Part shown: piece by piece, positions 1-64,000 of the stretch | How positions within the stretch are numbered: the stretch's first letter is position 1 | Layout of the letters: each line of letters starts with the position of its first letter | Program-made: the position numbers and the translations under genes | The notes under the pieces: generated by a model | What the model was told of the DNA's origin: nothing | Seen by the model: only the letters and a program-made list of their open reading frames with translations | Database searches by the model: none | Origin: Promethearchaeota archaeon | Lineage (GTDB): Archaea; Asgardarchaeota; Lokiarchaeia; Sigyniarchaeales; SOKP01 | Direction: 5' to 3' | DNA length: 64,000 bases | NCBI GenBank assembly: GCA_019058365.1 | Contig: JAHPZE010000013.1 | Location: forward strand, 1 to 64,000

Positions 1-173
1 GATACAATTTAATACCAAGTGGTCTTCAAATCACTGAATTTTGTAGCTAATCTTTATTTTTCCTTTAAATTCATTGGGGGTATGAAGCTTCTTAAAATAT
101 ATTCATTTATAACTGAACATATCTTAAAAAAATGTAAGTCAAAAATTATCATGAAATTACAAATTTTAAATAT

Positions 174-878
174 TTGAGATGGATAAGAAAAATGGGCGAG
201 AATAAAAATAGTATATGGGCACTCCCCCTTATTGGAGGGATTTTAGCACTTATAGGATTATTAACACCAGCAGCTTCTTATTCCAGTTATTATAACACTA
301 TGCAGTTTTGGATGTGGGGATTAATGTCGGTTCGCCTGTATGACTATTATGAAGGGTATTTGACGGTTACACAGTTTACTGAAAGTCCTGTAGAAATTGG
401 TCTTTCAATAATTTCTACTGTAATAATACTAGTCAGTGCAATACTACTTATTTCTAAAGCTAATTCAAGCAGGAAGAATGGGGTTTCTGGAGTAGGCTGG
501 TTAAGTCCCTCAATATTGATGATGTTAGGCACTATAATATGGATGGTAGGTTTGGAAATTTATTCACAAATATATTCAGGTTTAAGTTTTTGGACTTATA
601 TCGATGCTGGATTTGGGGTAATAGGACCATTTCTTGGTGCGGGATTATCGATAGTTGGGTATGGGGTATCAAAAATGAGCTCTAAAAGAACACAAGAGAT
701 GATCATACCTATGAAACAAGGATTTACAAGCCCTCATATAAGCATTAACGCTGCACATTCGTTTAGGTTCTGCCCGCAGTGTGGTGAAAAGAGACAACAG
801 GCTGACCAGCATTTTTGTATCAATTGTGGGTTTGATCTTAAAAGTTTTCCTGCAAGTTCAGAAAAAAAGGAGATATGA
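174..878 (+). CDS. Multi-pass membrane protein with C-terminal zinc ribbon (likely start ATG 192)
   Basis: About 4 hydrophobic helices; FCPQCG...FCINCG. Confidence 0.75.
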   Translation: MRWIRKMGENKNSIWALPLIGGILALIGLLTPAASYSSYYNTMQFWMWGLMSVRLYDYYEGYLTVTQFTESPVEIGLSIISTVIILVSAILLISKANSSRKNGVSGVGWLSPSILMMLGTIIWMVGLEIYSQIYSGLSFWTYIDAGFGVIGPFLGAGLSIVGYGVSKMSSKRTQEMIIPMKQGFTSPHISINAAHSFRFCPQCGEKRQQADQHFCINCGFDLKSFPASSEKKEI

Positions 879-1091
879 ATATCTAATGTTTTATATTTTT
901 AAGACTCCAGAGAAGAAAGAAATATTGACTTTTTATAGATGATAAATAGAAGCCTTTTATAAATTTAAGGCTTAGTTTAACAAATTGAGAAAATCTTTAG
1001 AAAAATATATAGTAGTAATGAATATCATACTTATCAATTTTTTTCCTTTTTCTTCATAATTTTCCCAGAGAAAGATCTGAAAAAGAGTATA

Positions 1092-2231
1092 TTAGATCAC
1101 TAGAGGATCTTTAGGATTATAGGTTACTTGTTCACATTTTTCTTTACCGACTATAAGATCATCTTCTAATCGTATCCCCCATTTACCAATCCAATATAAA
1201 CCAGGTTCATTTGTATACACCATATTCTCTTTTAGTATAGAATATTCAGGGGCTTTTGAACTTACTCGAGGACCAACGCCATGGGCTTCGAAATCTAACG
1301 CGTGTCCTAATCCATGAAAAAACAATTTCTCATGATCATAACCCTTTTCAGCTAAATATTCGCGACATTTTACTGCTGGTAAACGACTTGGAGTACCATC
1401 AGTATAATATTTATTTGCAATTATTTTTGACTCATAAAGAGCATTGTAGGCATTCTTGAATTCTTCTGAAGGATTATTACCCACCCAATATGTCCAAGTA
1501 ATATCAGAACACATCTCATCAATTTGCATACCAGTATCAATTAGAAGAGGACCAGGTTTTATTTTTTCATTTGAAGAATTATGGTGTGGGTCAGCAGAAT
1601 GTTCCCCAGTGCCCACGATTGCTGGAAAAGCGGGTTTACCTACTTTCGCATATTCATATTCTAATTTTGCCATTACTTCCCTTTCAGTCATGCCGATTTT
1701 TGCGAAATCTGGAACAGTTTCTAGTAATTCAATGGTGGCTTTACATACATTCCGTAAATCTTCAAGTTCTTCTGCAGATTTAACGCTTCTAAGTTCATAT
1801 ATTATAGGTGCTGCTGAAATAAACTCTGTAGTTGGTAATAATTTTTTTAGTGCTGAATAAGTACCAAATGGTATATAATCTGCATATGAAGTTGTATTCT
1901 CTTGAAAAATATTCTCTCCAAAATCAAGAGCTATCTTTGGTTTGCTAACGAAATTTTTTAATTTTTCAACAAATTCGCTTAAAGAATTAAACGGAATTAC
2001 TTCTGCATCTACTCCCTTTTTTTTAAGAGAATTTTTAACCATATTTGCTTCCATAACCACGGGGAAAACTTTATGGTTGCCATCAGCGGCAATTAAAATC
2101 GCGTGAAGAGCATGAGACCCAACTCCTAATAAATATCGAGAGTGGATATCATTATCTTCATTGACAACTATTAACCAACCATCTGCATTGATTTCTTGGA
2201 GTATTTGTTGAGCTTTTTCAAATTTATTCAT
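1092..2231 (-). CDS. Xaa-Pro aminopeptidase/prolidase, M24 family
   Basis: PHH, LIDTG, SDITWT, HGLGH, EPGLY, GIRLEDD metal-binding motifs. Confidence 0.93.
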   Translation of the reverse strand: MNKFEKAQQILQEINADGWLIVVNEDNDIHSRYLLGVGSHALHAILIAADGNHKVFPVVMEANMVKNSLKKKGVDAEVIPFNSLSEFVEKLKNFVSKPKIALDFGENIFQENTTSYADYIPFGTYSALKKLLPTTEFISAAPIIYELRSVKSAEELEDLRNVCKATIELLETVPDFAKIGMTEREVMAKLEYEYAKVGKPAFPAIVGTGEHSADPHHNSSNEKIKPGPLLIDTGMQIDEMCSDITWTYWVGNNPSEEFKNAYNALYESKIIANKYYTDGTPSRLPAVKCREYLAEKGYDHEKLFFHGLGHALDFEAHGVGPRVSSKAPEYSILKENMVYTNEPGLYWIGKWGIRLEDDLIVGKEKCEQVTYNPKDPLVI

Positions 2232-2459
2232 ATATCAAATCATTACATGGTTTTTAATTAATTTTATTAAAATACAGAATTTTTGATATATTTGTATAAA
2301 AATAAAAATTTATAAATTCAAATTCTAGCGAATAATTGTTATAATCTATTGATACAAGGAAAAAAGAATTTTTGCTAATTTTTTATTTTTTAAGAATAAA
2401 AATATTTATTATAACTTAGTCCATTAATTAATAAGGATTAACAAAAATATTCAATTAAA

Positions 2460-2924
2460 TTGAGGAATGATATGACAGAAATAAAAAAACTACAATTAAG
2501 TACGGGAACAGAGGTAGATTTTGATAAGAAAGCACCAACTACTCTCTTTGAGCTGATAATTAGCGAGATATTGATTCCTAAATATAAAGAAAATGCTGAT
2601 TGGAACTTAAGTTTGAACATTATCCTCGAAGAAATGAATCGCCTTATAAAAAAGTATGATTTAAACCCCAAGTTAAAACTAGGATTGCTTAATGATGTTG
2701 AAGAACATTTAGATAAAGATATAGAAGAACTCACGGGAGTAGATAAAATTGAAATATTATTTTTGAATATGGATGATTACGTTGAAGATATAAAAAAGAT
2801 AATACTCGCAGGGAAAGATAAAGAAGAACTTCGCACAAGTATGGCTCAGCTAACAATGCCCTTAACGCCTTTTGAATTATCTGAACTTTTTATTTATTTA
2901 GGAAAGCGAGCTTTTTTAAAATAA
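2460..2924 (+). CDS. Hypothetical helical protein
   Basis: 154-aa ORF with protein-like composition and a T-rich terminator-like tail. Confidence 0.7.
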   Translation: MRNDMTEIKKLQLSTGTEVDFDKKAPTTLFELIISEILIPKYKENADWNLSLNIILEEMNRLIKKYDLNPKLKLGLLNDVEEHLDKDIEELTGVDKIEILFLNMDDYVEDIKKIILAGKDKEELRTSMAQLTMPLTPFELSELFIYLGKRAFLK

Positions 2925-3049
2925 TCAATTTTTTATCTTTTTTTAAATTCTATCTGTTTTTCTTTCTCTTAAAGTGGTAATCGGTTTACTCTATAAAATA
3001 TAGAGAAGCGGTATACATCAGAAAGATTGCTGGAATATCTTCAAAAGCT

Positions 3050-3748
3050 TTGGGCTACAAATTACAGATGCCGATAATAGGAAAAATTCTTCGATGGAGT
3101 GTTGAGCGAATGATACATGGAGCTGTTAAACATCCGAATCCTATTAGGGCAGATGGTCATATTGGGCAAGTTATACCTATGGAAGACGCTCAAATTATTC
3201 TTTCAAAACTCGCAGCAGAACCTATAGTTGAAACCTATTGTATGTGTCGCAAGAAGCAACAAGGCATAAATTATCAATGTTGCATAAATTTTGGAGTGCT
3301 TTCAGAAGTTTTAGAAAAACTTCCGAGATTTATACCTAAAGAGAGAGTACATCGGATTTCTCGAGAAGAAGCAATGGAAAGAATAGAACAACATAATAAA
3401 AATGGATTAGTATCTACTGTTTGGTATCAACCTTATCCATATATAAATGCTATATGTAATTGCGAGAGCCCAGAATATGGTGCATTCCGCTTAAGAAATT
3501 ATTATGATCTAATGATAATGTCTAAAGCAGAATATATAATTGATTTAGATCAAAATAAGTGTCAAGGATGTAAAGCTTGTGTATCTATGTGCCAATGGAA
3601 TGCTATATGTTATATCCCATCCCTTAAGAGAGTTATAATTGATTACAATAAATGTTTCGGATGTGGAGTCTGTCGTCATGCTTGTAAACATGACGCTCTA
3701 AAGCTTATACCAAGGCAAGAATTTCATGGATTTGATGGACATTTTTAG
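3050..3748 (+). CDS. 4Fe-4S dicluster protein, probably 5'-truncated or decaying
   Basis: CMCR, ICNC, CQGCKACVSMC and CFGCGVCRHAC; frame continues upstream of the TTG without a good start. Confidence 0.75.
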   Translation: MGYKLQMPIIGKILRWSVERMIHGAVKHPNPIRADGHIGQVIPMEDAQIILSKLAAEPIVETYCMCRKKQQGINYQCCINFGVLSEVLEKLPRFIPKERVHRISREEAMERIEQHNKNGLVSTVWYQPYPYINAICNCESPEYGAFRLRNYYDLMIMSKAEYIIDLDQNKCQGCKACVSMCQWNAICYIPSLKRVIIDYNKCFGCGVCRHACKHDALKLIPRQEFHGFDGHF

Positions 3749-3756
3749 GTGGTTGT

Positions 3757-4011
3757 ATGGGAAAAACAAAAATAAAAATTGATTATTCGAAATGTGGTCC
3801 CGAAGGTAATGTTGATCCGAAAGACTGTGCAAAATGCCTAAATGTATGTGATCCTTGTGTGTTTTTAAGACATGAGGATTTAAAATTTAAAGAAGAAAAT
3901 GTATTTGACCCTCAACATTGGAAGATTACAGCAATTTGGCCATCAGTTTGTACACGCCGTTATAAATGTATAGATATATGTCCAGAAAATGCAATAAGTA
4001 TTAAATGGTGA
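3757..4011 (+). CDS. Small ferredoxin-like protein
   Basis: CAKCLNVC and CTRRYKCIDICP (one Cys replaced); GGTGG RBS. Confidence 0.75.
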   Translation: MGKTKIKIDYSKCGPEGNVDPKDCAKCLNVCDPCVFLRHEDLKFKEENVFDPQHWKITAIWPSVCTRRYKCIDICPENAISIKW

Positions 4012-4044
4012 AAATTTTCTTTTTCATAATACTTACCCAGAGAA

Positions 4045-4857
4045 TTAGTCTATATCTGCTTCTTTTGCTGATTTATAAAGATAGTCAAAATAGTACAAGG
4101 AAGCTGGCCCAAAAGCCACGTGGTCTGTTAAAATCCCAAAATAAGACATTTTTTTAGGAAAAAAGCTTTCAGAAAGCATAATAAACGCATCTTCTCCTTC
4201 ATCAATAACAACCGCACTACCGAAAATTTGATCTCTCCATCTTATTTCGCAAAGTGAGTTATACTTTTTTATCAGAGTTCTAAACTTTTTATCTTCTAAT
4301 GCTTCTGCCTCTACGAGAAGTCGCAAATCAGTTACACCTCGTGCTCTAGCTTTTTTCATATCTTCATAAAACATTTCCAATAATTCATATTTAGTAGAAA
4401 CAAGATAAATTGATGTCCTTGCTAAATTAATTAATGATAATGCTTTGTTAACACACACGTCCCTTCCACGATGAATATATAAAGCAATCTTAATAGGAGT
4501 ATCATGAGATTGATAAATTGGTGTTAATGTATGAATAATTTTATTCGAATGACCATCGAAACTAGTATTATATTGCTTCTTAGCAATAATTAAGGCTTCA
4601 TCTGGACTTTTAGCAAAATAACGCGAAGGACGAGATTCTTCTTCTTTAATAATCCATAATTTTTCTTTCTCAAGTTGAGTTAGAATGTTATAGATTCTCG
4701 AGTAGGGGACTCCAGACGCTTCAGAAAGTTCTCTAGCATCCATAGGACCTTTACTTATTAATGTTAGATATATAGAAATCTCATAATCCGTAAGACCAAT
4801 AGCTCTTAAAGACTCTTTTACATTTTCTGGTATTTCTTTTGACATTGTTTTACCCAT
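4045..4857 (-). CDS. TrmB-family transcriptional regulator
   Basis: GLTDYEISIYLTL...ARELSEASGVPYSRIYNIL HTH, followed by an effector domain. Confidence 0.92.
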   Translation of the reverse strand: MGKTMSKEIPENVKESLRAIGLTDYEISIYLTLISKGPMDARELSEASGVPYSRIYNILTQLEKEKLWIIKEEESRPSRYFAKSPDEALIIAKKQYNTSFDGHSNKIIHTLTPIYQSHDTPIKIALYIHRGRDVCVNKALSLINLARTSIYLVSTKYELLEMFYEDMKKARARGVTDLRLLVEAEALEDKKFRTLIKKYNSLCEIRWRDQIFGSAVVIDEGEDAFIMLSESFFPKKMSYFGILTDHVAFGPASLYYFDYLYKSAKEADID

Positions 4858-5054
4858 TCTATCATTTTAATGATGTAGATAAAGAAATTATGTATCAATA
4901 ATAATAATAATGATAATATTAATATTCTTTTTCTTAGGGGTTAAGTATTCAGGAAGAAAAATTGATAACCTTTACTGTTAAATTCCACCCTTTATCTCTT
5001 TTAATAGTGGCACCCCTCTTTAAAATTTATTGGTAAATTTAGTAGAGAGGGATT

Positions 5055-5615
5055 TCAAATGAATACTATTGCTGATGATGCACAAATGTTAATTATACCA
5101 GTTACCAAATAAAGAATTCTCCAAGCATCTCCATTATTGAAAAATAACGCAAATGAGATAACGACCCATATGAAAGAACTTATTGGGAAAATTAGTTTGC
5201 TATGCATACCTTTATTTTGTATTTTGTTGGATGTAAATCTAATCAGAGTGGGAATAAGATATGCAAGTAAAGAGCTCGTAATAAGAAAAACTAGAATAAT
5301 TATTTCCCATGTCCATAATAAACTTGCAAATATAGAACAATATCCAATTATTATTATAGCCGCTATAATTAAAGGTTCTTTAGCTATCTTATCCACAAAT
5401 CTTATTGAAATTAAGAATATAATTGAAAATAATATGAAACTTAAAGCCATTAAATTCGCAATTGGGATGTTATAAACAAAAATTGACCACTGAGATTCAA
5501 GAATTTCGGGATTCAAAAACATTAAGAGATTGTAAATGGGTCCTGAAAAGATACTGGCCAAAACAGCAAATGGTATAAAAAACTTTAAAATTATGAGTTT
5601 CTCCATGTTATTCAT
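5055..5615 (-). CDS. Six-helix membrane protein resembling half an MFS transporter
   Basis: Six hydrophobic segments; WRILYLVTG motif. Confidence 0.55.
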   Translation of the reverse strand: MNNMEKLIILKFFIPFAVLASIFSGPIYNLLMFLNPEILESQWSIFVYNIPIANLMALSFILFSIIFLISIRFVDKIAKEPLIIAAIIIIGYCSIFASLLWTWEIIILVFLITSSLLAYLIPTLIRFTSNKIQNKGMHSKLIFPISSFIWVVISFALFFNNGDAWRILYLVTGIINICASSAIVFI

Positions 5616-5754
5616 TTTAATATGGACTCCTTAAAAAGTTTTATTTTGCAAAAAAAACTTTTTCATAATATCTAACTAATTAATTTTAATGAAGCTAATT
5701 GAATATTACTATAGGAGGAATAAATTAGCAATAATAAGATTCAATGTATTTTAA

Positions 5755-7809
5755 GTGGAAATATTTAATAATATTATACAATTCAAAATATTTATTATGC
5801 AACACAAATCAAAATTAAACCTTTCAGTAATGATATTGGTTATTGGATTAGGAATATTACCAACTGGATTGTTTATTAAAGGTTATCTCACTGATCAAGT
5901 TTCTTCAAAAGTTGCTCCTTTTTTATCTGTTGTTGAAGAGGAGGCTTTAATCGACATCGAAGATGATTATCTTAGTTTAGGCGTTTCAGAGACACTTGAG
6001 GGACTCTCTAATGGGTTACTCCCTATAACAGAAGAATGGGCATTAATAAAAGGTATTCCCACAACTCTTTTATATCTTCAAAATACGACACTTATAGAGT
6101 TGCCAAAATTTATTAATGCATCTCGAGCTGCTTTAGCTATTAGTACTGCAATAAATGATGTTGTAACGCTTAATGGTTCTTCAATTATTAGTGCTATGGA
6201 TGCATTTTTTAACAATTATTCGTTTCAAGATGATTTCTCCTCTGCAGTACAAGGTATTTCAGAATATATAACTGGGGGGGCATATGCTCTTAATTATACT
6301 TTAATTACTATAACAAAACTATTGAACGGGGATTTTAATGTCCCAGGATTATTAACTGATCTAGAATTAGGAACAGGTGTTTTAGATTGGCTTGAATTTT
6401 ATTCTTATGCTGAAGCAAATATTTCAAATTATAGAACTTCGATAGAAAATGCATATGATTGCAACTGGTCATCTGGTCAGCTTCAGAATCTTTCAGCATA
6501 TATAAACACACACTTGTTTGATGATATAGTTAAATCTCAGTATGCTCCTTTAAATTTAACAGCTTTTACAGAACTAACATTTTATAGTCAATGGGCTAAT
6601 GCTTCAATGGCATCCTCTGGATTTAATTTGATCTTGTTTAGCGAAAATATTACGGATAATGTATTAGGCTTAGAAGCAGGTATACCAATCCCTACAAATA
6701 TCACATTACAAACTGCTAAGGATCTATGGGATCCTCTAAACAATTATTCTTTTACTAACGATATTGGAATTTGGACTTGGTACCTTGCTATAGATGGGAA
6801 TTCCGAAAATTCAGAGTCGTTAAAGTTAGAGATACAAATAAATTTCTCGTTAGATAATGCTACAATGGACATACTTTTTAATTGGTTAGCTAATATAGTT
6901 GCTATTAATTTAGTTCCATTAATATTTCCTCTTCCGCACCCGATTGGTAGTGGAATGTCTATATTAGATTATGCTGAAATTTTACTCATGGAACAATGGG
7001 CTAATGGTACGCTTAATAGTGAAGGAATTACCTTAGGTGTTGGTGTTAAAGGATTTGAAGTAGGAATTCCAACAAAATCAAATCTTTCATTAGCTATTGC
7101 AACTGCTCTGTTTGATGCAAAAAACATGTCTTCTTTAGTTAATAGAACAGGTATAGTAAAATGGATGAATGCATATGAAGGAGATCCTGCTACTCAAAAT
7201 GAGATTATTGGAACTTTTGGTTTGAGTTCAAACCAATTAGATTTAATCACAACCTGGTTATTTACCTCATTTAGATATAACGTAACACCTGCAATAACAT
7301 ATATTTATACAGCAACCAAAATGTCGACTTATGCTCAATTTGGGTTCTATTATCAATGGTCTGAGGGGATGCTCTTTCCAAGTGGGCTTGATCTGGGTCC
7401 AATATTAGGTTTAAGTCAAATTAGCGGATGGGAATTAGGAATTCCAACGGGATTGAATATCAATGAATCGATCTCAGCACAATTATGGTCAAAGAAAGAA
7501 GAATTATCACTAATTCAATATAAGGGGATTGCGTATTGGTTTAAGGCAATGGGAGCAAGAGATTTAAATTATGATTATTTAATGAATCATTTTGGACTAA
7601 CATATAACCAGATGGATGCAATTTTAGAATGGTTAGTAAATATCAGAGAAAATTTTGGAGTTCCTGTAGCTCAATTAGAAGCTAATTTTCCTGTAGACAA
7701 TTATACGCTAGGAAATAATATTTACTTCATATTCTTGATAGGTGGAAGTATCATCGCAAGTCTTGGAGCCTTGGGTATTGTTTTACTAGCATTATTTAAA
7801 AAGAGATAG
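5755..7809 (+). CDS. Membrane-anchored surface protein with three internal repeats of about 125 aa
   Basis: N- and C-terminal TM helices; QW..G...G.E.GIP repeated 3 times; many N-x-S/T sequons. Confidence 0.75.
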   Translation: MEIFNNIIQFKIFIMQHKSKLNLSVMILVIGLGILPTGLFIKGYLTDQVSSKVAPFLSVVEEEALIDIEDDYLSLGVSETLEGLSNGLLPITEEWALIKGIPTTLLYLQNTTLIELPKFINASRAALAISTAINDVVTLNGSSIISAMDAFFNNYSFQDDFSSAVQGISEYITGGAYALNYTLITITKLLNGDFNVPGLLTDLELGTGVLDWLEFYSYAEANISNYRTSIENAYDCNWSSGQLQNLSAYINTHLFDDIVKSQYAPLNLTAFTELTFYSQWANASMASSGFNLILFSENITDNVLGLEAGIPIPTNITLQTAKDLWDPLNNYSFTNDIGIWTWYLAIDGNSENSESLKLEIQINFSLDNATMDILFNWLANIVAINLVPLIFPLPHPIGSGMSILDYAEILLMEQWANGTLNSEGITLGVGVKGFEVGIPTKSNLSLAIATALFDAKNMSSLVNRTGIVKWMNAYEGDPATQNEIIGTFGLSSNQLDLITTWLFTSFRYNVTPAITYIYTATKMSTYAQFGFYYQWSEGMLFPSGLDLGPILGLSQISGWELGIPTGLNINESISAQLWSKKEELSLIQYKGIAYWFKAMGARDLNYDYLMNHFGLTYNQMDAILEWLVNIRENFGVPVAQLEANFPVDNYTLGNNIYFIFLIGGSIIASLGALGIVLLALFKKR

Positions 7810-8541
7810 GAAAAAAGGAACTGACTTTAGGAGAATTTTATTTTTTTAATTTTTTTTTTCGATTTTTCCAATATTAACTTTTTTTTTTAACTGCAAAACT
7901 CTTTGGAAATGCTTCATTATTAAACTTTAGTTATTATCGGATGTTCTGGCTATCAATTTTTTTTATTCGAATGGAGATAGCGGAAAAACTTGGAATTCTA
8001 TAAAAGATTATTGAATATCTAAAAGAAGGGTTAGATTTAATGCTAAGAAAAAAAAATTAAATAGTCCGGAGCAATTACTAATTGTAAGGGATTTGATTTT
8101 TTTTTCGAAATTTATCGTCAAATTTGATTAAGAAATTTAATGATACATAGTATACGACTTTCATCTTCTTCTAAGATATTACCTTATGCAATACTTTTAG
8201 GTGTTATCTTACCTTTTTAGCGTAGTTTAAGCTTATTATAAGGTAAAAAGGAGATTATCATTGTATAAAGAAGGAGTTTCGAATGATTTAATTCTAAAAT
8301 TTAAATTATCTAGTAAAGTATATAGTTTGATGGAAAAAGAAAAAAATTTACTGAATATTAATAGATTGATAAATTTAAATAAGGTTTTTCATACATACTC
8401 TTTTAACAATATATACAAAATTTTGCAAAAAAAGAATAAAATTGTAGATTTGATAAATAAAATTTAATAAATGATTCATTATATTTAATAATTAAAAAAA
8501 ATTATTATTAAAAAAGAATACAATTATAAGAATGTGATGTC

Positions 8542-8961
8542 ATGGATATCGTTGATCTAAAAATTTTGGAATTATTAAAAGACAATAGTAGGATGTCATT
8601 TAACGACATTTCTCTAAATGTAGGTAAGACTGAGGCTACTATAAGAAGAAGAGTTAAAAAATTAACAGAAGATGGAATTATAAAAAAGTTTACTATTGAC
8701 TATACTGTCGATAATAAGCCTCGTACAAGGGCTACTGTAAAAGTTGAGCCAGATTTCAAAGAAATTAAACGAATTTTAAAAGAATTATTAGAAATTGAAG
8801 AAATTACGGATATTTGGAGGCTTTCAGGGGATTGCGGGTTATTTATGAGAGTAGAAATTCCTTCAATTGAAAATTTCAATCCCTTAATTGAGGAAAAGAT
8901 CTCTCAGATTAAGGGTGTAAAAATTGTTGAAACCTGCTTTATCACAGATGTAATTAAATAA
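8542..8961 (+). CDS. Lrp/AsnC-family regulator
   Basis: DLKILELLKDNSRMSF...ATIRRRVKKL..DGIIKKFT. Confidence 0.93.
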   Translation: MDIVDLKILELLKDNSRMSFNDISLNVGKTEATIRRRVKKLTEDGIIKKFTIDYTVDNKPRTRATVKVEPDFKEIKRILKELLEIEEITDIWRLSGDCGLFMRVEIPSIENFNPLIEEKISQIKGVKIVETCFITDVIK

Positions 8962-9049
8962 TTTTCTTTGTAATATTACTTAATTTATCTTTTATTAAAT
9001 TTTATTCAGTTGAGTGGCTGAATTAAAAAGATTTTGTGATTTTTTTTGG

Positions 9050-10438
9050 TTACTTTTCTAAAAGTTTATCAATTATATCCATTCTTTTTTTAGTTTTCTT
9101 AAGGTCATGTTGGAGTTTCTTTGAACGCTTAACATACTCATCATCATTTAATTTTCCTGATGAGTGTTTTTTATCAATAAATTTCAATAAATCTTGAACT
9201 GAACTTAATTTTGTTTTTAAACCTTCCTTTTCATCTTTTAATTCATTTTTGGATCTGGCTTTTGTTTTAGTATTAAGCTTAGGAGGTGGCTTTAATTCAC
9301 GTTCATCTTTTTTCAATCTTTCTGGTTTTGGTGGAAGAGCTGTTAAAGATGGTTCTTCTTGAAGAATAGTATCTTCAATATCTTGTTTACTTATTTCTTC
9401 AGAATTATCTATCATGAGATCTTCAGTTTGCTCACTAATATTAATCATTTGAGAAGATTCAGATACTTGATTATTTTCTGAAATTTCTAACTCAAATATT
9501 CCATCATCTGAATTTATCGCCTCTTTTATCAACTTATCAACTGTAGATTTTATAGTATTAATTTGGCTTTGGAATATTTTTAATAATTTTACGAGGTCAC
9601 TTTTTTTAGAAATCTTCATTGAAAAATCAAGATCTAGTGATCTGTTATTAGCAGGAGTATAAGGCATAGATATTTCTTGTTGTTCTGATAATTTTTGTGC
9701 ACTTATGGATGTTTGAGGAATAGGAACCGGAACATCTTCATTTGCTCTCAATTCCATTCGAAAATCAGAGACAAGCCATTTAAAAATATTTTGTGCTAAT
9801 TGGGGGTTGTTATTACATTGAAAGCCTCCGCCTATCTTATCTCTAAATAATTCATAACTTCCAATACAACAAACTCGTCCCTTTTCTGGTTCTGATACAC
9901 AGATAAGAGGACATGAAAAAGGTTCAGATGTTTCATTTGAATCGGCGATTGAAAACGCACCACTTCCAATAATCGAAAGTGAAGATCCTGATCTATAACA
10001 TAGGGTACCTATATCCGCAGTAATAGGATGTGGGATATTAAATACAGAAATTAAAGGTATATTTTCTATTCCCAAGTTAATCCGCTCATCTAATACTTGA
10101 TCATTTTCAAAAATAATTCCAAATTGTTCTGATATTTCAGATAAATTACTCCCACGACCTTTATCTCCACCTGCATGAGATAATAATAGTAATCCTCCTC
10201 CAGAATTTTTCACCCAATTTACGATAGTATTTATTTCAAAAGAAGAGATTCTAGCAAAATCTGGGCATACAAAAACAAGAATATCATATGGTGTTAATGA
10301 TTCTTCTGTGATTGGTACTTCTAAATAATTATAACAAATAAAATCATTTGAATTTAAATAATCTCGGAGTTCAGTAAGATTTTCATCAATTCTACCTCTT
10401 GGTTTGTGAGAAATATCAAATGCAATATGATATGGCAT
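9050..10438 (-). CDS. GIFT (IFT52/GldG, DUF4350-like) domain protein with low-complexity linker and C-terminal coiled coil
   Basis: IAFDISH, YDILVFVCP, GGGLLLL, N..SEQFGI.F.ND, HPIT, GRV..IG. Confidence 0.65.
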   Translation of the reverse strand: MPYHIAFDISHKPRGRIDENLTELRDYLNSNDFICYNYLEVPITEESLTPYDILVFVCPDFARISSFEINTIVNWVKNSGGGLLLLSHAGGDKGRGSNLSEISEQFGIIFENDQVLDERINLGIENIPLISVFNIPHPITADIGTLCYRSGSSLSIIGSGAFSIADSNETSEPFSCPLICVSEPEKGRVCCIGSYELFRDKIGGGFQCNNNPQLAQNIFKWLVSDFRMELRANEDVPVPIPQTSISAQKLSEQQEISMPYTPANNRSLDLDFSMKISKKSDLVKLLKIFQSQINTIKSTVDKLIKEAINSDDGIFELEISENNQVSESSQMINISEQTEDLMIDNSEEISKQDIEDTILQEEPSLTALPPKPERLKKDERELKPPPKLNTKTKARSKNELKDEKEGLKTKLSSVQDLLKFIDKKHSSGKLNDDEYVKRSKKLQHDLKKTKKRMDIIDKLLEK

Positions 10439-10599
10439 GTTTGATCATTAAAATTGTATTTTTTTAATTTTAAAGTTAATCAATTTCTTGTTATTATTAT
10501 GTAGTATTTTAATATTTCTATAATTAATATTTAACTATAATATATAGAAGTTATAACCGATACTTTTCAAGGTTTAGCATACAATTATTTGAAAGTTAT

Positions 10600-11697
10600 T
10601 TAAAAAATACTCTTATCCCCAATTATCACATTATCCTTGCTGATATTTTCGACTTTTACATTACTCCCAATAATTGAGTTTTGTGAAATTATATTGTTAA
10701 GATGAGCTCTTTCTTCGATAACACAATTTTCTAAAATACAATTTTCAATACTTGATTGATCACCTATTGAAACGTATGGTCCAATTACAGAATTTATGAT
10801 TTTTGCATTCGATCCTATAAAAACAGGATTTTTTAGGTGTGATCTTTCAACTGTAATTTTAAATTTCTGAAAATCTTCAGAACTAATAGAATTTTGTTTT
10901 AATAAATATCTATTCCCTCTTAATAGTTCAGAAGGTCTTCCAAAGTCTAATATTCCTTGCTTTAGTTCTACAGCGGCGATCTTATAACCTTGATCCACTA
11001 GATCCTGTAAACTTTCTGTCATATAAACTTCTTTAGGATTATTGGGCCTCTGATCCAGATATTTTTTTATATTTTTAAAAAGCGATATTGTTGCAGTTTT
11101 AGAAAATGAATATATTCCCGCAATAGCTAAATCAGATATAAAGTCTTTAGGTTTTTCAACAAGTTCTTTGATTAAATTATTGCTGTCTACTACTACTACT
11201 CCATAAGAACTAGCATCCTCTTTTGGTATTTTCATGACGGTTATTATTCCATCTACATCGGATTCCCAATATTTGTAAAGCAAATATGAATATTCATCAA
11301 TGGGTATCATATCACCTAGGAAAATAAGAGATCCCTCTCTTTTATCTTGGTCTAGACTTTTCATTTTTGTTTCTTTGAATCTATTATGTGCTAAATAGAC
11401 CGCTTCACCTAAACCCCAATAATAAGGTATGCCTTCTTTGTATCCTCTTGGAAATTGTTCAACAAATGTTAATTTAAATTTATCACTATAATGATTTTTG
11501 ATATATTCCATTATTTGCTGCTTTTTATAACCCACAATTAAAATTAATTCAGTATCAGAATCAAATGTATTACTGAATTTAAGAAGAATATGGTCTAAGA
11601 CAGTTTTACCCGCAACCGTTAAGAATGCTTTTGGTTTGCTTAAGGTAAATGGACGTAATCTTGAACCAGTACCAGCAATAGGGCCAATTATTTTCAT
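10600..11697 (-). CDS. Sugar-phosphate nucleotidyltransferase (glucose-1-phosphate thymidylyltransferase-like) with C-terminal beta-helix
   Basis: AGTGSRLRPFT..KPK, ELVEKP, hexapeptide repeats; start set at MKIIG. Confidence 0.9.
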   Translation of the reverse strand: MKIIGPIAGTGSRLRPFTLSKPKAFLTVAGKTVLDHILLKFSNTFDSDTELILIVGYKKQQIMEYIKNHYSDKFKLTFVEQFPRGYKEGIPYYWGLGEAVYLAHNRFKETKMKSLDQDKREGSLIFLGDMIPIDEYSYLLYKYWESDVDGIITVMKIPKEDASSYGVVVVDSNNLIKELVEKPKDFISDLAIAGIYSFSKTATISLFKNIKKYLDQRPNNPKEVYMTESLQDLVDQGYKIAAVELKQGILDFGRPSELLRGNRYLLKQNSISSEDFQKFKITVERSHLKNPVFIGSNAKIINSVIGPYVSIGDQSSIENCILENCVIEERAHLNNIISQNSIIGSNVKVENISKDNVIIGDKSIF

Positions 11698-11719
11698 TTT
11701 TTTTTCAAGTTTGATCGAT

Positions 11720-12496
11720 TTAATAGAATTTAGATTTATCAGAATCAAAAATTCTTTGTAAATATCCAAATAGTAGTTCTAAACCTTTTTCTTCCTTGGT
11801 TGAGCAAGGGATTAATTCTGAAGTCGAACCTAATTGAATGAAAACATCTGAAATTAACATTGATAATTCTCTAATTAATCCCTTCTCACGTTCATTCGTA
11901 GAATCCTCTAGAGCTCGAAAATCTTGGCTCCAATTAACAATCATATCGATTTGATCTTCATCTAATAGATCTACTTTAGAGAGCACATTTATCTGGGAAA
12001 TATTTTTAAATCGGAATTGGACGGAGGCAGCAAGTAATAATGTGGAAATAAATCCATTTGGTCTAAGTACAAAATTTGAATCAAAAAGAAAGGTAACTGC
12101 TCTTTGAATGGAACCAAAACCTAAAGTACTTGCTATTAATGGACCCGTTTCTCTAAAAGCAAAAAGTTCTAATTGTCCTGCAGTATCTACAAATATCCAA
12201 TCTGGATTATAGTCATCAATTTCATCTTTTAAATCATCAAGATAATTCACCATTAAATCTGAGGCGAGAATCATCGCTCCATTTGGTCCTAAACTATATT
12301 TTTCCATGACTTCCTCAAGTACAATATAATCTCGTATATCAATATCAGGCTGGTAGGGCATTAATTTTACCCCTGGATCTAAATTTAACGAAATTGCAGA
12401 GATTTCAGGATCCCTATTCACAATATAGTCTCTTATATCTCCAGTAAGAGTACTTTTTCCACTTCCTGCAGTACCTATGAAGTAATTTAATAAAAT
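11720..12496 (-). CDS. GPN-loop GTPase, probable ATT start
   Basis: Frame extends upstream of the called GTG to include Walker A GTAGSGKST; NLDP, LGPNG, DTAGQ.E, SKVD. Confidence 0.9.
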   Translation of the reverse strand: MLLNYFIGTAGSGKSTLTGDIRDYIVNRDPEISAISLNLDPGVKLMPYQPDIDIRDYIVLEEVMEKYSLGPNGAMILASDLMVNYLDDLKDEIDDYNPDWIFVDTAGQLELFAFRETGPLIASTLGFGSIQRAVTFLFDSNFVLRPNGFISTLLLAASVQFRFKNISQINVLSKVDLLDEDQIDMIVNWSQDFRALEDSTNEREKGLIRELSMLISDVFIQLGSTSELIPCSTKEEKGLELLFGYLQRIFDSDKSKFY

Positions 12497-12637
12497 TTTG
12501 TTTAACCTCGGTTTAATTGTGTTTTTTAAGTTGCAAATTATGGTGAATAGTCAAAGATTTCTCATAAAGTAATAGCTTTTATCTCTTATAGAGTTGATAA
12601 TAAATATAGTTTTTATGATCAAATAAAATTTTATTAA

Positions 12638-13606
12638 TTATTCTGGTTGTTTCAAATTTTCTAAATGAATTTCGTTATCCTCTTGTTTTTTAAGTCTTCT
12701 AATTTGGTTTTTAATAGCTTCTTTTTCTTTTTTCTTTAAGTCTTCATCATTAGGTCTCATTGCATTTAATTCTTCTTCAGATAATGGTTTTAGTATACTT
12801 CGAATAGTAAATTCTGAATTTCTTTCTATGTTTTCTTTAAAGATTGATTTCATCTCTCTGATAACCATTAATTTGCTAGGAGATATCTGCCCTTGAATTA
12901 AAGCAGGCTTAGTTGGAAGTTTAATTCTCTCAATTCCGGGTTCAGATCCTCTCCTATTTGGAACTGAAGGAATATACTGAATGGTACTATGTGATGTATT
13001 TTGAAAAGAGAAAGATAAGTTCTGTAAGGCTTGCTCTATTCTTTTTAATGTCTTATTACCTTCACTTATTAATAACGTTAGAGAATCTTCTTCGGAAGAT
13101 TTTTCTATTTTACTCTTTTGATAAAGTAAAGTTCTTTTTTCTGTATTCTCATGGACACTAGTTTTTATTTCCTGGAATATTTTCTCCTGAGTGATTTTAC
13201 CTTTAATTCTTCCTTTTAATTGTAAATCTTCAAATTCAAACCCATTATAACAATCATCATTAACCCAAATATCAGAGATTTTGAAACTTTCTTCAAAATG
13301 ATATTGAAATCTTTGACCAGAAAATAGAAAAATTGATAATCTTAGAATTTTAATATGCAATCCCTCAGTATTTTTCAATTCATCTAGTTCGATAGAAAAT
13401 GATAAAGTTTCAGAGGAGTGATATAATCTTTTAATGGCAATTAGATATGGGGGTTGATTATGAGGAAGCTCTTGTTTTGAAATTTCAAATTGCATTGTTA
13501 ATCGTTTTATTTTTTCGGGAAGAAATAAAACTTGTTCTTTTTTATTTTTTTTAAATTCTAAAAATAATTTATTACGGTCGTCCCAAAAAACTTGGAACAA
13601 TTCCAT
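12638..13606 (-). CDS. Hypothetical protein with charged C-terminal helices
   Basis: 322-aa ORF; no family recognised. Confidence 0.65.
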   Translation of the reverse strand: MELFQVFWDDRNKLFLEFKKNKKEQVLFLPEKIKRLTMQFEISKQELPHNQPPYLIAIKRLYHSSETLSFSIELDELKNTEGLHIKILRLSIFLFSGQRFQYHFEESFKISDIWVNDDCYNGFEFEDLQLKGRIKGKITQEKIFQEIKTSVHENTEKRTLLYQKSKIEKSSEEDSLTLLISEGNKTLKRIEQALQNLSFSFQNTSHSTIQYIPSVPNRRGSEPGIERIKLPTKPALIQGQISPSKLMVIREMKSIFKENIERNSEFTIRSILKPLSEEELNAMRPNDEDLKKKEKEAIKNQIRRLKKQEDNEIHLENLKQPE

Positions 13607-13761
13607 TTTGATTTTAACCCTTTAGGTGTGTGATTTTTAATTACAATTTGAAATATCTACAAATTAAATTCAATCTTTAATTTAAAATATGGCGAGTTAA
13701 TCAATTTAATGATTTACTTCAACAAAGTGATGAAAAAAAGTGTAATAAATTGTATATATAG

Positions 13762-14160
13762 CTATTTGGATTCTTTTAACTTTGATAAATAATATATGGG
13801 CTTTTTCAATTTTTTATTAAAATATTCTATCTCCTCTCTTGAGTGGTCTCCAATATAACCATTAACATCTAAAATTAAAATAGCATCTTGATATTGTAAT
13901 TTATTTAAAGCAATCTTTTGTAGGATATCCCATTCTTTAGTAGAAAACTTGTTTTTGTTTATAAGACCATCGATAGAACAAATAGAAACTAACTTATTAT
14001 ATATTATTTGTAAAATTGATTCGATTTTTATAAAATAATCTTTAAATCTTATAGATCCTACTAAATAGATTTTATTTTCATTAATACTTGAGAAATCGTA
14101 TTCTTTGAACTCTTCCAAGAACTTCTTATTTAATCGCCCTTTTTCCATATCCTTCTCCAA
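13762..14160 (-). CDS. Small nucleoside 2-deoxyribosyltransferase-like (flavodoxin-fold) protein
   Basis: IYLVGS.RF...DAILILDVNGYIG..SREEIEY....KPIYY. Confidence 0.55.
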   Translation of the reverse strand: MEKDMEKGRLNKKFLEEFKEYDFSSINENKIYLVGSIRFKDYFIKIESILQIIYNKLVSICSIDGLINKNKFSTKEWDILQKIALNKLQYQDAILILDVNGYIGDHSREEIEYFNKKLKKPIYYLSKLKESK

Positions 14161-14317
14161 ATTTAATAAAAATTTACTTCTTCATCTTAAAGAAAATTTA
14201 ACAATTATGTCACATAGATATTACATAATTTTTTACGCGTTTATTAGACATAATTAACCAGTTAAAATACTTGAATTTTTTTTTTCTGAATAAAATTACT
14301 TAAACTTAATAGTTCCA

Positions 14318-17300
14318 ATGGCAAGCGAAACAATTAATTATAAGACTATTTCAAAAGAAGAAATATTTGGAATTTTTCAAAATGCTATTTTGGAAGGCGT
14401 AAAAAAAGAATATCATCATAAAATAAAAATTGGAAAACCAATAAAATCAAAGTATTTAATTATTGAAAGTGATCCAGAAGCATATACAAGAAGTAAAATT
14501 GAACCCTGTCTTAAAAAAATTCTTCCAAAAGTTAATTTTCATTCTGAAATTCATAAGAGAACTAGTTTAGGGAATTTAAAGAAGCCAGATGGATTTATCC
14601 CTTCTCAAGATGTTATCACTACTAATAATTTGCTTATTGAATGGGAACCATTTAATGAAGATCTTAGAATTAAAAAAGATCATGGAATAAATCAAGCAAA
14701 AACTTGGATTTCAGATATAAATATTGGATATCAACACAATGCTTTAGTGACAAATGGTCGGGAATGGGTCTTGATCACAACAAAAAAGATGCAAGATGAA
14801 ATTAGAGTTATTGAGCAAGATATAACTGTGAAAGAAGCATTGGAATTAATAGAGAATGTCTATAATGGTGAAAAAATTCAAGAAAAACCTTTAGAGGTAG
14901 CTATTGATATAACAGAAAAATTTTACAATTGGTATGTTGCTTTAATTCATGGAGGAGAATATATTGATAAGGATAATAAAAGGAAAATTATAACCAAAGA
15001 AGAATGCCTTATTAACAATGTACTGAACGCTTCAACAAAAAAAGAAAAAGAAGATTTTATTAGATTAAATTTCACTCGATTAATTTTCATAAGAATATTG
15101 ACAGAATACGGAATAATAAGGAATGATACCCTTAATGATTTGAAAAATACTGAACCTGAAAATTTTTATAGTCGGATCAATCAATTGTATTTTGAAAGTC
15201 TGAATACACCATTAAAAGAAAGAGAAAATATTCCAAGAACTTATTATAATATCCCTTTTTTAAATGGTGATTTATTTAGAATTAAACCTATTGATAGAAA
15301 GGGTTTAAAAATTCGGCGAAAATCATTTATCCAAGCTATTCAATTTTTGAGAACATTTCATTTTAAAAAAGAATATGAAGATATTCAAAATAATTTTAAG
15401 ATTGATAATACAATTGATCCTGAAATTTTAGGTCATGTTTTAGAAAAAACAATAGAGGATAGAAAACAAAGTGGTGTATATTATACTCCACAAGCTATAA
15501 CCGAATTTATGTCTGAAGAGGTTATTAAAAATTATATAAAAAAAAGATTTATTGAGTTTTTAAAAGAAAGTCAAGATTCACAATGGAAATATATTGAGAA
15601 ATTTGAAGATATCTATGATATCCAGAAGATAATTTTAAAGAAATTTTATAATAAAATTATTAAAAATATAAAGATTTGTGACCCAGCTGTGGGATCAGGA
15701 GCATTTCTCTTGAGTTGTGGTAACTTTCTTTTTCAAATAAGAAAAAAAATTATGGAAAAATTAGGTATCCTGAAAGATGATTATTCAATCAAAAAAGAAA
15801 TCATACAGGATAATTTATATGGTGTAGATATCAAAGAAGCAGCTATTGATATATGTAAATTAAGATTATGGTTATGGATAATTCAAAAGCAAGAGCCAGA
15901 ACCTTTACCTAATATTGATTTTAATATAAGAAAAGGAAATTCTTTAATAGGATATACCAATACTGAAACGATTAAAATAGATATTGAGGATATTAGCTCT
16001 TGGATTAAAAAAGCAGATCTAACTGAAATCTTCATGGAACGGAATAAATACATAAGAAATTATTATACAATTAAAGATCCTTCTGAACAAAAAAAACTTA
16101 AAGATAAAATTGATGTTATTACAAATGATTTTAATAATAAATTGAATGAAGCAATAAAAAATGATTTAAGTAAAGAAAAAATAATTATAAAATCATTTGA
16201 TATTTCAGATCTTAACTTTTTCCATTGGATTATGGAATTTTCTAAGGTTTTCGAAAGAAATAACGGATTTGATATTATAATTGGGAATCCCCCTTACTTT
16301 AGAATAACTTTTGCTCCAAAACTTGAACAAAAATTAATTGGAAAGTTAGGAATTTTAAAAAAATATCATCATGGACAAGGTGATATTTATTATGATTTTA
16401 TTGTTCGCTGTTTTGAATTATTAAAAGATGGAGGGGATTTTATTTTTATAACATCACGTTATTGGTTAGAATCTGCATATGCTAATTATTTAAAAAAGTT
16501 TCTTAAAGAAAAAGTAAATCTTGTAAAGATAATCGATTTTCGAGAAAATCTCATTTTTAAGGGTGTTGATATTCATAACTCAATACTTTATTACACTAAA
16601 GAGAATCCAACTGATTTCAATAATGAGTTTAGAGCTTATATATTCAATGAAAATCTTACTCATATAGTCAATACTCAAAATCTGGCTGAATGTTTAGAAG
16701 ATCTGGGTAATTTTAACATAAATGAATGGGATAATAATGAAAATTGGGCATTTGTATCAAAAATATATAATGAACTTTTTTTAAAAATCAAACGAATTAA
16801 AACCAAATTAGGAGATGATTATAATTGTAATCAATATACAAATTCATTTAGAAAAAAAAATAAGCCTATTTTAATATTTGAGAATAAGCCTAGTACTTTA
16901 CCTGAAGAATTTTTACGAAATTATCGTAAGATGGGTGAAGTTAAAAACTTTATTGTAGATCCCTTATTAATTAAATTTGTTATAGTCATTCATAATATAG
17001 AAAAAGCTTGGAATAACAAGCAATTAAATCAATATTTTTTATCAAATGAAATATCAAAATCAGATTTATTTGAGATTAAGAGAAACAGTGATAAAAATAT
17101 AGATAAATATGATGAAGTTATTTATATTGGTTATCGAATTCCAAGATTATTTTTCAATTTTACATATGTAGATGATAAAACTTGGGTTGATAATACTTAT
17201 TTTATTACCAAAAAGAAAGCAACAGCCTTTTCTTTGAAATATTTAATTGCTGTTCTTAATTCAGAATTAATGAAATATTATATTGATATTGTAGGAAAGA

Positions 17301-17575
17301 AAAAAGAAAATGAAATTGAGATAGGGGCAATATTTTTAAAAAATTTACCCATTATTCTACGAAGAGGATCTCTGAATGCGTTTAAAAATCAAACAATTAA
17401 GAAAATTGAAAATCTTGTTTCAGAAACTATTATATTAGAAAAAAAGAATGGAAAGATGGATGAAAAATTAGAGCTTTTAAATAAATTAGTATATAATTTA
17501 TATGATATCACAGAAGAAGAGAGGAGATTAATAAAAGATTACGTTTATAAAACAATATCAAACTTATATTATTAA
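14318..17575 (+). CDS. Type IIG-like fused restriction-modification enzyme (Eco57I/TaqI-like adenine MTase)
   Basis: N-terminal PDG..IEW / LVTNG.EW nuclease-like region; FLNG.LF, GVYYTP, DPAVGSGAFL, FDIIIGNPPY; C-terminal target-recognition domain. Confidence 0.9.
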   Translation: MASETINYKTISKEEIFGIFQNAILEGVKKEYHHKIKIGKPIKSKYLIIESDPEAYTRSKIEPCLKKILPKVNFHSEIHKRTSLGNLKKPDGFIPSQDVITTNNLLIEWEPFNEDLRIKKDHGINQAKTWISDINIGYQHNALVTNGREWVLITTKKMQDEIRVIEQDITVKEALELIENVYNGEKIQEKPLEVAIDITEKFYNWYVALIHGGEYIDKDNKRKIITKEECLINNVLNASTKKEKEDFIRLNFTRLIFIRILTEYGIIRNDTLNDLKNTEPENFYSRINQLYFESLNTPLKERENIPRTYYNIPFLNGDLFRIKPIDRKGLKIRRKSFIQAIQFLRTFHFKKEYEDIQNNFKIDNTIDPEILGHVLEKTIEDRKQSGVYYTPQAITEFMSEEVIKNYIKKRFIEFLKESQDSQWKYIEKFEDIYDIQKIILKKFYNKIIKNIKICDPAVGSGAFLLSCGNFLFQIRKKIMEKLGILKDDYSIKKEIIQDNLYGVDIKEAAIDICKLRLWLWIIQKQEPEPLPNIDFNIRKGNSLIGYTNTETIKIDIEDISSWIKKADLTEIFMERNKYIRNYYTIKDPSEQKKLKDKIDVITNDFNNKLNEAIKNDLSKEKIIIKSFDISDLNFFHWIMEFSKVFERNNGFDIIIGNPPYFRITFAPKLEQKLIGKLGILKKYHHGQGDIYYDFIVRCFELLKDGGDFIFITSRYWLESAYANYLKKFLKEKVNLVKIIDFRENLIFKGVDIHNSILYYTKENPTDFNNEFRAYIFNENLTHIVNTQNLAECLEDLGNFNINEWDNNENWAFVSKIYNELFLKIKRIKTKLGDDYNCNQYTNSFRKKNKPILIFENKPSTLPEEFLRNYRKMGEVKNFIVDPLLIKFVIVIHNIEKAWNNKQLNQYFLSNEISKSDLFEIKRNSDKNIDKYDEVIYIGYRIPRLFFNFTYVDDKTWVDNTYFITKKKATAFSLKYLIAVLNSELMKYYIDIVGKKKENEIEIGAIFLKNLPIILRRGSLNAFKNQTIKKIENLVSETIILEKKNGKMDEKLELLNKLVYNLYDITEEERRLIKDYVYKTISNLYY

Positions 17576-17753
17576 ATAATAATCTTAGAGAATAGAGTAA
17601 CCGAAATAAAATATTACTTCTTTCAGTTTTATAATAATTAGAATTACCTTACTATTTAATTCCAAGAGATCTTATGGGATACATAATTTTTTATCAAAAA
17701 AAGATCACCCTCTTTATGTTTTTATTGGTTTTAATCAATTAATATGTTATAAT

Positions 17754-18947
17754 ATGGATGCTTATTCTGATATTTCAAAAAAAAAATTCCACGGAGGGTT
17801 TCCTCCAAATGTTAAGGTAATTAAGGAGAACTTTACAATAAGAGTTATCTCAGAGATCAAAGCTGAAGATCAAATATATATTGATTCATCATTAACAGAT
17901 CAAGTTCAAAATGTTAAAAAATTTATGTACAGGGGGAGAATCAAAGTTTTTAAGTGTGCTGGTCAAGTTCTTAAAATAAAATCCCTAGAAGATCAATCAT
18001 TTTATGCTATAAGAAAAGAAATACGTGATAATTGTCGTAAAAAGTATGGTAAGATGAGGGTTAATGTTATAGAACAAAATGTTGAGATTCTTAAGGGTAA
18101 CCAATTAAAAAAGGGGGATCTACTACTAATTCCAAAACATAATCAAAGAAATAATAATTATAAACTAAGAACAAGAGATTTCGTAAGTACAATTTCAAAT
18201 TATATTCGTAATGAAATTCCTGAAATCTTAAATTTTACAAAAGAACTCTTTAGATGGTTTGGATATTATCTGGCTGAAGGAATGGTATTGTTTACATCTA
18301 ATAAAAGATATGAGAAAAAGTGTAGAGGGATTTCTTTTACTATAAATATTAATGAAAAAAAATTAGCAAAAGAAATTGTCTGTATTGGGGAAAAAGTATT
18401 TAGTATTAAACCTAGACTAATTAAAATAATTGATAGCCATGCATATCGCATTAATTTTTATAGTACGCAATTAGGGGAATTAATATATTGCTTATTTAAT
18501 ACTGGTTCCTCAAAAAAAAGAATTCATAATTATTTAATATCAGCTCCAAATGACTTATTAAAAGAACTTATAAATGGATGGCTAAAAGGCGATGGTTGGG
18601 TTTGCAATACCAAAGATGTGGTTATTGGAAATACAACATCTATTGAATTAGCGAACCAATTCTATTTAATTTTGATTAATTTGGGAGAGTTACCTGCATT
18701 AGGCATATCTGCTCATAAAAATCAAAATAGAAAAAAAGCAAGAGAATTAGGTTATTACTTAAGGCATAATCTTTATAATATTCGTCTATATAAAAATAAA
18801 AATAGGAGTCATAGAAAACAAAATAAAAGTTATGTATTTTCTCCAATATTAGACATAAATTGCAAATTTTATGAAGGTTATATCTACAACTTAGAATTGC
18901 AAAATAGTAAATCATTTCAAGCAAATTATGTATTAGTTAGATCATAA
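17754..18947 (+). CDS. Intein-derived LAGLIDADG homing endonuclease with degenerate splicing ends
   Basis: GFPPNVKV (block A without Cys1), GYYLAEG and GWLKGDG, YNLEL...SFQANYVLVRS-stop (block F/G without His-Asn). Confidence 0.8.
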   Translation: MDAYSDISKKKFHGGFPPNVKVIKENFTIRVISEIKAEDQIYIDSSLTDQVQNVKKFMYRGRIKVFKCAGQVLKIKSLEDQSFYAIRKEIRDNCRKKYGKMRVNVIEQNVEILKGNQLKKGDLLLIPKHNQRNNNYKLRTRDFVSTISNYIRNEIPEILNFTKELFRWFGYYLAEGMVLFTSNKRYEKKCRGISFTININEKKLAKEIVCIGEKVFSIKPRLIKIIDSHAYRINFYSTQLGELIYCLFNTGSSKKRIHNYLISAPNDLLKELINGWLKGDGWVCNTKDVVIGNTTSIELANQFYLILINLGELPALGISAHKNQNRKKARELGYYLRHNLYNIRLYKNKNRSHRKQNKSYVFSPILDINCKFYEGYIYNLELQNSKSFQANYVLVRS

Positions 18948-18965
18948 AGAAAATTACGAGTATAG

Positions 18966-19214
18966 GTTTTAATATTTATTTCTTTCCTCCTATTATCAAA
19001 AGAATACCTTGGTTATCCTACTCAGAAACCAGAAAAATTATTAGAACGTATTATTTTAGCCTCATCCAATGAAGGAGATCTTGTAGCAGACTTTTTTTGT
19101 GGAACAGGCACAACTATAGCTGTAGCAAACAAATTAAAAAGAAATTGGATTGGAGTAGATAACAATCCAAAAGCAATAGAGCTATGTAGAAAAAGGTTAT
19201 ATAATAATGATTAG
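18966..19214 (+). pseudogene. C-terminal remnant of a beta-class N4/N6 DNA methyltransferase
   Basis: Hand translation YPTQKPEKLLERIILASSNEGDLVADFFCGTGTT...WIGVD; same frame as the intein ORF but separated by stops at 18945 and 18963. Confidence 0.85.
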
Positions 19215-19224
19215 AACTTACAAA

Positions 19225-19602
19225 TTAATCTCTCTGGATTACTATTTTACTTAATCCAATCCAGTTTCTTGCATCCTCAAGATTATTTACTATTTTTCTT
19301 TTTGGAGAATCTGCCCTATCCAGTAAGATTTGAGCTTCTTTATCTAAAACGGGATTCCTAGCAACGATGTAAGCAGATCTTACTAACCTTTCATTATTCT
19401 TTTTTAGGAAATCCAAAACAATTTTAAATGATTTAAGATTCAGTATTATTAAATCTAATCCATCAACTATAACAGAGAAATTATTTAACCTTTTTGTACT
19501 TTCATTAAATTCAGTGATAAATCGCTCAGCAACAGAGGGGGGAAAAGTGCCTAATACTTTAATATAAAAATGGAAATCTCCAATTTTTTCGATTCGAAAC
19601 AT
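19225..19602 (-). CDS. STAS/SpoIIAA-like small protein
   Basis: Alpha/beta pattern, VIVD.LDL, RSAYIV, EDARNWI. Confidence 0.6.
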   Translation of the reverse strand: MFRIEKIGDFHFYIKVLGTFPPSVAERFITEFNESTKRLNNFSVIVDGLDLIILNLKSFKIVLDFLKKNNERLVRSAYIVARNPVLDKEAQILLDRADSPKRKIVNNLEDARNWIGLSKIVIQRD

Positions 19603-19902
19603 CTTAATAACTTTTATAATCTACTTAGATTCGATATTTAATATAAAACCTATATTAACTTTTAATATTTTATGGTTTTTATTCTCGCTCTTAGGTTTAT
19701 ATAATTGATTACTACCAAATGAACTTCCCTAAGAGTAGAAACTTTTAAATTTTCACCATAATGATCGTGAAATTATGAATCCGCTATTAATGAATCGTGT
19801 ACATTGGAAACCAAAAAATATATATAAGGAGTTTAGAGAAAAATTGTTATAATAAGAATATTGCTATTGAAAACACTACAAACCTGTAATTACATGCGAA
19901 GC

Positions 19903-20100
19903 TTATCCTAAAACTGAAGCATTTTTTATTCCTGTTACTTCATTTAATTTATATCTCTTCCAATCTTTTTTGGTACTTTTCCTTATCGTATTTTTACTCC
20001 CACATCCCTCACATAAAGATTTTTTTTCCCAATGAAAATATCCACATTTATCACAAACATATGGATATGTTATTTTAAATAAATCCCATTCTATTTTAAT
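19903..20100 (-). CDS. Small zinc-ribbon protein (65 aa), missed by the ORF track; probable ATT/ATA start
   Basis: YVCDKCG...LCEGCGS; GGAGGTG RBS 7 nt upstream of an in-frame ATT. Confidence 0.65.
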   Translation of the reverse strand: MKIEWDLFKITYPYVCDKCGYFHWEKKSLCEGCGSKNTIRKSTKKDWKRYKLNEVTGIKNASVLG

Positions 20101-20434
20101 AACACAACACCTCCGATTATAGATTCCTCATGAAAAACTAGAAAATCTATCCTAATTAATCGATTTATTAAATATAATAAGCAAAAACGATTGTTAAATT
20201 ACAAGAATGAACGATTTATGCGTTTAAACTTACTTTCAAAAGGTTTAATCTTAAAAAAATCTAATTAGAATAATAAATATTAAAATGATCGTGAAATCGG
20301 GCTTTCACGAAAATATTTAATCATAAAGAATTCAAAAAAATTAATAAAAGAGATTGAAATATCAATTTTCTCATTTCTAATTAATTTATTTTAATTTACC
20401 GAAAAAAATTTCATCGAATGCCTTGAAACAAATG

Positions 20435-20568
20435 TGGGGACTGGGGGATTTGAACCCCCGACCGACAGGTGTCCACGGAACAGCTTTTGCTTGTAGGATC
20501 TGGAGCCTGCTGTGCCACCGGGTTGTGCTTTCTAAGCGGTAATGCTTGGAAAACTACACCAAGTCCCC
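20435..20568 (-). tRNA. trnW: tRNA-Trp(CCA) with two introns (20553-20523 in the D loop; 20499-20471 at 37/38)
   Basis: Acceptor GGGGACT/AGTCCCC-A, D stem GTGT/GCAC, anticodon arm GCAGG-CTCCAGA-CCTGT, T arm GGGGG-TTCAAAT-CCCCC; removing 31+29 nt leaves a 74-nt cloverleaf. Confidence 0.93.
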
Positions 20569-20826
20569 TTTGAAAAGTTAATTTACTAAAGGAAATATGA
20601 AATTTATATTTTTTTCTAATCAATCTTAGACGTTTAATAAACAAGAAATAGTAAAATAACTTATTTAAAAAAATAAAAAGAAACTTTATATTTTTGCCCC
20701 CCAATTAGCACAATATTGAGTTGATTCTTTACTATAAAATTTTTGTAAGGATAAAAACCTAATTTTAAATAGTTTATTACCTTAAAGTGTTTCAAAAATA
20801 TTATTTTAAATTTTGGTGAAATCAGG

Positions 20827-21816
20827 ATGAAATCAAAGAGAAAAACAAAAACAATAATTTTATTAATTTTAGGAATCAACTTTCTTTTCTTACCTATAAT
20901 TATCACCAATCTAAGGTTTACTGACATTGATCGCAATTTCGATTATGATAATTTAAAAATTTCATTAGTATCAGAAACAATCCATATAAACGGTAATTCT
21001 GGCTGGACAGCATTCAAAGCTACAGGAAATTGTACAGGGATTGGTACTTATTCCAACCCTTATATAATTGAAGATTTAATAATAGATACAGGAGGTTTTG
21101 GAATTGGTATCTTGATTGAGAATTCCGATGTTTACTTTAAAATTGAAAATTGTACAGTTTATAATTCAGGAGGAGTTCTTAACGCAGGAATCAACTTATT
21201 ATATGTCAATAATGGTCAATTAATTGATAATAATTGTTCAACTAATTGGGCTGGGATATATTTACGCGGTTGTAATAATAGCACCATTTCGGGAAACACC
21301 GCAAATGGCAATAACGATGGGATAGCTTTAATTGCTAGTGATTTTAACATGGTTTCGGGGAACATGGCTAATAATAACGCCAGGGGAGGGATATTTTTAT
21401 ATGGTTGTGATAAAAGCACGGTGTCGGGAAATACTGCAGATGACAATAGCGAGGGGATATCATTATTAATTAATAATTATACTGTAATTTCGGGAAACAA
21501 TGTATATAACAATTCTTATGGAATATATTTAGAGAGGAGTAATAACAACGCTATTTCTGAAAATATAGCAAATAATAACGGTTTTGGGATATATTTAATG
21601 GATAGGAGTAACTATAACAACATCTTCGGTAATACATTAATTGGAAATGATGAATGCATTGTAGAAGAAAATTGCCAAGGAAATATATTTAGCGATAATG
21701 GTTCTTGTTTATATGGTCAAGGTGGTGGAGGAATTCCCGGATATAATCTATTCCTCTTATTTGGTATTCTTCCAATTGTCACAATCGTTATAGGTAAAAA
21801 AGTAAAAAAATCCTAA
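20827..21816 (+). CDS. NosD/CASH parallel beta-helix surface protein with Loki-CTERM-like anchor
   Basis: GIYL...N.TISGN repeats; signal peptide; C-terminal IPGY-TM-KKVKK. Confidence 0.88.
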   Translation: MKSKRKTKTIILLILGINFLFLPIIITNLRFTDIDRNFDYDNLKISLVSETIHINGNSGWTAFKATGNCTGIGTYSNPYIIEDLIIDTGGFGIGILIENSDVYFKIENCTVYNSGGVLNAGINLLYVNNGQLIDNNCSTNWAGIYLRGCNNSTISGNTANGNNDGIALIASDFNMVSGNMANNNARGGIFLYGCDKSTVSGNTADDNSEGISLLINNYTVISGNNVYNNSYGIYLERSNNNAISENIANNNGFGIYLMDRSNYNNIFGNTLIGNDECIVEENCQGNIFSDNGSCLYGQGGGGIPGYNLFLLFGILPIVTIVIGKKVKKS

Positions 21817-21961
21817 AATCTAATTATTTTTTTGATTAGTTTTTTCATAGGATTATTCATTGATATCAGACTCTGAATTTACCTTTCAAGAATTTATATG
21901 AAGATTTTTTCAGTTGTTAAGAATCATATATGTTGCATTATTCTAGAAAATATATCCTCTC

Positions 21962-22564
21962 TTGAAAGATATTCAAATGAGCAGAATTAAGTTTAAATTT
22001 AGTGAATTAAAACTAAGAACTATAACTTTAATCCAAGTTACAATAGCAATAGTAATTTCCATGATATTCCAGTTTTTGATACCTTTTTCTTGGCAACCAT
22101 TAGACACTTTTCTTTATGGTGTAAGACTACATGGAGATCCAGGAACAAATTTAGTTATTTTTACAATAAGCCAATGGTATTTCTCATTTTCATTAGCATG
22201 GCTTATTTACCGCGATAATCTATATATAAATAATTTTTTAATTTATTCGATTGTACCACTTGGAATAATTTTTGTTTATGAATTCTTTTTCTTATTCCTC
22301 TATTATGATTATATTCATGTGGTACCCTTCATTCTCGACATTTATTTGATTTTGAAGAAAAAGAAAACATTTTCTCAAAAATTAGGTATTTATATTATTG
22401 CATTGAATATTTGTTGGTTAATTTTGGTATACTTCTTAAAATTAGCTTATTATAATGAAGACTCATTGGTATTCCTAAGAAATATCTTAATATATTCAGT
22501 TTTATGGATTTTATTATCATTTCTGTTTAGAGCTGAAAAAATGGATGAAAATAACCTTATTTAA
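21962..22564 (+). CDS. Multi-pass membrane protein
   Basis: About 6 hydrophobic helices. Confidence 0.7.
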   Translation: MKDIQMSRIKFKFSELKLRTITLIQVTIAIVISMIFQFLIPFSWQPLDTFLYGVRLHGDPGTNLVIFTISQWYFSFSLAWLIYRDNLYINNFLIYSIVPLGIIFVYEFFFLFLYYDYIHVVPFILDIYLILKKKKTFSQKLGIYIIALNICWLILVYFLKLAYYNEDSLVFLRNILIYSVLWILLSFLFRAEKMDENNLI

Positions 22565-22715
22565 TAGGTGTATTACAATATGGACAAATATCTGTATTAC
22601 CATTGATTTTTTCTCCACATGCAAAACAGAATAAATTATCAACTCCATATAATATCTTTTCTTCATCTTTCTCAGAATTGCTATCTTTCGATTCACTTAA
22701 ATTTTTATCAGACAT
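22557..22715 (-). CDS. Small zinc-ribbon protein (52 aa), below the ORF-track cutoff
   Basis: MSDKNL...LFCFACGEKINGNTDICPYCNTPIK. Confidence 0.75.
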   Translation of the reverse strand: MSDKNLSESKDSNSEKDEEKILYGVDNLFCFACGEKINGNTDICPYCNTPIK

Positions 22716-22881
22716 TGTTTTAATTTGAAATAGGAATGAAATTAAATATTGTATTAATGAGAATGTTTAATAAAAAATTGGAGTCCGATCTTTAAGACAT
22801 GATAAAGATAACAAAATTTAAGAGTTTGAAATTATTTATATATTTATATTATAATTATCAAATCGAGTAGATTAAAAGAAA

Positions 22882-23085
22882 ATGCCCGGGTCTCATGGTT
22901 CTTTAACAAAAGCAGGAAAAGTCAAAATGCAAACTCCTAAAATTGAGCGAAGTGGTATAAATGCTAAAAAGAAAAGAATTCCAAGAATGCGATTCCGAGA
23001 ATTATATGCAATTAGAATTGTAAAAGGCCGATTTGGAGGTCAAAAAGACAGTCTTGGGGCTAAAAGGTCTCAATTTTCGAGATAA
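22882..23085 (+). CDS. rps30e: 30S ribosomal protein eS30
   Basis: SHGSLTKAGKVKMQTPKI signature. Confidence 0.95.
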   Translation: MPGSHGSLTKAGKVKMQTPKIERSGINAKKKRIPRMRFRELYAIRIVKGRFGGQKDSLGAKRSQFSR

Positions 23086-23101
23086 TAAAAAAAATCTTAT
23101 T

Positions 23102-24991
23102 CTAAGCATTTATTCCTATCATTTGAAGTTGATTTCTTAATTTCTGACTCTGTTTTAAATAAAACTGAGATTTATCATGATTTTCTTCAAAAGTATTATA
23201 GAAATCAACCATTAATAAATTCCAACGTATTCCCCTTTTCATATTGCTTATTTCTTTTAGATATATTTCATTCTCAAGATTTTTGAGCAAATAATAGGCT
23301 CTTCGCGAATCCTTCTTATGATGAATATAAAATTCGGACAATTCAAGCATTAAGTCTGTCAAAACTTTAAGTATTTTCTTGTTTTCAAAATTTAAACCAA
23401 CTGTATCAAATCCTGCTTTCAAAAATTTCTGTGCTAGTGTAAGATTGCCTCGTTTTTTATAAAAAATTGCTCGGTGCAGAAAATATTTTAATTTCACTTT
23501 TAAACTATTATCTCCAATTAGGAATGCGTTCTTAAAGTATATTTTAGAACCATCAACATCATTTTGTTCTAAATGAATTAAACCAATGTAGAGATAAGCT
23601 GACCCCAAAAACTCTTCTTTTCTAAAAGAAATTTCTTCTTTTTCTAAAAAGGTTATTATAATTCTAAAATGATTTAGTGCTTCTTGAAAATCCTTCCTTT
23701 TATAATAGGTAACTCCGAGTTTATAATGAACTTTTATAATAAAATCTATTGGAATTTCTCCAGATTTTGCTACACCTAATGCATTTTGTAAATAATTAAG
23801 AGCTGTATCTTCGTGGTTTAAGAGTTTTGCGATTTTTCTCAATTTTAATAAGATTGACACGACAATTTTACGTTGTTGATTTTTGTTAAATACAATTAAA
23901 GAATCATTCAGAATATTAGCTGCTTCTTCAAATCTATAGTTCTTTATTAATTCTTCAGCTTCAATATATTGATTTATTGATTCAATTACTTCAAAATTAG
24001 TTGGGGGTTTATTGAATAAATCATTATGGATATTGAATAATTCTTTTGTTATTACACTTTCATAACTTAAGGCAGAGAAGGGGAAATTATTGTGATCTTC
24101 TATAAAATTTTGATTCCCATAGATGAGCTCTTTAACTGGTCGAAAATTAATAAATTCAGTTTGGTTTATATTTCTTTTTTGAATGATTTCTACTAGAGAA
24201 TTTAAAATTAAGCGTGTAAATTGAATCCAATTTTCAACAAATGATTCTAATTTAAACTCAGAATTATCTTTAAATAATTCATTTAAAATATAAGGTGTAT
24301 AACTATCAAATAAGCCCCTAAGATGAAATTTATTATATTCTAAATCTTTGAAATATGTGAAGTAGCCTTTCTCTAAAATAAAAAACTCGTCTAAAGAGCT
24401 ATCATTTGAAAAGAGTAAAGTTTCAGAGGTTCTAAGCTTGGGAATTCCATATTTTAATTCCCAAGGTATTTTAAAGCTGGGTATTAATCCAGTATTTTGA
24501 AGGGATTCTACAATTTTACTTAAATTTGTATTAGAAAAGTCTTTAAGTCTATCTCTTTTATTCATCAGTGAAATCCGTATACGGTTTAACCATGAATTTT
24601 CTTTTTCATTGTTGATAAGTTCTGGAATTAATAAATTTAATAGATTACTAACTTGCTGCTTTTTACCTTGTAAAGGGAAAACATGTTCAAGAGTTAAAGA
24701 TATTGCTAAATTTCGCAATGCTTTCATAAGATAAAGAATTACTCTATAAGTTTTTTTTTCTAAATTCCAGAATTGAAAAGCTACTGAAATTCGAAAACTT
24801 ACAACTTCAAATGGGACGTTAATTCTTATTGGTAGAGTTATTGGAAATTTGATTGTAAATAGGAGTAGCTTCTCCTTTTTTAAACTATAGCGAAAATAGT
24901 TTTCAATAGTTCCTTCTATCTTCCATCCATTTTTTTCGATTAATTCTCTTAAATTTTTTATCTCATTTGAAGAAAGAGGAGAAATTGACAT
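23102..24991 (-). CDS. TPR-repeat protein with unknown N-terminal domain
   Basis: HYKLGVTYYKRKDFQEALNHF and AYLYIGLIH TPR-like helices. Confidence 0.75.
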   Translation of the reverse strand: MSISPLSSNEIKNLRELIEKNGWKIEGTIENYFRYSLKKEKLLLFTIKFPITLPIRINVPFEVVSFRISVAFQFWNLEKKTYRVILYLMKALRNLAISLTLEHVFPLQGKKQQVSNLLNLLIPELINNEKENSWLNRIRISLMNKRDRLKDFSNTNLSKIVESLQNTGLIPSFKIPWELKYGIPKLRTSETLLFSNDSSLDEFFILEKGYFTYFKDLEYNKFHLRGLFDSYTPYILNELFKDNSEFKLESFVENWIQFTRLILNSLVEIIQKRNINQTEFINFRPVKELIYGNQNFIEDHNNFPFSALSYESVITKELFNIHNDLFNKPPTNFEVIESINQYIEAEELIKNYRFEEAANILNDSLIVFNKNQQRKIVVSILLKLRKIAKLLNHEDTALNYLQNALGVAKSGEIPIDFIIKVHYKLGVTYYKRKDFQEALNHFRIIITFLEKEEISFRKEEFLGSAYLYIGLIHLEQNDVDGSKIYFKNAFLIGDNSLKVKLKYFLHRAIFYKKRGNLTLAQKFLKAGFDTVGLNFENKKILKVLTDLMLELSEFYIHHKKDSRRAYYLLKNLENEIYLKEISNMKRGIRWNLLMVDFYNTFEENHDKSQFYLKQSQKLRNQLQMIGINA

Positions 24992-25156
24992 AAACCAGTT
25001 GCTCTTAAGTTATTATTGTTCTCAGAGATATTATATACTCTTATATAACTAGTAGTGATTTAAAATATTAAATTTTGTATTACCACTCGAAAAAAGATTT
25101 TATATTTGAATTTATTTGTAAACATTGTATTTAAAAGAATAAAAAAAGAGTCTATC

Positions 25157-25834
25157 ATGGACATTACACAATTTAATAAAGAGCTTGGAATGAAAATTGC
25201 AATAGCAAAAAGATTTGAAAAAAAAGGTGATATAAAGGCTGCGATCCAAGAATGGATAGATATATCTGAGATGGCACTTAATTTTTCAAAATATCCAAAA
25301 ATAGACGTTTCATTTAAGAATATGATTATTAATAGGACTAAAGGTATTTTTATACACATTAAAGAGTTAAAAGCTGGGCAATTTAAAGAAGAAATATATG
25401 TAGATGATTTAAAATATCTAGAAGAAGAACCTACTCCAGAAATATCATCAAAAAAGATTCTAGGAGAGGAAGGAAAACAAATAAATCAAAATTCCATTTT
25501 AAAATCAACTGTTAACAGTGAATCGAAAATTATTGAAGATTCTGAATTTAAAGAATTACCAAAAGGATTTAAAGAAATTCAACCCTCAGAAGACTTTACG
25601 ATAATTACTCCCCATGATGAAGAATTCGTTAAAAAACAGCGTGCTAAAGCAGAAGAAAGTGGAATATTCAAGCCAAGTAAACAAGACCCTTCAGACGGAG
25701 TCAATAAACCAGCTGATAGGATAGATTTTGAGCAGCCTAAAGATAGTAATAATCTTATTTGTTTTGCATGTGGTTATGATAAAAATGCTCTAACTGATAA
25801 AGTCTGTAAGAATTGTGGAACAGATTTGAATTAG
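25157..25834 (+). CDS. MIT-like three-helix domain, disordered linker and C-terminal zinc ribbon
   Basis: IAKRFEKKGDIKAAIQEW helix pattern; CFACG...CKNCG. Confidence 0.6.
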   Translation: MDITQFNKELGMKIAIAKRFEKKGDIKAAIQEWIDISEMALNFSKYPKIDVSFKNMIINRTKGIFIHIKELKAGQFKEEIYVDDLKYLEEEPTPEISSKKILGEEGKQINQNSILKSTVNSESKIIEDSEFKELPKGFKEIQPSEDFTIITPHDEEFVKKQRAKAEESGIFKPSKQDPSDGVNKPADRIDFEQPKDSNNLICFACGYDKNALTDKVCKNCGTDLN

Positions 25835-26517
25835 AAGTTCTCAAATTTATTCATGTCTTCAAATCTAAAAACTCCAAATCGTTCTGATCTCTTTCTTTTC
25901 AATGCGTATTCCCAACCCATTTTAGTATCTTTTAAACATAGTTGGGTTCTATATCCTTTCATTAATTCATAAATCTTATTTTGATATTGTACCACATTTA
26001 TTTTGATTTGCTTTTCTTTTGGAGCCTTTAAAACATTATACAAGGCATAAATATAGAATTCAGCATTTTTTAAATTAGCTTCTTTCGCTGCTCTTTTGGC
26101 TATAGTATGAGTAGCTTGATGATCTACATGATTATTGTTATCACTAGGGAGAACAATCCTATCTGCATCTTTTATTATTTCTTTAGCTAAAATCACCCCA
26201 AAATCAACATTATTCATAGCATCTTGGTCATGAAACTTAAAAAAATAAACATTTTTTTTTAAGAAACCAAAAGCCTTAGAAACTTGTATTGCTTCTTTTA
26301 AAGCAATTTTAGCAATTTCATCTTCGCTGAGATTAATGAAATCTTTTGCTTCTTCTAAAAGGAGTTGGTTATACTTTAATCCCCATGAAATTAATACTCT
26401 ATTGTCTGTAACATATATAACATGGACATCATGTCCTTCTTCCATCCACTTTAAGATACTACCACCGCATCCAAAAATTTCATCATCGGGATGAGGCGCA
26501 AAAACAACAATTTTCAT
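25831..26517 (-). CDS. PIG-L/LmbE-family deacetylase
   Basis: APHPDDE..GCGG and H.DH motifs. Confidence 0.9.
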   Translation of the reverse strand: MKIVVFAPHPDDEIFGCGGSILKWMEEGHDVHVIYVTDNRVLISWGLKYNQLLLEEAKDFINLSEDEIAKIALKEAIQVSKAFGFLKKNVYFFKFHDQDAMNNVDFGVILAKEIIKDADRIVLPSDNNNHVDHQATHTIAKRAAKEANLKNAEFYIYALYNVLKAPKEKQIKINVVQYQNKIYELMKGYRTQLCLKDTKMGWEYALKRKRSERFGVFRFEDMNKFENF

Positions 26518-27071
26518 GATTTTATATTTCTATATGAAGATTTAATTTTTTTATATTTCTCAATAGCACGATCTCGCCAAACTGTATTCCATTTTTTAAA
26601 TCCGGATTTCACATATTTTTCTCTTTTAAAAATATCATAGCAAACCCAATTAAATAATACAAAGAATCTTTTGGCTCCACTTTTCTTTGTTAACCTTTTT
26701 GATCTCACGCCTAAATCATTTTGAAGGTGCTCAATTAGTTTTCCTTCAACAGCATCCTGTAATTTCCCTTCGACTATAGCATCTTCATAATGTATCCCTT
26801 CTTCTATAAAGTAATTCCTTACTTGGTCAAAAATATTACCTCTACAAATTTCTATCTTTTCAGTATGATTTTGAAAATTTAGTTCTTTTAGTCCTTCTTG
26901 TACAAGTTCAACAACAATCTCAAAGGGCTTTTTGTTTTTCCAGTTTTCGCCTTGAAAAAGCTGAACAGGTAATGTTTTAAAAACCAATTCTCCAGTTTCT
27001 TTTCTTAAAAGACCAATAAATACATCTCCTACTAAATCTCCTGTTCCTGCATCATCAATTTCAATTGTCAT
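26514..27071 (-). CDS. Conserved archaeal protein, possible RNase H-like fold
   Basis: IEIDDAGTGDLVG resembles the RNase HII N-terminal motif. Confidence 0.55.
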   Translation of the reverse strand: MTIEIDDAGTGDLVGDVFIGLLRKETGELVFKTLPVQLFQGENWKNKKPFEIVVELVQEGLKELNFQNHTEKIEICRGNIFDQVRNYFIEEGIHYEDAIVEGKLQDAVEGKLIEHLQNDLGVRSKRLTKKSGAKRFFVLFNWVCYDIFKREKYVKSGFKKWNTVWRDRAIEKYKKIKSSYRNIKS

Positions 27072-27220
27072 TGTTAATCGATGTTTAATGTTCTGATTTA
27101 TAGAATAATATAAAATTAAAAGTATCTAATTTTATTAAATTAGACTTTAAAGAAAGATTTAATGAAATTAGTTAATTTATTTCAATATAAAAATTTTTTA
27201 AATTTTTTTAAGGATTTATT

Positions 27221-28015
27221 ATGAAAGTTGAACTCTTGATTATTGGAAATGAAATCCTTATTGGAAAGACTCAAGACACAAATTCTAATTGGATGGCAAA
27301 AAGAATTACGAAGTATGGACATCAAGTTAAAAGGATTACCACTATCGGAGATAAGGTTAAGACCATTTCGGAAACAATTCAAAGAATATTACAGCGTAAA
27401 CCTGATATAATTATAACATCAGGAGGAATTGGACCTACTTTTGATGATATGACCTTAGAAGGTATTGCTTCTGGTATAAATCGAAAGTTAGAGTTAAATG
27501 AGCACGCTTATAATTCAATTAAGAAAGCTTATGAAAACGCATTTCATAAAGGACTTCTTAAACTTGAAGGAATGACAAAAGAGAGAAAAAAGATGTCTTA
27601 TCTCCCACAAAGATCCATTCCTTTACCTAATACTGTAGGTACGGCGCCGGGAGTCAAGATTGTTGAAGGAAATTCAACAATTTTCATACTTCCTGGAGTA
27701 CCTGCCGAGATGAAAGCTATTTTTAGAAATATAATAGTACCAATTTTAAAAGAGCAACAAAGTAACTTCATTGAAAAAGGCTTTATTTTTTTAGGCATTG
27801 GGGAAAGTCAGATCGCAGCATATACAAATGAGTTAGAGAAAAAATATCCCCAACTTTGGATTAAAACACATCCTAGAATTGGCTTATCTGTTGAGGTGGA
27901 GGTATCTATAACTGCATTTAATGTAAAGAATGGTGAAAAATTAATAGACAAAGTCTTAAATGAAATTAGAGAAATTGTTACACAACTTGATGGTAAAATA
28001 ATGGAAAGAACATAA
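27221..28015 (+). CDS. cinA: CinA-like molybdopterin-binding-domain protein
   Basis: IGNEILIG..QDTNS, SGGIGPTFDDMT, GTAPG, LPGVP.EM. Confidence 0.85.
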   Translation: MKVELLIIGNEILIGKTQDTNSNWMAKRITKYGHQVKRITTIGDKVKTISETIQRILQRKPDIIITSGGIGPTFDDMTLEGIASGINRKLELNEHAYNSIKKAYENAFHKGLLKLEGMTKERKKMSYLPQRSIPLPNTVGTAPGVKIVEGNSTIFILPGVPAEMKAIFRNIIVPILKEQQSNFIEKGFIFLGIGESQIAAYTNELEKKYPQLWIKTHPRIGLSVEVEVSITAFNVKNGEKLIDKVLNEIREIVTQLDGKIMERT

Positions 28016-28025
28016 CGCTAATTTT

Positions 28026-28095
28026 GATGCCACTTCGCAGGTGGAACTTTCAATAAGCACCCATATGAAATGTTTAAGCTTATTTCATTAACATC
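28026..28095 (-). promoter_or_regulatory. Eukaryote-like SECIS element of selD copy 1
   Basis: GAUGU-ua-AUGA-AAUAAGC...AAA...GCUUAUU-GA...GCAUC directly after the stop codon. Confidence 0.85.
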
Positions 28096-28096
28096 T

Positions 28097-29122
28097 TTAA
28101 ATATTCGTAATTTCAAGATTTTGGACATTTTCTGAAATTCTGACTATACCTAGTTCGTCTTTAATTATTGTGCCAACTGTCCAGTTTGGTATTTTATTAC
28201 TAGTAAGCACGGTTGTAAATTCTTCTACTTTGGTAGGATCGACAGAAAGAAGCATACCTCCTGCCGTTTCATGACACATGCAATCATCAAAAGAATACCC
28301 TAATTCATGAGATAATTCTTCAGATAATTTTATCGAAGGAATAGTATCAATGATCGCAGATAATTTTGAATTCTGAAGCATTTCAGCAGTATGACCCGCC
28401 AAACCAAATCCAGTAATATCACTTAACGCATGGATAAATGAAAAATCCTTATATGAATGAATTGTTTTTACAACATTCTGATTTGAAGTAGTCATTATTT
28501 TTATAGCAAGGTTAATCGATTTTTGGAGTTCATTAACAGAATAATGTTCAAGCATTTCTGGAAAATCCTTAAGAAGCCTGTATGATGCCATAATTGCCTG
28601 TAATCCTATCGGTTTGGTTAAAATTAATTTATCTCCTTTCTTTACTCCTTGTTTTCGAATAATTGAATCCTTAAGTACATATCCAGAAGCTTCACCTCCC
28701 ATTAATGGCCATTCACTATAAATCGTGTGTCCCCCAACAATGCTGGAATTAATCTTTTTCTCCATGAAGTATTTTATTCCTCTTAGAATTCCTTCAGCAA
28801 CTTCTATTGGAGTTCTATTACTTATAGCTAAGAATACAAGCATTCCTGATATCTCAGGTACGTTCATCGCAAATATATCGTTTGTTACATTACACGCAGC
28901 AATTTCACCTTGAATTTCGGGCTCATCTATGATAGGTGTAAATATATCGATATTTTTGACAAGAACCAAATCACTATGTGGTATTGGTATAATAGCAGCA
29001 TCTTCACTGGTTCCAGCGAGTCCTACCTTAGTTAATAGTTTATTTAGATCGTTTTGTCCTAGCTTACAGCTTCAACCATGAATTCTAACGTCATTTGTAA
29101 GCCTATATGCTGGTTTTTCCAT
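28097..29122 (-). CDS. selD: Selenide, water dikinase (selenoprotein; Sec17 at TGA 29074-29072)
   Basis: MEKPAYRLT...HG-U-SCK in frame with the 290-aa ORF; GAGGTG RBS; EDAA, DIFTP, GGHT, DITGFGL.GH, ETAGGML. Confidence 0.93.
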
Positions 29123-29258
29123 TTTCACCTCACATTAATAATTTTATCCAATTCAATTAAGATTTTCAATATATTATACTATACAATTATTTTTTATTAA
29201 ATTCATTAAATTTACTCGCAAATTTCAAAAAAATGGGTTTAGTTTAGTTTTAAAATCC

Positions 29259-30554
29259 TTAGTTTAACATTTCGAGGAATGCTTCAATTCTAGTTTCTAG
29301 AGATCCTTCATCCTCAGAAGAATAATCAGTAGATATTGAAAGTACAGGTATACCTTCTTCTTTAAGCTGTTTTTCTAAACGAATAGCTTCTATATCATAG
29401 GGTTGGCAAAAATTTAATGTATAAAGTAAAACACCATCAACATTGTAATCTTTCACTAGCTTTGTAATATCCTCTTTACGTCCTTCATTTGGAGTAAAAC
29501 AAGCGCAATTAATACCTAAGTATCTGTCAGCAATAACTTCAAGAAGCTCATCTATTGTGTTTCCTTTTATTTCATATTCAGAATCAAAGTATCTGGTCCC
29601 AGTACACGTTTCCTCTGCTACTATAACAGCTCCTTTAGATTCTACTAAATCATGTATTTTCCAATTTGGGACTGCCATAGGAGTTCCGCTTACTAAAATC
29701 CTTTTTGATCCTTTCTCCATGACCCCAACATGCTTATTTACACGTTCTTCTAACTCATCAGCAAGTTTTCCTACCATTTGAATTTGACGCTCGGGATCAT
29801 CGTAGAAAGCAATTTGAGAGACTAATAAAGCATCCTTTCCCGATATTGGTACTGGATCTGCCTTTCTTGTCTCATATAATCTTTTTAACTGTTCCCTCTT
29901 CTTCTTTATTTTCTCCATCGATATTCTCAAATTTTCAGCGTAAAGTTTGTTCCCGGTTACTTCTTCCAATTTTTTAATTAATCCTTTTAATTCCTCAAGA
30001 AAATGAGCCTTAGCTTGAGGTCGAGTTTTGCATTGTGGTGTCTCGACAATGTATATTGGTTTAAATTCACCAATTACCTCCCATGCTTTTTTTTTACCAT
30101 CACAAGTTGTTTCACCAATCAAAATGTCTGTTATTGCGTAATAAGGGCAAATATTTCCAATACCAAATCCTAATGCAGATTTAATCAAAGCACAAATGTT
30201 TATTGGTAATAAGTCCTCTGAAGCAAAGTTGGAGAAATTAGTTCCTCCACATAAACCGACACCAATAGCATCTAAAGCAAATATTATCTCATCTGGAATG
30301 TACAAACAAAAAGTTCCAATGATTTTTTTACCCTCTTCTTTTGCTTTCTTAAGTTCGCTAACTCGAATACCGTGTATATCACCAACAACAAAATCAAAGA
30401 ATCCCATCCCTTTTGGTCTATTTTTCTGTGAATCAATGAATACTTTTTTAAATATATCTGGTAATACTGCTAAAAGTTGATCATGTTTTTCAATATCTAA
30501 ACCCAATTCTTTCCACATTGGGTACCAATCAGTTTTTTCTGTTGTCATCTTCAT
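29259..30554 (-). CDS. 2-hydroxyacyl-CoA dehydratase family, double-cubane-cluster-type reductase
   Basis: GTFCLYIP, GLCGG, NICALIKS, CPY, GETTCDGKKK, EETCTGTRY, INCACFTPN, FC.PY, TRIEAFLE. Confidence 0.85.
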   Translation of the reverse strand: MKMTTEKTDWYPMWKELGLDIEKHDQLLAVLPDIFKKVFIDSQKNRPKGMGFFDFVVGDIHGIRVSELKKAKEEGKKIIGTFCLYIPDEIIFALDAIGVGLCGGTNFSNFASEDLLPINICALIKSALGFGIGNICPYYAITDILIGETTCDGKKKAWEVIGEFKPIYIVETPQCKTRPQAKAHFLEELKGLIKKLEEVTGNKLYAENLRISMEKIKKKREQLKRLYETRKADPVPISGKDALLVSQIAFYDDPERQIQMVGKLADELEERVNKHVGVMEKGSKRILVSGTPMAVPNWKIHDLVESKGAVIVAEETCTGTRYFDSEYEIKGNTIDELLEVIADRYLGINCACFTPNEGRKEDITKLVKDYNVDGVLLYTLNFCQPYDIEAIRLEKQLKEEGIPVLSISTDYSSEDEGSLETRIEAFLEMLN

Positions 30555-30733
30555 TATACCAATTATTTTTTAGTTTAATGGTATTTGAAGTAATTTTTTC
30601 TTTTTATTAATCTTTTCGATATTATTTATTGATTATTTCGATAATTAAAAAAACAAGACTATAACTAATAACAGTAAGTAAAAATGAAATTTTTGAAAAA
30701 ATTAAGATATATAAAGAATTACTAATATTTTTT

Positions 30734-30803
30734 GATGCTGTTGAGCAACAGGATTCTCGATAAGCCCCCACAATACTGTGTTTTTGCTTATTTCATAGAC
30801 ATC
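30734..30803 (-). promoter_or_regulatory. Eukaryote-like SECIS element of selD copy 2
   Basis: GAUGU-cu-AUGA-AAUAAGC-AAAAA-CACAguauUGUG-GGG-GCUUAUC-GA...CAUC directly after the stop codon. Confidence 0.87.
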
Positions 30804-30804
30804 A

Positions 30805-31839
30805 TTATATTTTTGTTATTTCAATATGTTCCGCATTATTAGAAATGCGAACATATTTAGGTCTATTTATGTTATCGATCGTGCCTATAATCCAATTTTT
30901 CACATTATATTCTTCATTGAGTCTTTGTGAAAATTCTTCCGCATATTCATGATCTACAGAAAGGAGCATCCCTCCAGCAGTCTCAGGCATTTCACATTCA
31001 TCATATTTATAACCAAATTCATAAGCTAATTCACGTGTTAATTTTATACTAGGGATTTTCTCAATTATAGCTGAAAGATGTGAATTTTGAAGCATTTCTC
31101 TTAAATGCCCAGAAAGACCATAGCCACTTACATCAGTCATGGAATGTATAAATGATATATCATTGAAGGTATATATTGCTTTAACAATATTTTGCAGAGG
31201 TGTTATCATTAATTTCACTGCTAAGTCTATAGAATCTTCGATTTCTTTCATATTAAAATTCTCTAAAAGGTCAGGATTGTTTTTTTGAAGTCTATATGCT
31301 GCCATTATTGCTTGGTTTCCGATTGGTTTGGTTAAAATAATTTTGTCTCCTTCTTTCACATAGTCTTTTTTAATAATTTTGTCTCTTTCAACGAATCCTG
31401 AGGCTTCTCCTCCTATTAAAGGCCACTCTGAATATATTGTATGACCTCCTAAAACCTTAGAGTTAATTTTATTCTCCATGAAATTTCTGATTCCTTTAAA
31501 CATCCCTTCAGCGATGTACATAGGCATATTTTTCTTCAATCCTAGGAAAACAAGCATGCCAGAGATTTCAGGAACGTTTAATGCAAACACATCATTTGTC
31601 ACATTAGCAGCAGCGATTTCTCCCATTATTTTTGGCTCATCAATAATAGGAGTGAATATGTCTATATTTTTCGCCATCATCAGATTCGTGTTTGGTACGG
31701 GAATAAGCGTAGAATCTTCAATATCTCCAGTTAATCCCGCATTAGCCAGCAATTTTTCTAATTTTTTACTAGAAAGTTTACAGTCTCACCCGAATAATTT
31801 TGTTTGCAAAGTTAATCGATAACTTTCCAATTCTTGCAT
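30805..31839 (-). CDS. selD: Selenide, water dikinase paralogue (selenoprotein; Sec18 at TGA 31788-31786)
   Basis: MQELESYRLT...FG-U-DCK in frame; GAGGTG RBS; same catalytic motifs as copy 1. Confidence 0.93.
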
Positions 31840-32008
31840 TTTTCACCTCAGTTTTTAAATTCTATTTTTAATATTAGTAGATTTATCTAGAAGAGTTGGA
31901 TATATTAATTTTTTCCAAATATATTATTTAAATTTTCAATAAATTGAATTTATTTATAAATCCAATAAGAGGAAATACTTTATGATATATAGTTAACGCT
32001 TCGAAATA

Positions 32009-34981
32009 TCAATGTATAAAGAGATCAATGTGCTTTGTTGATTTTTTAGATAGATTAAATTGATCTCTGTAATAAAGATCAAGTTTTATCTCATCTGCAG
32101 TTGGGTCAAATAGATTTTTTTTCAACTCTTTTCTTTTATCTACTTTTAGGACATAATTAAATTTAAAGATATTTCCTGGTTTAAGTTCATTTACTTGGAG
32201 GAACTTAGGAAAACTTTCTTTTCTTTGGAAATTAAGATATGATGGTGTTTTTAGCGATATTTGTAAATCTTTAAAATCAAAGTTTGAAGGATTCATCAAT
32301 TTAAAGTTTAGGTAAATTTCATTACCAATTGTCTTAATATTTTTAAAGAAGAGAATTTCTTTTGAATCTGGCATTTCCGATTCAATCTGTTGGAAATAGA
32401 GTTTGTCATTAATAATTTTAGTATTGAGTTTATTCTTATTTATAAATTTTAGAATAAGATCCTTCAATCGCTCAATATCTAAATGCATATAGGAAGATAA
32501 AAGGTCCAGTTTAATTGGATTCAATATTTTCGAGTAATATTTCAATTGGTTTAAGTAAAGTTTATTATTCGATTTTCGGTTAAAAGTTTTTAATCGATTT
32601 ATTAAAAGTTCTTTTGAAGAATTAAACTTATTGATATAAGGTCTAATATATAAATTAAAGACATTATTATCTTCAAATATTTTTTCATTTCCGACGATTG
32701 TACTAATTTGTTTTTCTGAATCTTCAATAAAGTTTTGAACTTGTGTTGAATTCATTTCTAATAATTTCCTAGCATCTAAAAATTCGTCTTTTTTAAATAA
32801 AAATTCCAGTTTAGAACTGAGGTTATTAAAATCAGTATTAAATTTTTTCATTCCTTCAATTCTTTCTGTAATAATAGATTGAATATGTCCTTGAAGAAGT
32901 TGAAAACTTAATTCATTAGTAATCCCATTAATCATTTTAGATTTAATACGTGTACTGCTTATAGGTTCTGCTTCTTCATATTCAACTAATTTGTCTTTCA
33001 TTAATTTAATTTGGCGATCTAAATCATTTAAATATTCTTGAATTTCAATTTTAGTTGCAACCCATTTTTGTAAAAGGTTTTTAAATATTTCGTTGAATTC
33101 TACATTTGATATTAATATTTCTCTAATTTCACCATCCATTTTAAAGAGTTTTTTCCTAATTTGGGTGATATTTACCAATTTTTCTTCTTCAATATAAGCA
33201 AACCCACCATGAGATAATTCTTCGTCTAATTTAATTTCAAACTTGGTTTCTTTCACATAGTCAAATTCAGCTTTTAGAACATCAATACGTTTAATTATTG
33301 TATTAACATGCTCTTTCAAATTAGACGCAAATTCAGCTTTTTTTTCTTCACAAATTTCAGAGATAAAACCTTTAATAATGCTTAATTCTTCAATTATTTG
33401 AATTCTCGTTTCTTCCCATTCTTCGATTAAATCAAAAGCCAATCTTTTATACTCAAATCTATTAATTAGATGGGAAAACTTTTTAATTTTTTTTAAAATT
33501 TTATTGTATTTTTCATTTAACTGGATTTCTGTATCGTTAAATTTGAAATTTTCTATATATGAATTTAATTTTTCCCTAAATTGGGCAGGAATTTTCTGGA
33601 ATTCGATAATTCTATTATGAAAAATTGATAATTCATTATTAATTCGTTTAATGGCTTCATCTATATCTGGAAAGCTTACTCTAATATTTTTTAATGTATA
33701 CATGATTTCAGTTTTAACTTCTGGATCTTTTTCCATATTTAAAGCATTACTCAATTCAATTGTAATCCAGACCGCGATCTTTTTATTTTCTAAAATAAAA
33801 CAAATTTGTTGTAGTAGATTAATCGTTTTTTTTCTTTCTCTCCAAAACCGTGATTCTAATTGATATATAATTTTAGTGATTTCATTTTCTAATTCAATCT
33901 GATATTCTTCAAATAACCGTTGAAAAACGAGTGCTATACCTTCTCTTATATTTTCAGACGGATTTTCCAATTCTTCAAATAAATATGGGAATATTTCAGT
34001 TATATTCTTGCGACTAAGATGAAAAATTGCATTAATTAATGAATTTCTATAATTAGAATCACTTGCTTCTAACATAGAATGTAATAAATTTGCCCAAATT
34101 TGATCAAAATTATTTTCAGCTATATTCACAAGCGCTTCAATAACTTTTAACTGAATCCGATAATCTTTTTCTTTTAATAAGTTAATTAATTTTGGAATTA
34201 TTGAGATTATCTCTGATGATTTTTCTTTCCCAATTTCTCCAAATAACCAAATAATGAGTTCTTTAACTCTATTTTCTTCATTATAAAGGAGATTCAATAG
34301 AATATAGAATATTTTTTCTTTCGAAAGAAAATAGGTTCCATGAATTTTTAAAAGTTCTGCCGCTGCTCGAGCCACATCATCGTCTTCATCCCTTAGGTTA
34401 ATAATTACCATAGATAACAAAGGTTCTAAATTCTGAATTTTTGTATAATCTTGATTTAAAATTTTTTGAATAGTCTTAATTACAAGTAATTTTACTTTCC
34501 AATCGTTATCCATTAATTTTTCTGTATATTCTTCAATTATCTCTAACAATTTGTTTGTATCAATATGTAAAGATAAAATCAGATTACCAATGATCTTTAC
34601 TGTTAATCTCCTTACAGAGGGATCTTGATCGTATAATCTTCCTCTAATTTTCTCTATTGATTCAATGAGTAAATTTGGTCTAAATAGGCTTATTTGATAT
34701 GAAATTTCCAATGAAACTAATCTAATCCAAGAATCTGAATCGTTATTAAAATGAGAAATATTTTTTATTGCTCTCTCTGATATAGCTGGTGATTTATCAC
34801 AGATTAAATTTAATAAGCTTAGGCTTCGATAAATTAACTCTTTATCAGAATGATTTTGATAAGTTTCTATTAAACTAAATATTTCTTCAGCAGCTTTTTC
34901 ATTATATCCATTTAATATTAAACTCTCAATTTTTTCAGTATCTAATAGTTCTTGATGATCAATTGGTTCTCGAGTTGTCAA
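32009..34981 (-). CDS. HEAT-repeat solenoid, coiled coil, winged-helix/PCI-like and C-terminal Ig-like domain protein
   Basis: Repeated L.D.D..VR..A HEAT motifs over about 430 aa; beta-rich C-terminus (LNFKLMNPSNFDFKDLQISL...ELKPG). Confidence 0.75.
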   Translation of the reverse strand: MTTREPIDHQELLDTEKIESLILNGYNEKAAEEIFSLIETYQNHSDKELIYRSLSLLNLICDKSPAISERAIKNISHFNNDSDSWIRLVSLEISYQISLFRPNLLIESIEKIRGRLYDQDPSVRRLTVKIIGNLILSLHIDTNKLLEIIEEYTEKLMDNDWKVKLLVIKTIQKILNQDYTKIQNLEPLLSMVIINLRDEDDDVARAAAELLKIHGTYFLSKEKIFYILLNLLYNEENRVKELIIWLFGEIGKEKSSEIISIIPKLINLLKEKDYRIQLKVIEALVNIAENNFDQIWANLLHSMLEASDSNYRNSLINAIFHLSRKNITEIFPYLFEELENPSENIREGIALVFQRLFEEYQIELENEITKIIYQLESRFWRERKKTINLLQQICFILENKKIAVWITIELSNALNMEKDPEVKTEIMYTLKNIRVSFPDIDEAIKRINNELSIFHNRIIEFQKIPAQFREKLNSYIENFKFNDTEIQLNEKYNKILKKIKKFSHLINRFEYKRLAFDLIEEWEETRIQIIEELSIIKGFISEICEEKKAEFASNLKEHVNTIIKRIDVLKAEFDYVKETKFEIKLDEELSHGGFAYIEEEKLVNITQIRKKLFKMDGEIREILISNVEFNEIFKNLLQKWVATKIEIQEYLNDLDRQIKLMKDKLVEYEEAEPISSTRIKSKMINGITNELSFQLLQGHIQSIITERIEGMKKFNTDFNNLSSKLEFLFKKDEFLDARKLLEMNSTQVQNFIEDSEKQISTIVGNEKIFEDNNVFNLYIRPYINKFNSSKELLINRLKTFNRKSNNKLYLNQLKYYSKILNPIKLDLLSSYMHLDIERLKDLILKFINKNKLNTKIINDKLYFQQIESEMPDSKEILFFKNIKTIGNEIYLNFKLMNPSNFDFKDLQISLKTPSYLNFQRKESFPKFLQVNELKPGNIFKFNYVLKVDKRKELKKNLFDPTADEIKLDLYYRDQFNLSKKSTKHIDLFIH

Positions 34982-35425
34982 AGCGGTAGGTAAAATTATG
35001 TTTTTATAAATTGATCCTTCAAATATTTGATCTATTAAACTAGTATAAAAATCTTTTAAAATAATTATGTGAAGAACAAAAAAATTTTCTACTTTAGAGT
35101 AGATACTTTAAAGAGACTATAAACTCTAAATATAGTTCGAAAAATAAATCTATATATAAAATTTTCCACGCAATCTAGTCAAAATTCAAGAATTTAATTA
35201 CTGTAATTATTTAAATAAAAAATTTCACAAGTAAAAGATAATTAAGCTTGGTGAAGAAATAATTAAAAAAATTGATTTAGGACCTTCTTTAAAGTACTAT
35301 TATCTTCTATTTAATGTAGCTAATAACGTAAAGGATAATAATGGAATAAAAGGAATTGAAATGGCACTTGAAAAAATAACAAAAAAAGAATAAGATATTA
35401 AAAGTTTTAGAGAACTTTTTAATTA

Positions 35426-35974
35426 CTATTCAAAAAGTTCAATAATAGCTTCTCCAGGAGTTGCTATTCTTTCTCGATAAGTTAATGTTCCTTCGGGTAC
35501 TTCTTTAGTTTTTACTAAACCTCTTTCAATATCTTGTTCAGAAATGTAACCTCTTTCCCCGGCTTCAAATTGTTTTACTAATTTTCCTTCTTTATCTTTT
35601 ATATCAACACTCGTTATTGTTGTTTGTTTTACAGCAAAATATACTCTTTTCCCTTCTATCTTATTAACTGTTGCTTCAGTGATTAGAAGATCTCCACATC
35701 TTACCATTCCTCTCATCTGTACACTAATATCGATAATTTTTCCGTATTTCCCATGTTCGAGAAAATCTTCGAATAATTTTGAAATAAAGCCAAAACTCAG
35801 TAACCCGTGACCAATAACACCTTTAAGTCCTGCCCTCTCAGCTATAACATCATTAGTATGAATAGGGTTAGTATCTCCTGATGCTTTAGCATATTGTTTT
35901 AATAGATCTCGAGTAAGTCCCTCAAATTCATTTTTTAATACTTGACCAACCTTTAACTCTGAAATTTTAACCAT
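35426..35974 (-). CDS. MaoC-family (R)-specific dehydratase
   Basis: YAKASGDTNPIH...A..AGL.GVIGHG. Confidence 0.9.
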   Translation of the reverse strand: MVKISELKVGQVLKNEFEGLTRDLLKQYAKASGDTNPIHTNDVIAERAGLKGVIGHGLLSFGFISKLFEDFLEHGKYGKIIDISVQMRGMVRCGDLLITEATVNKIEGKRVYFAVKQTTITSVDIKDKEGKLVKQFEAGERGYISEQDIERGLVKTKEVPEGTLTYRERIATPGEAIIELFE

Positions 35975-35975
35975 T

Positions 35976-36476
35976 TTAATACCCTCCTTTACGAAGACCA
36001 GCAGAAATTGTAATATTGCAAACTGGCTCGTTATTTTGATTTTTAACATGCACTAAGAAATCAGCAATCATCATCATATTTTTTTCTATCAATTTTATAT
36101 CTATGCATTTTCCTGTTACTGTTAGTTTATCTCCAGGTTTAACGTCAACGCATCCCTCCCAATTAAATCGATTCCCAGCATGTAAAAGCTTACCCGGATC
36201 AAGCATAATTCCACGTTCTTTACCATCTTGGTCTAATTTAAATCCAAGTAATAATTTATAAATCGCTTTGATTGTAAAGTAATTTGCAAAGGCATGGCAT
36301 GCAACAACTCCTTCCTCTTCGGGTCCAACATATTTTGGATCAGTTATTCCATATACTTTAGCAAAATTGACCATATTTCTATATCTAATATTTACAGTAG
36401 TGGAACCAGGAATATCCATTCCTTTCATGTTGTTTATTAGAAACTCAGCATTCTTTTTCATTTCCTCAATATCCAT
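35976..36476 (-). CDS. MaoC-like hot-dog dehydratase partner subunit
   Basis: FA..YG.TDP.Y, LLHAG..F, VKPGD.L, VKNQ.NEPV. Confidence 0.8.
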   Translation of the reverse strand: MDIEEMKKNAEFLINNMKGMDIPGSTTVNIRYRNMVNFAKVYGITDPKYVGPEEEGVVACHAFANYFTIKAIYKLLLGFKLDQDGKERGIMLDPGKLLHAGNRFNWEGCVDVKPGDKLTVTGKCIDIKLIEKNMMMIADFLVHVKNQNNEPVCNITISAGLRKGGY

Positions 36477-36611
36477 TTTAATTTGACTCTTGATTTTTAT
36501 TTACTTTAAAAATTATATTAATTATAATTTAGGTTCAATTTAATTAAAACTTTAATTATAAATCTTTATTAAAATGTCAGTAAATCCAAGTTTATTTATT
36601 TGTAAAGCTTT

Positions 36612-37334
36612 TCATTTAATTCTAGTATAAATTTCTTCTTCCGGTTTAACCGCTTGAAAATATTTTAAGATTCGAGTTTTATTTTTTGACCCATTTAGAA
36701 TAATACATGAGATTTGATATCTATCTATTAGAATCGTTAAATAAGGGTCTATTGGTTTTGATCTTTCCTTTAATTCTTCTCTATCAGATTTTAGTTCAGC
36801 TAATTTTCCCAATTCTTTCATTTCCTTAAATTCCAAAGTTGAGATTTCTTTTATTACTTGATTTTTGTTATTTAGTATCCCATCTACATCTTTAATTAAA
36901 AAGCATTCATTTAATCCCAGTTCTTTTGCTAAAAATAGAGTTATTGAATCAGAAGTAGCATCCCAACTATGTGGTAACTTATCATTGTCTTTAAGAAATT
37001 GAAAGGGTAAAAATAAACAGAAACTTTTTTTTAAATTCTTCAACCGATTAAAATCTTCTGTAACTTCTAAATTAGGAAATTTTTTATTTAACTCTAATCC
37101 ATTATAATTCATAGAAATAATCCCCATCCAATGAGCAAGCTCTTCAGTGAATTTTAATTCACTATGTGCGTTTCTAATAAAATTAGCGAATGAGCCGCCT
37201 CCGGGTATTAAGATTATATTCGAGATTAATTTTTTCTTATATAATTGTCTTAATTGAGAAATTGTTGAATTTAGGTTATCAAAATCCTCTAATATTTTCC
37301 CTCCAATTTTAAATATCACAGTTTTGTGTTTCAT
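36612..37334 (-). CDS. mfnE: Amino-acid-kinase family, methanofuran biosynthesis kinase
   Basis: KIGG, IPGGGSFA..IR, AHWM.I, LPHSWD.TSDSI, KDVDG; adjacent to mfnF. Confidence 0.8.
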   Translation of the reverse strand: MKHKTVIFKIGGKILEDFDNLNSTISQLRQLYKKKLISNIILIPGGGSFANFIRNAHSELKFTEELAHWMGIISMNYNGLELNKKFPNLEVTEDFNRLKNLKKSFCLFLPFQFLKDNDKLPHSWDATSDSITLFLAKELGLNECFLIKDVDGILNNKNQVIKEISTLEFKEMKELGKLAELKSDREELKERSKPIDPYLTILIDRYQISCIILNGSKNKTRILKYFQAVKPEEEIYTRIK

Positions 37335-37349
37335 ATTATTATATATATA

Positions 37350-38438
37350 TCATAATTGATAATAAAATGCTCCCGCAACAGCAAAAGCTGATGAGCTAAC
37401 ATGATTAGGAGTAGAAGTTATTTCTTCATAACTTAAAATATTTCTGAATCCTAAATCTTGAAGCGTATTTCTAATGAGAAAATCAGCTGATAAACCAGTT
37501 ATTACAAATTTTGGGTTATCTTTAAATTCTTGGAATCTTACAATAAGATTATTCATAAATGCTCTAATTTCTTTTTTAATAATATCTAATTGCTTCTGGT
37601 AAATATAATTAGCTATAAGGTTTAAATCTTGCTTTGAAATTGTTTCAATATCCAAGCAGATTATCCTAGAAAGGCGAGCATAACAGTCATATAATGATTT
37701 AGAACGATTATCAGCAGTATCATTAATGTAGTCTTTTTCTGAAATATTGTTTAAAATTCTATGTACATCAGAGATTAATGCAAATTTTTCAAATGAAATA
37801 CGTATATTTTTCCCTTTATAAGGAACATGGTGAGTTATAGAAGGTAATGTTGCTCTTAAACCTCCAGTATAGATTAACTCATGATTTATTAGACGAGAAA
37901 TATCATCTTTTCCCTTTGGAACGGGAAATGATTTAAGAACAGGAATAATATCAATAGTTGTCGATCCTGCATCAATTAAAATACAGTCCGATATAAATTT
38001 TCCAAGGAATAAAGCGGTTGAAGCCCAATTAGCTGCTGAAATTGAGGAATGTTCAGATTTAGCGGTTTCATAATCAACAAATTTAATTTTATTAGTAATG
38101 AATTTTAATTTATCCTTCTCAAAAACTGTTGTAAGCGCATTTAAAATAGTATGAATTCCTTCTTTCTTTGTTTGAAAAGCATCAGATAATTCTGCTGTAA
38201 TTGCTATTACGATGTTATGGACATTATTTAAACTATAACCATTTTTATCAATAAGATTTGAGACGATTTTTTTGAGCGTTTTGGGTATATCATTTACACT
38301 TTTTTCCCAAAAAGGAAAATATTCGATATATGAATCAGATTTTATAATATTTAAATTATTGAATAAAATAAGACTTGCTTTGGTATTAGCACCTCCTATG
38401 TCGAGTCCTAAGATAAGGAAATCATTCTTTTTTTGCAT
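37350..38438 (-). CDS. mfnF: Hydantoinase/oxoprolinase-like methanofuran biosynthesis protein
   Basis: GLDIGGANTK, YFPFW, TAELSDAF..K.EG, AANW.STA, D.GSTT.DIIP, ELIYTG. Confidence 0.85.
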   Translation of the reverse strand: MQKKNDFLILGLDIGGANTKASLILFNNLNIIKSDSYIEYFPFWEKSVNDIPKTLKKIVSNLIDKNGYSLNNVHNIVIAITAELSDAFQTKKEGIHTILNALTTVFEKDKLKFITNKIKFVDYETAKSEHSSISAANWASTALFLGKFISDCILIDAGSTTIDIIPVLKSFPVPKGKDDISRLINHELIYTGGLRATLPSITHHVPYKGKNIRISFEKFALISDVHRILNNISEKDYINDTADNRSKSLYDCYARLSRIICLDIETISKQDLNLIANYIYQKQLDIIKKEIRAFMNNLIVRFQEFKDNPKFVITGLSADFLIRNTLQDLGFRNILSYEEITSTPNHVSSSAFAVAGAFYYQL

Positions 38439-38655
38439 ATCTTTCTTTTAAATCGCTAATTAACTTATCTAAATTTTCCCCTGAGAGAGCATTTGTTAAA
38501 TAAAATTGACCATCAATAAGATTTAATTTTTTCTTTAAATATGCAATTTCTGTCTCTTTAGCTAAATCGATTTTATTAAAGATAATAATAATTTCAATAT
38601 GTCTTTCTTTTGAAAAAATATCTTTAATTTCATTAAATAATTCAATTTTATTATT
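38422..38655 (-). pseudogene. 3' fragment of a TRAFAC GTPase (Nog1/Obg-like), 5' part missing
   Basis: Hand translation IELFNEIKDIF...IIIIFNKIDL...TNALSGENLDKL (G4 and G5 motifs); no start codon; stop overlaps the mfnF start. Confidence 0.8.
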
Positions 38656-38662
38656 TTATTAT

Positions 38663-38974
38663 TTATTCATCTTTTTTTGTAATTGTAAGACCAATAATAG
38701 TAATATGACCACAAACATCTTTGTTATAACAACCATTACATATAAGATTTTTATTTTTATGTTTTTTACAATATCCACTTTGACAATTTTTACATCTTTT
38801 TTCAATTTCATTTATAGGGTAAGATCCATCTGATCCAATTTGATATTCAGAACTAAATTCAAAATGACTTTTTAAATCTTCTCCATTGATATAATTAAAA
38901 TATTCTTTTGCACATTTTTCTGAGCACATAGTAAAACCATCTGTAATTAAATTTCCACAGTTTAAACATTTCAA
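38663..38974 (-). CDS. Small Cys-rich protein of mobile-element type
   Basis: CLNCG...CSEKC and further CxxC pairs; GGTGA RBS. Confidence 0.6.
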   Translation of the reverse strand: MKCLNCGNLITDGFTMCSEKCAKEYFNYINGEDLKSHFEFSSEYQIGSDGSYPINEIEKRCKNCQSGYCKKHKNKNLICNGCYNKDVCGHITIIGLTITKKDE

Positions 38975-39016
38975 TATTTTTATTCACCTTTCTAAGAATT
39001 TAATAGAAAAAAAAGA

Positions 39017-39340
39017 TTATTGAGGAAAACATTTGAAAGGCTTTCCATTAATAGAATGGATATATTGATCGTTAAGAGAACGATTTTTATATTCTTCATA
39101 TCGATCTTTATAAAATTTAAAATCCTCAGAAGAAATTGAATTATCATCTAATGCTTTTTTAAGATTCTCAATGTAATTATCATAGTCTTGTTCTAAATAG
39201 AGAAAATAACCAAAAGGGCGATCTCCTTTAGGTTTCCATTTCAAAAATTTTCCAACAATAGTGTGATTTAAAAATTCAATTTTGATTACTTCATTTTCAG
39301 CAAAAGAGGGATATTCCGATTCTAAAATGTTAGTTGTCAT
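39017..39340 (-). CDS. Hypothetical protein of mobile-element type
   Basis: 107-aa ORF co-oriented with neighbouring small ORFs. Confidence 0.55.
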   Translation of the reverse strand: MTTNILESEYPSFAENEVIKIEFLNHTIVGKFLKWKPKGDRPFGYFLYLEQDYDNYIENLKKALDDNSISSEDFKFYKDRYEEYKNRSLNDQYIHSINGKPFKCFPQ

Positions 39341-39855
39341 AATTATAATGAATATAATTAAGATTATAAATAAAAAGAGAGTGAAAAATTAATTACTAAC
39401 ATTAGGATTAAGTTTATAAAAGAAATAAAGAATTAATCTAAACATAATTGTTTTTCCTGTTCTAAATTAAATGTCTTTAACTTTTTATAATAATATGTAA
39501 TAAAGTCTTGTAGTTTAAACCAATTTATTCTTTTTGGATTATTACATTTTTTGAATAGATTATTACTCATTTTTTATAGTCTCATTTTTCTCGTCATCCC
39601 AATTCTGAAGTAATTAATTGACTAATATTTATTTGTGTTTGTTTTGAAATTTTAGAATTGAATAAAAGAAATATTTCATTTAAATATATTTATATAAATC
39701 TAAATAAGTATATTATTATTTATTTAACAAAATATTTTAATACTTTTTTCATCTTTATAAATATTTATATATATTAATTTTTTCATTTTTTATGTATTCA
39801 ATAGACTAATCAATATCACTGAAACCTCCAAGAGAATTTTATTAAAAGGCGTAAA

Positions 39856-42800
39856 ATGTCAACTATATTAAAAGAAAATTTAAGCGTTGATAATAAAGGA
39901 ATAGCTTTAATTCAACGTAAGATATTAAAGGAATTTATCGATCCAACTCTGAAAAGAATACCGTATACTTTTAACGATGCTGAAAATCAAATTCAAATTC
40001 AAATTGGAATTAATGAAAAAGATGTTGAAGCATATATAGAAGAGAATCCTTTTCAACGTAGAAAGTTTCTCTCTTTTGAGATTATTGAAAAAAAAATTAA
40101 AAAATCAAAAAGTTATGAGGATATTGAAAAAATAATTAAGAAAAAATTAGCGACTATAGATGATTTCTCAAAAGTTTCTGAGATCATTGAGAATATCAAA
40201 CAAATGTATGAGACAGAAAAGGTTTTCCGCTTTAGTTTTACTAAATCACGTTATCTAAAACGATTTCTCAATAAAAGTTTTGATGTTATATTATCTGATA
40301 AAAAAAAATATCTTGTATTTGATTTCAAATCAATCCAAGACATAAATCCGAGAGTTTTGAACACCACCATACGTCAAGGAACATTATTAATCCATAAAAT
40401 TGGCCCTCCTAAAGTAATAAAATATTACAATAATAAAAATTACGCTATTTTTAAAGTTTTTTCGTTAATGAATAAACATACAAATAATTTTAATAAGATA
40501 TATGATTTATTAATAACTCCAAATGAAAATATAGTAAATCAAATATATCAAGATAAACAATATGATAATCCTAATGTGTTTTTTGGAAAATATGGTAAAG
40601 ATGAAGAGAGTAAAAGTCAGAATTTCTATATAAGCAAGTTAAAATTTGAAGAATTCTTAAAATCTTATGGTTCAAAATTTCTCTTTGTTCAACATAAAAC
40701 TACAGGAGAGATCTTTGAAATTCCTTTTGATGAGGAAAAATATCACAGATTTCTTTTAGATTTTAAGTATTATAATGATTATGAATCGTTATCAAAAGCA
40801 CAAGAAAAGGCAAACAGAGGGATAGATCCATATTACTCGTACTATGAAGAGTTCTTAAAAAAAACGAAACAAAAGAAAATAAATTATAACAATCAATTTT
40901 TAGAAAGTTTAGACGTTAAAGATTTGTTGATATTAATCGGAGTCAAGAAAGCTATTGGTGATAATGAAAAAACTACAATTGAAGAGGCATTTAAATCTTA
41001 TATTAAAACATGTGAAGAAAAAAATAAAAAAACCTTTACTAAAAATACGTTTGAATCTCATATAAATACACTAGAAGAAAAAAATTTGATTTCAATTAGG
41101 AAAAGAAAAGATGAAAAGAAAATTTATCAGTTTCTTTATTTAAAATCTTATTCTCTAACGGAATTGTTAAAAACTTATAATGAAAAAGAAAATTTGAACT
41201 ATATTTTAGAGAATTTGGAAGATTTAGACTTCTCAACAAGAGTTAAAAGAGAACTTTTCGATGTTGATGTTTCCGTTTACTTTATGAATAACATGGAGAT
41301 CTTAGTTTCCAGAGATAGTGAACTTGAAATAGATTATACAAAAAACCTATTACAAGAAGATTTAACAAATCAGTTTCAAAATGCTAAAGAAATTTTTCAC
41401 AAAACTTATCAAAATCTCATTTTACAAAAAGATATTTATAAGCTTACAAGTGAAAATGACAAAAATTTATTAAATCTCTTGAAAGAGTTAAAATATAAAA
41501 GTCTACTTGAATTTAATGAAGAGTTTGTTATTGACTGTATATATTACTTCTCAATCCTTAAAAAAAATATAAATTTTATAAAAAATCGATTTGAAATTAG
41601 AGATCATGCTTTATTAGAAACTATCTCTATTGTTCAAGGAGTTAGAAATGCTTTTAGAAAGCACTTTTCTAAAGAATCTTCCATTTCCCATTTCAATTCA
41701 TTCTTTAATTTGAAATTTAGTAATTTTACTGTAGTAAATTCTCAATTTCTTTATAAAATTCAAAAGGCTTGTCAAGATTTGATTTTTATGTTTGAAACCG
41801 CTCAAGATTTGAAACTGATTCGAGAAAAATTTAAAAATAAATTTCACACAAATTTTGAATTTAAGCATATTATAAATGATATACAGGCATTAATAGAGCC
41901 AAAATTAAATGTCTACCAAGATGATTTTGACTTAATTTTATCAGAACTTGAAAATGGAGTTAAAAAGAAAAAAGAAGCAGGAAATAATATTGATGAAATT
42001 ACTAAACTTCTAACTGACCAATTAAAAGATAGTTTTTCAAATCAGAAAGAATTTGACAATACTACAAAAACAATTGCAGACATTTTAAAAGCAAAACTAT
42101 CTCCAACATTTGACTATACTAATACAATTAAAGAGATCGATTCATATTTTAAACAAAATATAACTTCTGAAGAGGAAATAACTAAAGTTCTCGACTATGT
42201 TGAGGGAAATCTCAGAAATGACTTCGAAGATAAAAAGAAATTTTTTAGCATTCTTAATAAAATAAGAAACATATATGAGCTGAAAATCGAAAATACCAAG
42301 AAATACAAGCGAATTATAAAACATATAAACAATACCTTTAATAGTTTAACCATTGAAGCAGACGTAGAAAAAATTAAAGGGTATATTGAAAAGAATCTGG
42401 CTGATACTTTCAACACAGCAAGTCAACAACAAAATATTTTACGGCAAATAGATCAAGCTTATAAAAACAAAATGGAAAGTCCAAATGAGCTTGAGGATAT
42501 TACTAAACTATGTTTTGCAGTAATTCGATTGTTATTATCTGATACAGTTTGGCACAATATATTAACAGCTTCGGTTTTCGGTTTATTTGTATTAGCCATT
42601 GATAAAGATAAAGACATTAAATTAGGTTCAATTTGTAAAACATTGAATATACAGCACACCTCTATGAACTTACATATTAAAAAGATCATTAAAGACAACA
42701 TAAATAAAAAAGGAAAACAGAGATTTGAAGATTTGAAGGTAAAAAATGAGGAAACTCGAGAGAAGGTAAGAGAACGATTGGTAGAATTATTAATGAGTTC

Positions 42801-43098
42801 TCAGATTTATTTATTATTTAAAACCCATGAAGGTAAAACTAAACAAACAAATCTGAAAAATTTGACAAATGAGTTTAAATTTCGATTAGATTTTTTTAAA
42901 CGATATAAACAATTCAACAAAGCTATTACGAAGGTATCTGATGTTCTTATAAATAGATTTATAAAAAATTATAGTCAAGGCAGAGATTTCATACAAGATA
43001 ATTTGTCTTATCGTATTCAATTTTTTAAAAATTATTTTGATGAATCACTACAGAATAAAATGCCTGAAATAAAAAATTATAAAAAAATAGGAAAGTAA
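39856..43098 (+). CDS. 1080-aa multidomain orphan: putative PD-(D/E)XK motif, Cdc6/Orc1-type winged helix, helical repeats, TFB-like cyclin/HTH
   Basis: Long intact ORF; domain calls are motif-level readings by eye (see findings). Confidence 0.6.
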   Translation: MSTILKENLSVDNKGIALIQRKILKEFIDPTLKRIPYTFNDAENQIQIQIGINEKDVEAYIEENPFQRRKFLSFEIIEKKIKKSKSYEDIEKIIKKKLATIDDFSKVSEIIENIKQMYETEKVFRFSFTKSRYLKRFLNKSFDVILSDKKKYLVFDFKSIQDINPRVLNTTIRQGTLLIHKIGPPKVIKYYNNKNYAIFKVFSLMNKHTNNFNKIYDLLITPNENIVNQIYQDKQYDNPNVFFGKYGKDEESKSQNFYISKLKFEEFLKSYGSKFLFVQHKTTGEIFEIPFDEEKYHRFLLDFKYYNDYESLSKAQEKANRGIDPYYSYYEEFLKKTKQKKINYNNQFLESLDVKDLLILIGVKKAIGDNEKTTIEEAFKSYIKTCEEKNKKTFTKNTFESHINTLEEKNLISIRKRKDEKKIYQFLYLKSYSLTELLKTYNEKENLNYILENLEDLDFSTRVKRELFDVDVSVYFMNNMEILVSRDSELEIDYTKNLLQEDLTNQFQNAKEIFHKTYQNLILQKDIYKLTSENDKNLLNLLKELKYKSLLEFNEEFVIDCIYYFSILKKNINFIKNRFEIRDHALLETISIVQGVRNAFRKHFSKESSISHFNSFFNLKFSNFTVVNSQFLYKIQKACQDLIFMFETAQDLKLIREKFKNKFHTNFEFKHIINDIQALIEPKLNVYQDDFDLILSELENGVKKKKEAGNNIDEITKLLTDQLKDSFSNQKEFDNTTKTIADILKAKLSPTFDYTNTIKEIDSYFKQNITSEEEITKVLDYVEGNLRNDFEDKKKFFSILNKIRNIYELKIENTKKYKRIIKHINNTFNSLTIEADVEKIKGYIEKNLADTFNTASQQQNILRQIDQAYKNKMESPNELEDITKLCFAVIRLLLSDTVWHNILTASVFGLFVLAIDKDKDIKLGSICKTLNIQHTSMNLHIKKIIKDNINKKGKQRFEDLKVKNEETREKVRERLVELLMSSQIYLLFKTHEGKTKQTNLKNLTNEFKFRLDFFKRYKQFNKAITKVSDVLINRFIKNYSQGRDFIQDNLSYRIQFFKNYFDESLQNKMPEIKNYKKIGK

Positions 43099-43410
43099 CC
43101 CAATAGGTAGATACTAAAAAGCTACGCTTTTTCCAATAGGGAAATTCTTCTACTTTCCCAAATTCATAATATCTCCAAACCTTTTTAAATATTTGGAGTA
43201 AATTATCTACATGAAAAGGTATAAATAAGAAAGGCACTTATTCGAATAAATTTATAACTAAAACTTTATATTACTATAAAGAATAAATAAATTGCAGTTT
43301 AAACATGAATTACATTACAGAATGAAGTTTAATTTGATAAACTGAATAGGAAAATTTAAGAAAGTATATAGAAAAAGAAGGAAAAAACTAATGGGAATGA
43401 TTTATACTTT

Positions 43411-44050
43411 CGGTTCAACCCCACGTATGCGGGAGTAATTCATAAATCCAACTATCCATATTAAATTGACTCGATTCATCCCCGTGTGCAAGGTGGTAAT
43501 AAAAACATAATTATTAATAATTTTTCATCTTTCCGATTCATCCCCATGTGTATGGGGTAAATTGCCTAATTCTGCTTCAGACATCGTATTCCTCCGATTC
43601 ATCCCCATGTGTATGGGGTAAATAAATAGATGATGGTTCACATTTTCTTGAATGGCGATTCATCCCCACGTGCAGGGGTAAAATGTATATATTTTTTTAA
43701 TATTTCTTTAATTTTTCGATTCATCCCCACGTGCAGGGGTAAAATAAATTCTATTTATGAACAAATGGTTATAATTCCGATTCATCCCCACGTGCAGGGG
43801 TAAAATAGATATTTGAATGTATAAACTGTGGGGCGCGACGATTCATCCCCACGTGCAGGGGTAAAATTCCTTCTACGTTTTTTGTCATGATTATTCACCC
43901 GATTCATCCCCACGTGCAGGGGTAAAATGAGGCGATATTAGAAAAGATCTTCAAGTATATCGATTCATCCCCACGTGCAGGGGTAAAATTAATTTTGCTT
44001 GCCCTAGCTTCGCGTTTTCCACGATTCATCCCCACGTGCAGGGGTAAAAT
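43411..44050 (-). CRISPR. CRISPR array: 11 repeats of 29 nt, 10 spacers of about 32 nt, type I-E-like repeat, no cas genes in window
   Basis: CGATTCATCCCCACGTGCAGGGGTAAAAT identical at 43656, 43717, 43778, 43839, 43900, 43961, 44022; variants at 43411, 43472, 43534, 43595; 61-nt period. Confidence 0.97.
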
Positions 44051-44330
44051 ATTTCTTTTTTTAACCGAAATCGAAATCTCGCTAAATTCCTTGACGATAG
44101 AATTTCTTAGTATTGTGTGATGGTTACACCGCTTCTACTATTATTCTTAAAATATGAACTTTTTCCTTCATCCCTTTTGGTCGGTGAGTAGTCCGACATT
44201 ATCCAAGTTTTTCTTAATTTCCTCTTGCGTTATTTTTTTAATTTAGATTTATATTATTTATTAAATAATGATAATTATATATAAATATATTCAATAAATT
44301 AAAAAAGTTTTATCATTTTTTTTGAATTTC
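44051..44330 (-). promoter_or_regulatory. Putative CRISPR leader
   Basis: Non-coding region beside the non-degenerate end of the array; TATA-like TTTATATA near 44285-44278. Confidence 0.6.
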
Positions 44331-44744
44331 TCAATTTTTTTGATTTTTTGTACTTTTTTTTAATAAACCGAATTCTTCCAAACCATTACAAGCTTCCTCC
44401 ATTAATGATGACTCAAATTGAAAGTTTTTAGGACTAGCAGTTGAAAGTTCCATATGATATTTATTTAAAAGTTGGCTATACCTTTTTGTTGCTTCAGCCC
44501 AAAATATCAAATATTTTTGATCCTCAATTACAGTTATAAATGTATTGTGTAATCTGTTCATTTCCTCAATAATACTTTCTGGAGACGTGAAATGTGATAA
44601 GTATTCTTCCTGACTTGGTTCTTTCTCTTGAAATGATAATGTCTTAAGGACTTCACAATTTTTGCATTTACGAGAACTAAAGTTGTGTCTTCTAATTTTC
44701 ATTTTGATCAAATCCCATTTGTCTATTATTAATTTTTTTATCAA
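44331..44744 (-). CDS. Hypothetical protein
   Basis: ORF overlapping the upstream small gene; CKNC. Confidence 0.5.
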   Translation of the reverse strand: MIKKLIIDKWDLIKMKIRRHNFSSRKCKNCEVLKTLSFQEKEPSQEEYLSHFTSPESIIEEMNRLHNTFITVIEDQKYLIFWAEATKRYSQLLNKYHMELSTASPKNFQFESSLMEEACNGLEEFGLLKKSTKNQKN

Positions 44745-44931
44745 AATCTTTAATTAATTTATCCAAATTAGCTTCTATTTCATCATCCTCTTTAAAATAA
44801 ATATGAGAATCTCTACCTTGAGTTCCAAAAACAAAATTGATTAATAATTGACCCAATCTTAATTCAGGATAACGATTCCACGTATTTTCTAACAATTGAC
44901 AAATTCTCTTAATTCTTTTAGGATCTCTCAT
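44692..44931 (-). CDS. Small DUF1040/YihD-like protein typical of viruses and mobile elements
   Basis: MRDPKRI......W..YPELRLGQL. Confidence 0.7.
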   Translation of the reverse strand: MRDPKRIKRICQLLENTWNRYPELRLGQLLINFVFGTQGRDSHIYFKEDDEIEANLDKLIKDFDKKINNRQMGFDQNEN

Positions 44932-45037
44932 GATAATTATAGAGACTTGATAAGCATAAAAACTTCTAGTGTTATTTGGATCTCTAATTTAATAATAAGT
45001 TTTTAATTAACCTACTTAAATAGACAAAAAAGGAATT

Positions 45038-45424
45038 TCAAATAATTTCTTTAACGATTTCCTTAACAGATTTAGGATACCAATGAATATAATCTCTAAT
45101 TTTACTTTCTGACAAATTTTTAGTATAATCTGATATATCCATCAAAATCCTTTTCTTTGGTTTACTATTATAAATCCATAGGTAAATAAAATCCAAAATT
45201 GTCTTTTCTAAATCTGAATATCTGTCATTATTTTCAATTATTCCAAACCTGAGTAATGAGGATTTTAATTTATGAAATTTAAACTTTGAATTATTTATCT
45301 TAATTGGATTATTTCTATAAAGACTATCAGTTATTGTATAATTAATTGTAAAATATTCATGTGTAGCATTGTTTAATTTCAGAGCAGTATAGAGTCCAAA
45401 ATACCAATTCATTACACCTTTCAA
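45038..45424 (-). pseudogene. 5'-truncated AbiEi-like (type IV TA) antitoxin
   Basis: YFGLYTAL...THEY, SDLEKTILDFIY; N-terminal HTH absent; no toxin partner nearby. Confidence 0.65.
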
Positions 45425-45873
45425 ATTGGGAGTTAAAAATTGATTATTTACATAGTGTCTCTAAAGAGATTTATGAGAAATTTCGACAAGATCTGAAAGT
45501 AAATGATATTCTTTTTGTAAAAGATGGGGGTCGCTTAATAGGGACAACATGTATTTTAAGTGAAGAAAGTGATGTTGAGTGTCTAGTATAGAGTCATTTC
45601 CAGATACTTCGATGTGAAAAACCTAAGAAATTACATCCTTTTTTGCTCTTATATCTTCTAAATAAACCTATTGTTAAAAAGCAAGTTGAGGCTAATATAG
45701 TAATTCAGTCTACAATTCCGACTATAGGAGACAGAACAAAAGATATTATTATCCCATTTCCTAAAGATGAACACATTAAAAACGAAATAATTAAAAAAGT
45801 TAAGAATATCCTTGAAAGCAGAGCAGTATTGAGAAAGGAGATTGAAACAATGTTAAATACTATTTTAGAATAG
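45421..45873 (+). pseudogene. HsdS/target-recognition-domain fragment of an RM enzyme with internal stop
   Basis: NWELK...NDILFVKDG..LIG..C...V-TAG(45589)-SHFQILR...LLYLLN..IVKKQ...IIIPFP. Confidence 0.75.
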
Positions 45874-46057
45874 TTAAATCAAAAAAAGCAAATCTTAGTT
45901 ATATTTCCTCAATTTGGATTCTATATAAACTAAATTCTTCCTTTTTTATTTAAACATTCTGAGACTATCCTTATTACTCAGAAAACAATTAAATCATTCA
46001 CCTTCTTTATGAATTTTTAATATTTAAGTACTTAGAGATGTTGGAATTATATTTAAT

Positions 46058-46351
46058 TCATATTTTACAATAAATTCTGGACATTGCTGAATCTTTAGGA
46101 TTATATCCATACCTAATTTTTTGAAAAATTCCATCTAAAACCTTTAGATTTGAAATCTCAGTTACACTAAACAATTTCCACCCCTTAGATATGTTAGAAC
46201 TACTTCCACCACTGATTTGAAAAGCCCGTAATAATTCTTTTCCTTTAGTTGATACTCCATAACAATATGGTTCAACTTTTCGAGAATGTCTATTATACAT
46301 AAAAGTTAAAATCCTTTTTGATTCGATTGCTGAGCATATTTTTATATTCAC
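46058..46351 (-). CDS. Stand-alone WYL-domain protein
   Basis: AIE.KRIL.F.Y....RKVEPY..G.....LLRAFQ......GWKLF....I. Confidence 0.8.
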   Translation of the reverse strand: MNIKICSAIESKRILTFMYNRHSRKVEPYCYGVSTKGKELLRAFQISGGSSSNISKGWKLFSVTEISNLKVLDGIFQKIRYGYNPKDSAMSRIYCKI

Positions 46352-46513
46352 TAATTTCTCTCCTTTATATTTGCATGTTAAAAAAGCTTTGAAATATTTA
46401 TTAACAATTATGTATAATCTTTATTTATTCATAAATAAATCTATAATAGTAGAAGAGATTTTTGAATAAATCTCCTCGAATTTAATAATAATCGACAAGA
46501 ATTCGGATTCAAT

Positions 46514-48490
46514 ATGAAAATAAGTGAGATTAATGTTAAGAACTTTAGGGGGATAAAGAACCTCACAATAAGACTAAGTAATTTTACTATTTTAATAGGA
46601 AAGAATGGTGTTGGTAAATCTTCTATATTACATGCTCTCAATTTTTTTAAACAGCAAAAATATGATTTAAACATTGAAGATTATTATAATAAAGATCTAA
46701 CAAACCAAATTAAAGTAAGTATAACCTTTTTTAATTTAAGTGAGGCAGAAAAAGAAGAATTTCAGCCATATATTCAAGAAGATAAACTAAGAGTCATTAA
46801 AATAGCAAAAGGCGACATTAACACTGATAATCCAAAATTCTCTCAAAAGTATCATGGAGTAAAAAAAATGCATAGAAGATTCACCGAAATTAGAGATATA
46901 TCTGATAGTAAGCCTCAACAAAAGAATTTATACCATAAACTGATTACTCAAGAAAAATATAATTCATTATCAAGAGTCTCAAGGGCAGATCAAATAGAAG
47001 ATCAACTTTCATCATGGGAAGAAGCACACACAGATGAATTAGAATTAATCATGGATAACGGTCAATTCTTTGGTTGGCCAGGTGTAGGTACAGGAAAATT
47101 AGGCAAATATATGGATTTCTTCTTTGTCCCAGCAGTGCACGAATATAGTGAAGAAGAAAAAGCAGAAGGGTCGACTTACTTGAATGAATTAATAGATTTA
47201 ACCATTAGAAGAACCTACACCGATACAACTGAATTAAATGATTTTATAGATGATGTTAAGTCTCAATATCAACAACATATTGATAATGAAACTAAACCAA
47301 AGACAAGTGCATTAAGCCAAGAATTAAGTGAAAGAATCCATCATTTTGCTCCTGAATGTGAGGTCTTTATAAGACATCAATCCGGAGAGGTCAAATTTTC
47401 TCCAACAAAATACGAAACTGAATTAAAAGAATTTGGTTTTCAAGGTCCAATATCGTTTTTAGGACATGGAGTTCAAAGATCATTCTTTTTTACTCTTTTG
47501 CAATATATCGGAGAACAGAGATTTTTATTAAAATATTCAGAAGATTCTGGAGAGAGTGTCAACGGATCTGAAATTACTGATGTTAAAAATGATTTAATTC
47601 TTTTAATAATAGAAGAACCCGAGCTGTATCAACATCCGAACAGGATAAAACTTATAAAAAAATTGTTTCAGAGTTTAACAGAGCCAGATAGGGATTTAGA
47701 TTTCCAATTTCAAATAATATGTAGTAGTCATTCTCCTTATCTTATTGATATGTTGAGTGTCGAGGATGTTCGAATATTGCGAAAGGTAAAAGAAAATGAT
47801 GAATATAAAGTATTCGTAAAAGAAGTAGATCTTGATGAAATTGCTCAAAAAATAAAAGAGTTTTATAAAATTCCAGATACAAAAAAATATGATAAATTAA
47901 CATTATTAAGTCGATTGATTTCTATTATGACAATTGAAATTTCAGAAGGTTTTTTTTCGGATAAGGTTGTTCTAGTGGAAGGATTAGAAGATAAAGCTGT
48001 TTTATTGGCAATTAACCATCAAATAAATCAACCTAGTTTTGAAGAACATGGAATCTCAATTATTCCTGTATTAGGAAAAACAAATTTAGATCGACCTGCT
48101 TTAATCTTTAAAGAATTAGAAATCCCCACATTTATTATTTTTGATACTGATAACGATAAATCTGGGGAAGAATTAACAAAACACGAAAAGATTAACACTG
48201 CTCTCAGGAAAATTATGGAAGACACAAATATAACAGATGCCTTTGAGCAAAAAATTGAGAAAACTTGGGCATGTTTGACTCCAAATCTAACTTCATTTTT
48301 AAAAGAAGAGTTAGATAAGGTTTATTATAATCAAGAAATGAATAAATTAAGAGAATTATATGAATTTCCCAAAATAAAAGATTGCCAGAAAAATGTTACT
48401 ATTATGAAAGAATTTATTAAAATTTCTTATGAAGCTGGTAAGAGAATTCCTTTTTTTGAACAAATTATACAAAATATTCATGAATTATAG
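46514..48490 (+). CDS. OLD-family ATP-dependent nuclease (ABC ATPase plus TOPRIM)
   Basis: GKNGVGKS, GHGVQR, IEEPELYQHP, SHSP; VEGLED and FDTD TOPRIM motifs. Confidence 0.92.
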   Translation: MKISEINVKNFRGIKNLTIRLSNFTILIGKNGVGKSSILHALNFFKQQKYDLNIEDYYNKDLTNQIKVSITFFNLSEAEKEEFQPYIQEDKLRVIKIAKGDINTDNPKFSQKYHGVKKMHRRFTEIRDISDSKPQQKNLYHKLITQEKYNSLSRVSRADQIEDQLSSWEEAHTDELELIMDNGQFFGWPGVGTGKLGKYMDFFFVPAVHEYSEEEKAEGSTYLNELIDLTIRRTYTDTTELNDFIDDVKSQYQQHIDNETKPKTSALSQELSERIHHFAPECEVFIRHQSGEVKFSPTKYETELKEFGFQGPISFLGHGVQRSFFFTLLQYIGEQRFLLKYSEDSGESVNGSEITDVKNDLILLIIEEPELYQHPNRIKLIKKLFQSLTEPDRDLDFQFQIICSSHSPYLIDMLSVEDVRILRKVKENDEYKVFVKEVDLDEIAQKIKEFYKIPDTKKYDKLTLLSRLISIMTIEISEGFFSDKVVLVEGLEDKAVLLAINHQINQPSFEEHGISIIPVLGKTNLDRPALIFKELEIPTFIIFDTDNDKSGEELTKHEKINTALRKIMEDTNITDAFEQKIEKTWACLTPNLTSFLKEELDKVYYNQEMNKLRELYEFPKIKDCQKNVTIMKEFIKISYEAGKRIPFFEQIIQNIHEL

Positions 48491-48853
48491 CGATATGTGG
48501 AAAAAAGATACAAAAAAACTTAATGAAATAAAGAGAGAATATAATGTGGAAAAAAAAAATCATTTACTTGGCAACATTAAATAGCTTACTATAACTTAGG
48601 AGAAATAGGTAAATTCATCACATTCAGGGCAATAATAAAAACCTTCTTTATCCTTCTCTAGTTCAAGACCGCATATATTACAGTTAACAATCATAATTTT
48701 ACTCTTTATTTGACTTTAGAAATAATTTATGTAGAAAATATGCGATTCCTATATAGCTAATCTCAATTGTTTTCTCACTTTTTTCTTAGGTTTAATTTAT
48801 TTTAAAATTTCTTTGGATATTTTATTAAGATCCACAAATACGAAAATATATAA

Positions 48854-49651
48854 CTAATAAAAGGAATTTATATACGTCTGCTTCTTTCTGCTGAATTCTT
48901 CAACTTCAATGATCTTGTTAATTAGAAAATCTACCGCATTAACCAAGTGAGTATCATCAATATACTTATTCTCAAAAGTGATAAAATTTTGTGTATTATT
49001 ATTTATTCGCAATTCTATACCCAGCTCCTCAAATGGTACTTTTAAATGAGTCCAATTCCCTCTTGATTGCTCTTTAGCAATGTCTAAATATTTTTTAGTT
49101 TCGGTAATTTTTTTTGGATTCTTGATAATAACTTTATTATCACGATCCCAACAAGAGATCGCAGTAAAATCCTTTATACCTAAAGCATTAACAAGAGCAT
49201 TTAACTGATCCCTTTTATATTGAAATAAAATGGGTTGATATCTAAAAATAAAGTGATATTTCTCTTTTAGTTTGGCAAGAAGATCATCGCTTAATTTATT
49301 TGAAATTTTAGCTCTTGTATAAAAACATAATATTCTTTTTCTGGGATTTAAAACTATTTTTATTAAAATTGGATATTGCTTTGTTTCACTTAAATTAGGC
49401 GTTTCAGTATATTTAAAGTAAGATAATTCAGTCTTAATAGTGGGTATATACTTTACATCGATTTCAAAATAATCAGATATATAATAATTTTCATTTACGG
49501 GTTCAAATATTTTCTTATACAATCCTGCTTGAAGAATATTGGAATTATTGTCGAAACTAGCTGAATAATTATTATCCTGTAGTATCAGTTGCCTAATTAT
49601 ATCTACTTCATCCTTTATCGCAATATCAAAATAGATTCTTAACGATGGCAT
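48854..49651 (-). CDS. Hypothetical alpha/beta protein in an operon with the AAA+ gene
   Basis: Starts 3 nt after the ATPase stop codon. Confidence 0.7.
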   Translation of the reverse strand: MPSLRIYFDIAIKDEVDIIRQLILQDNNYSASFDNNSNILQAGLYKKIFEPVNENYYISDYFEIDVKYIPTIKTELSYFKYTETPNLSETKQYPILIKIVLNPRKRILCFYTRAKISNKLSDDLLAKLKEKYHFIFRYQPILFQYKRDQLNALVNALGIKDFTAISCWDRDNKVIIKNPKKITETKKYLDIAKEQSRGNWTHLKVPFEELGIELRINNNTQNFITFENKYIDDTHLVNAVDFLINKIIEVEEFSRKKQTYINSFY

Positions 49652-49654
49652 ATA

Positions 49655-50779
49655 TTATCTCTTTTCCTTAAATATAAATTCCTTTTGTAAAATATCTTCA
49701 TAAAAACTTAAAAATAATTCATTCATTTGATAACGCGATGGATTTCCATATTTTATCTTTTTAAACACATATTTCTTGGTTAAATTTTCTAAATATTTCC
49801 ACGCAATAGTTCTATCATAGTCCAAGTCGTCTTTTAAGTCTGGCGTGGTAATATAAATTCTATTTTCTAATTTCAAGTAATAATCAATTATTTCTTGTTC
49901 TTTGGCTGTGATTTTTTGTTTTTTTACGTTTAAATATTTTGTTATAATATTTTCTATAAGTTGCTGTGGGATTGTTTTTAAATTCATGATTCGTGCCTGC
50001 TGGTGAATCTCTTTAAAAAAAAGAAAGCATAAATTTAAATTTCCTTGAAAAGATTTCGCAATTTTCGGTAATAGCTCATTAATTATTTTATCATAATAAT
50101 GTTTTGATTCTTCAGTCTGGATTAAAAACTCATCCGTCCGTCTTTTAAAGATCTCGATTATATCATTACGGGAGAAATTGTTGAAGTATATTTCTCTATT
50201 AACAAGTATATCGTTCTCTAAAGGAAAGTCTCTTGTATGCCAAACTGAAAAAGTTAATTTTGTGTTTTCCTTGTAATCTTTAATTCTTTTCAAAAAAAGA
50301 TATTTATTTTTTCCTGCACATGAGATAATCCGGACATCAAGTTCTTGATTATCTAAACTATCTACTTCTTTTTGAGACATTGATTCGTTAGTCTTGTAAT
50401 TGAAAGAAAACTCTAAATTGTAAAACTCAAATGTAATTTCTGGAAAAGATTCAATTATATAATTTGTAATTATTTTAAGTGTAGTATGTTTCCCAGAACC
50501 TTTAGATCCGATAATGGCAATGTGAATATTATAAGGAAGTTTTTTTGCTTTTCCAAAATATCCAGAGATAACCTTAACTTCTGATTCACGGTTCACAAAT
50601 AATTTAATTAGATGAGGTGTAAATGACTTTTCAGGATTGAAACCATCAAGAGGATTTTCAGAATAAAAAAACCTTCGATACCAGAAAGGGGAATCTTCTA
50701 CAATGGACTCTTTGTGTTTAATACCACCCTTTACAGATTTAACTACTAAATCTTTAAGATGATTGTTTTCTTTTGACAT
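49655..50779 (-). CDS. Cdc6/ORC-like AAA+ protein with C-terminal winged helix
   Basis: LFVNRESE, GSKGSGKHT Walker A, FQGNL sensor region, DYDRTIAWKYLENL HTH; Walker B degenerate. Confidence 0.7.
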   Translation of the reverse strand: MSKENNHLKDLVVKSVKGGIKHKESIVEDSPFWYRRFFYSENPLDGFNPEKSFTPHLIKLFVNRESEVKVISGYFGKAKKLPYNIHIAIIGSKGSGKHTTLKIITNYIIESFPEITFEFYNLEFSFNYKTNESMSQKEVDSLDNQELDVRIISCAGKNKYLFLKRIKDYKENTKLTFSVWHTRDFPLENDILVNREIYFNNFSRNDIIEIFKRRTDEFLIQTEESKHYYDKIINELLPKIAKSFQGNLNLCFLFFKEIHQQARIMNLKTIPQQLIENIITKYLNVKKQKITAKEQEIIDYYLKLENRIYITTPDLKDDLDYDRTIAWKYLENLTKKYVFKKIKYGNPSRYQMNELFLSFYEDILQKEFIFKEKR

Positions 50780-50942
50780 AAAAAATATTATTTTTTAATA
50801 AATTAATCTACATTATTAACATTGGTTATTTAAAAATATAAACTTTTTGAAATTAGTAATTTATAAAGAAAAGATCTATGATAGAAATCTTTATATATCA
50901 AAAATGAAACATTAGTAATATAGAACAAAATTTTAAAATATT

Positions 50943-53216
50943 ATGAATTCGAATTTATTTATATCAAATGAAGTAGTTTTTAATATGATAAAATTACCGT
51001 ATTACACTATAGATCCAAATATTAGCCCAGATGATTATTATAGAATAGTAAAGGGTGCTGAATGGCAATTATTCAACAAACGCTTTTATCCTGCTACGTT
51101 TGGAAATAAAATACTATTTATTGGTAATAAAATAGAACCTCCTAAGAATTTAACAGTGGATAAATATAGATTTTCTTTATCAGAAGACAAAATTACATTA
51201 AATTCGATGGATCATAATTATATTCTTTCAAACATAATTCGTAATGTATTAAGACGACAAGCCTTTTCAAAAGGATACACTGGACCTGAAGGACAAAAAT
51301 TTTATAAAAGAAATCCATATAAAACAAAATTTTTTGCATTTCATGACGCTTTTTATTTAGAAACAGAAGTATTTCCCGATGGTAATATCGGTGTTTGGTT
51401 AGATCCTTCTACTAAATGGAAATGGCATTTGAAAGATTTAATAAATAGTTTAACCCCAGAAGAACAAGAGGATATCTATAAACAACTTGTTGGAAAAAAA
51501 ATTAAATATCCTAGTGTAAAAAGAAACCAACTTTATAAAGGAACTATTACCGAGGTTATTACTAGAACTTATAAAGAATATGAAATCAGTATAAACGGGG
51601 AAAACTATACCATTTTTGATTTTTGGATGAAATCAAGCGAAGATCATAGAAAGTGGTTGGCTAGGAATAAAATCTCACTGAAACCAGAAGGTTTTCCAAT
51701 AGTTATGGTTCAAATTCCAAACTTAAAATTCTCCATTCCTTATCCAGTTGAAGTTCTTGAGCTTGTTATTGACATCACTGATCCTTTAATTCCTTTAGAT
51801 ACATTTGACGAAAAAAAAATTCAGGCTCCCCTTAAAAGAATTAATGAGACATTTAATTTATTTGATCAGATCCTAAATCATGGCTTAGATTTAGGGGATT
51901 TTAAAATTACTTTTTCTCGACAATTATATAATTGGGAAAAGTCTCCTTACGGGACTATAATTTCTTTAGAAGCACCCAAACTTCAATTTGGGAATGATAA
52001 CACTATTGATCCATTAAAACCATGGCAAGATCCAGATATAAAGAGTGGAATGTTTCAATTTGGACCAGTAGATAAAAAAAAAGAAATAAAGGTATCTTAT
52101 ATAGGTCCATCAAGTGAAAAAGATAATTTTATGACATTTAATAAGTACTTGAATCTTCATGCTAAAAAACTGCATTTAGGAACTTTTGAGCTCACGAATA
52201 TTTTTCCTATTGATAGAATTCATCCAGATAGGTATTTGCGTATATGTCAAAGTGTTGGTCAACAAATAGAGAATCAAATATCATTTGTCATTTTACCTAA
52301 ATTTAAAACAACTAAAACCTATTACGCAGCAAAAAGAGGACTTGGAAAAAATTTTATAAAAAGTGCAATGATACAATGGAACACTTTTAAGAAACTTTTA
52401 AGTGCCAGTTCTCAAGGACGACTTTCATTTGAAAACTATAATATTGCTCTAAAAGCATATGGAAGATTTTTAGAAAGTGGAGAGGCGATCTGGCATCTTA
52501 AAGAACCTGCAGGAGGATTAAATGCTGCTACTAATAATTATTTTTTGGGATTTGATGTTTCACGTAATCCCGAAAGTAGAAAAGAAGCAGCTGCATATGC
52601 TGCAGTTTGTGATAATTATGGAAAAGTTCTCTATAAAAGCTCTATTGACTCGCATAGAGGAGAAAATATTATTTCTGAAATATTAAGTGATTGGTTCTTC
52701 GAAATTGCGACTTCTACGTATGATGAAATTGGAAATGAGAAAAAAATAGATTGTATGTACCTTTTTAAAGATGGACCTATTTCCCATCCACAGGTTAAGG
52801 AGTATGAAAAAGGATCACTTTTGGCAAAGGAGCGTTTGATGGAGGAGCATTTAATGACAAATGACTCTGATATTAAGACTATTGCGGTTATTAAGCGAGG
52901 TTTGCATAGATTCTATGGAGATGAAAAATTAGGATATAAGATTAACTATTCAGGATTAATTCGTAGCCCTAAAGAAGCGATTCTAATTACTTCTCGCCCA
53001 AGGTTTGGAACAGCGGCAACTACTCGAATTGAGCTTACTCATCAGATGAATAACAACATAGATATTTCTCAAATTGCTAAAATGTTTAATGATTTACGGT
53101 ATTTGGATTGGAATTCGTTATTTTCTCAACCAAAAACTATTTTACCACTTCATATTGTTCAGAATTTAGCTAAATTAAGTAAAGAAGATGTGATTGTACC
53201 TTATGATCCAAGGTAA
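50943..53216 (+). CDS. ago: Long prokaryotic Argonaute (N-L1-PAZ-L2-MID-PIWI)
   Basis: PAZ-like TIFDFW...PIVMV...PYPVEVL; APKLQFG L2; MID YYAAK...NIALK; PIWI FLGFDVS, RGE, LFKDG, IAVIKR, GTA, LRYLDW...LPLH. Confidence 0.92.
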   Translation: MNSNLFISNEVVFNMIKLPYYTIDPNISPDDYYRIVKGAEWQLFNKRFYPATFGNKILFIGNKIEPPKNLTVDKYRFSLSEDKITLNSMDHNYILSNIIRNVLRRQAFSKGYTGPEGQKFYKRNPYKTKFFAFHDAFYLETEVFPDGNIGVWLDPSTKWKWHLKDLINSLTPEEQEDIYKQLVGKKIKYPSVKRNQLYKGTITEVITRTYKEYEISINGENYTIFDFWMKSSEDHRKWLARNKISLKPEGFPIVMVQIPNLKFSIPYPVEVLELVIDITDPLIPLDTFDEKKIQAPLKRINETFNLFDQILNHGLDLGDFKITFSRQLYNWEKSPYGTIISLEAPKLQFGNDNTIDPLKPWQDPDIKSGMFQFGPVDKKKEIKVSYIGPSSEKDNFMTFNKYLNLHAKKLHLGTFELTNIFPIDRIHPDRYLRICQSVGQQIENQISFVILPKFKTTKTYYAAKRGLGKNFIKSAMIQWNTFKKLLSASSQGRLSFENYNIALKAYGRFLESGEAIWHLKEPAGGLNAATNNYFLGFDVSRNPESRKEAAAYAAVCDNYGKVLYKSSIDSHRGENIISEILSDWFFEIATSTYDEIGNEKKIDCMYLFKDGPISHPQVKEYEKGSLLAKERLMEEHLMTNDSDIKTIAVIKRGLHRFYGDEKLGYKINYSGLIRSPKEAILITSRPRFGTAATTRIELTHQMNNNIDISQIAKMFNDLRYLDWNSLFSQPKTILPLHIVQNLAKLSKEDVIVPYDPR

Positions 53217-53258
53217 AAATTCATATAGATGAATATCAAAAATTATATTATAGCAAAC

Positions 53259-53385
53259 AAGACAAAAATAAAAACTAAATTAAAACGATTGGAAAAGAAG
53301 AAAATTTATTTGAATAATTTGTGATTATAAAGGGAGGATAAATTATGCCAGAATTCTTGATTGAATTTATTAATAATCAAAATGA
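53259..53385 (+). repeat. Direct repeat copy 1 (nurA upstream region, RBS and first codons)
   Basis: 127 bp, 3 mismatches to 57760-57886; ATG 53345 starts MPEFLIEFINN and then diverges. Confidence 0.95.
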
Positions 53386-53515
53386 GAAGATCATTTTTAA
53401 TTTGATATATTTATGCAGGATGATAATTAATCATTTTCATTCTTTAAAGAAAAAATTCTATAATGCAAAAAATTTTAAATTAAAACATTAAGGTTAGAAT
53501 CTTAAGGTGCCATAG

Positions 53516-56500
53516 ATGGGATCAATCCAAGAAGAAAAGAAGAAAAGAAAGAGAAATGAAAAAGAAGAAGAGAAACTCGAGAAGGTAGAGAAGAAATCAA
53601 TGAAGAAAGAAGATATAAAAAAAGAATCCAAAATTATACAAACAGTCATCGATAGAAAGGAAATTGTAGAAGATAGCATTAAAGCAAAAGAAGAAGAAAA
53701 ATCAGAGGGTAAAGAAAAGAAAATATCCCTCACGGAAGATGAAAGACTAATTCTAATGACACTAAATTTCGTGGATAGGCATAAAGGCGGGTTGAGCATA
53801 ACGGGATTTCAGATAAAAGATTTCTTGCAGTTAATCTTTTTAGGTAAAGATGTTGATAAGCTTTACTTTCAGTTAAAAGAAAAGGAATTTATCGTTAGGA
53901 GGAGAGATTCAGAGGATTTCTCTGTTTCATTTGAGGGACGACAAGTAGCGGAAAAGCAAGATGATTTATTAAAACACATTTTTATTGAAATCGGAAGGAA
54001 ATTAGAAGATTTCTTGAGTGAGAGTGGAATATTAAAGAGAGTGCTTTATTTTGCCCAAGAAAATAAATGGAGTTTCAGACAATACCTTCCGAGAATTATA
54101 CTTAGCTTAGATGAATTGGAACAAGTATTAACTATTTTTTTCTTAGACGATTTGTTCTTGGACATTCCAGCTGTTAGTAAAGTGATTAGGAAATTAAGGA
54201 AGGAGCAACAATCCAAAATACAAGAAGTATTGGCAAATTACTGCAAAGATTTAGATTTCCTGAAAACTCTTGCTATATTGAAAATGGACGAGATTAAGGA
54301 TAAATTAGGTGTAGAAACCGTTAGTATAGTCCATTACAAGCCATTTAAAGACATCCTTTCGGAAGTCGTGGAAAAGTCAAAAATAGAAGAAATCTTGGAA
54401 AAATTGCTCCTATTGGGAATCACCGAATCATATAACTTCTTCGGAATCGATACCCTATCGATTCTAATGAGTGAGGAAAATATCTCCAAGCTAAAGAATT
54501 GGATGGCATTTGATGAGGATGCGTTCAAAAGGCAATTAGAAACCAACTGGAACATATTTATAAATGCAAAAAATGCGGTAGAAAACGCAGTGCTCTTTGA
54601 TTTTAAGGGATTAATAAAATCCAAAGCTGTTTTATTTTATAAAAATAATGTCTTGGTCAGAAAGGAAGTGAAAGGTGCTTTTGTAGAAGTGTATGAAAAA
54701 GTTAAGGAGAAATTGAAAAATAAGATTAAAGAAATAGAAAATGTCCTTATATCTCCATTTTATGAGGTTAATAGGGATGAATTAAAACAATTTAGGGGAA
54801 AGATCATAATTGTATTGCACGCAGTTGATTGGTGGACGAAAAAATATTACTTTCCCGTAATTAGAGAAGAAGAATTGGTAAATAATGTGATTCTTCTCAT
54901 TTCTCCAAAAGAAATCGGTTTTCGTTTAGATAAAGCACTGAATTATTCTAATAGTCAAAGAGTATTGGAAATACCAGATAAAAATGTGGAATTTAATGCG
55001 GTGGGCGAAATTGATAATATTGAGTTAGTTAAATCAATTTTAAATGTTTGCGAATGGGTTTTGGAAGAAGAATATTATTCTGTAAAAAGAGCTAAAGAGA
55101 TTATATATGAAAAACAATACCCTCCAATATCTATAGAACAAGCAATAAATCAATTAAAAGAAGGAATGAGAGAGATCGATGGTAAAGTCTTAATAGATGC
55201 ATTATTAATCTCTATAAATAAACCAACTAATTATAGTGGAACTTTTATCTATAGAGATAATGGGCAGTTTACTAAAAATCATTTATGGTATCATTTGGAA
55301 AATATACTTAAACTGAAATATAATTTAAAAGGAGATCATTTCATTAAAATTAAAGAAAGTCTTGAAGAATTAATTGAAGGAAAGGCAAGGATGGATCTAT
55401 TTACTTTAGGATTAGGTTCTAGACCTGGTTCTGACATATATTACTCTAAGGAAAAAAAACTTTTATCCATAATATTTAATAATTATAATGTAAAATCTAT
55501 TATCTTATCTTCAATAGAAAGGTTAGATCAAATATCAATAGAAATTGTTTGGATTTATCTTAAACTTTTTATTAAAATTGAAGTGAATATCGATGTTAAT
55601 AGATTTAAAACTATTTATGAGATTATATTTAATAAAAAAATAGAGAATGATAATGATATTATAAATGCTATTAATAAAACGGGAATCTCTATTGCAGTGA
55701 AAAGAGGTACTCATTTTAGTCATTACAGATTTCCATATATTTTAGATAATGAATTAGATATCGAATTACTCTCTTTTCTAGAAAAACGAATACAAATTAC
55801 TCAACCTAATTATGATACTTTTATTAAATTATATAAAAAGAAGATTATTGAATTAGTTGGTTTGGATTATCTCTTGAATAATGATGGATATTGTAGAAGA
55901 AATAATTTAAGAGAGTTCTTGTGGAAGGTCTCTCTGGAAGCGTGGGATAAATTTGATTCATATGAGGGATTGATATCATCAAAAGAAAGTGAGATAATAG
56001 CTTTAAATCCACTTTTACTAGATGAGTTGAGGGTATTTCTAAGTGTTCGTAAAAGAAAAATAATTGAAAGCCAAGAAAGATTGAAAGAGGTAGTATTATC
56101 ATCGAAAATAATTGATTCGTTAATAGAACTTGACGAAGATCTGGTTATTCTAAAGGGATTTATAACATTACAGAATAAAGAAGATATAACAGTGATAATA
56201 GTCCCTTGGTATCTACCAATGTACGAGAAATATCTTGGAGAGAAGGCATTAATTGTAATAACTGACCAACCCGACTACAAAACTTTTATAGACACCATTA
56301 AAGCTATTAATAAAGAAATAACATTAATATTCTTAAAAGATAACCTATTTTACCTATTTTCTACCTTTAGAAATGTTAATTTTATAAATTCCTTACTATC
56401 AAAACTGGAAGAGCACGGTTTTGCATTAATCTCAAAAGAAATTTTGTCTTTAGAAACTTCGGAAGAATCGAGGGTGAAGGAAGAGTTAATTACACTACAG

Positions 56501-57682
56501 GCAGAAAAAGAAGAAACAGGTGAAATATTCGAAGTGAAAGAATTAGATCTATTTGGAGAATTATTCGATACAGACTTGAAGGGCTTTCCTATTGGGTTGG
56601 GAACGGAAGATCCAGTAGTATTGATACTTTCTAAGACGGAAGACGACAATTACAGTGCCACTCTCCAGATATTATGTAGAGAAATATATAGAGAACTAAT
56701 TAAAGGCTTGCCCCTCCCGAAAAGAATAACAGAAGAAAGAATAGAGGAAGAAACGGATGTGAGTGATAGAATCATATTCGTTGACGATGATAAAGCAAAG
56801 AAACTTGGTTTTGGAAAAATATCACGCAATGAGAATATTAACTGGGTTAATCTTGGCAAGAAGCTACAAGAATTCTATTCTCAATACTTTGGTTTCTATA
56901 TTTTTGAAATTCCGATGGATAAAAAGGAAGAATTTAAAGAAAAACTCATAACTCATACTAAAGATCTTAGACCCAGAATAATCCAAGTAAAGCCCTTATA
57001 TTTAGGAAGAAGAATTATTTTAGATATTACCGAAGAAGGAATTAAGGAGATTTCTGACTTGGTTAAGTTCAAGAAGAAGATATGTAGCCTAATATGGGGA
57101 TTTGTAACACCGAAGGGCGACGATAGATGGGAGCGGGGAGATAACTTCGATAACTTCTTTAGTAGTTGCGAAAGTGAATATAATAAAAGATTAAGAAATA
57201 TGGAGATTGAGAAGATTAATGTTGAGGGTAAAGAAATGAGTGTTCCAATTCTAGTTAATAGAGGTGTAAACGAGAGTGATCTGCATTTTCGAATCAAGGT
57301 CTTTATTGTAAAATACTTGTATGAAACAAAGAAATATTCAAGGGGTTCTGTAAAAACAGAACAAAAAATAGATGGAAAAGAAATTTACCCTGATATCCAA
57401 GCAGGTAAAATCATCTTCGAAGTAGAAACACTGTATAACTCTGAAAGACCATTGAGTAAGCTTGTAGAAAAGGTCAAAGATTATAAGAACGATGGAAAAA
57501 AGCTCATTATCGTGTTAAAAAATGTTGATGTTTTTCTATATTACACACAACTAATAGATTTGGAAGAAGAATTAAGGGATGAGGGTATGGATGTGGAGTT
57601 CAAATCTCTTAATTTAGGGGATAATATAATTTTTCACATAAAAGAAATTGGTAAGTCTTACCATTCTTTCTTTAAAAAATAG
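53516..57682 (+). CDS. 1388-aa protein with C-terminal PD-(D/E)XK nuclease-like domain
   Basis: ESDLH..IK...KTEQ...YPDI......EVET; K/E-rich N-terminus followed by a winged-helix-like segment. Confidence 0.65.
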   Translation: MGSIQEEKKKRKRNEKEEEKLEKVEKKSMKKEDIKKESKIIQTVIDRKEIVEDSIKAKEEEKSEGKEKKISLTEDERLILMTLNFVDRHKGGLSITGFQIKDFLQLIFLGKDVDKLYFQLKEKEFIVRRRDSEDFSVSFEGRQVAEKQDDLLKHIFIEIGRKLEDFLSESGILKRVLYFAQENKWSFRQYLPRIILSLDELEQVLTIFFLDDLFLDIPAVSKVIRKLRKEQQSKIQEVLANYCKDLDFLKTLAILKMDEIKDKLGVETVSIVHYKPFKDILSEVVEKSKIEEILEKLLLLGITESYNFFGIDTLSILMSEENISKLKNWMAFDEDAFKRQLETNWNIFINAKNAVENAVLFDFKGLIKSKAVLFYKNNVLVRKEVKGAFVEVYEKVKEKLKNKIKEIENVLISPFYEVNRDELKQFRGKIIIVLHAVDWWTKKYYFPVIREEELVNNVILLISPKEIGFRLDKALNYSNSQRVLEIPDKNVEFNAVGEIDNIELVKSILNVCEWVLEEEYYSVKRAKEIIYEKQYPPISIEQAINQLKEGMREIDGKVLIDALLISINKPTNYSGTFIYRDNGQFTKNHLWYHLENILKLKYNLKGDHFIKIKESLEELIEGKARMDLFTLGLGSRPGSDIYYSKEKKLLSIIFNNYNVKSIILSSIERLDQISIEIVWIYLKLFIKIEVNIDVNRFKTIYEIIFNKKIENDNDIINAINKTGISIAVKRGTHFSHYRFPYILDNELDIELLSFLEKRIQITQPNYDTFIKLYKKKIIELVGLDYLLNNDGYCRRNNLREFLWKVSLEAWDKFDSYEGLISSKESEIIALNPLLLDELRVFLSVRKRKIIESQERLKEVVLSSKIIDSLIELDEDLVILKGFITLQNKEDITVIIVPWYLPMYEKYLGEKALIVITDQPDYKTFIDTIKAINKEITLIFLKDNLFYLFSTFRNVNFINSLLSKLEEHGFALISKEILSLETSEESRVKEELITLQAEKEETGEIFEVKELDLFGELFDTDLKGFPIGLGTEDPVVLILSKTEDDNYSATLQILCREIYRELIKGLPLPKRITEERIEEETDVSDRIIFVDDDKAKKLGFGKISRNENINWVNLGKKLQEFYSQYFGFYIFEIPMDKKEEFKEKLITHTKDLRPRIIQVKPLYLGRRIILDITEEGIKEISDLVKFKKKICSLIWGFVTPKGDDRWERGDNFDNFFSSCESEYNKRLRNMEIEKINVEGKEMSVPILVNRGVNESDLHFRIKVFIVKYLYETKKYSRGSVKTEQKIDGKEIYPDIQAGKIIFEVETLYNSERPLSKLVEKVKDYKNDGKKLIIVLKNVDVFLYYTQLIDLEEELRDEGMDVEFKSLNLGDNIIFHIKEIGKSYHSFFKK

Positions 57683-57759
57683 TATAAATAGAGCTTTAAA
57701 TATAATTGTAATTGGAATCTATTTCAGATTTTATTAAATTTGAAAATATTAGAGCATTT

Positions 57760-57886
57760 AAGACAAAAATGAAAACTAAATTAAAACAATTGGAAAAGAA
57801 GAAAATTTATTTGAATAATTTGTGATTATAAAGGGAGGATAAATTATGCCAGAATTCTTGATTGAATTTATTAATAATCTAAATGA
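57760..57886 (+). repeat. Direct repeat copy 2, containing the functional nurA start
   Basis: 4501 bp downstream of copy 1; GGGAGG RBS and ATG 57846. Confidence 0.95.
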
Positions 57887-59108
57887 AAAAACCAAGCGAA
57901 TTTTAGAGAATTTTGAAAATAAGGAAATTAATAAGCTATACGAGAAGTTATTTCCTTTTTATTGGATTGATCATGACATAGAAAATCATGATCCCACTCA
58001 AGAGGTAATAGCTATTGATAGTAGTAGGGGGCATTGTCCGACTAATAATGGTGGATTTTTTTTTGTTTCTAGAGCTATGGCTTATGGAAATCAAAAAAAA
58101 TATAAAGAAGTTTATACAGATTTTGACTTTTCAAATGTTAAAACACAATCTGATTATATTGGAAGAGTAATGGAATGGACGGAGCATTCAGTCGCAATAC
58201 AAGCTATTAAAAAGGGATTTACAAAGTATGTTTTAATTGATGGTTCTATTTATGGGAGATTATCTCATTTACCAATGGAGTTGAACTTAGATAACAACAA
58301 GGGTTTTATGATTCAATATTTTGAGACTTACTTAAATCTATTGGATATATGTAAAAAGAAAAAAATACCTCTAATTGGTATTAGTAAAGAAAGTCGAACT
58401 TCCTTTTTCCGGGAGTTTTTAATAAAACAAATATTAAAAAGTAAAATTTCAAACTCCCAATTACTAAATAAATTACTTTCAGAAGCTTTAGATTTTCCAA
58501 AAAATGCAATTAAACTTGCAAAAAGTACAAAAGATGACGATATCATTTTACTTACAGAAGAACTTATTGCCCGAAAACCAGACTCTTTATTGATTTTAAA
58601 TAATGCTCATCACGCAGGATATACAAAACCACTTATATTAGGGGGAAGTGCGAGATGGCGACGGGCTGAAAAGAAAATTAAGGTGGATTCAAAGGGTTAT
58701 ATTGAGTCTAGCTTTCCAATATTATCAGAAGATATTAAATTTTTAAATCAAGCTAAAAAAATTATTACTAAGATGCTGGATTTTCCGAGCATCGTGTCTT
58801 TTCATATTCTACCCATCCTCGCAGATACACCTTTAAGAATAGATATTCCATCATGGTATTTTGGTATAGATAGAAGGCTTTTAGATGTTGGGTGGCCTGA
58901 AGTAGTAAATTTGGACTTAAGTGAAATCCTTAAATTAATCTCAGCAGGTTATTGTGGATTGGGAAATTATAATATTTGGCTTACAGCCGTGGATAATGAA
59001 GTTAGATTATCCAGAAAAGATTTTGAAGAATTATATTTAAAAAAGTTTGAAGAAATTATAGGTAAAAAAGCAACACCAAGAGGTTATAGACGTGTTAGAT
59101 ACCCGTAA
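57846..59108 (+). CDS. nurA: NurA 5'-3' nuclease
   Basis: IAIDSS, LIDGS.Y, GISKES, PLRID, GNY..WL..VD..VRL; overlaps herA. Confidence 0.9.
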   Translation: MPEFLIEFINNLNEKTKRILENFENKEINKLYEKLFPFYWIDHDIENHDPTQEVIAIDSSRGHCPTNNGGFFFVSRAMAYGNQKKYKEVYTDFDFSNVKTQSDYIGRVMEWTEHSVAIQAIKKGFTKYVLIDGSIYGRLSHLPMELNLDNNKGFMIQYFETYLNLLDICKKKKIPLIGISKESRTSFFREFLIKQILKSKISNSQLLNKLLSEALDFPKNAIKLAKSTKDDDIILLTEELIARKPDSLLILNNAHHAGYTKPLILGGSARWRRAEKKIKVDSKGYIESSFPILSEDIKFLNQAKKIITKMLDFPSIVSFHILPILADTPLRIDIPSWYFGIDRRLLDVGWPEVVNLDLSEILKLISAGYCGLGNYNIWLTAVDNEVRLSRKDFEELYLKKFEEIIGKKATPRGYRRVRYP

Positions 59109-60705
59109 AATTGGAATTATAATAGGACAAGTAAAAACATCTGAATTTATTTTTGCAACTAACTATGATGTAAACCGGTTAGAATATGTAGCTATAGAAT
59201 CACAAGAATTAATAGAAACTGAGGAAGGGAACTTAGAAGAAATACCAATTGTAATAATAAGTCAGATATTTGAAGTATGGGCGGATTCAAGAGCGCTTCC
59301 TGAAGGTCTGAAAATTGAAGATGCAGAAAAAATTATGGCTGCAGGATTAGCAGATTCAAAATTTTTTGCTAAAACTCGTATCCTTGGATATTTACATGAA
59401 GAAAATGTCTTTCAGCCTAGAAGAGCGATAAATCCAGGTAATTTTGTACACATAGCTCCTAATGAACTTTTAGAACAATTTTATTCTTACCCAGAAGAAG
59501 AAGGATTGCATATAGGTCATTTAATTACTCGATCTGATGTTCCAGTATATATTACTGTAAATGGATTTAGAAGACACCTCTCTATATTGGCTCAAACAGG
59601 AGGGGGAAAAAGTTATTGTGCTGGGGTGCTCACAGAAGAATTACATAGAAAAGGAGCAACTATCGTGATCATAGACCCACACGCTGATTATGTGTTTTTG
59701 GGTTCAAGAATTGACGGAACAAGAATAGATCGCGTTAATGTTTTTAGAACGCCTCAAAGTACAGGGAGATATTCAGAAGTAGATATAGGAAGGATGATAC
59801 AACAATATGAAGTAAGGTTTTCTGATTTAACAATTGATGAAATTTTTATGATTAGCGGCATTCGTGAGTCATTTACTCGAATTAGAAATGCAGTACAAGA
59901 CGCATTAACTAATTTAAGAGAAAATTCGAGAGCAAATGCTGATAGACCCCTAGTAGGACCAGACGGTTATGATTTGAATGATTTATTACAAGAATTACAA
60001 GATTTAAATACTAATGATTCCAGGAATGCTGTAAGATATATAAGAAGGATTCATAGATTAGGAGTTTTTAGTAATGCTACTACTGATATCTCAAGAATCA
60101 TTCTTCCTCAACAAATTTCCGTAATTGATTTGTCAGGATTATCAGACAATGTAGCAGATTATATAACTAACCGAATTCTTTCTGAAATATATGAACAAAG
60201 GAGAAATGAAACTTACCCTTATCCTGTATTTATATTTATGGAAGAGGCACATAGATTCTTGCCAAATAAAGGAAGAACTTATTCCATTGAAACTGTCAAA
60301 GAAATTTCTGCTGAAGGACGGAAATTTGGAGTTTTTTTAACTTTAATTACGCAAAGACCATATAAAATTGATCAAGACGCTTTAAGCCAGTGTAATAGTC
60401 AAATAATATTACGAATCACAAACTCGGAAGATCAAAATGCAATAAGAACTAGTTCCGAAAAGTTGAGTGAAAGTTTACTTAATGATCTACCCGGCTTAAA
60501 TCCTGGAGAAGCTGTTATTGTTGGTAATTTGACAAGGGCACCAGTAATGGTAAAAATTCGAAGGCGAGTAACAAGAGAGGGTGGCGCGGATATTGATGTT
60601 GTTAGTAGCTTAAGAGCTGCCAGAGAAGTCGTTGAACAAGGAGAAGAAGAACAAGCAGAGCAGGCTCATGAGGAACTAGAAGAATTAAGAGAGATGTTGG
60701 AGTGA
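59092..60705 (+). CDS. herA: HerA helicase/translocase
   Basis: HAS barrel; RHLSILAQTGGGKS, IDPHADY, FMEEAH, EGRKFG, TQRP, SQCN. Confidence 0.94.
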   Translation: MLDTRKIGIIIGQVKTSEFIFATNYDVNRLEYVAIESQELIETEEGNLEEIPIVIISQIFEVWADSRALPEGLKIEDAEKIMAAGLADSKFFAKTRILGYLHEENVFQPRRAINPGNFVHIAPNELLEQFYSYPEEEGLHIGHLITRSDVPVYITVNGFRRHLSILAQTGGGKSYCAGVLTEELHRKGATIVIIDPHADYVFLGSRIDGTRIDRVNVFRTPQSTGRYSEVDIGRMIQQYEVRFSDLTIDEIFMISGIRESFTRIRNAVQDALTNLRENSRANADRPLVGPDGYDLNDLLQELQDLNTNDSRNAVRYIRRIHRLGVFSNATTDISRIILPQQISVIDLSGLSDNVADYITNRILSEIYEQRRNETYPYPVFIFMEEAHRFLPNKGRTYSIETVKEISAEGRKFGVFLTLITQRPYKIDQDALSQCNSQIILRITNSEDQNAIRTSSEKLSESLLNDLPGLNPGEAVIVGNLTRAPVMVKIRRRVTREGGADIDVVSSLRAAREVVEQGEEEQAEQAHEELEELREMLE

Positions 60706-60712
60706 ATAACAT

Positions 60713-61810
60713 ATGAGAATTGCTCATTTAGCTGATACACATTTAGGATATAAACAATATAATCTTGATGAAAGAGAACAAGATATCTATGATGCATTTA
60801 ATCAAGCTATTGATAAAGCAATTGAAGAACGTGCAGATGTAATTATTCATTCAGGAGACCTTTTCGAAAGAAGCCATCCTCCAATAAAAGCATTATTGAC
60901 CTTAAAGGATGCTCTAAAAAAGATTAGGGGCAAAATTAAATTTCTATCTGTATTAGGAGAACATGATATTCCTAAGAGAAAAGCAATAATACCACATAAA
61001 TTGTTTGATATTCACCTTCTTGGAGCAAATTATAAGCTAGAAACGACAAAAATAGATAATGTATTATTTGCTGGAATATCAAATCTTAAAGGTAGATATG
61101 TTGGAACGTTAAAAGAAGAGATAAAAAGATTTGATAAAATTGCTGAAGACTATAAACACTCAGTATTAATTTTACATCAAGCGATAAAAAAATATTTGCC
61201 ATTCGAAGGTGCTTACCAATTAACATTAGATGAGCTCCCAAGAAAAGCTAGTTATTATGCATTAGGTCATATACATGCTAAAAATGAATTAAAGTTTGGA
61301 AATGGGCTATTAGTTTATTCTGGTTCTACAGAGATTATGAGTAAAGATGAGATCTCTTCTTGGAAGAACAAGGGGAAAGGTTTTTATCTTGTTGATTTAG
61401 AAAGTGATGATATCAATTATGAATTTATTCCTCTCGATATTAGACCTCAAGTCTCTATTGAATTAAATGTTGCTAATATCGAAAAAATCCTTGATTCTCT
61501 AATTTTTGATAAAAAACCCTTGTTACATTTAAAAATATTTGGAGAAAAAATAGAAAAAAGTTATGTTCAAGAACAAATAGAGAGAATTGTAAGAGATAAA
61601 GTAATTTTTCATCGTATTCTATTTCGAGAAGCAGGAATAAAGGAGGTTAAAATACCTCAAGATGCAATAAATCTCTTATCAATATTTAAAGAATATTTTG
61701 AAAAAGAAGAAATTGGTGAATTTACTAAAAATCTTTATGATATTTTATCCGAACGTGATATAAATTCTGCGATAAGTCTCGCTAAAAATTTTATGGAGGA
61801 GTATGACTAA
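60713..61810 (+). CDS. mre11: Mre11 nuclease
   Basis: ADTHLG, HSGDLF, GEHD, HQ, ALGHIH, YSGS. Confidence 0.94.
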   Translation: MRIAHLADTHLGYKQYNLDEREQDIYDAFNQAIDKAIEERADVIIHSGDLFERSHPPIKALLTLKDALKKIRGKIKFLSVLGEHDIPKRKAIIPHKLFDIHLLGANYKLETTKIDNVLFAGISNLKGRYVGTLKEEIKRFDKIAEDYKHSVLILHQAIKKYLPFEGAYQLTLDELPRKASYYALGHIHAKNELKFGNGLLVYSGSTEIMSKDEISSWKNKGKGFYLVDLESDDINYEFIPLDIRPQVSIELNVANIEKILDSLIFDKKPLLHLKIFGEKIEKSYVQEQIERIVRDKVIFHRILFREAGIKEVKIPQDAINLLSIFKEYFEKEEIGEFTKNLYDILSERDINSAISLAKNFMEEYD

Positions 61811-64000
61811 AAAGATGATAATTAAATCAATTAAAATGGAAAACTTTATCTCACACCAAAAAACTGAATTCCCTTTCCCTGTGGGGGTATTAGTAATAGT
61901 CGGAGAAAATGGTTCAGGAAAATCTTCTATTATTGATGCTATCTTCTATTCTTTGTGCGGCGTACAAGTTAGGGGTGATAATGTTGATGATTTAATAAGG
62001 GAAGGAACGAAGAAGGCAAAAGTCAATTTGCTATTTGAGCATAATGGTATTGCATATGAAATTGAGAGAGTACGTGAAAAAGATGTCAATCCATATGCTT
62101 TATTGAAAAAGGATGGAAGTATAACAGCAAGAAAGCAAACTCCTGTAAGTGAAGAAATTGCAAGGATTTTAGGCATGGATAAAGAAGCAATAATTAATTC
62201 AGTTTTTATTCGACAGGGAGAAATAACAAAATTAATTGATGGTACGCCTAGTGAAAGAAAAAAAACTATTGCTAAATTAATTGGCATTGAAAAATTAGAG
62301 AAATGTTATGATAAAATGAGAAATGTCATAGATTACTTCGATAATCAATTGAATGATTTTGATATAATTAATACAAAATTACAAGGAGAGCAAGAATCTA
62401 AAACCGAGTTAGATTCAGAAATTGAGGAACTTACAGGAGATATTAATAAAATAAAAAAAGATGTCATAATTGCTGAAGACATTTTTAAAAAAACAGAGGA
62501 TAAAAAGAAACTTTGGGAAAACAAGCGAAAAGAACATCAGGAACTGAAAAGTAAGAAAACAAAGAAAGGGGAACAGATCTCGTCTACTAATGAGAAAGTT
62601 AATAATCTAACTACTCAAGTCAATGATGCTAAAAAAGCTCGGGAAAGAGTTACTGAATTAGAACCTCAAATAAGGAATATTGAAATATTAGAGAAATATA
62701 TAGAAAACTTTAGGAATAAAAAAATTACTACCGAAACTCTTGAACGATTGAATAAAGAATTTGAAAAGGTAAATCAATGGATAACAATTTTAAGTATTAA
62801 TAAAGACAAATTTAAAGAATTTAATGAAATTAGTGAGAGTTTAAGCCAAAAAGAAGATGAAATAGAGAACTTGAGAAAAATTGAAAAGGAGTATATTGAA
62901 CTGAAAAAAGATATTGAAAACACTCAAAAAAAATTAACTGAATACAAGGATGAGATTGAAAATATTAATGAAAAAGCATTGAAAGTTTTACCCAGAGCAG
63001 AGAAAAAAGAAAAAGACAAAAAAATGAAAGAACTAAATAGTAAATTAAAAGAATTAGAAGGAAATATATCAAATATAATAAGTTCTAATGGAGCTATTAA
63101 AGGTAGAATTAAAGAAATTGACAATTATTTATTAAAATTTCAAGATAGCGATGAGTGCCCTGTATGCTCAAGTGAACTATCACCTAACCATAAACAGAAA
63201 GTTATAACGGATTTTAAAAGAGAGAAAAGTGGTAAAACAAAAGAAATCGAAGAGAATAGGGAAAATATCTCCTCTTTAGGAAAGGAGCAAAATCAATTCA
63301 GAGATCAACTTGATAACATAAAAAGTTTAGATTTAGATAAATATAAAGAGTTAAAAGAAAAATTTGAAAATCTGGAAACTCAGTTAAAAGAGTTTGAGAT
63401 AAATAGACAAGAGAAGGGAAGAGCAACAGAAAAATTGAGACTATTGGAAGATCAAAGCAAAATTGAAAAAAAAAGCGTTGAAGAATTAAAACCAAGATAT
63501 AATGATTATATTGCAGCAGAAAAAGCATTGGAAAATGAGAGAGAGATAAAGGAAATACAAAATGAGATCAATGAATTTAATACTAAATTAACTAAGATTA
63601 TGGAAGTTGATTCAAAATTAGCTAATCAATTAAAGAAAATTCCTGAGAAACCTGAAGAAGAACTTAATCAACTTAGAAAATTAAAAGAGGAATATATTGT
63701 TGCTAAAGGTGAAAGTCAGAAATTAGAGAAATTTCAAAAAGATTTAATCAATACAGAAAAAATTTTGAATGATTTTATCTCTGAATCAAAAAAAATTGAT
63801 TCTGAAATTAATTCTTTAGGATATAACGAAGAACTATATGAACAAGTTCTAAAAAAGAACAATGAAGCAAGTAGTACCTTAGAAAAGCTAAAAAATAGTG
63901 TGAATCTAAAAATCATTGAATTAGATAAAAAAAACCAAAAATTAAATGAACTTAAACAAAAAATTAACGATCTACTTAAACAAATGAAATCTTTTGAAAA
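61803..64000 (+). CDS. rad50: Rad50 ATPase, runs off the window end (alternative start 61815)
   Basis: ENFISH, GENGSGKSSIIDAI, FIRQGEI, coiled coil, zinc hook ECPVC near 63153 in the same frame; absent from the ORF track because no stop falls in the window. Confidence 0.93.
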   Translation, partial: MTKKMIIKSIKMENFISHQKTEFPFPVGVLVIVGENGSGKSSIIDAIFYSLCGVQVRGDNVDDLIREGTKKAKVNLLFEHNGIAYEIERVREKDVNPYALLKKDGSITARKQTPVSEEIARILGMDKEAIINSVFIRQGEITKLIDGTPSERKKTIAKLIGIEKLEKCYDKMRNVIDYFDNQLNDFDIINTKLQGEQESKTELDSEIEELTGDINKIKKDVIIAEDIFKKTEDKKKLWENKRKEHQELKSKKTKKGEQISSTNEKVNNLTTQVNDAKKARERVTELEPQIRNIEILEKYIENFRNKKITTETLERLNKEFEKVNQWITILSINKDKFKEFNEISESLSQKEDEIENLRKIEKEYIELKKDIENTQKKLTEYKDEIENINEKALKVLPRAEKKEKDKKMKELNSKLKELEGNISNIISSNGAIKGRIKEIDNYLLKFQDSDECPVCSSELSPNHKQKVITDFKREKSGKTKEIEENRENISSLGKEQNQFRDQLDNIKSLDLDKYKELKEKFENLETQLKEFEINRQEKGRATEKLRLLEDQSKIEKKSVEELKPRYNDYIAAEKALENEREIKEIQNEINEFNTKLTKIMEVDSKLANQLKKIPEKPEEELNQLRKLKEEYIVAKGESQKLEKFQKDLINTEKILNDFISESKKIDSEINSLGYNEELYEQVLKKNNEASSTLEKLKNSVNLKIIELDKKNQKLNELKQKINDLLKQMKSFE

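Follow-up and report, generated by a model that had tools for sequence, protein, structure and literature searches.

The guides of the long prokaryotic Argonaute (pAgo) CbAgo derive from RecBCD-processed breaks, and for CbAgo and TtAgo the double-strand break (DSB) end-processing machine RecBCD/AddAB is the likely guide source (10.1101/2020.03.01.971358). That machine is a housekeeping complex encoded apart from the Ago, itself a slicer with a DEDD tetrad. The guide sources of pAgos in species without RecBCD/AddAB are unclear and an open question (PMC12094033). In such hosts, the long-A pAgo of APACE1 is aided by a co-encoded nuclease, ACE1, which is a single small Cas4-family ssDNA nuclease related to DNA-repair nucleases (PMC12094033). 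In DdmDE, an Ago that lacks a canonical active site acts together with a processive helicase-nuclease against invading DNA, and DdmD is a single polypeptide with a dedicated interface to the DdmE insertion domain (PMC13618286). The Asgard HrAgo1 is encoded in an rnc-ago-helicase operon with a proposed guide-making machine (10.1101/2023.12.14.571608). The herA-nurA-mre11-rad50 operon of archaea and a nurA-csm6-herA cluster beside CRISPR arrays are already known (PMC13748450, PMC12977600). The role of HerA-NurA is disputed between end resection for repair and destruction of viral DNA; the Thermococcus complex destroys both strands, and an antiviral role was proposed for it (PMC12977600). Asgard NurA is uncharacterised (PMC13748450).

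In the window (the whole 64-kb stretch of DNA analysed here), a long pAgo gene lies in front of nurA, herA, mre11, and rad50. Like CbAgo and TtAgo, this is a long pAgo with a DSB end-processing machine as its likely guide source. However, the machine is an extra, co-encoded four-protein archaeal complex, and the Ago carries a DEDQ tetrad. As in APACE1, the Ago comes with a nuclease of DNA-repair kinship, but here the partner set combines an end sensor, a helicase, and a pair of nucleases, all of which come in interchangeable types, and none of the ten genes around ago matched the Cas4/PD-(D/E)XK family. The locus shares with DdmDE an Ago that departs from the canonical active site and is linked to helicase and nuclease genes. 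However, our Ago is full length with a PAZ domain, and its partner is HerA/NurA/Mre11/Rad50 instead of a single SF2 helicase-nuclease beside a DdmE-type Ago. Long-B pAgos that trigger abortive infection through an effector also differ, as three of the four catalytic residues are invariant here and no toxic effector is adjacent. All four genes and motifs of the archaeal resection operon are present, but this set is additional, sits in an island, and has Ago in front. HrAgo1, another Asgard Ago, is likewise encoded beside proteins proposed to make guides, but it belongs to a separate clade, is RNA guided, and has partners that process double-stranded RNA. Our literature search, which covered few subscription papers, found no description of an Ago linked to NurA-HerA-Mre11-Rad50; the initial annotation of this DNA knew of no such system either.

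Table 1. Features of the Ago-resection locus and its island (window positions unless stated otherwise)
Feature	Position	Strand	Evidence or remark
Left island boundary, degenerate (68%) copy of the NOG1 GTPase gene 3' end	38432..38648	-	sequence comparison
CRISPR array, 11 repeats of 29 nt	~43410..44052	+	repeat detection
OLD-family ATPase-TOPRIM nuclease	46514..48490	+	confirmed
265-aa orphan	48854..49651	-	partner of the AAA+ gene wherever flanking DNA is covered
AAA+ ATPase with winged helix, Cdc6-like	49655..50779	-	transcribed divergently from ago; accompanies Ago cassettes of this kind
ago, long prokaryotic Argonaute	50943..53216	+	757 aa; Pfam Piwi E 1e-8; AlphaFold; Foldseek
Left 144-bp repeat copy: nurA upstream region, ribosome-binding site, dead nurA start (ATG 53345)	53245..53388	+	sequence comparison
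1388-aa orphan gene on inserted 4.5-kb cassette	53516..57682	+	no family match
Right 144-bp repeat copy with live nurA start	57746..57889	+	sequence comparison, read depth
nurA, NurA nuclease type A, Helarchaeota/Archaeoglobus-like	57846..59108	+	D58, E113, D132 intact
herA, HerA helicase/translocase	59092..60705	+	Walker A/B, RK motif intact
mre11	60713..61810	+	motif III = GEHD
rad50	61803..64000, runs to contig position 64505	+	900 aa
Right island boundary, intact copy of that NOG1 GTPase gene 3' end	contig position 97637-97853		sequence comparison

The Ago has the N-L1-PAZ-L2-MID-PIWI architecture and the approximate length (750 aa) of a long pAgo. AlphaFold predicted its fold with a pLDDT of 91.8 from an alignment of 48 sequences, and the best Foldseek match of the model was CbAgo (6qzk, TM 0.74). 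The catalytic tetrad, D538-E574-D610-Q740, is noncanonical. Q740 aligns with TtAgo D660 and is invariant across the clade, whereas the fourth residue is D, H, or K in the canonical DEDX tetrad of slicer-active long-A pAgos (PMC6299218). Because of Q740, the Ago is probably a weak slicer or a non-slicer. By sequence, the invariant DEDQ tetrad marks an Ago clade without characterised members. Compared with the Y-K-Q-K motif of the 5'-phosphate pocket, Y460 and K464 are retained, but A475 stands at the Q and R508 at the last K. These two substitutions are the state of the subclade; the Q and K are present in more distant clade members.

The four resection genes overlap or nearly abut, and the catalytic motifs are intact. 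Rad50 has an intact Walker A, zinc hook (CPVC), signature, Walker B, and H-loop, and the Mre11 motif III recurs in two other Loki type A copies that we examined. The NurA shares 51% identity with an Archaeoglobus fulgidus NurA and 58% with a Helarchaeota NurA. A second, housekeeping herA-nurA-mre11-rad50 set, of the kind that the initial annotation proposed to search for, is present on another contig (C13). It is non-orthologous to the window set, and its HerA is 92 to 96% identical to those of congeners. The window-type set was found in 5 of 134 family genomes. Together with ago, it lies deep inside an approximately 59-kb island that also holds the CRISPR array, the OLD gene, and BREX, and the corresponding site is empty in five congeners. 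The window genes are therefore an intact accessory set; the C13 set, the island location, and the empty site rule out a sole, vertically inherited housekeeping copy. A chance adjacency at an island boundary was rejected because the genes lie so deep, and a foreign contig was rejected because the flanks are 75 to 96% identical to congeners.

The initial annotation noted a duplicated nurA start about 130 bp after ago and took ago-nurA to be the older arrangement. The repeat is real (94% identity over 144 bp), and the dead ATG lies 128 bp past the ago stop and encodes the first 11 NurA residues before diverging. In relatives, too, ago adjoins nurA. That account omitted the 4.6 kb that now separate ago from nurA and contain the 1388-aa orphan. 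In the probable source run, the read depth of the repeat core was 177 versus 83 to 88, i.e., doubled, and the depth was even over 45 to 64 kb; we rejected a collapsed-repeat assembly artefact. No joint cleanly skipping the cassette was seen in the unitigs, where an integrated cassette and a one-copy circle look alike; a candidate joint, 53093-57781, was discarded because one side had only 23 letters. The orphan had no Pfam, PADLOC, or NCBIfam match. Its seven homologues are 32 to 63% identical, and the 63% homologue sits among restriction-modification (RM) genes; neither ago nor nurA lies within 10 kb of it. A later 4.5-kb insertion would have pushed nurA away from ago while restoring nurA's own upstream sequence. 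Because the right repeat restores that sequence, ago and the operon may both still be expressed. A sigma-70 promoter scan scored near background, and the sigma-70 consensus is irrelevant for archaea.

The linkage recurs in the host's family. The Ago subclade (SH-aLRT 99) has five intact members, each followed immediately by nurA (in the window, before the insertion), with gaps of 73 bp (L025), 94 bp (G018), 155 bp (L026), and 88 bp (G201). Thus, close Ago homologues do directly precede nurA. The resection sets of this subclade fall into three deep clades that are 22 to 26% identical; the L025 Ago is 82% identical to the window Ago, yet their sets differ. In G229 and G221, such an operon is preceded by an unrelated long Ago with a DEDD tetrad; in G217, whose HerA is the sister of the window HerA, it is preceded by a short Ago that has a probable APAZ partner. 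The slot before nurA is therefore used by three Ago classes, two of them unrelated to the window clade. Across the family, six of eight assessable intact Agos are linked to a resection operon, and an Ago fronts an extra set in five of the eight genomes examined that have at least two sets. These Ago tallies are lower bounds, because G018 escaped the Pfam search and G221, G229, and G217 escaped the clade profile. Members of this Ago family beyond the subclade pair with a UvrD-PD-(D/E)XK protein, with Mre11-Rad50 plus a divergent AddAB-like pair, or with a divergent Mre11-Rad50. Two near-identical short Agos (G253 and G224) and five Ago-clade members (G145, G308, G078, P0009, and P0012) lack resection genes. 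In G201, the linked set is the sole set detected and adjoins a housekeeping UvrD. The ago-nurA linkage was absent from the other Asgard families examined, where many contigs are short, and the metagenome contigs scanned showed no Ago relative. The initial annotation's five-gene system thus holds as a linkage but is too rigid, because the Ago clade swaps end-processing partners, the slot varies, most operons have no Ago, and the window copy is interrupted.

We propose, with a probability of roughly 0.55, that the locus is a mobile defence module in which the resection machine degrades invader DNA ends in the manner of RecBCD and provides a weak or non-slicing Ago with guides. Alternatively, Ago and operon may be fellow passengers, the operon serving as a stand-alone antiviral or backup repair system and Ago sharing its hotspot or promoter slot without functional coupling. 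Resection operons indeed move readily in this family: at the housekeeping locus, type H (51 of 134 genomes) and type C (45 of 134) substitute for one another, and the two overlap in 5 genomes (P ~2e-6). The converse link is also weak. Of the 10 type A/B operons whose upstream DNA is covered, only 4 have an Ago, as do few of the 45 type C sets, and a NERD-UvrD helicase fills the slot in G202 and G206. The AAA+/265-aa gene pair occurs with Ago alone or the operon alone, and HerA-NurA by itself was already proposed to be antiviral (PMC12977600). However, six combinations of Ago clade and set type have arrived at the same-strand, next-gene arrangement, Agos are rare (at least 9 of 135 genomes) and concentrated where extra sets occur, and the wider Ago clade retains functionally equivalent but unrelated partners. 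We therefore regard mere co-residence as unlikely.

Ranking next, and doubtful as well, is a DdmDE-like arrangement, in which a non-slicing, guide-loaded Ago hands the invader to HerA-NurA/Mre11-Rad50, or to the UvrD-nuclease of sister loci, to be destroyed processively, and guides come from elsewhere. The invariant DEDQ tetrad, the single DdmD-like helicase-nuclease of the sister loci, and the retention of nurA beside ago in L026, even though OLD and WYL genes split off herA there, are consistent with it. But a fixed Ago interface would be hard to maintain with partner sets swapped within one subclade and three Ago classes sharing the slot, and Agos with an intact DEDD are linked as well. It is very improbable that the window copy is a once-functional module whose ago was severed from the operon. 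The cassette and the 6% divergence of the repeats point that way, but all five reading frames and their motifs are intact, the right repeat restores the nurA upstream sequence, and coupling through DNA products requires no common transcript.

In the proposed guide-supplying module, Mre11-Rad50 would bind free double-stranded ends of virus or plasmid DNA, or ends cut by the neighbouring OLD and RM nucleases, and HerA-NurA would degrade the DNA from those ends. Short single-stranded fragments would load into Ago as guides, as RecBCD/AddAB products do into CbAgo. The guided Ago, probably a weak slicer or non-slicer, would then bind complementary invader DNA and expose it to more degradation. Because partner sets are interchangeable, the coupling is probably through DNA products and not a fixed protein interface; a co-fold of Ago (residues 180 to 757) with NurA gave a score of 0.00, which is no answer, and we counted it neither way. 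That the pairing recurs although both partners come in unrelated versions points to an immune module not described before. We give even odds to the broader proposal that several archaeal Ago classes recruit a dedicated NurA-HerA-Mre11-Rad50 complex as a guide-making or target-destroying arm. If so, archaea would have their own version of RecBCD-fed DNA interference, built into a single operon, and the Mre11-Rad50 repair complex would serve in immunity, swapped by Lokiarchaeia as defence genes are. Whole-operon swapping at the housekeeping locus suggests arms-race-type turnover of the resection machine in these close prokaryotic relatives of eukaryotes. The compact, uninterrupted modules (L025, G018, G229, and G201) make the questions of guide origin and HerA-NurA role testable together.

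The island surroundings largely bear out the initial annotation, which had reported a defence island, a CRISPR array, and an OLD nuclease. Its WYL label (46058-46351) drew no Pfam match. No cas gene was identified beside the CRISPR array, and no integrase was found among the part of the island's open reading frames that was scanned. RM and toxin-antitoxin (TA) debris near ago was called by eye. The AAA+ winged-helix gene is a possible regulator. A complete BREX system lies downstream of rad50, just outside the window, and OLD genes also occur near five homologous Ago-NurA loci.

The Argonaute (Ago) gene and the resection genes nurA, herA, mre11 and rad50 all lie on the plus strand, from window position 50943 to contig position 64505, in the co-orientation described by the initial annotation. 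Catalytic motifs are present in all four resection proteins. An orphan gene separates ago from nurA, and on both sides of it lies a 144-bp repeat (copies 94% identical) made of nurA's first codons and the roughly 100 bp upstream of them. The left-copy nurA ATG is 128 bp past the ago stop, in keeping with the annotated nurA-start duplicate about 130 bp beyond ago. Reads of the probable source run cover the repeat core at double depth within an even region of about 85x. Therefore, the duplication is real. The arrangement suggests that a near-identical nurA start once lay directly after ago, whatever event produced the repeat. The orphan, a candidate stand-alone defence protein, has seven homologues, one labelled Helarchaeota, and elsewhere sits among RM genes.

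Five congeners of the host, a Lokiarchaeia-type Asgard archaeon, have an uninterrupted junction here: sequence to the left of window position 38648 runs straight into contig position about 97640. This empty site places the block deep inside a 59-kb defence island, and a chance island boundary is ruled out. The island sits at its integration site, the 3' end of the NOG1 GTPase gene, and 217 bp of that end, duplicated and since decayed, form its boundaries; no integrase was identified among the ORFs scanned within it. Its cargo comprises a CRISPR array, OLD, the ago-resection block and a complete BREX system beginning 258 bp downstream of rad50. No cas gene was identified beside the array, which an orphan with a weak Cdc6 winged-helix match faces. 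A further CRISPR-repeat-like copy lies near the island's other end.

Coordinates of the island features and of solitary host paralogues (C30, contig of the window; L023, a stretch of the same contig; C2, C39 and C21, other host contigs)
Feature	Position	Strand
NOG1 3'-end duplication copies	window 38432-38648; C30 97637-97853	
Orphan, 1080 aa	window 39856-43098	
CRISPR array, 11 repeats	window 43410-44052	
AAA+/winged-helix and 265-aa gene pair	window 48854-50779	
Argonaute, 757 aa	window 50943-53216	+
Orphan, 1388 aa	window 53516-57682	+
nurA, herA, mre11, rad50	window 57846 to contig 64505	+
BREX, brxA-B-C-pglX-pglZ-brxL	L023:4764-17822 = contig 64764-77822	same as rad50
CRISPR-repeat-like copy	C30 about 87020	
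Solitary NurA-family gene	C2:16070-17347	
Solitary HerA paralogue	C39:60127-61653	
Solitary HerA paralogue	C21:85446-87122	

The island resection set is an extra one. A search of the host genome for a second, housekeeping set found herA-nurA-mre11-rad50 (type H) amid housekeeping genes on contig C13, and this set holds the housekeeping role. Its HerA is 92 to 96% identical to those of several congeners; NurA and HerA of the island set (type A) are 21 to 23% identical to their C13 counterparts. Type A occurs in 5 of 134 family genomes, yet in certain other Asgard families almost every genome has it, and the island NurA is 58% identical to a Helarchaeota protein and 51% to an Archaeoglobus fulgidus protein. 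The host has, besides, a third NurA-family gene and two HerA paralogues; all three genes are solitary and stand in housekeeping contexts.

Resection operons are very mobile in this family. The housekeeping operon, between signal peptidase and UvrD genes, is of type H (51/134 genomes) or type C (45/134); the two swap at this one locus and are almost mutually exclusive (overlap, 5), with HerA 27% and NurA 21% identical. Comparison of host C13:17890-24295 with relatives' stretches L138, L143, L146-L148 and L156 indicates that the core repair operon undergoes wholesale non-orthologous replacement. In type B operons, Mre11-Rad50 is one fused protein of about 1190 aa (L028:14229-17807, L150, L151, L152).

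The ago-nurA adjacency recurs in close homologues of the window's Ago. The closest (L025, 82%) is followed after 73 bp, and that of G018 (55%) after 94 bp, by a NurA-like gene, herA and the type B fusion. The order is ago-nurA-OLD-WYL-x-herA in L026 (56%) and ago-nurA-herA-mre11-rad50-OLD (type C) in G201 (49%). These five Agos form a single clade, and the HerAs of their loci fall into three deep clades. Decayed remnants from this Ago clade occur at two sites in G018 and also in G002 and G219 (L011, L012, L010, L033), an indication that such genes are often gained and lost.

Searching the family for Piwi domains brought up additional, unrelated Agos. A DEDD long Ago lies ahead of a type B set in G229 and ahead of a NERD-helicase plus type C set in G221. 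In G217, a short Ago and its probable APAZ partner lie ahead of a type A set, whose rad50 is followed by SMC and JetD-like genes, probably a Wadjet; short pAgo, probable nuclease-APAZ partner, operon and Wadjet form one co-oriented run (L092, G217:C21). An intact Ago occurs in nine family genomes; it is linked in six of these and unlinked in two (G224, G253), and in the ninth (G241) the locus runs into a contig edge. Because kin genomes are not independent, we took six distinct combinations of Ago clade and set type as the useful count. Ago precedes an extra set in five of the eight genomes examined with at least two sets; none was found in five genomes whose sole detected set is A or B. Most resection operons lack Ago, a NERD-helicase can occupy its slot, and no ago-nurA linkage was found in the other Asgard families examined, where many contigs are short. 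Therefore, Ago predicts the operon, and the operon does not predict Ago.

CbAgo guides are loaded from breaks processed by RecBCD (10.1101/2020.03.01.971358), and the guide source of pAgos in hosts without RecBCD/AddAB is unclear (PMC12094033). HerA-NurA is able to degrade both DNA strands, and an antiviral role has been proposed for it (PMC12977600). We propose, at a probability of roughly 0.55, that the linked machine would sense invader DNA ends, shred the DNA from them and provide Ago's guides. The one-way pattern is expected if Ago needs the machine and the machine needs no Ago. It is also compatible with a shared hotspot, where Ago and operon would travel together without functional coupling, a reading that we consider improbable. 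Slightly less probable still is that target-bound Ago recruits the machine, much as DdmE passes targets to a helicase-nuclease (PMC13618286); because the partner sets are interchangeable, coupling through DNA products is favored over a fixed interface. It is very unlikely that the insertion between ago and nurA has uncoupled the window copy. Nucleases or helicases co-encoded with pAgos are already known (PMC12094033, PMC6299218), and our literature search found no paper coupling a pAgo to the archaeal four-protein resection machine. The module is real, recurrent and apparently unpublished, and its mechanism is a proposal.

The predicted Ago structure (pLDDT 91.8) is closest by TM-score to CbAgo (0.74) and CpAgo (0.73); the best sequence-profile match is VbAgo. 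Its tetrad is D538-E574-D610-Q740, with Q740 aligned to TtAgo D660 and unchanged across the core clade. Canonically, D, H or K fills the fourth tetrad position (PMC6299218), so this Ago probably slices weakly or in an altered way. Its MID pocket has changed in part. More distant family members are partnered at some loci by UvrD-PD-(D/E)XK, by Mre11-Rad50 with an AddAB-like pair, or by divergent Mre11-Rad50 with or without UvrD, often with a divergently oriented Csa3-like CARF-HTH gene; some have no such processing partner at the locus. In the window, the position of these CARF-HTH genes is occupied by the AAA+/265-aa pair, which is found with cassettes of long Ago, of short Ago and of NERD-helicase. 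After the clade member P0009 comes a 206-aa Cas4/PD-(D/E)XK nuclease (L052:10929-11549) that recalls ACE partners.

Follow-up and report, generated by a model that had tools for sequence, protein, structure and literature searches.

A nuclease-like gene between ago and nurA in a Lokiarchaeal operon, probably inserted with a long target duplication

[quoted passage not shown] Insertion scars of this kind have been described before, and similar ones are common in these genomes. For the Argonaute-NurA-HerA-Mre11-Rad50 operon, this would mean that the 1388-aa gene joined late and does not belong to the core subunits. The features of the locus are listed in Table 1; rad50 continues beyond the window, to contig position 64505.

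Table 1. Features of the ago-nurA region (positions in the window)
Feature	Coordinates	Strand	Basis or remarks
ago, long prokaryotic Argonaute, 757 aa	50943..53216	+	Piwi PF02171; resident, left of insertion
Repeat copy 1	53259..53385	+	3' part of ago-nurA spacer, RBS, first nurA codons; ragged extension 53245-53393
Identical core, 91 bp	53288..53378; second copy 57789-57879	+	Sequence comparison, depth
Dead-end nurA stub, 48 aa	53345..53491	+	ORF read from copy 1
Cargo gene, 1388 aa	53516..57682	+	Only long ORF between copies
Repeat copy 2	57760..57886	+	Spacer, RBS, true nurA start; ragged extension 57746-57894
nurA, intact, 420 aa	57846..59108	+	PF09376; first gene of nurA-herA-mre11-rad50
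herA, mre11, rad50	59092..64000	+	Resident context

The cassette is bounded by a direct repeat of 127 bp with an offset of 4501 bp, in which 124 of the 127 positions are identical and the three mismatches are located at 53270/57771 (A/G), 53287/57788 (G/A), and 53379/57880 (A/T). Ragged partial matches widen the two copies to about the extents given in Table 1. Each copy includes the region upstream of nurA, the RBS GGGAGG (53332-53337 in copy 1 and 57833-57838 in copy 2), and the first 11 nurA codons (MPEFLIEFINN), and no further copy of the 127-bp repeat was detected anywhere in the 4.74-Mb genome. Copy 1 leads into a dead-end peptide that stops 24 bp before the start of the cargo gene, whereas copy 2 opens the real nurA. 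The ORF list and Pfam showed neither an integrase nor a transposase beside the single gene of the cassette. The preliminary description of the locus, which had been made from the sequence alone, was confirmed as regards the repeat and its contents, the two reading frames, and the single gene. No terminal inverted repeat was observed, only AT-rich pairs at chance level, and a scan for sigma-70 promoters and terminators, which is ill-suited to archaea, gave nothing usable.

The insertion was supported by an empty site in a relative, L075 (ENA ERZ27275891 k141_2090523), in which ago is followed by 128 bp and then by nurA. This site matched the looped-out window without gaps at 92.3% identity over 1528 bp, indicating that the cargo was the incoming piece. 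Between the two copies, 3 of 127 sites differ, whereas comparison of each with the empty site gives 17 and 18 differences, so it was in this lineage that the duplication originated or became homogenised. The 91-bp core carries 11 changes relative to L075, which has none of them. The left part of copy 1 matches L075, and the right part of copy 2 matches L075, L028, and L029. Where the copies differ and L075 agrees with one of them, the agreement is with copy 1 at every left-hand site and with copy 2 at every right-hand site, which is the pattern expected of insertion junctions; this polarity is based on three SNPs plus the ragged ends and on one outgroup, and at the repeat pairs C2 and C17 it is less marked or missing. 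Since L028 matches both arms (92.9% left and 91.0% right) and L075 joins ago to nurA, the two genes were neighbours beforehand. The resident proteins have close relatives as well, with 91, 82, 56, and 56% identity for the relatives of Ago and 92% between NurA and its counterparts in L075 and L028. The short ORF at 53229, considered as the start of the other nurA clade, was rejected because L075 shows an ordinary spacer there.

The protein encoded by the cargo gene has no match in Pfam or PADLOC, and a PDB sequence search and a Pfam scan of the family alignment yielded no family. It begins with a charged N-terminal tail and is predicted to contain winged helices (about aa 66-152 and 648-762), a degenerate AAA+-like fold (about aa 1012-1165), and a PD-(D/E)xK-like nuclease domain (about aa 1250-1375). 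The structure model of the last domain is confident (pLDDT 89), its residues H1257, K1261, E1282, D1293, E1302, and E1304 are invariant, and the PD...ExE motif is invariant across 74 homologs. The top matches in a fold search with this domain all belonged to the PD-(D/E)xK superfamily but were weak (best Z 6.6); XisH, YaeQ, and the nuclease domain of Can2/Card1 are similar at Z 5.5-6.6, a likeness at the level of the fold only. The weak fold match and the conserved motifs together make the C-terminal domain a candidate PD-(D/E)xK-like nuclease. Foldseek with the N-terminal 915 aa returned nothing significant, and Pfam and PADLOC revealed no methyltransferase domain or partner in the cassette. 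The codon use of the gene is atypical and foreign-like (GC3 of 0.274 against 0.203 +/- 0.031, with a codon distance that falls at the 98th percentile), and no relative of Ago or of the cargo was found in viral contigs. In archaea, the family occurs in forms of about 600 aa and of 1350-1400 aa, and a derivation of the cargo from the short form fused to the partner encoded upstream of it was rejected for want of a profile match. The homologs are sited elsewhere, mostly near restriction genes and never at ago-nurA, and a role in restriction-like defence may be envisaged for the cargo. Two short homologs (L046 and L195) lie 2-6 kb from short-Ago modules, which is compatible with co-location in islands. 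The family represents an uncharacterised archaeal nuclease candidate.

The same architecture was detected elsewhere in the genome, in which 21 local two-copy direct repeats were counted against one inverted repeat. Their sequences are unrelated and their lengths range from 47 to 325 bp; about 20 comparable insertions between repeats occur at unrelated genes, and several pairs also show a stub followed by an intact gene. One pair, C2, has empty sites in three genomes (G027, G099, and G095) and filled sites in two (G021 and G031). In three other genomes (1.2 Mb), 6 direct repeats and no inverted repeat were found, a similar density in a comparison that comprised Lokiarchaeal genomes only. The excess of direct repeats and the similar density in relatives indicate that the architecture is not special to the ago-nurA operon. 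In this genome, metabolic genes and toxin-antitoxin-like genes are also among the cargo bordered by such scars. Judging from the genome-wide count, insertion with target duplication may feed the large accessory gene pools of Lokiarchaea. It is a tentative and rather doubtful extension that Lokiarchaea routinely gain accessory genes, at about 4-5 visible events per Mb, through insertions that need no integrase and duplicate 50-320 bp of target at gene starts and ends, and that the nurA start of the Argonaute-resection operon is a recurrent entry point for a nuclease effector of an undescribed archaeal family, removable again by homologous recombination.

The contigs break at the 91-bp core, so that the contig graph alone cannot phase the two copies, and an assembly artefact, or an empty chromosome together with a 4.5-kb circle at equal copy number, had to be considered. 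Both are very improbable. The contig depth in the source run, SRR14802574, where an identical Ago occurs, was 85.5x for the left flank, 82.7x for the cassette, 88.4x for the right flank, and 177.3x for the collapsed core, and the doubled depth of the core relative to the unique pieces indicates that two real copies exist; the run may be the assembly's own source, and the depths serve as a consistency check rather than as an independent sample. Misassembly, a possibility raised in the preliminary description, was rejected on the doubled core and the three unique pieces of equal depth, and the insertion is genuine. Moreover, the phase of the flanking SNPs in the assembly is that of an integrated cassette, and the cassette has no recognisable replication gene. 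The locus was absent from runs X2 and X3. No large excised fraction was visible in the flat depth of the contigs of one run, which cannot reveal rare circles, and because the word size used for the contigs is smaller than the core, they neither reveal nor exclude an excision joint. The least credible order of events, also named in the preliminary description, is that ago arrived with copy 1 and was joined ahead of a resident cargo-nurA locus. The nurA-herA-mre11-rad50 genes of the same clade do occur without Ago in L018, L020, and L022; however, L028 matches both arms, the cargo is next to nurA in no relative, and the atypical codon use belongs to the cargo and not to ago. The direct joining of ago to nurA in L075 already largely refutes such an arrival.

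Of the homology-mediated cassette insertion that had been proposed, able to loop out and restore ago-nurA, the insertion and the empty site matching the looped-out sequence were supported, but the exchangeable effector slot was not. A selected slot at the nurA start, in which the spacer and the nurA 5' end are carried along and the effectors of the Argonaute-NurA-HerA-Mre11-Rad50 system are swapped by homologous recombination, is unlikely. The sequence immediately preceding nurA of this clade does differ in nearly every relative (empty in L075, two small ORFs in L028, a membrane-protein remnant in L029, another long Ago in L021, a short-Ago pair in L077, and a 966-aa gene in L076, whose assignment as an Argonaute was unsupported), and loop-out would give back the ancestral site. 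In addition, ago of L025 is followed by a second, independent nurA stub whose end falls at almost the same codon (22/26 match, 0/5000 shuffles), which hints at a hotspot. However, although different occupants exist at the site as anticipated, none of them is bounded by a repeat, and a programmed exchangeable slot is therefore unsupported. The conserved linkage of an Argonaute-associated effector was seen at none of the four loci of full-length cargo homologs (L014, L016, L045, and L133), where neither ago nor nurA occurs in the flanks retrieved and no repeat borders the gene, and five other Ago relatives (L075, L017, L024, L025, and L200) lead straight into a nurA without such a gene. The flat depth across cassette and flanks and the recurrence of the stub-plus-intact layout at unrelated genes also speak against it; with a scar of known type that is common in these genomes, no purpose-built swappable slot is apparent. 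Still less probable is site-specific integration of a reduced element that has no integrase of its own and relies on a tyrosine recombinase in trans, the repeats being its attL and attR. The left-right polarity resembles attB/attP hybrids, two PF00589 recombinases are encoded in the genome (on other contigs, C7 and C46), and a two-gene cassette with a short cargo homolog (L040 in G080) has a 59-bp direct repeat, but 127 bp exceeds the archaeal att sites reported (8-69 bp, PMC6563490), the repeats across the genome share neither sequence nor length, and the cassette ends are not conserved among the cargo homologs. Unlike an integrative element, the cassette encodes no integrase, and it lacks the transposase, terminal inverted repeats, and short target duplication of an insertion sequence or transposon and is single-copy in the genome. 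General rather than attC-specific checks for an integron cassette showed no long palindrome at the ends, no Rfam match, and no recombinase nearby.

[quoted passage not shown] Such use of resident sequence leaves a dead stub at copy 1, while nurA behind copy 2 stays whole. The joining may have proceeded by template switching at partly matching ends, or by a single crossover with a near-identical donor followed by homogenisation, and the cargo would be co-transcribed with the operon. Recombination by RadA across the two 91-bp cores could remove the cassette and re-create the ago-nurA junction precisely; this loop-out, which was not observed, would reflect passive instability rather than a programmed switch.

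Campbell-type insertion-duplication requires a single crossover with a circular donor that carries a near-identical copy of the site. The locus shares with it two hybrid copies of a 5' fragment, one as a stub and one intact, and reversibility by homologous recombination; no such circular donor was found. Like the cryptic integrated elements of Thaumarchaeota (Krupovic 2019, PMC6563490) and the elements of Atabeyarchaeia (PMC11529989), the cassette is a small integrated DNA between direct repeats, and those elements can likewise target protein-coding genes or spacers. They differ in having an integrase and att sites that span roughly 8-26 bp (11 bp in Yucahu-i), neither of which was seen in the cassette, and in targeting gene 3' ends, which was not seen either; several of them coexist as circles, and no circle was apparent here from the contig depth of one run. 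With the class described by Nobusato 2000 (Gene 259:99) and Furuta 2010 (PMC2853133), the cassette shares an insert of <20 kb (a 4501-bp unit with one ORF and no other mobile-element gene), a direct duplication of >30 bp (127 bp), the absence of a mobility gene, a one-copy empty site in a relative (L075), a repeat over the translation start, an intact target gene, insertion into an operon, nuclease cargo, and copies that resemble one another more than they do the empty site. Furuta 2010 reported repeats spanning start sites, operon insertions, and the lone nuclease mcrA so inserted, and the copies in its H. pylori cases are mutually closer (417/423 versus 345/370); the origin of such duplications by double-strand-break repair is a hypothesis there, and no archaeal case passed its selection (PMC2853133). 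The narrow restriction-modification form, with R and M genes both in the insert, does not describe a cassette with one nuclease-like gene, but lone mcrA and orphan methylase cases are listed too (PMC2853133), and the broad class therefore still applies. The differences are that the host here is an Asgard archaeon and that the cargo is one uncharacterised nuclease-like gene with no methyltransferase. The locus provides a clean Asgard example of this class, complete with an empty site; descriptions of the class have mainly concerned restriction genes of bacteria.

Comparison of the two repeat copies, whose positions are listed in the table, confirmed the claim of the preliminary description that the start of nurA is duplicated with only three mismatches. 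Across the central 91 bp the copies do not differ, and partial matching on either side lengthens the repeat to about 149 bp. The repeat takes in the ribosome-binding site together with the initial codons of nurA, and the layout proposed for the locus also held: a 48-aa dead end follows from copy 1, the intact NurA begins at copy 2, and one long ORF of 1388 aa (the cargo) lies between them. No further occurrence of the repeat or the cassette was found across the 4.74-Mb genome, whose host is assigned to Promethearchaeota/Lokiarchaea by the labels of homologs. The surrounding island is rich in defence genes, including a CRISPR array, WYL, OLD nuclease, Ago and nurA-herA-mre11-rad50.

Coordinates of the features in the window (named by position alone), in homologous loci (L) and on contigs (C) of the host genome (G000) and of other genomes (remaining G numbers)
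Feature	Location	Remarks
Repeat copies 1 and 2	53259-53385 and 57760-57886	3 mismatches, spacing 4501 bp
Apparent Ago tetrad D538, E574, D610, Q740	52554-53162	kept in 5/5 aligned relatives
Divergent pair, 265 aa and 374 aa (P-loop, HTH)	48854-50779 (-)	same pair in L017, L024, L025, L028, L076, L077, L200, ahead of the gene preceding nurA
CRISPR-like array	43472-44050	29-nt repeat, about 9 repeats at a 61-bp period; the nearby ORFs that were scanned lack a cas gene
IFT52 GIFT domain protein (PF23355)	9050-10438 (-)	eukaryote-like feature
Six-gene run, presumably BREX-like	G000:C30:64764-77822	directly after rad50; recognised only from gene size, gene order and N-terminal sequence
Upstream of this nurA clade: empty	L075	
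Upstream of this nurA clade: two small ORFs	L028	
Upstream of this nurA clade: membrane-protein remnant	L029	
Upstream of this nurA clade: different long Ago	L021	
Upstream of this nurA clade: nuclease and short-Ago pair	L077	
Upstream of this nurA clade: unknown 966-aa gene	L076	
Second dead-end nurA stub	L025:5530-5580 (GCA_019058355)	same clade, 76 bp past ago
Argonaute directly before module	L021:226-2595, L077:10793-13708, L017, L024, L200	modules of three different clades
ago fragments at unrelated loci	G018:C84:2162-2409, G018:C71:41978-42225, G002:C41:9656-9772	either the 3' end plus spacer or internal stretches containing stops
Cassette with short cargo homolog	L040:8487-12677 (G080:C49)	genes of 420 aa and 666 aa (the homolog); 59-bp direct repeat, 93% identity, on both sides
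Short cargo homologs 2-6 kb from short-Argonaute modules	L046:744-5883, L195:5028-14560	two genomes
Repeat-bounded stretch, G000	C2:8770-12886	empty in G027, G099, G095 and others; filled in G021, G031
Repeat-bounded stretch, G000	C17:8350-10644	
Repeat-bounded stretches, G000	C24:82694-89157 and 106753-111111	
Repeat-bounded stretch, G000	C41:23922-30770	
Repeat-bounded stretch, G000	C44:978-9719	
Repeat-bounded stretch, G000	C11:6727-10036	
GC-rich non-coding repeat pair	C35:90692-90804 / 94083-94195	may be RNA genes or fragments thereof
GC-rich non-coding repeat pair	C39:138330-138498 / 140035-140208	may be RNA genes or fragments thereof

In a sequencing run containing the locus, which is possibly the source of the assembly and whose contigs cannot phase the 91-bp core, contig depth was 85.5x for the left flank, 82.7x for the cassette and 88.4x for the right flank, whereas that of the collapsed core was 177.3x. 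Therefore two repeat copies exist, and misassembly of the pair was ruled out by the double core depth in these source-sample contigs. Loop-out by recombination between the copies would restore ago-nurA exactly; none was seen in the contigs of this one run, nor did their depth, which is blind to rare forms, reveal a large cassette-free fraction or an excess of circles.

The empty site that the preliminary description had suggested seeking in relatives was found in L075, a 1528-bp metagenome contig in which the ago 3' end is joined to nurA by a 128-bp spacer, exactly the ago-to-copy 1 spacing in the window. The window minus the cargo and one copy aligned with L075 without gaps at 92.3% identity, and L028, with a single nurA start, matched the window arms at 92.9% and 91.0%. 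This arrangement indicates that ago and nurA were once adjacent and that the cargo, judging by these alignments, entered between them; the reverse reading, in which ago plus copy 1 was the incoming piece, was not borne out, as L075 joins ago directly to nurA and L028 matches both arms. Compared with L075, the copies carry 17 and 18 changes in 127 sites, of which 11 fall within the identical core, but they differ from each other at 3; the duplication is therefore recent, made from or homogenised with resident sequence. At the sites where the copies disagree, L075 follows copy 1 in the left part and copy 2 in the right part, and the ragged left end matched at 10 of 14 positions (about 0.006 by composition, selected after the fact). 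Two joining steps would explain this pattern: template switching where the ends match in part, or one crossover between the site and a donor copy almost identical to it. The L075 polarity and the ragged ends fit both alike and do not separate them.

The preliminary description had also proposed an exchangeable slot. The insertion itself is supported by L075, but a defined exchange mechanism is not, because among the loci compared no repeat bounded the other occupants upstream of nurA and no second cargo carried the 127-bp repeat. This Ago precedes other nurA clades in L017, L024, L025 and L200; given the varied DNA before nurA and the varied nurA clades after Ago, the junction is an often rearranged module boundary. 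The nurA stub of L025 is independent of that in the window (22/26 match, reached by 0/5000 shuffles) and behind it lie another NurA of 389 aa, OLD and WYL, so that Ago is now followed by a replacement resection module. From gene order, the divergent pair forms a constant frame about a variable middle occupied by a long Ago, a short-Ago pair or the 966-aa gene. At least three Argonaute kinds lie directly before nurA-herA-mre11-rad50 in Lokiarchaea, namely the 757-aa clade present in the window, a 789-aa long Ago and a short Ago paired with a nuclease. The scattered ago fragments point to frequent island turnover.

Searches with the cargo against Pfam, PADLOC and PDB sequences found no match, and its codon use is atypical relative to the genome. 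At the 50% level 101 homologs were found, about 20-30 of which share the N-terminal part, and many archaeal proteins of 550-680 aa resemble only its last 400 aa. The confident structure models (pLDDT 89 and 87) contain predicted winged helices, an AAA+-like fold with a Walker B-like motif retained and no visible Walker A motif, and a PD-(D/E)xK-like domain resembling XisH, YaeQ, Can2 and Card1 (Z up to 6.6), in which H1257, K1261, E1282, D1293, E1302 and E1304 are invariant in homologs. Full-length homologs adjoin restriction-modification genes in L014, L016 and L045 and sit among housekeeping genes in L133; in the fetched DNA none of the four had an ago-nurA setting or a flanking repeat. The cargo is best regarded as a candidate restriction-like defence nuclease.

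A scan for repeat pairs (length 45-450 bp, identity at least 85%, spacing 0.5-30 kb) returned 21 two-copy direct repeats and 1 inverted pair in the host genome; three other Lokiarchaeal genomes (1.2 Mb) yielded 6 direct pairs and no inverted one. An upstream stub with an intact gene downstream recurs at C2, C17 and C44, and the mirror layout occurs at gene ends elsewhere. Many host pairs repeat the start or the end of a gene on both sides of cargo that lacks an integrase; the cargos include an SMC/LmuB-like module, a methyl-directed restriction enzyme cluster, metabolic genes, and transporter and amidohydrolase-like genes. A number of the pairs could instead reflect small tandem duplications or insertion at RNA genes, C2 and C17 alone having been compared with relatives. 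Drift has lowered the identity of the C2 copies to 90%, so cassettes of this type can last long without looping out.

Such a scar was not found described earlier for this host group in the literature searched. Insertion with long target duplication is defined by an insert shorter than 20 kb, a duplication longer than 30 bp, the absence of other mobile elements and an empty site in a relative; repeats across translation starts, operon insertions and lone nuclease cargo are recorded, in a selection that contained no archaeal case (Furuta et al. 2010, PMC2853133). The route proposed there is insertion driven by breaks, together with amplification between the repeats, while release and reinfection are unproven (PMC2853133). 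The Thaumarchaeal cryptic integrated elements (PMC6563490) and the Atabeyarchaeia elements (PMC11529989) have an integrase and short att sites, and the cassette does not fit them. The cassette shares the structural features of insertion with long target duplication, although it has no methyltransferase. In summary, the cassette marks a genuine insertion scar of known type, recent and integrase-free, and the empty site documents it well.
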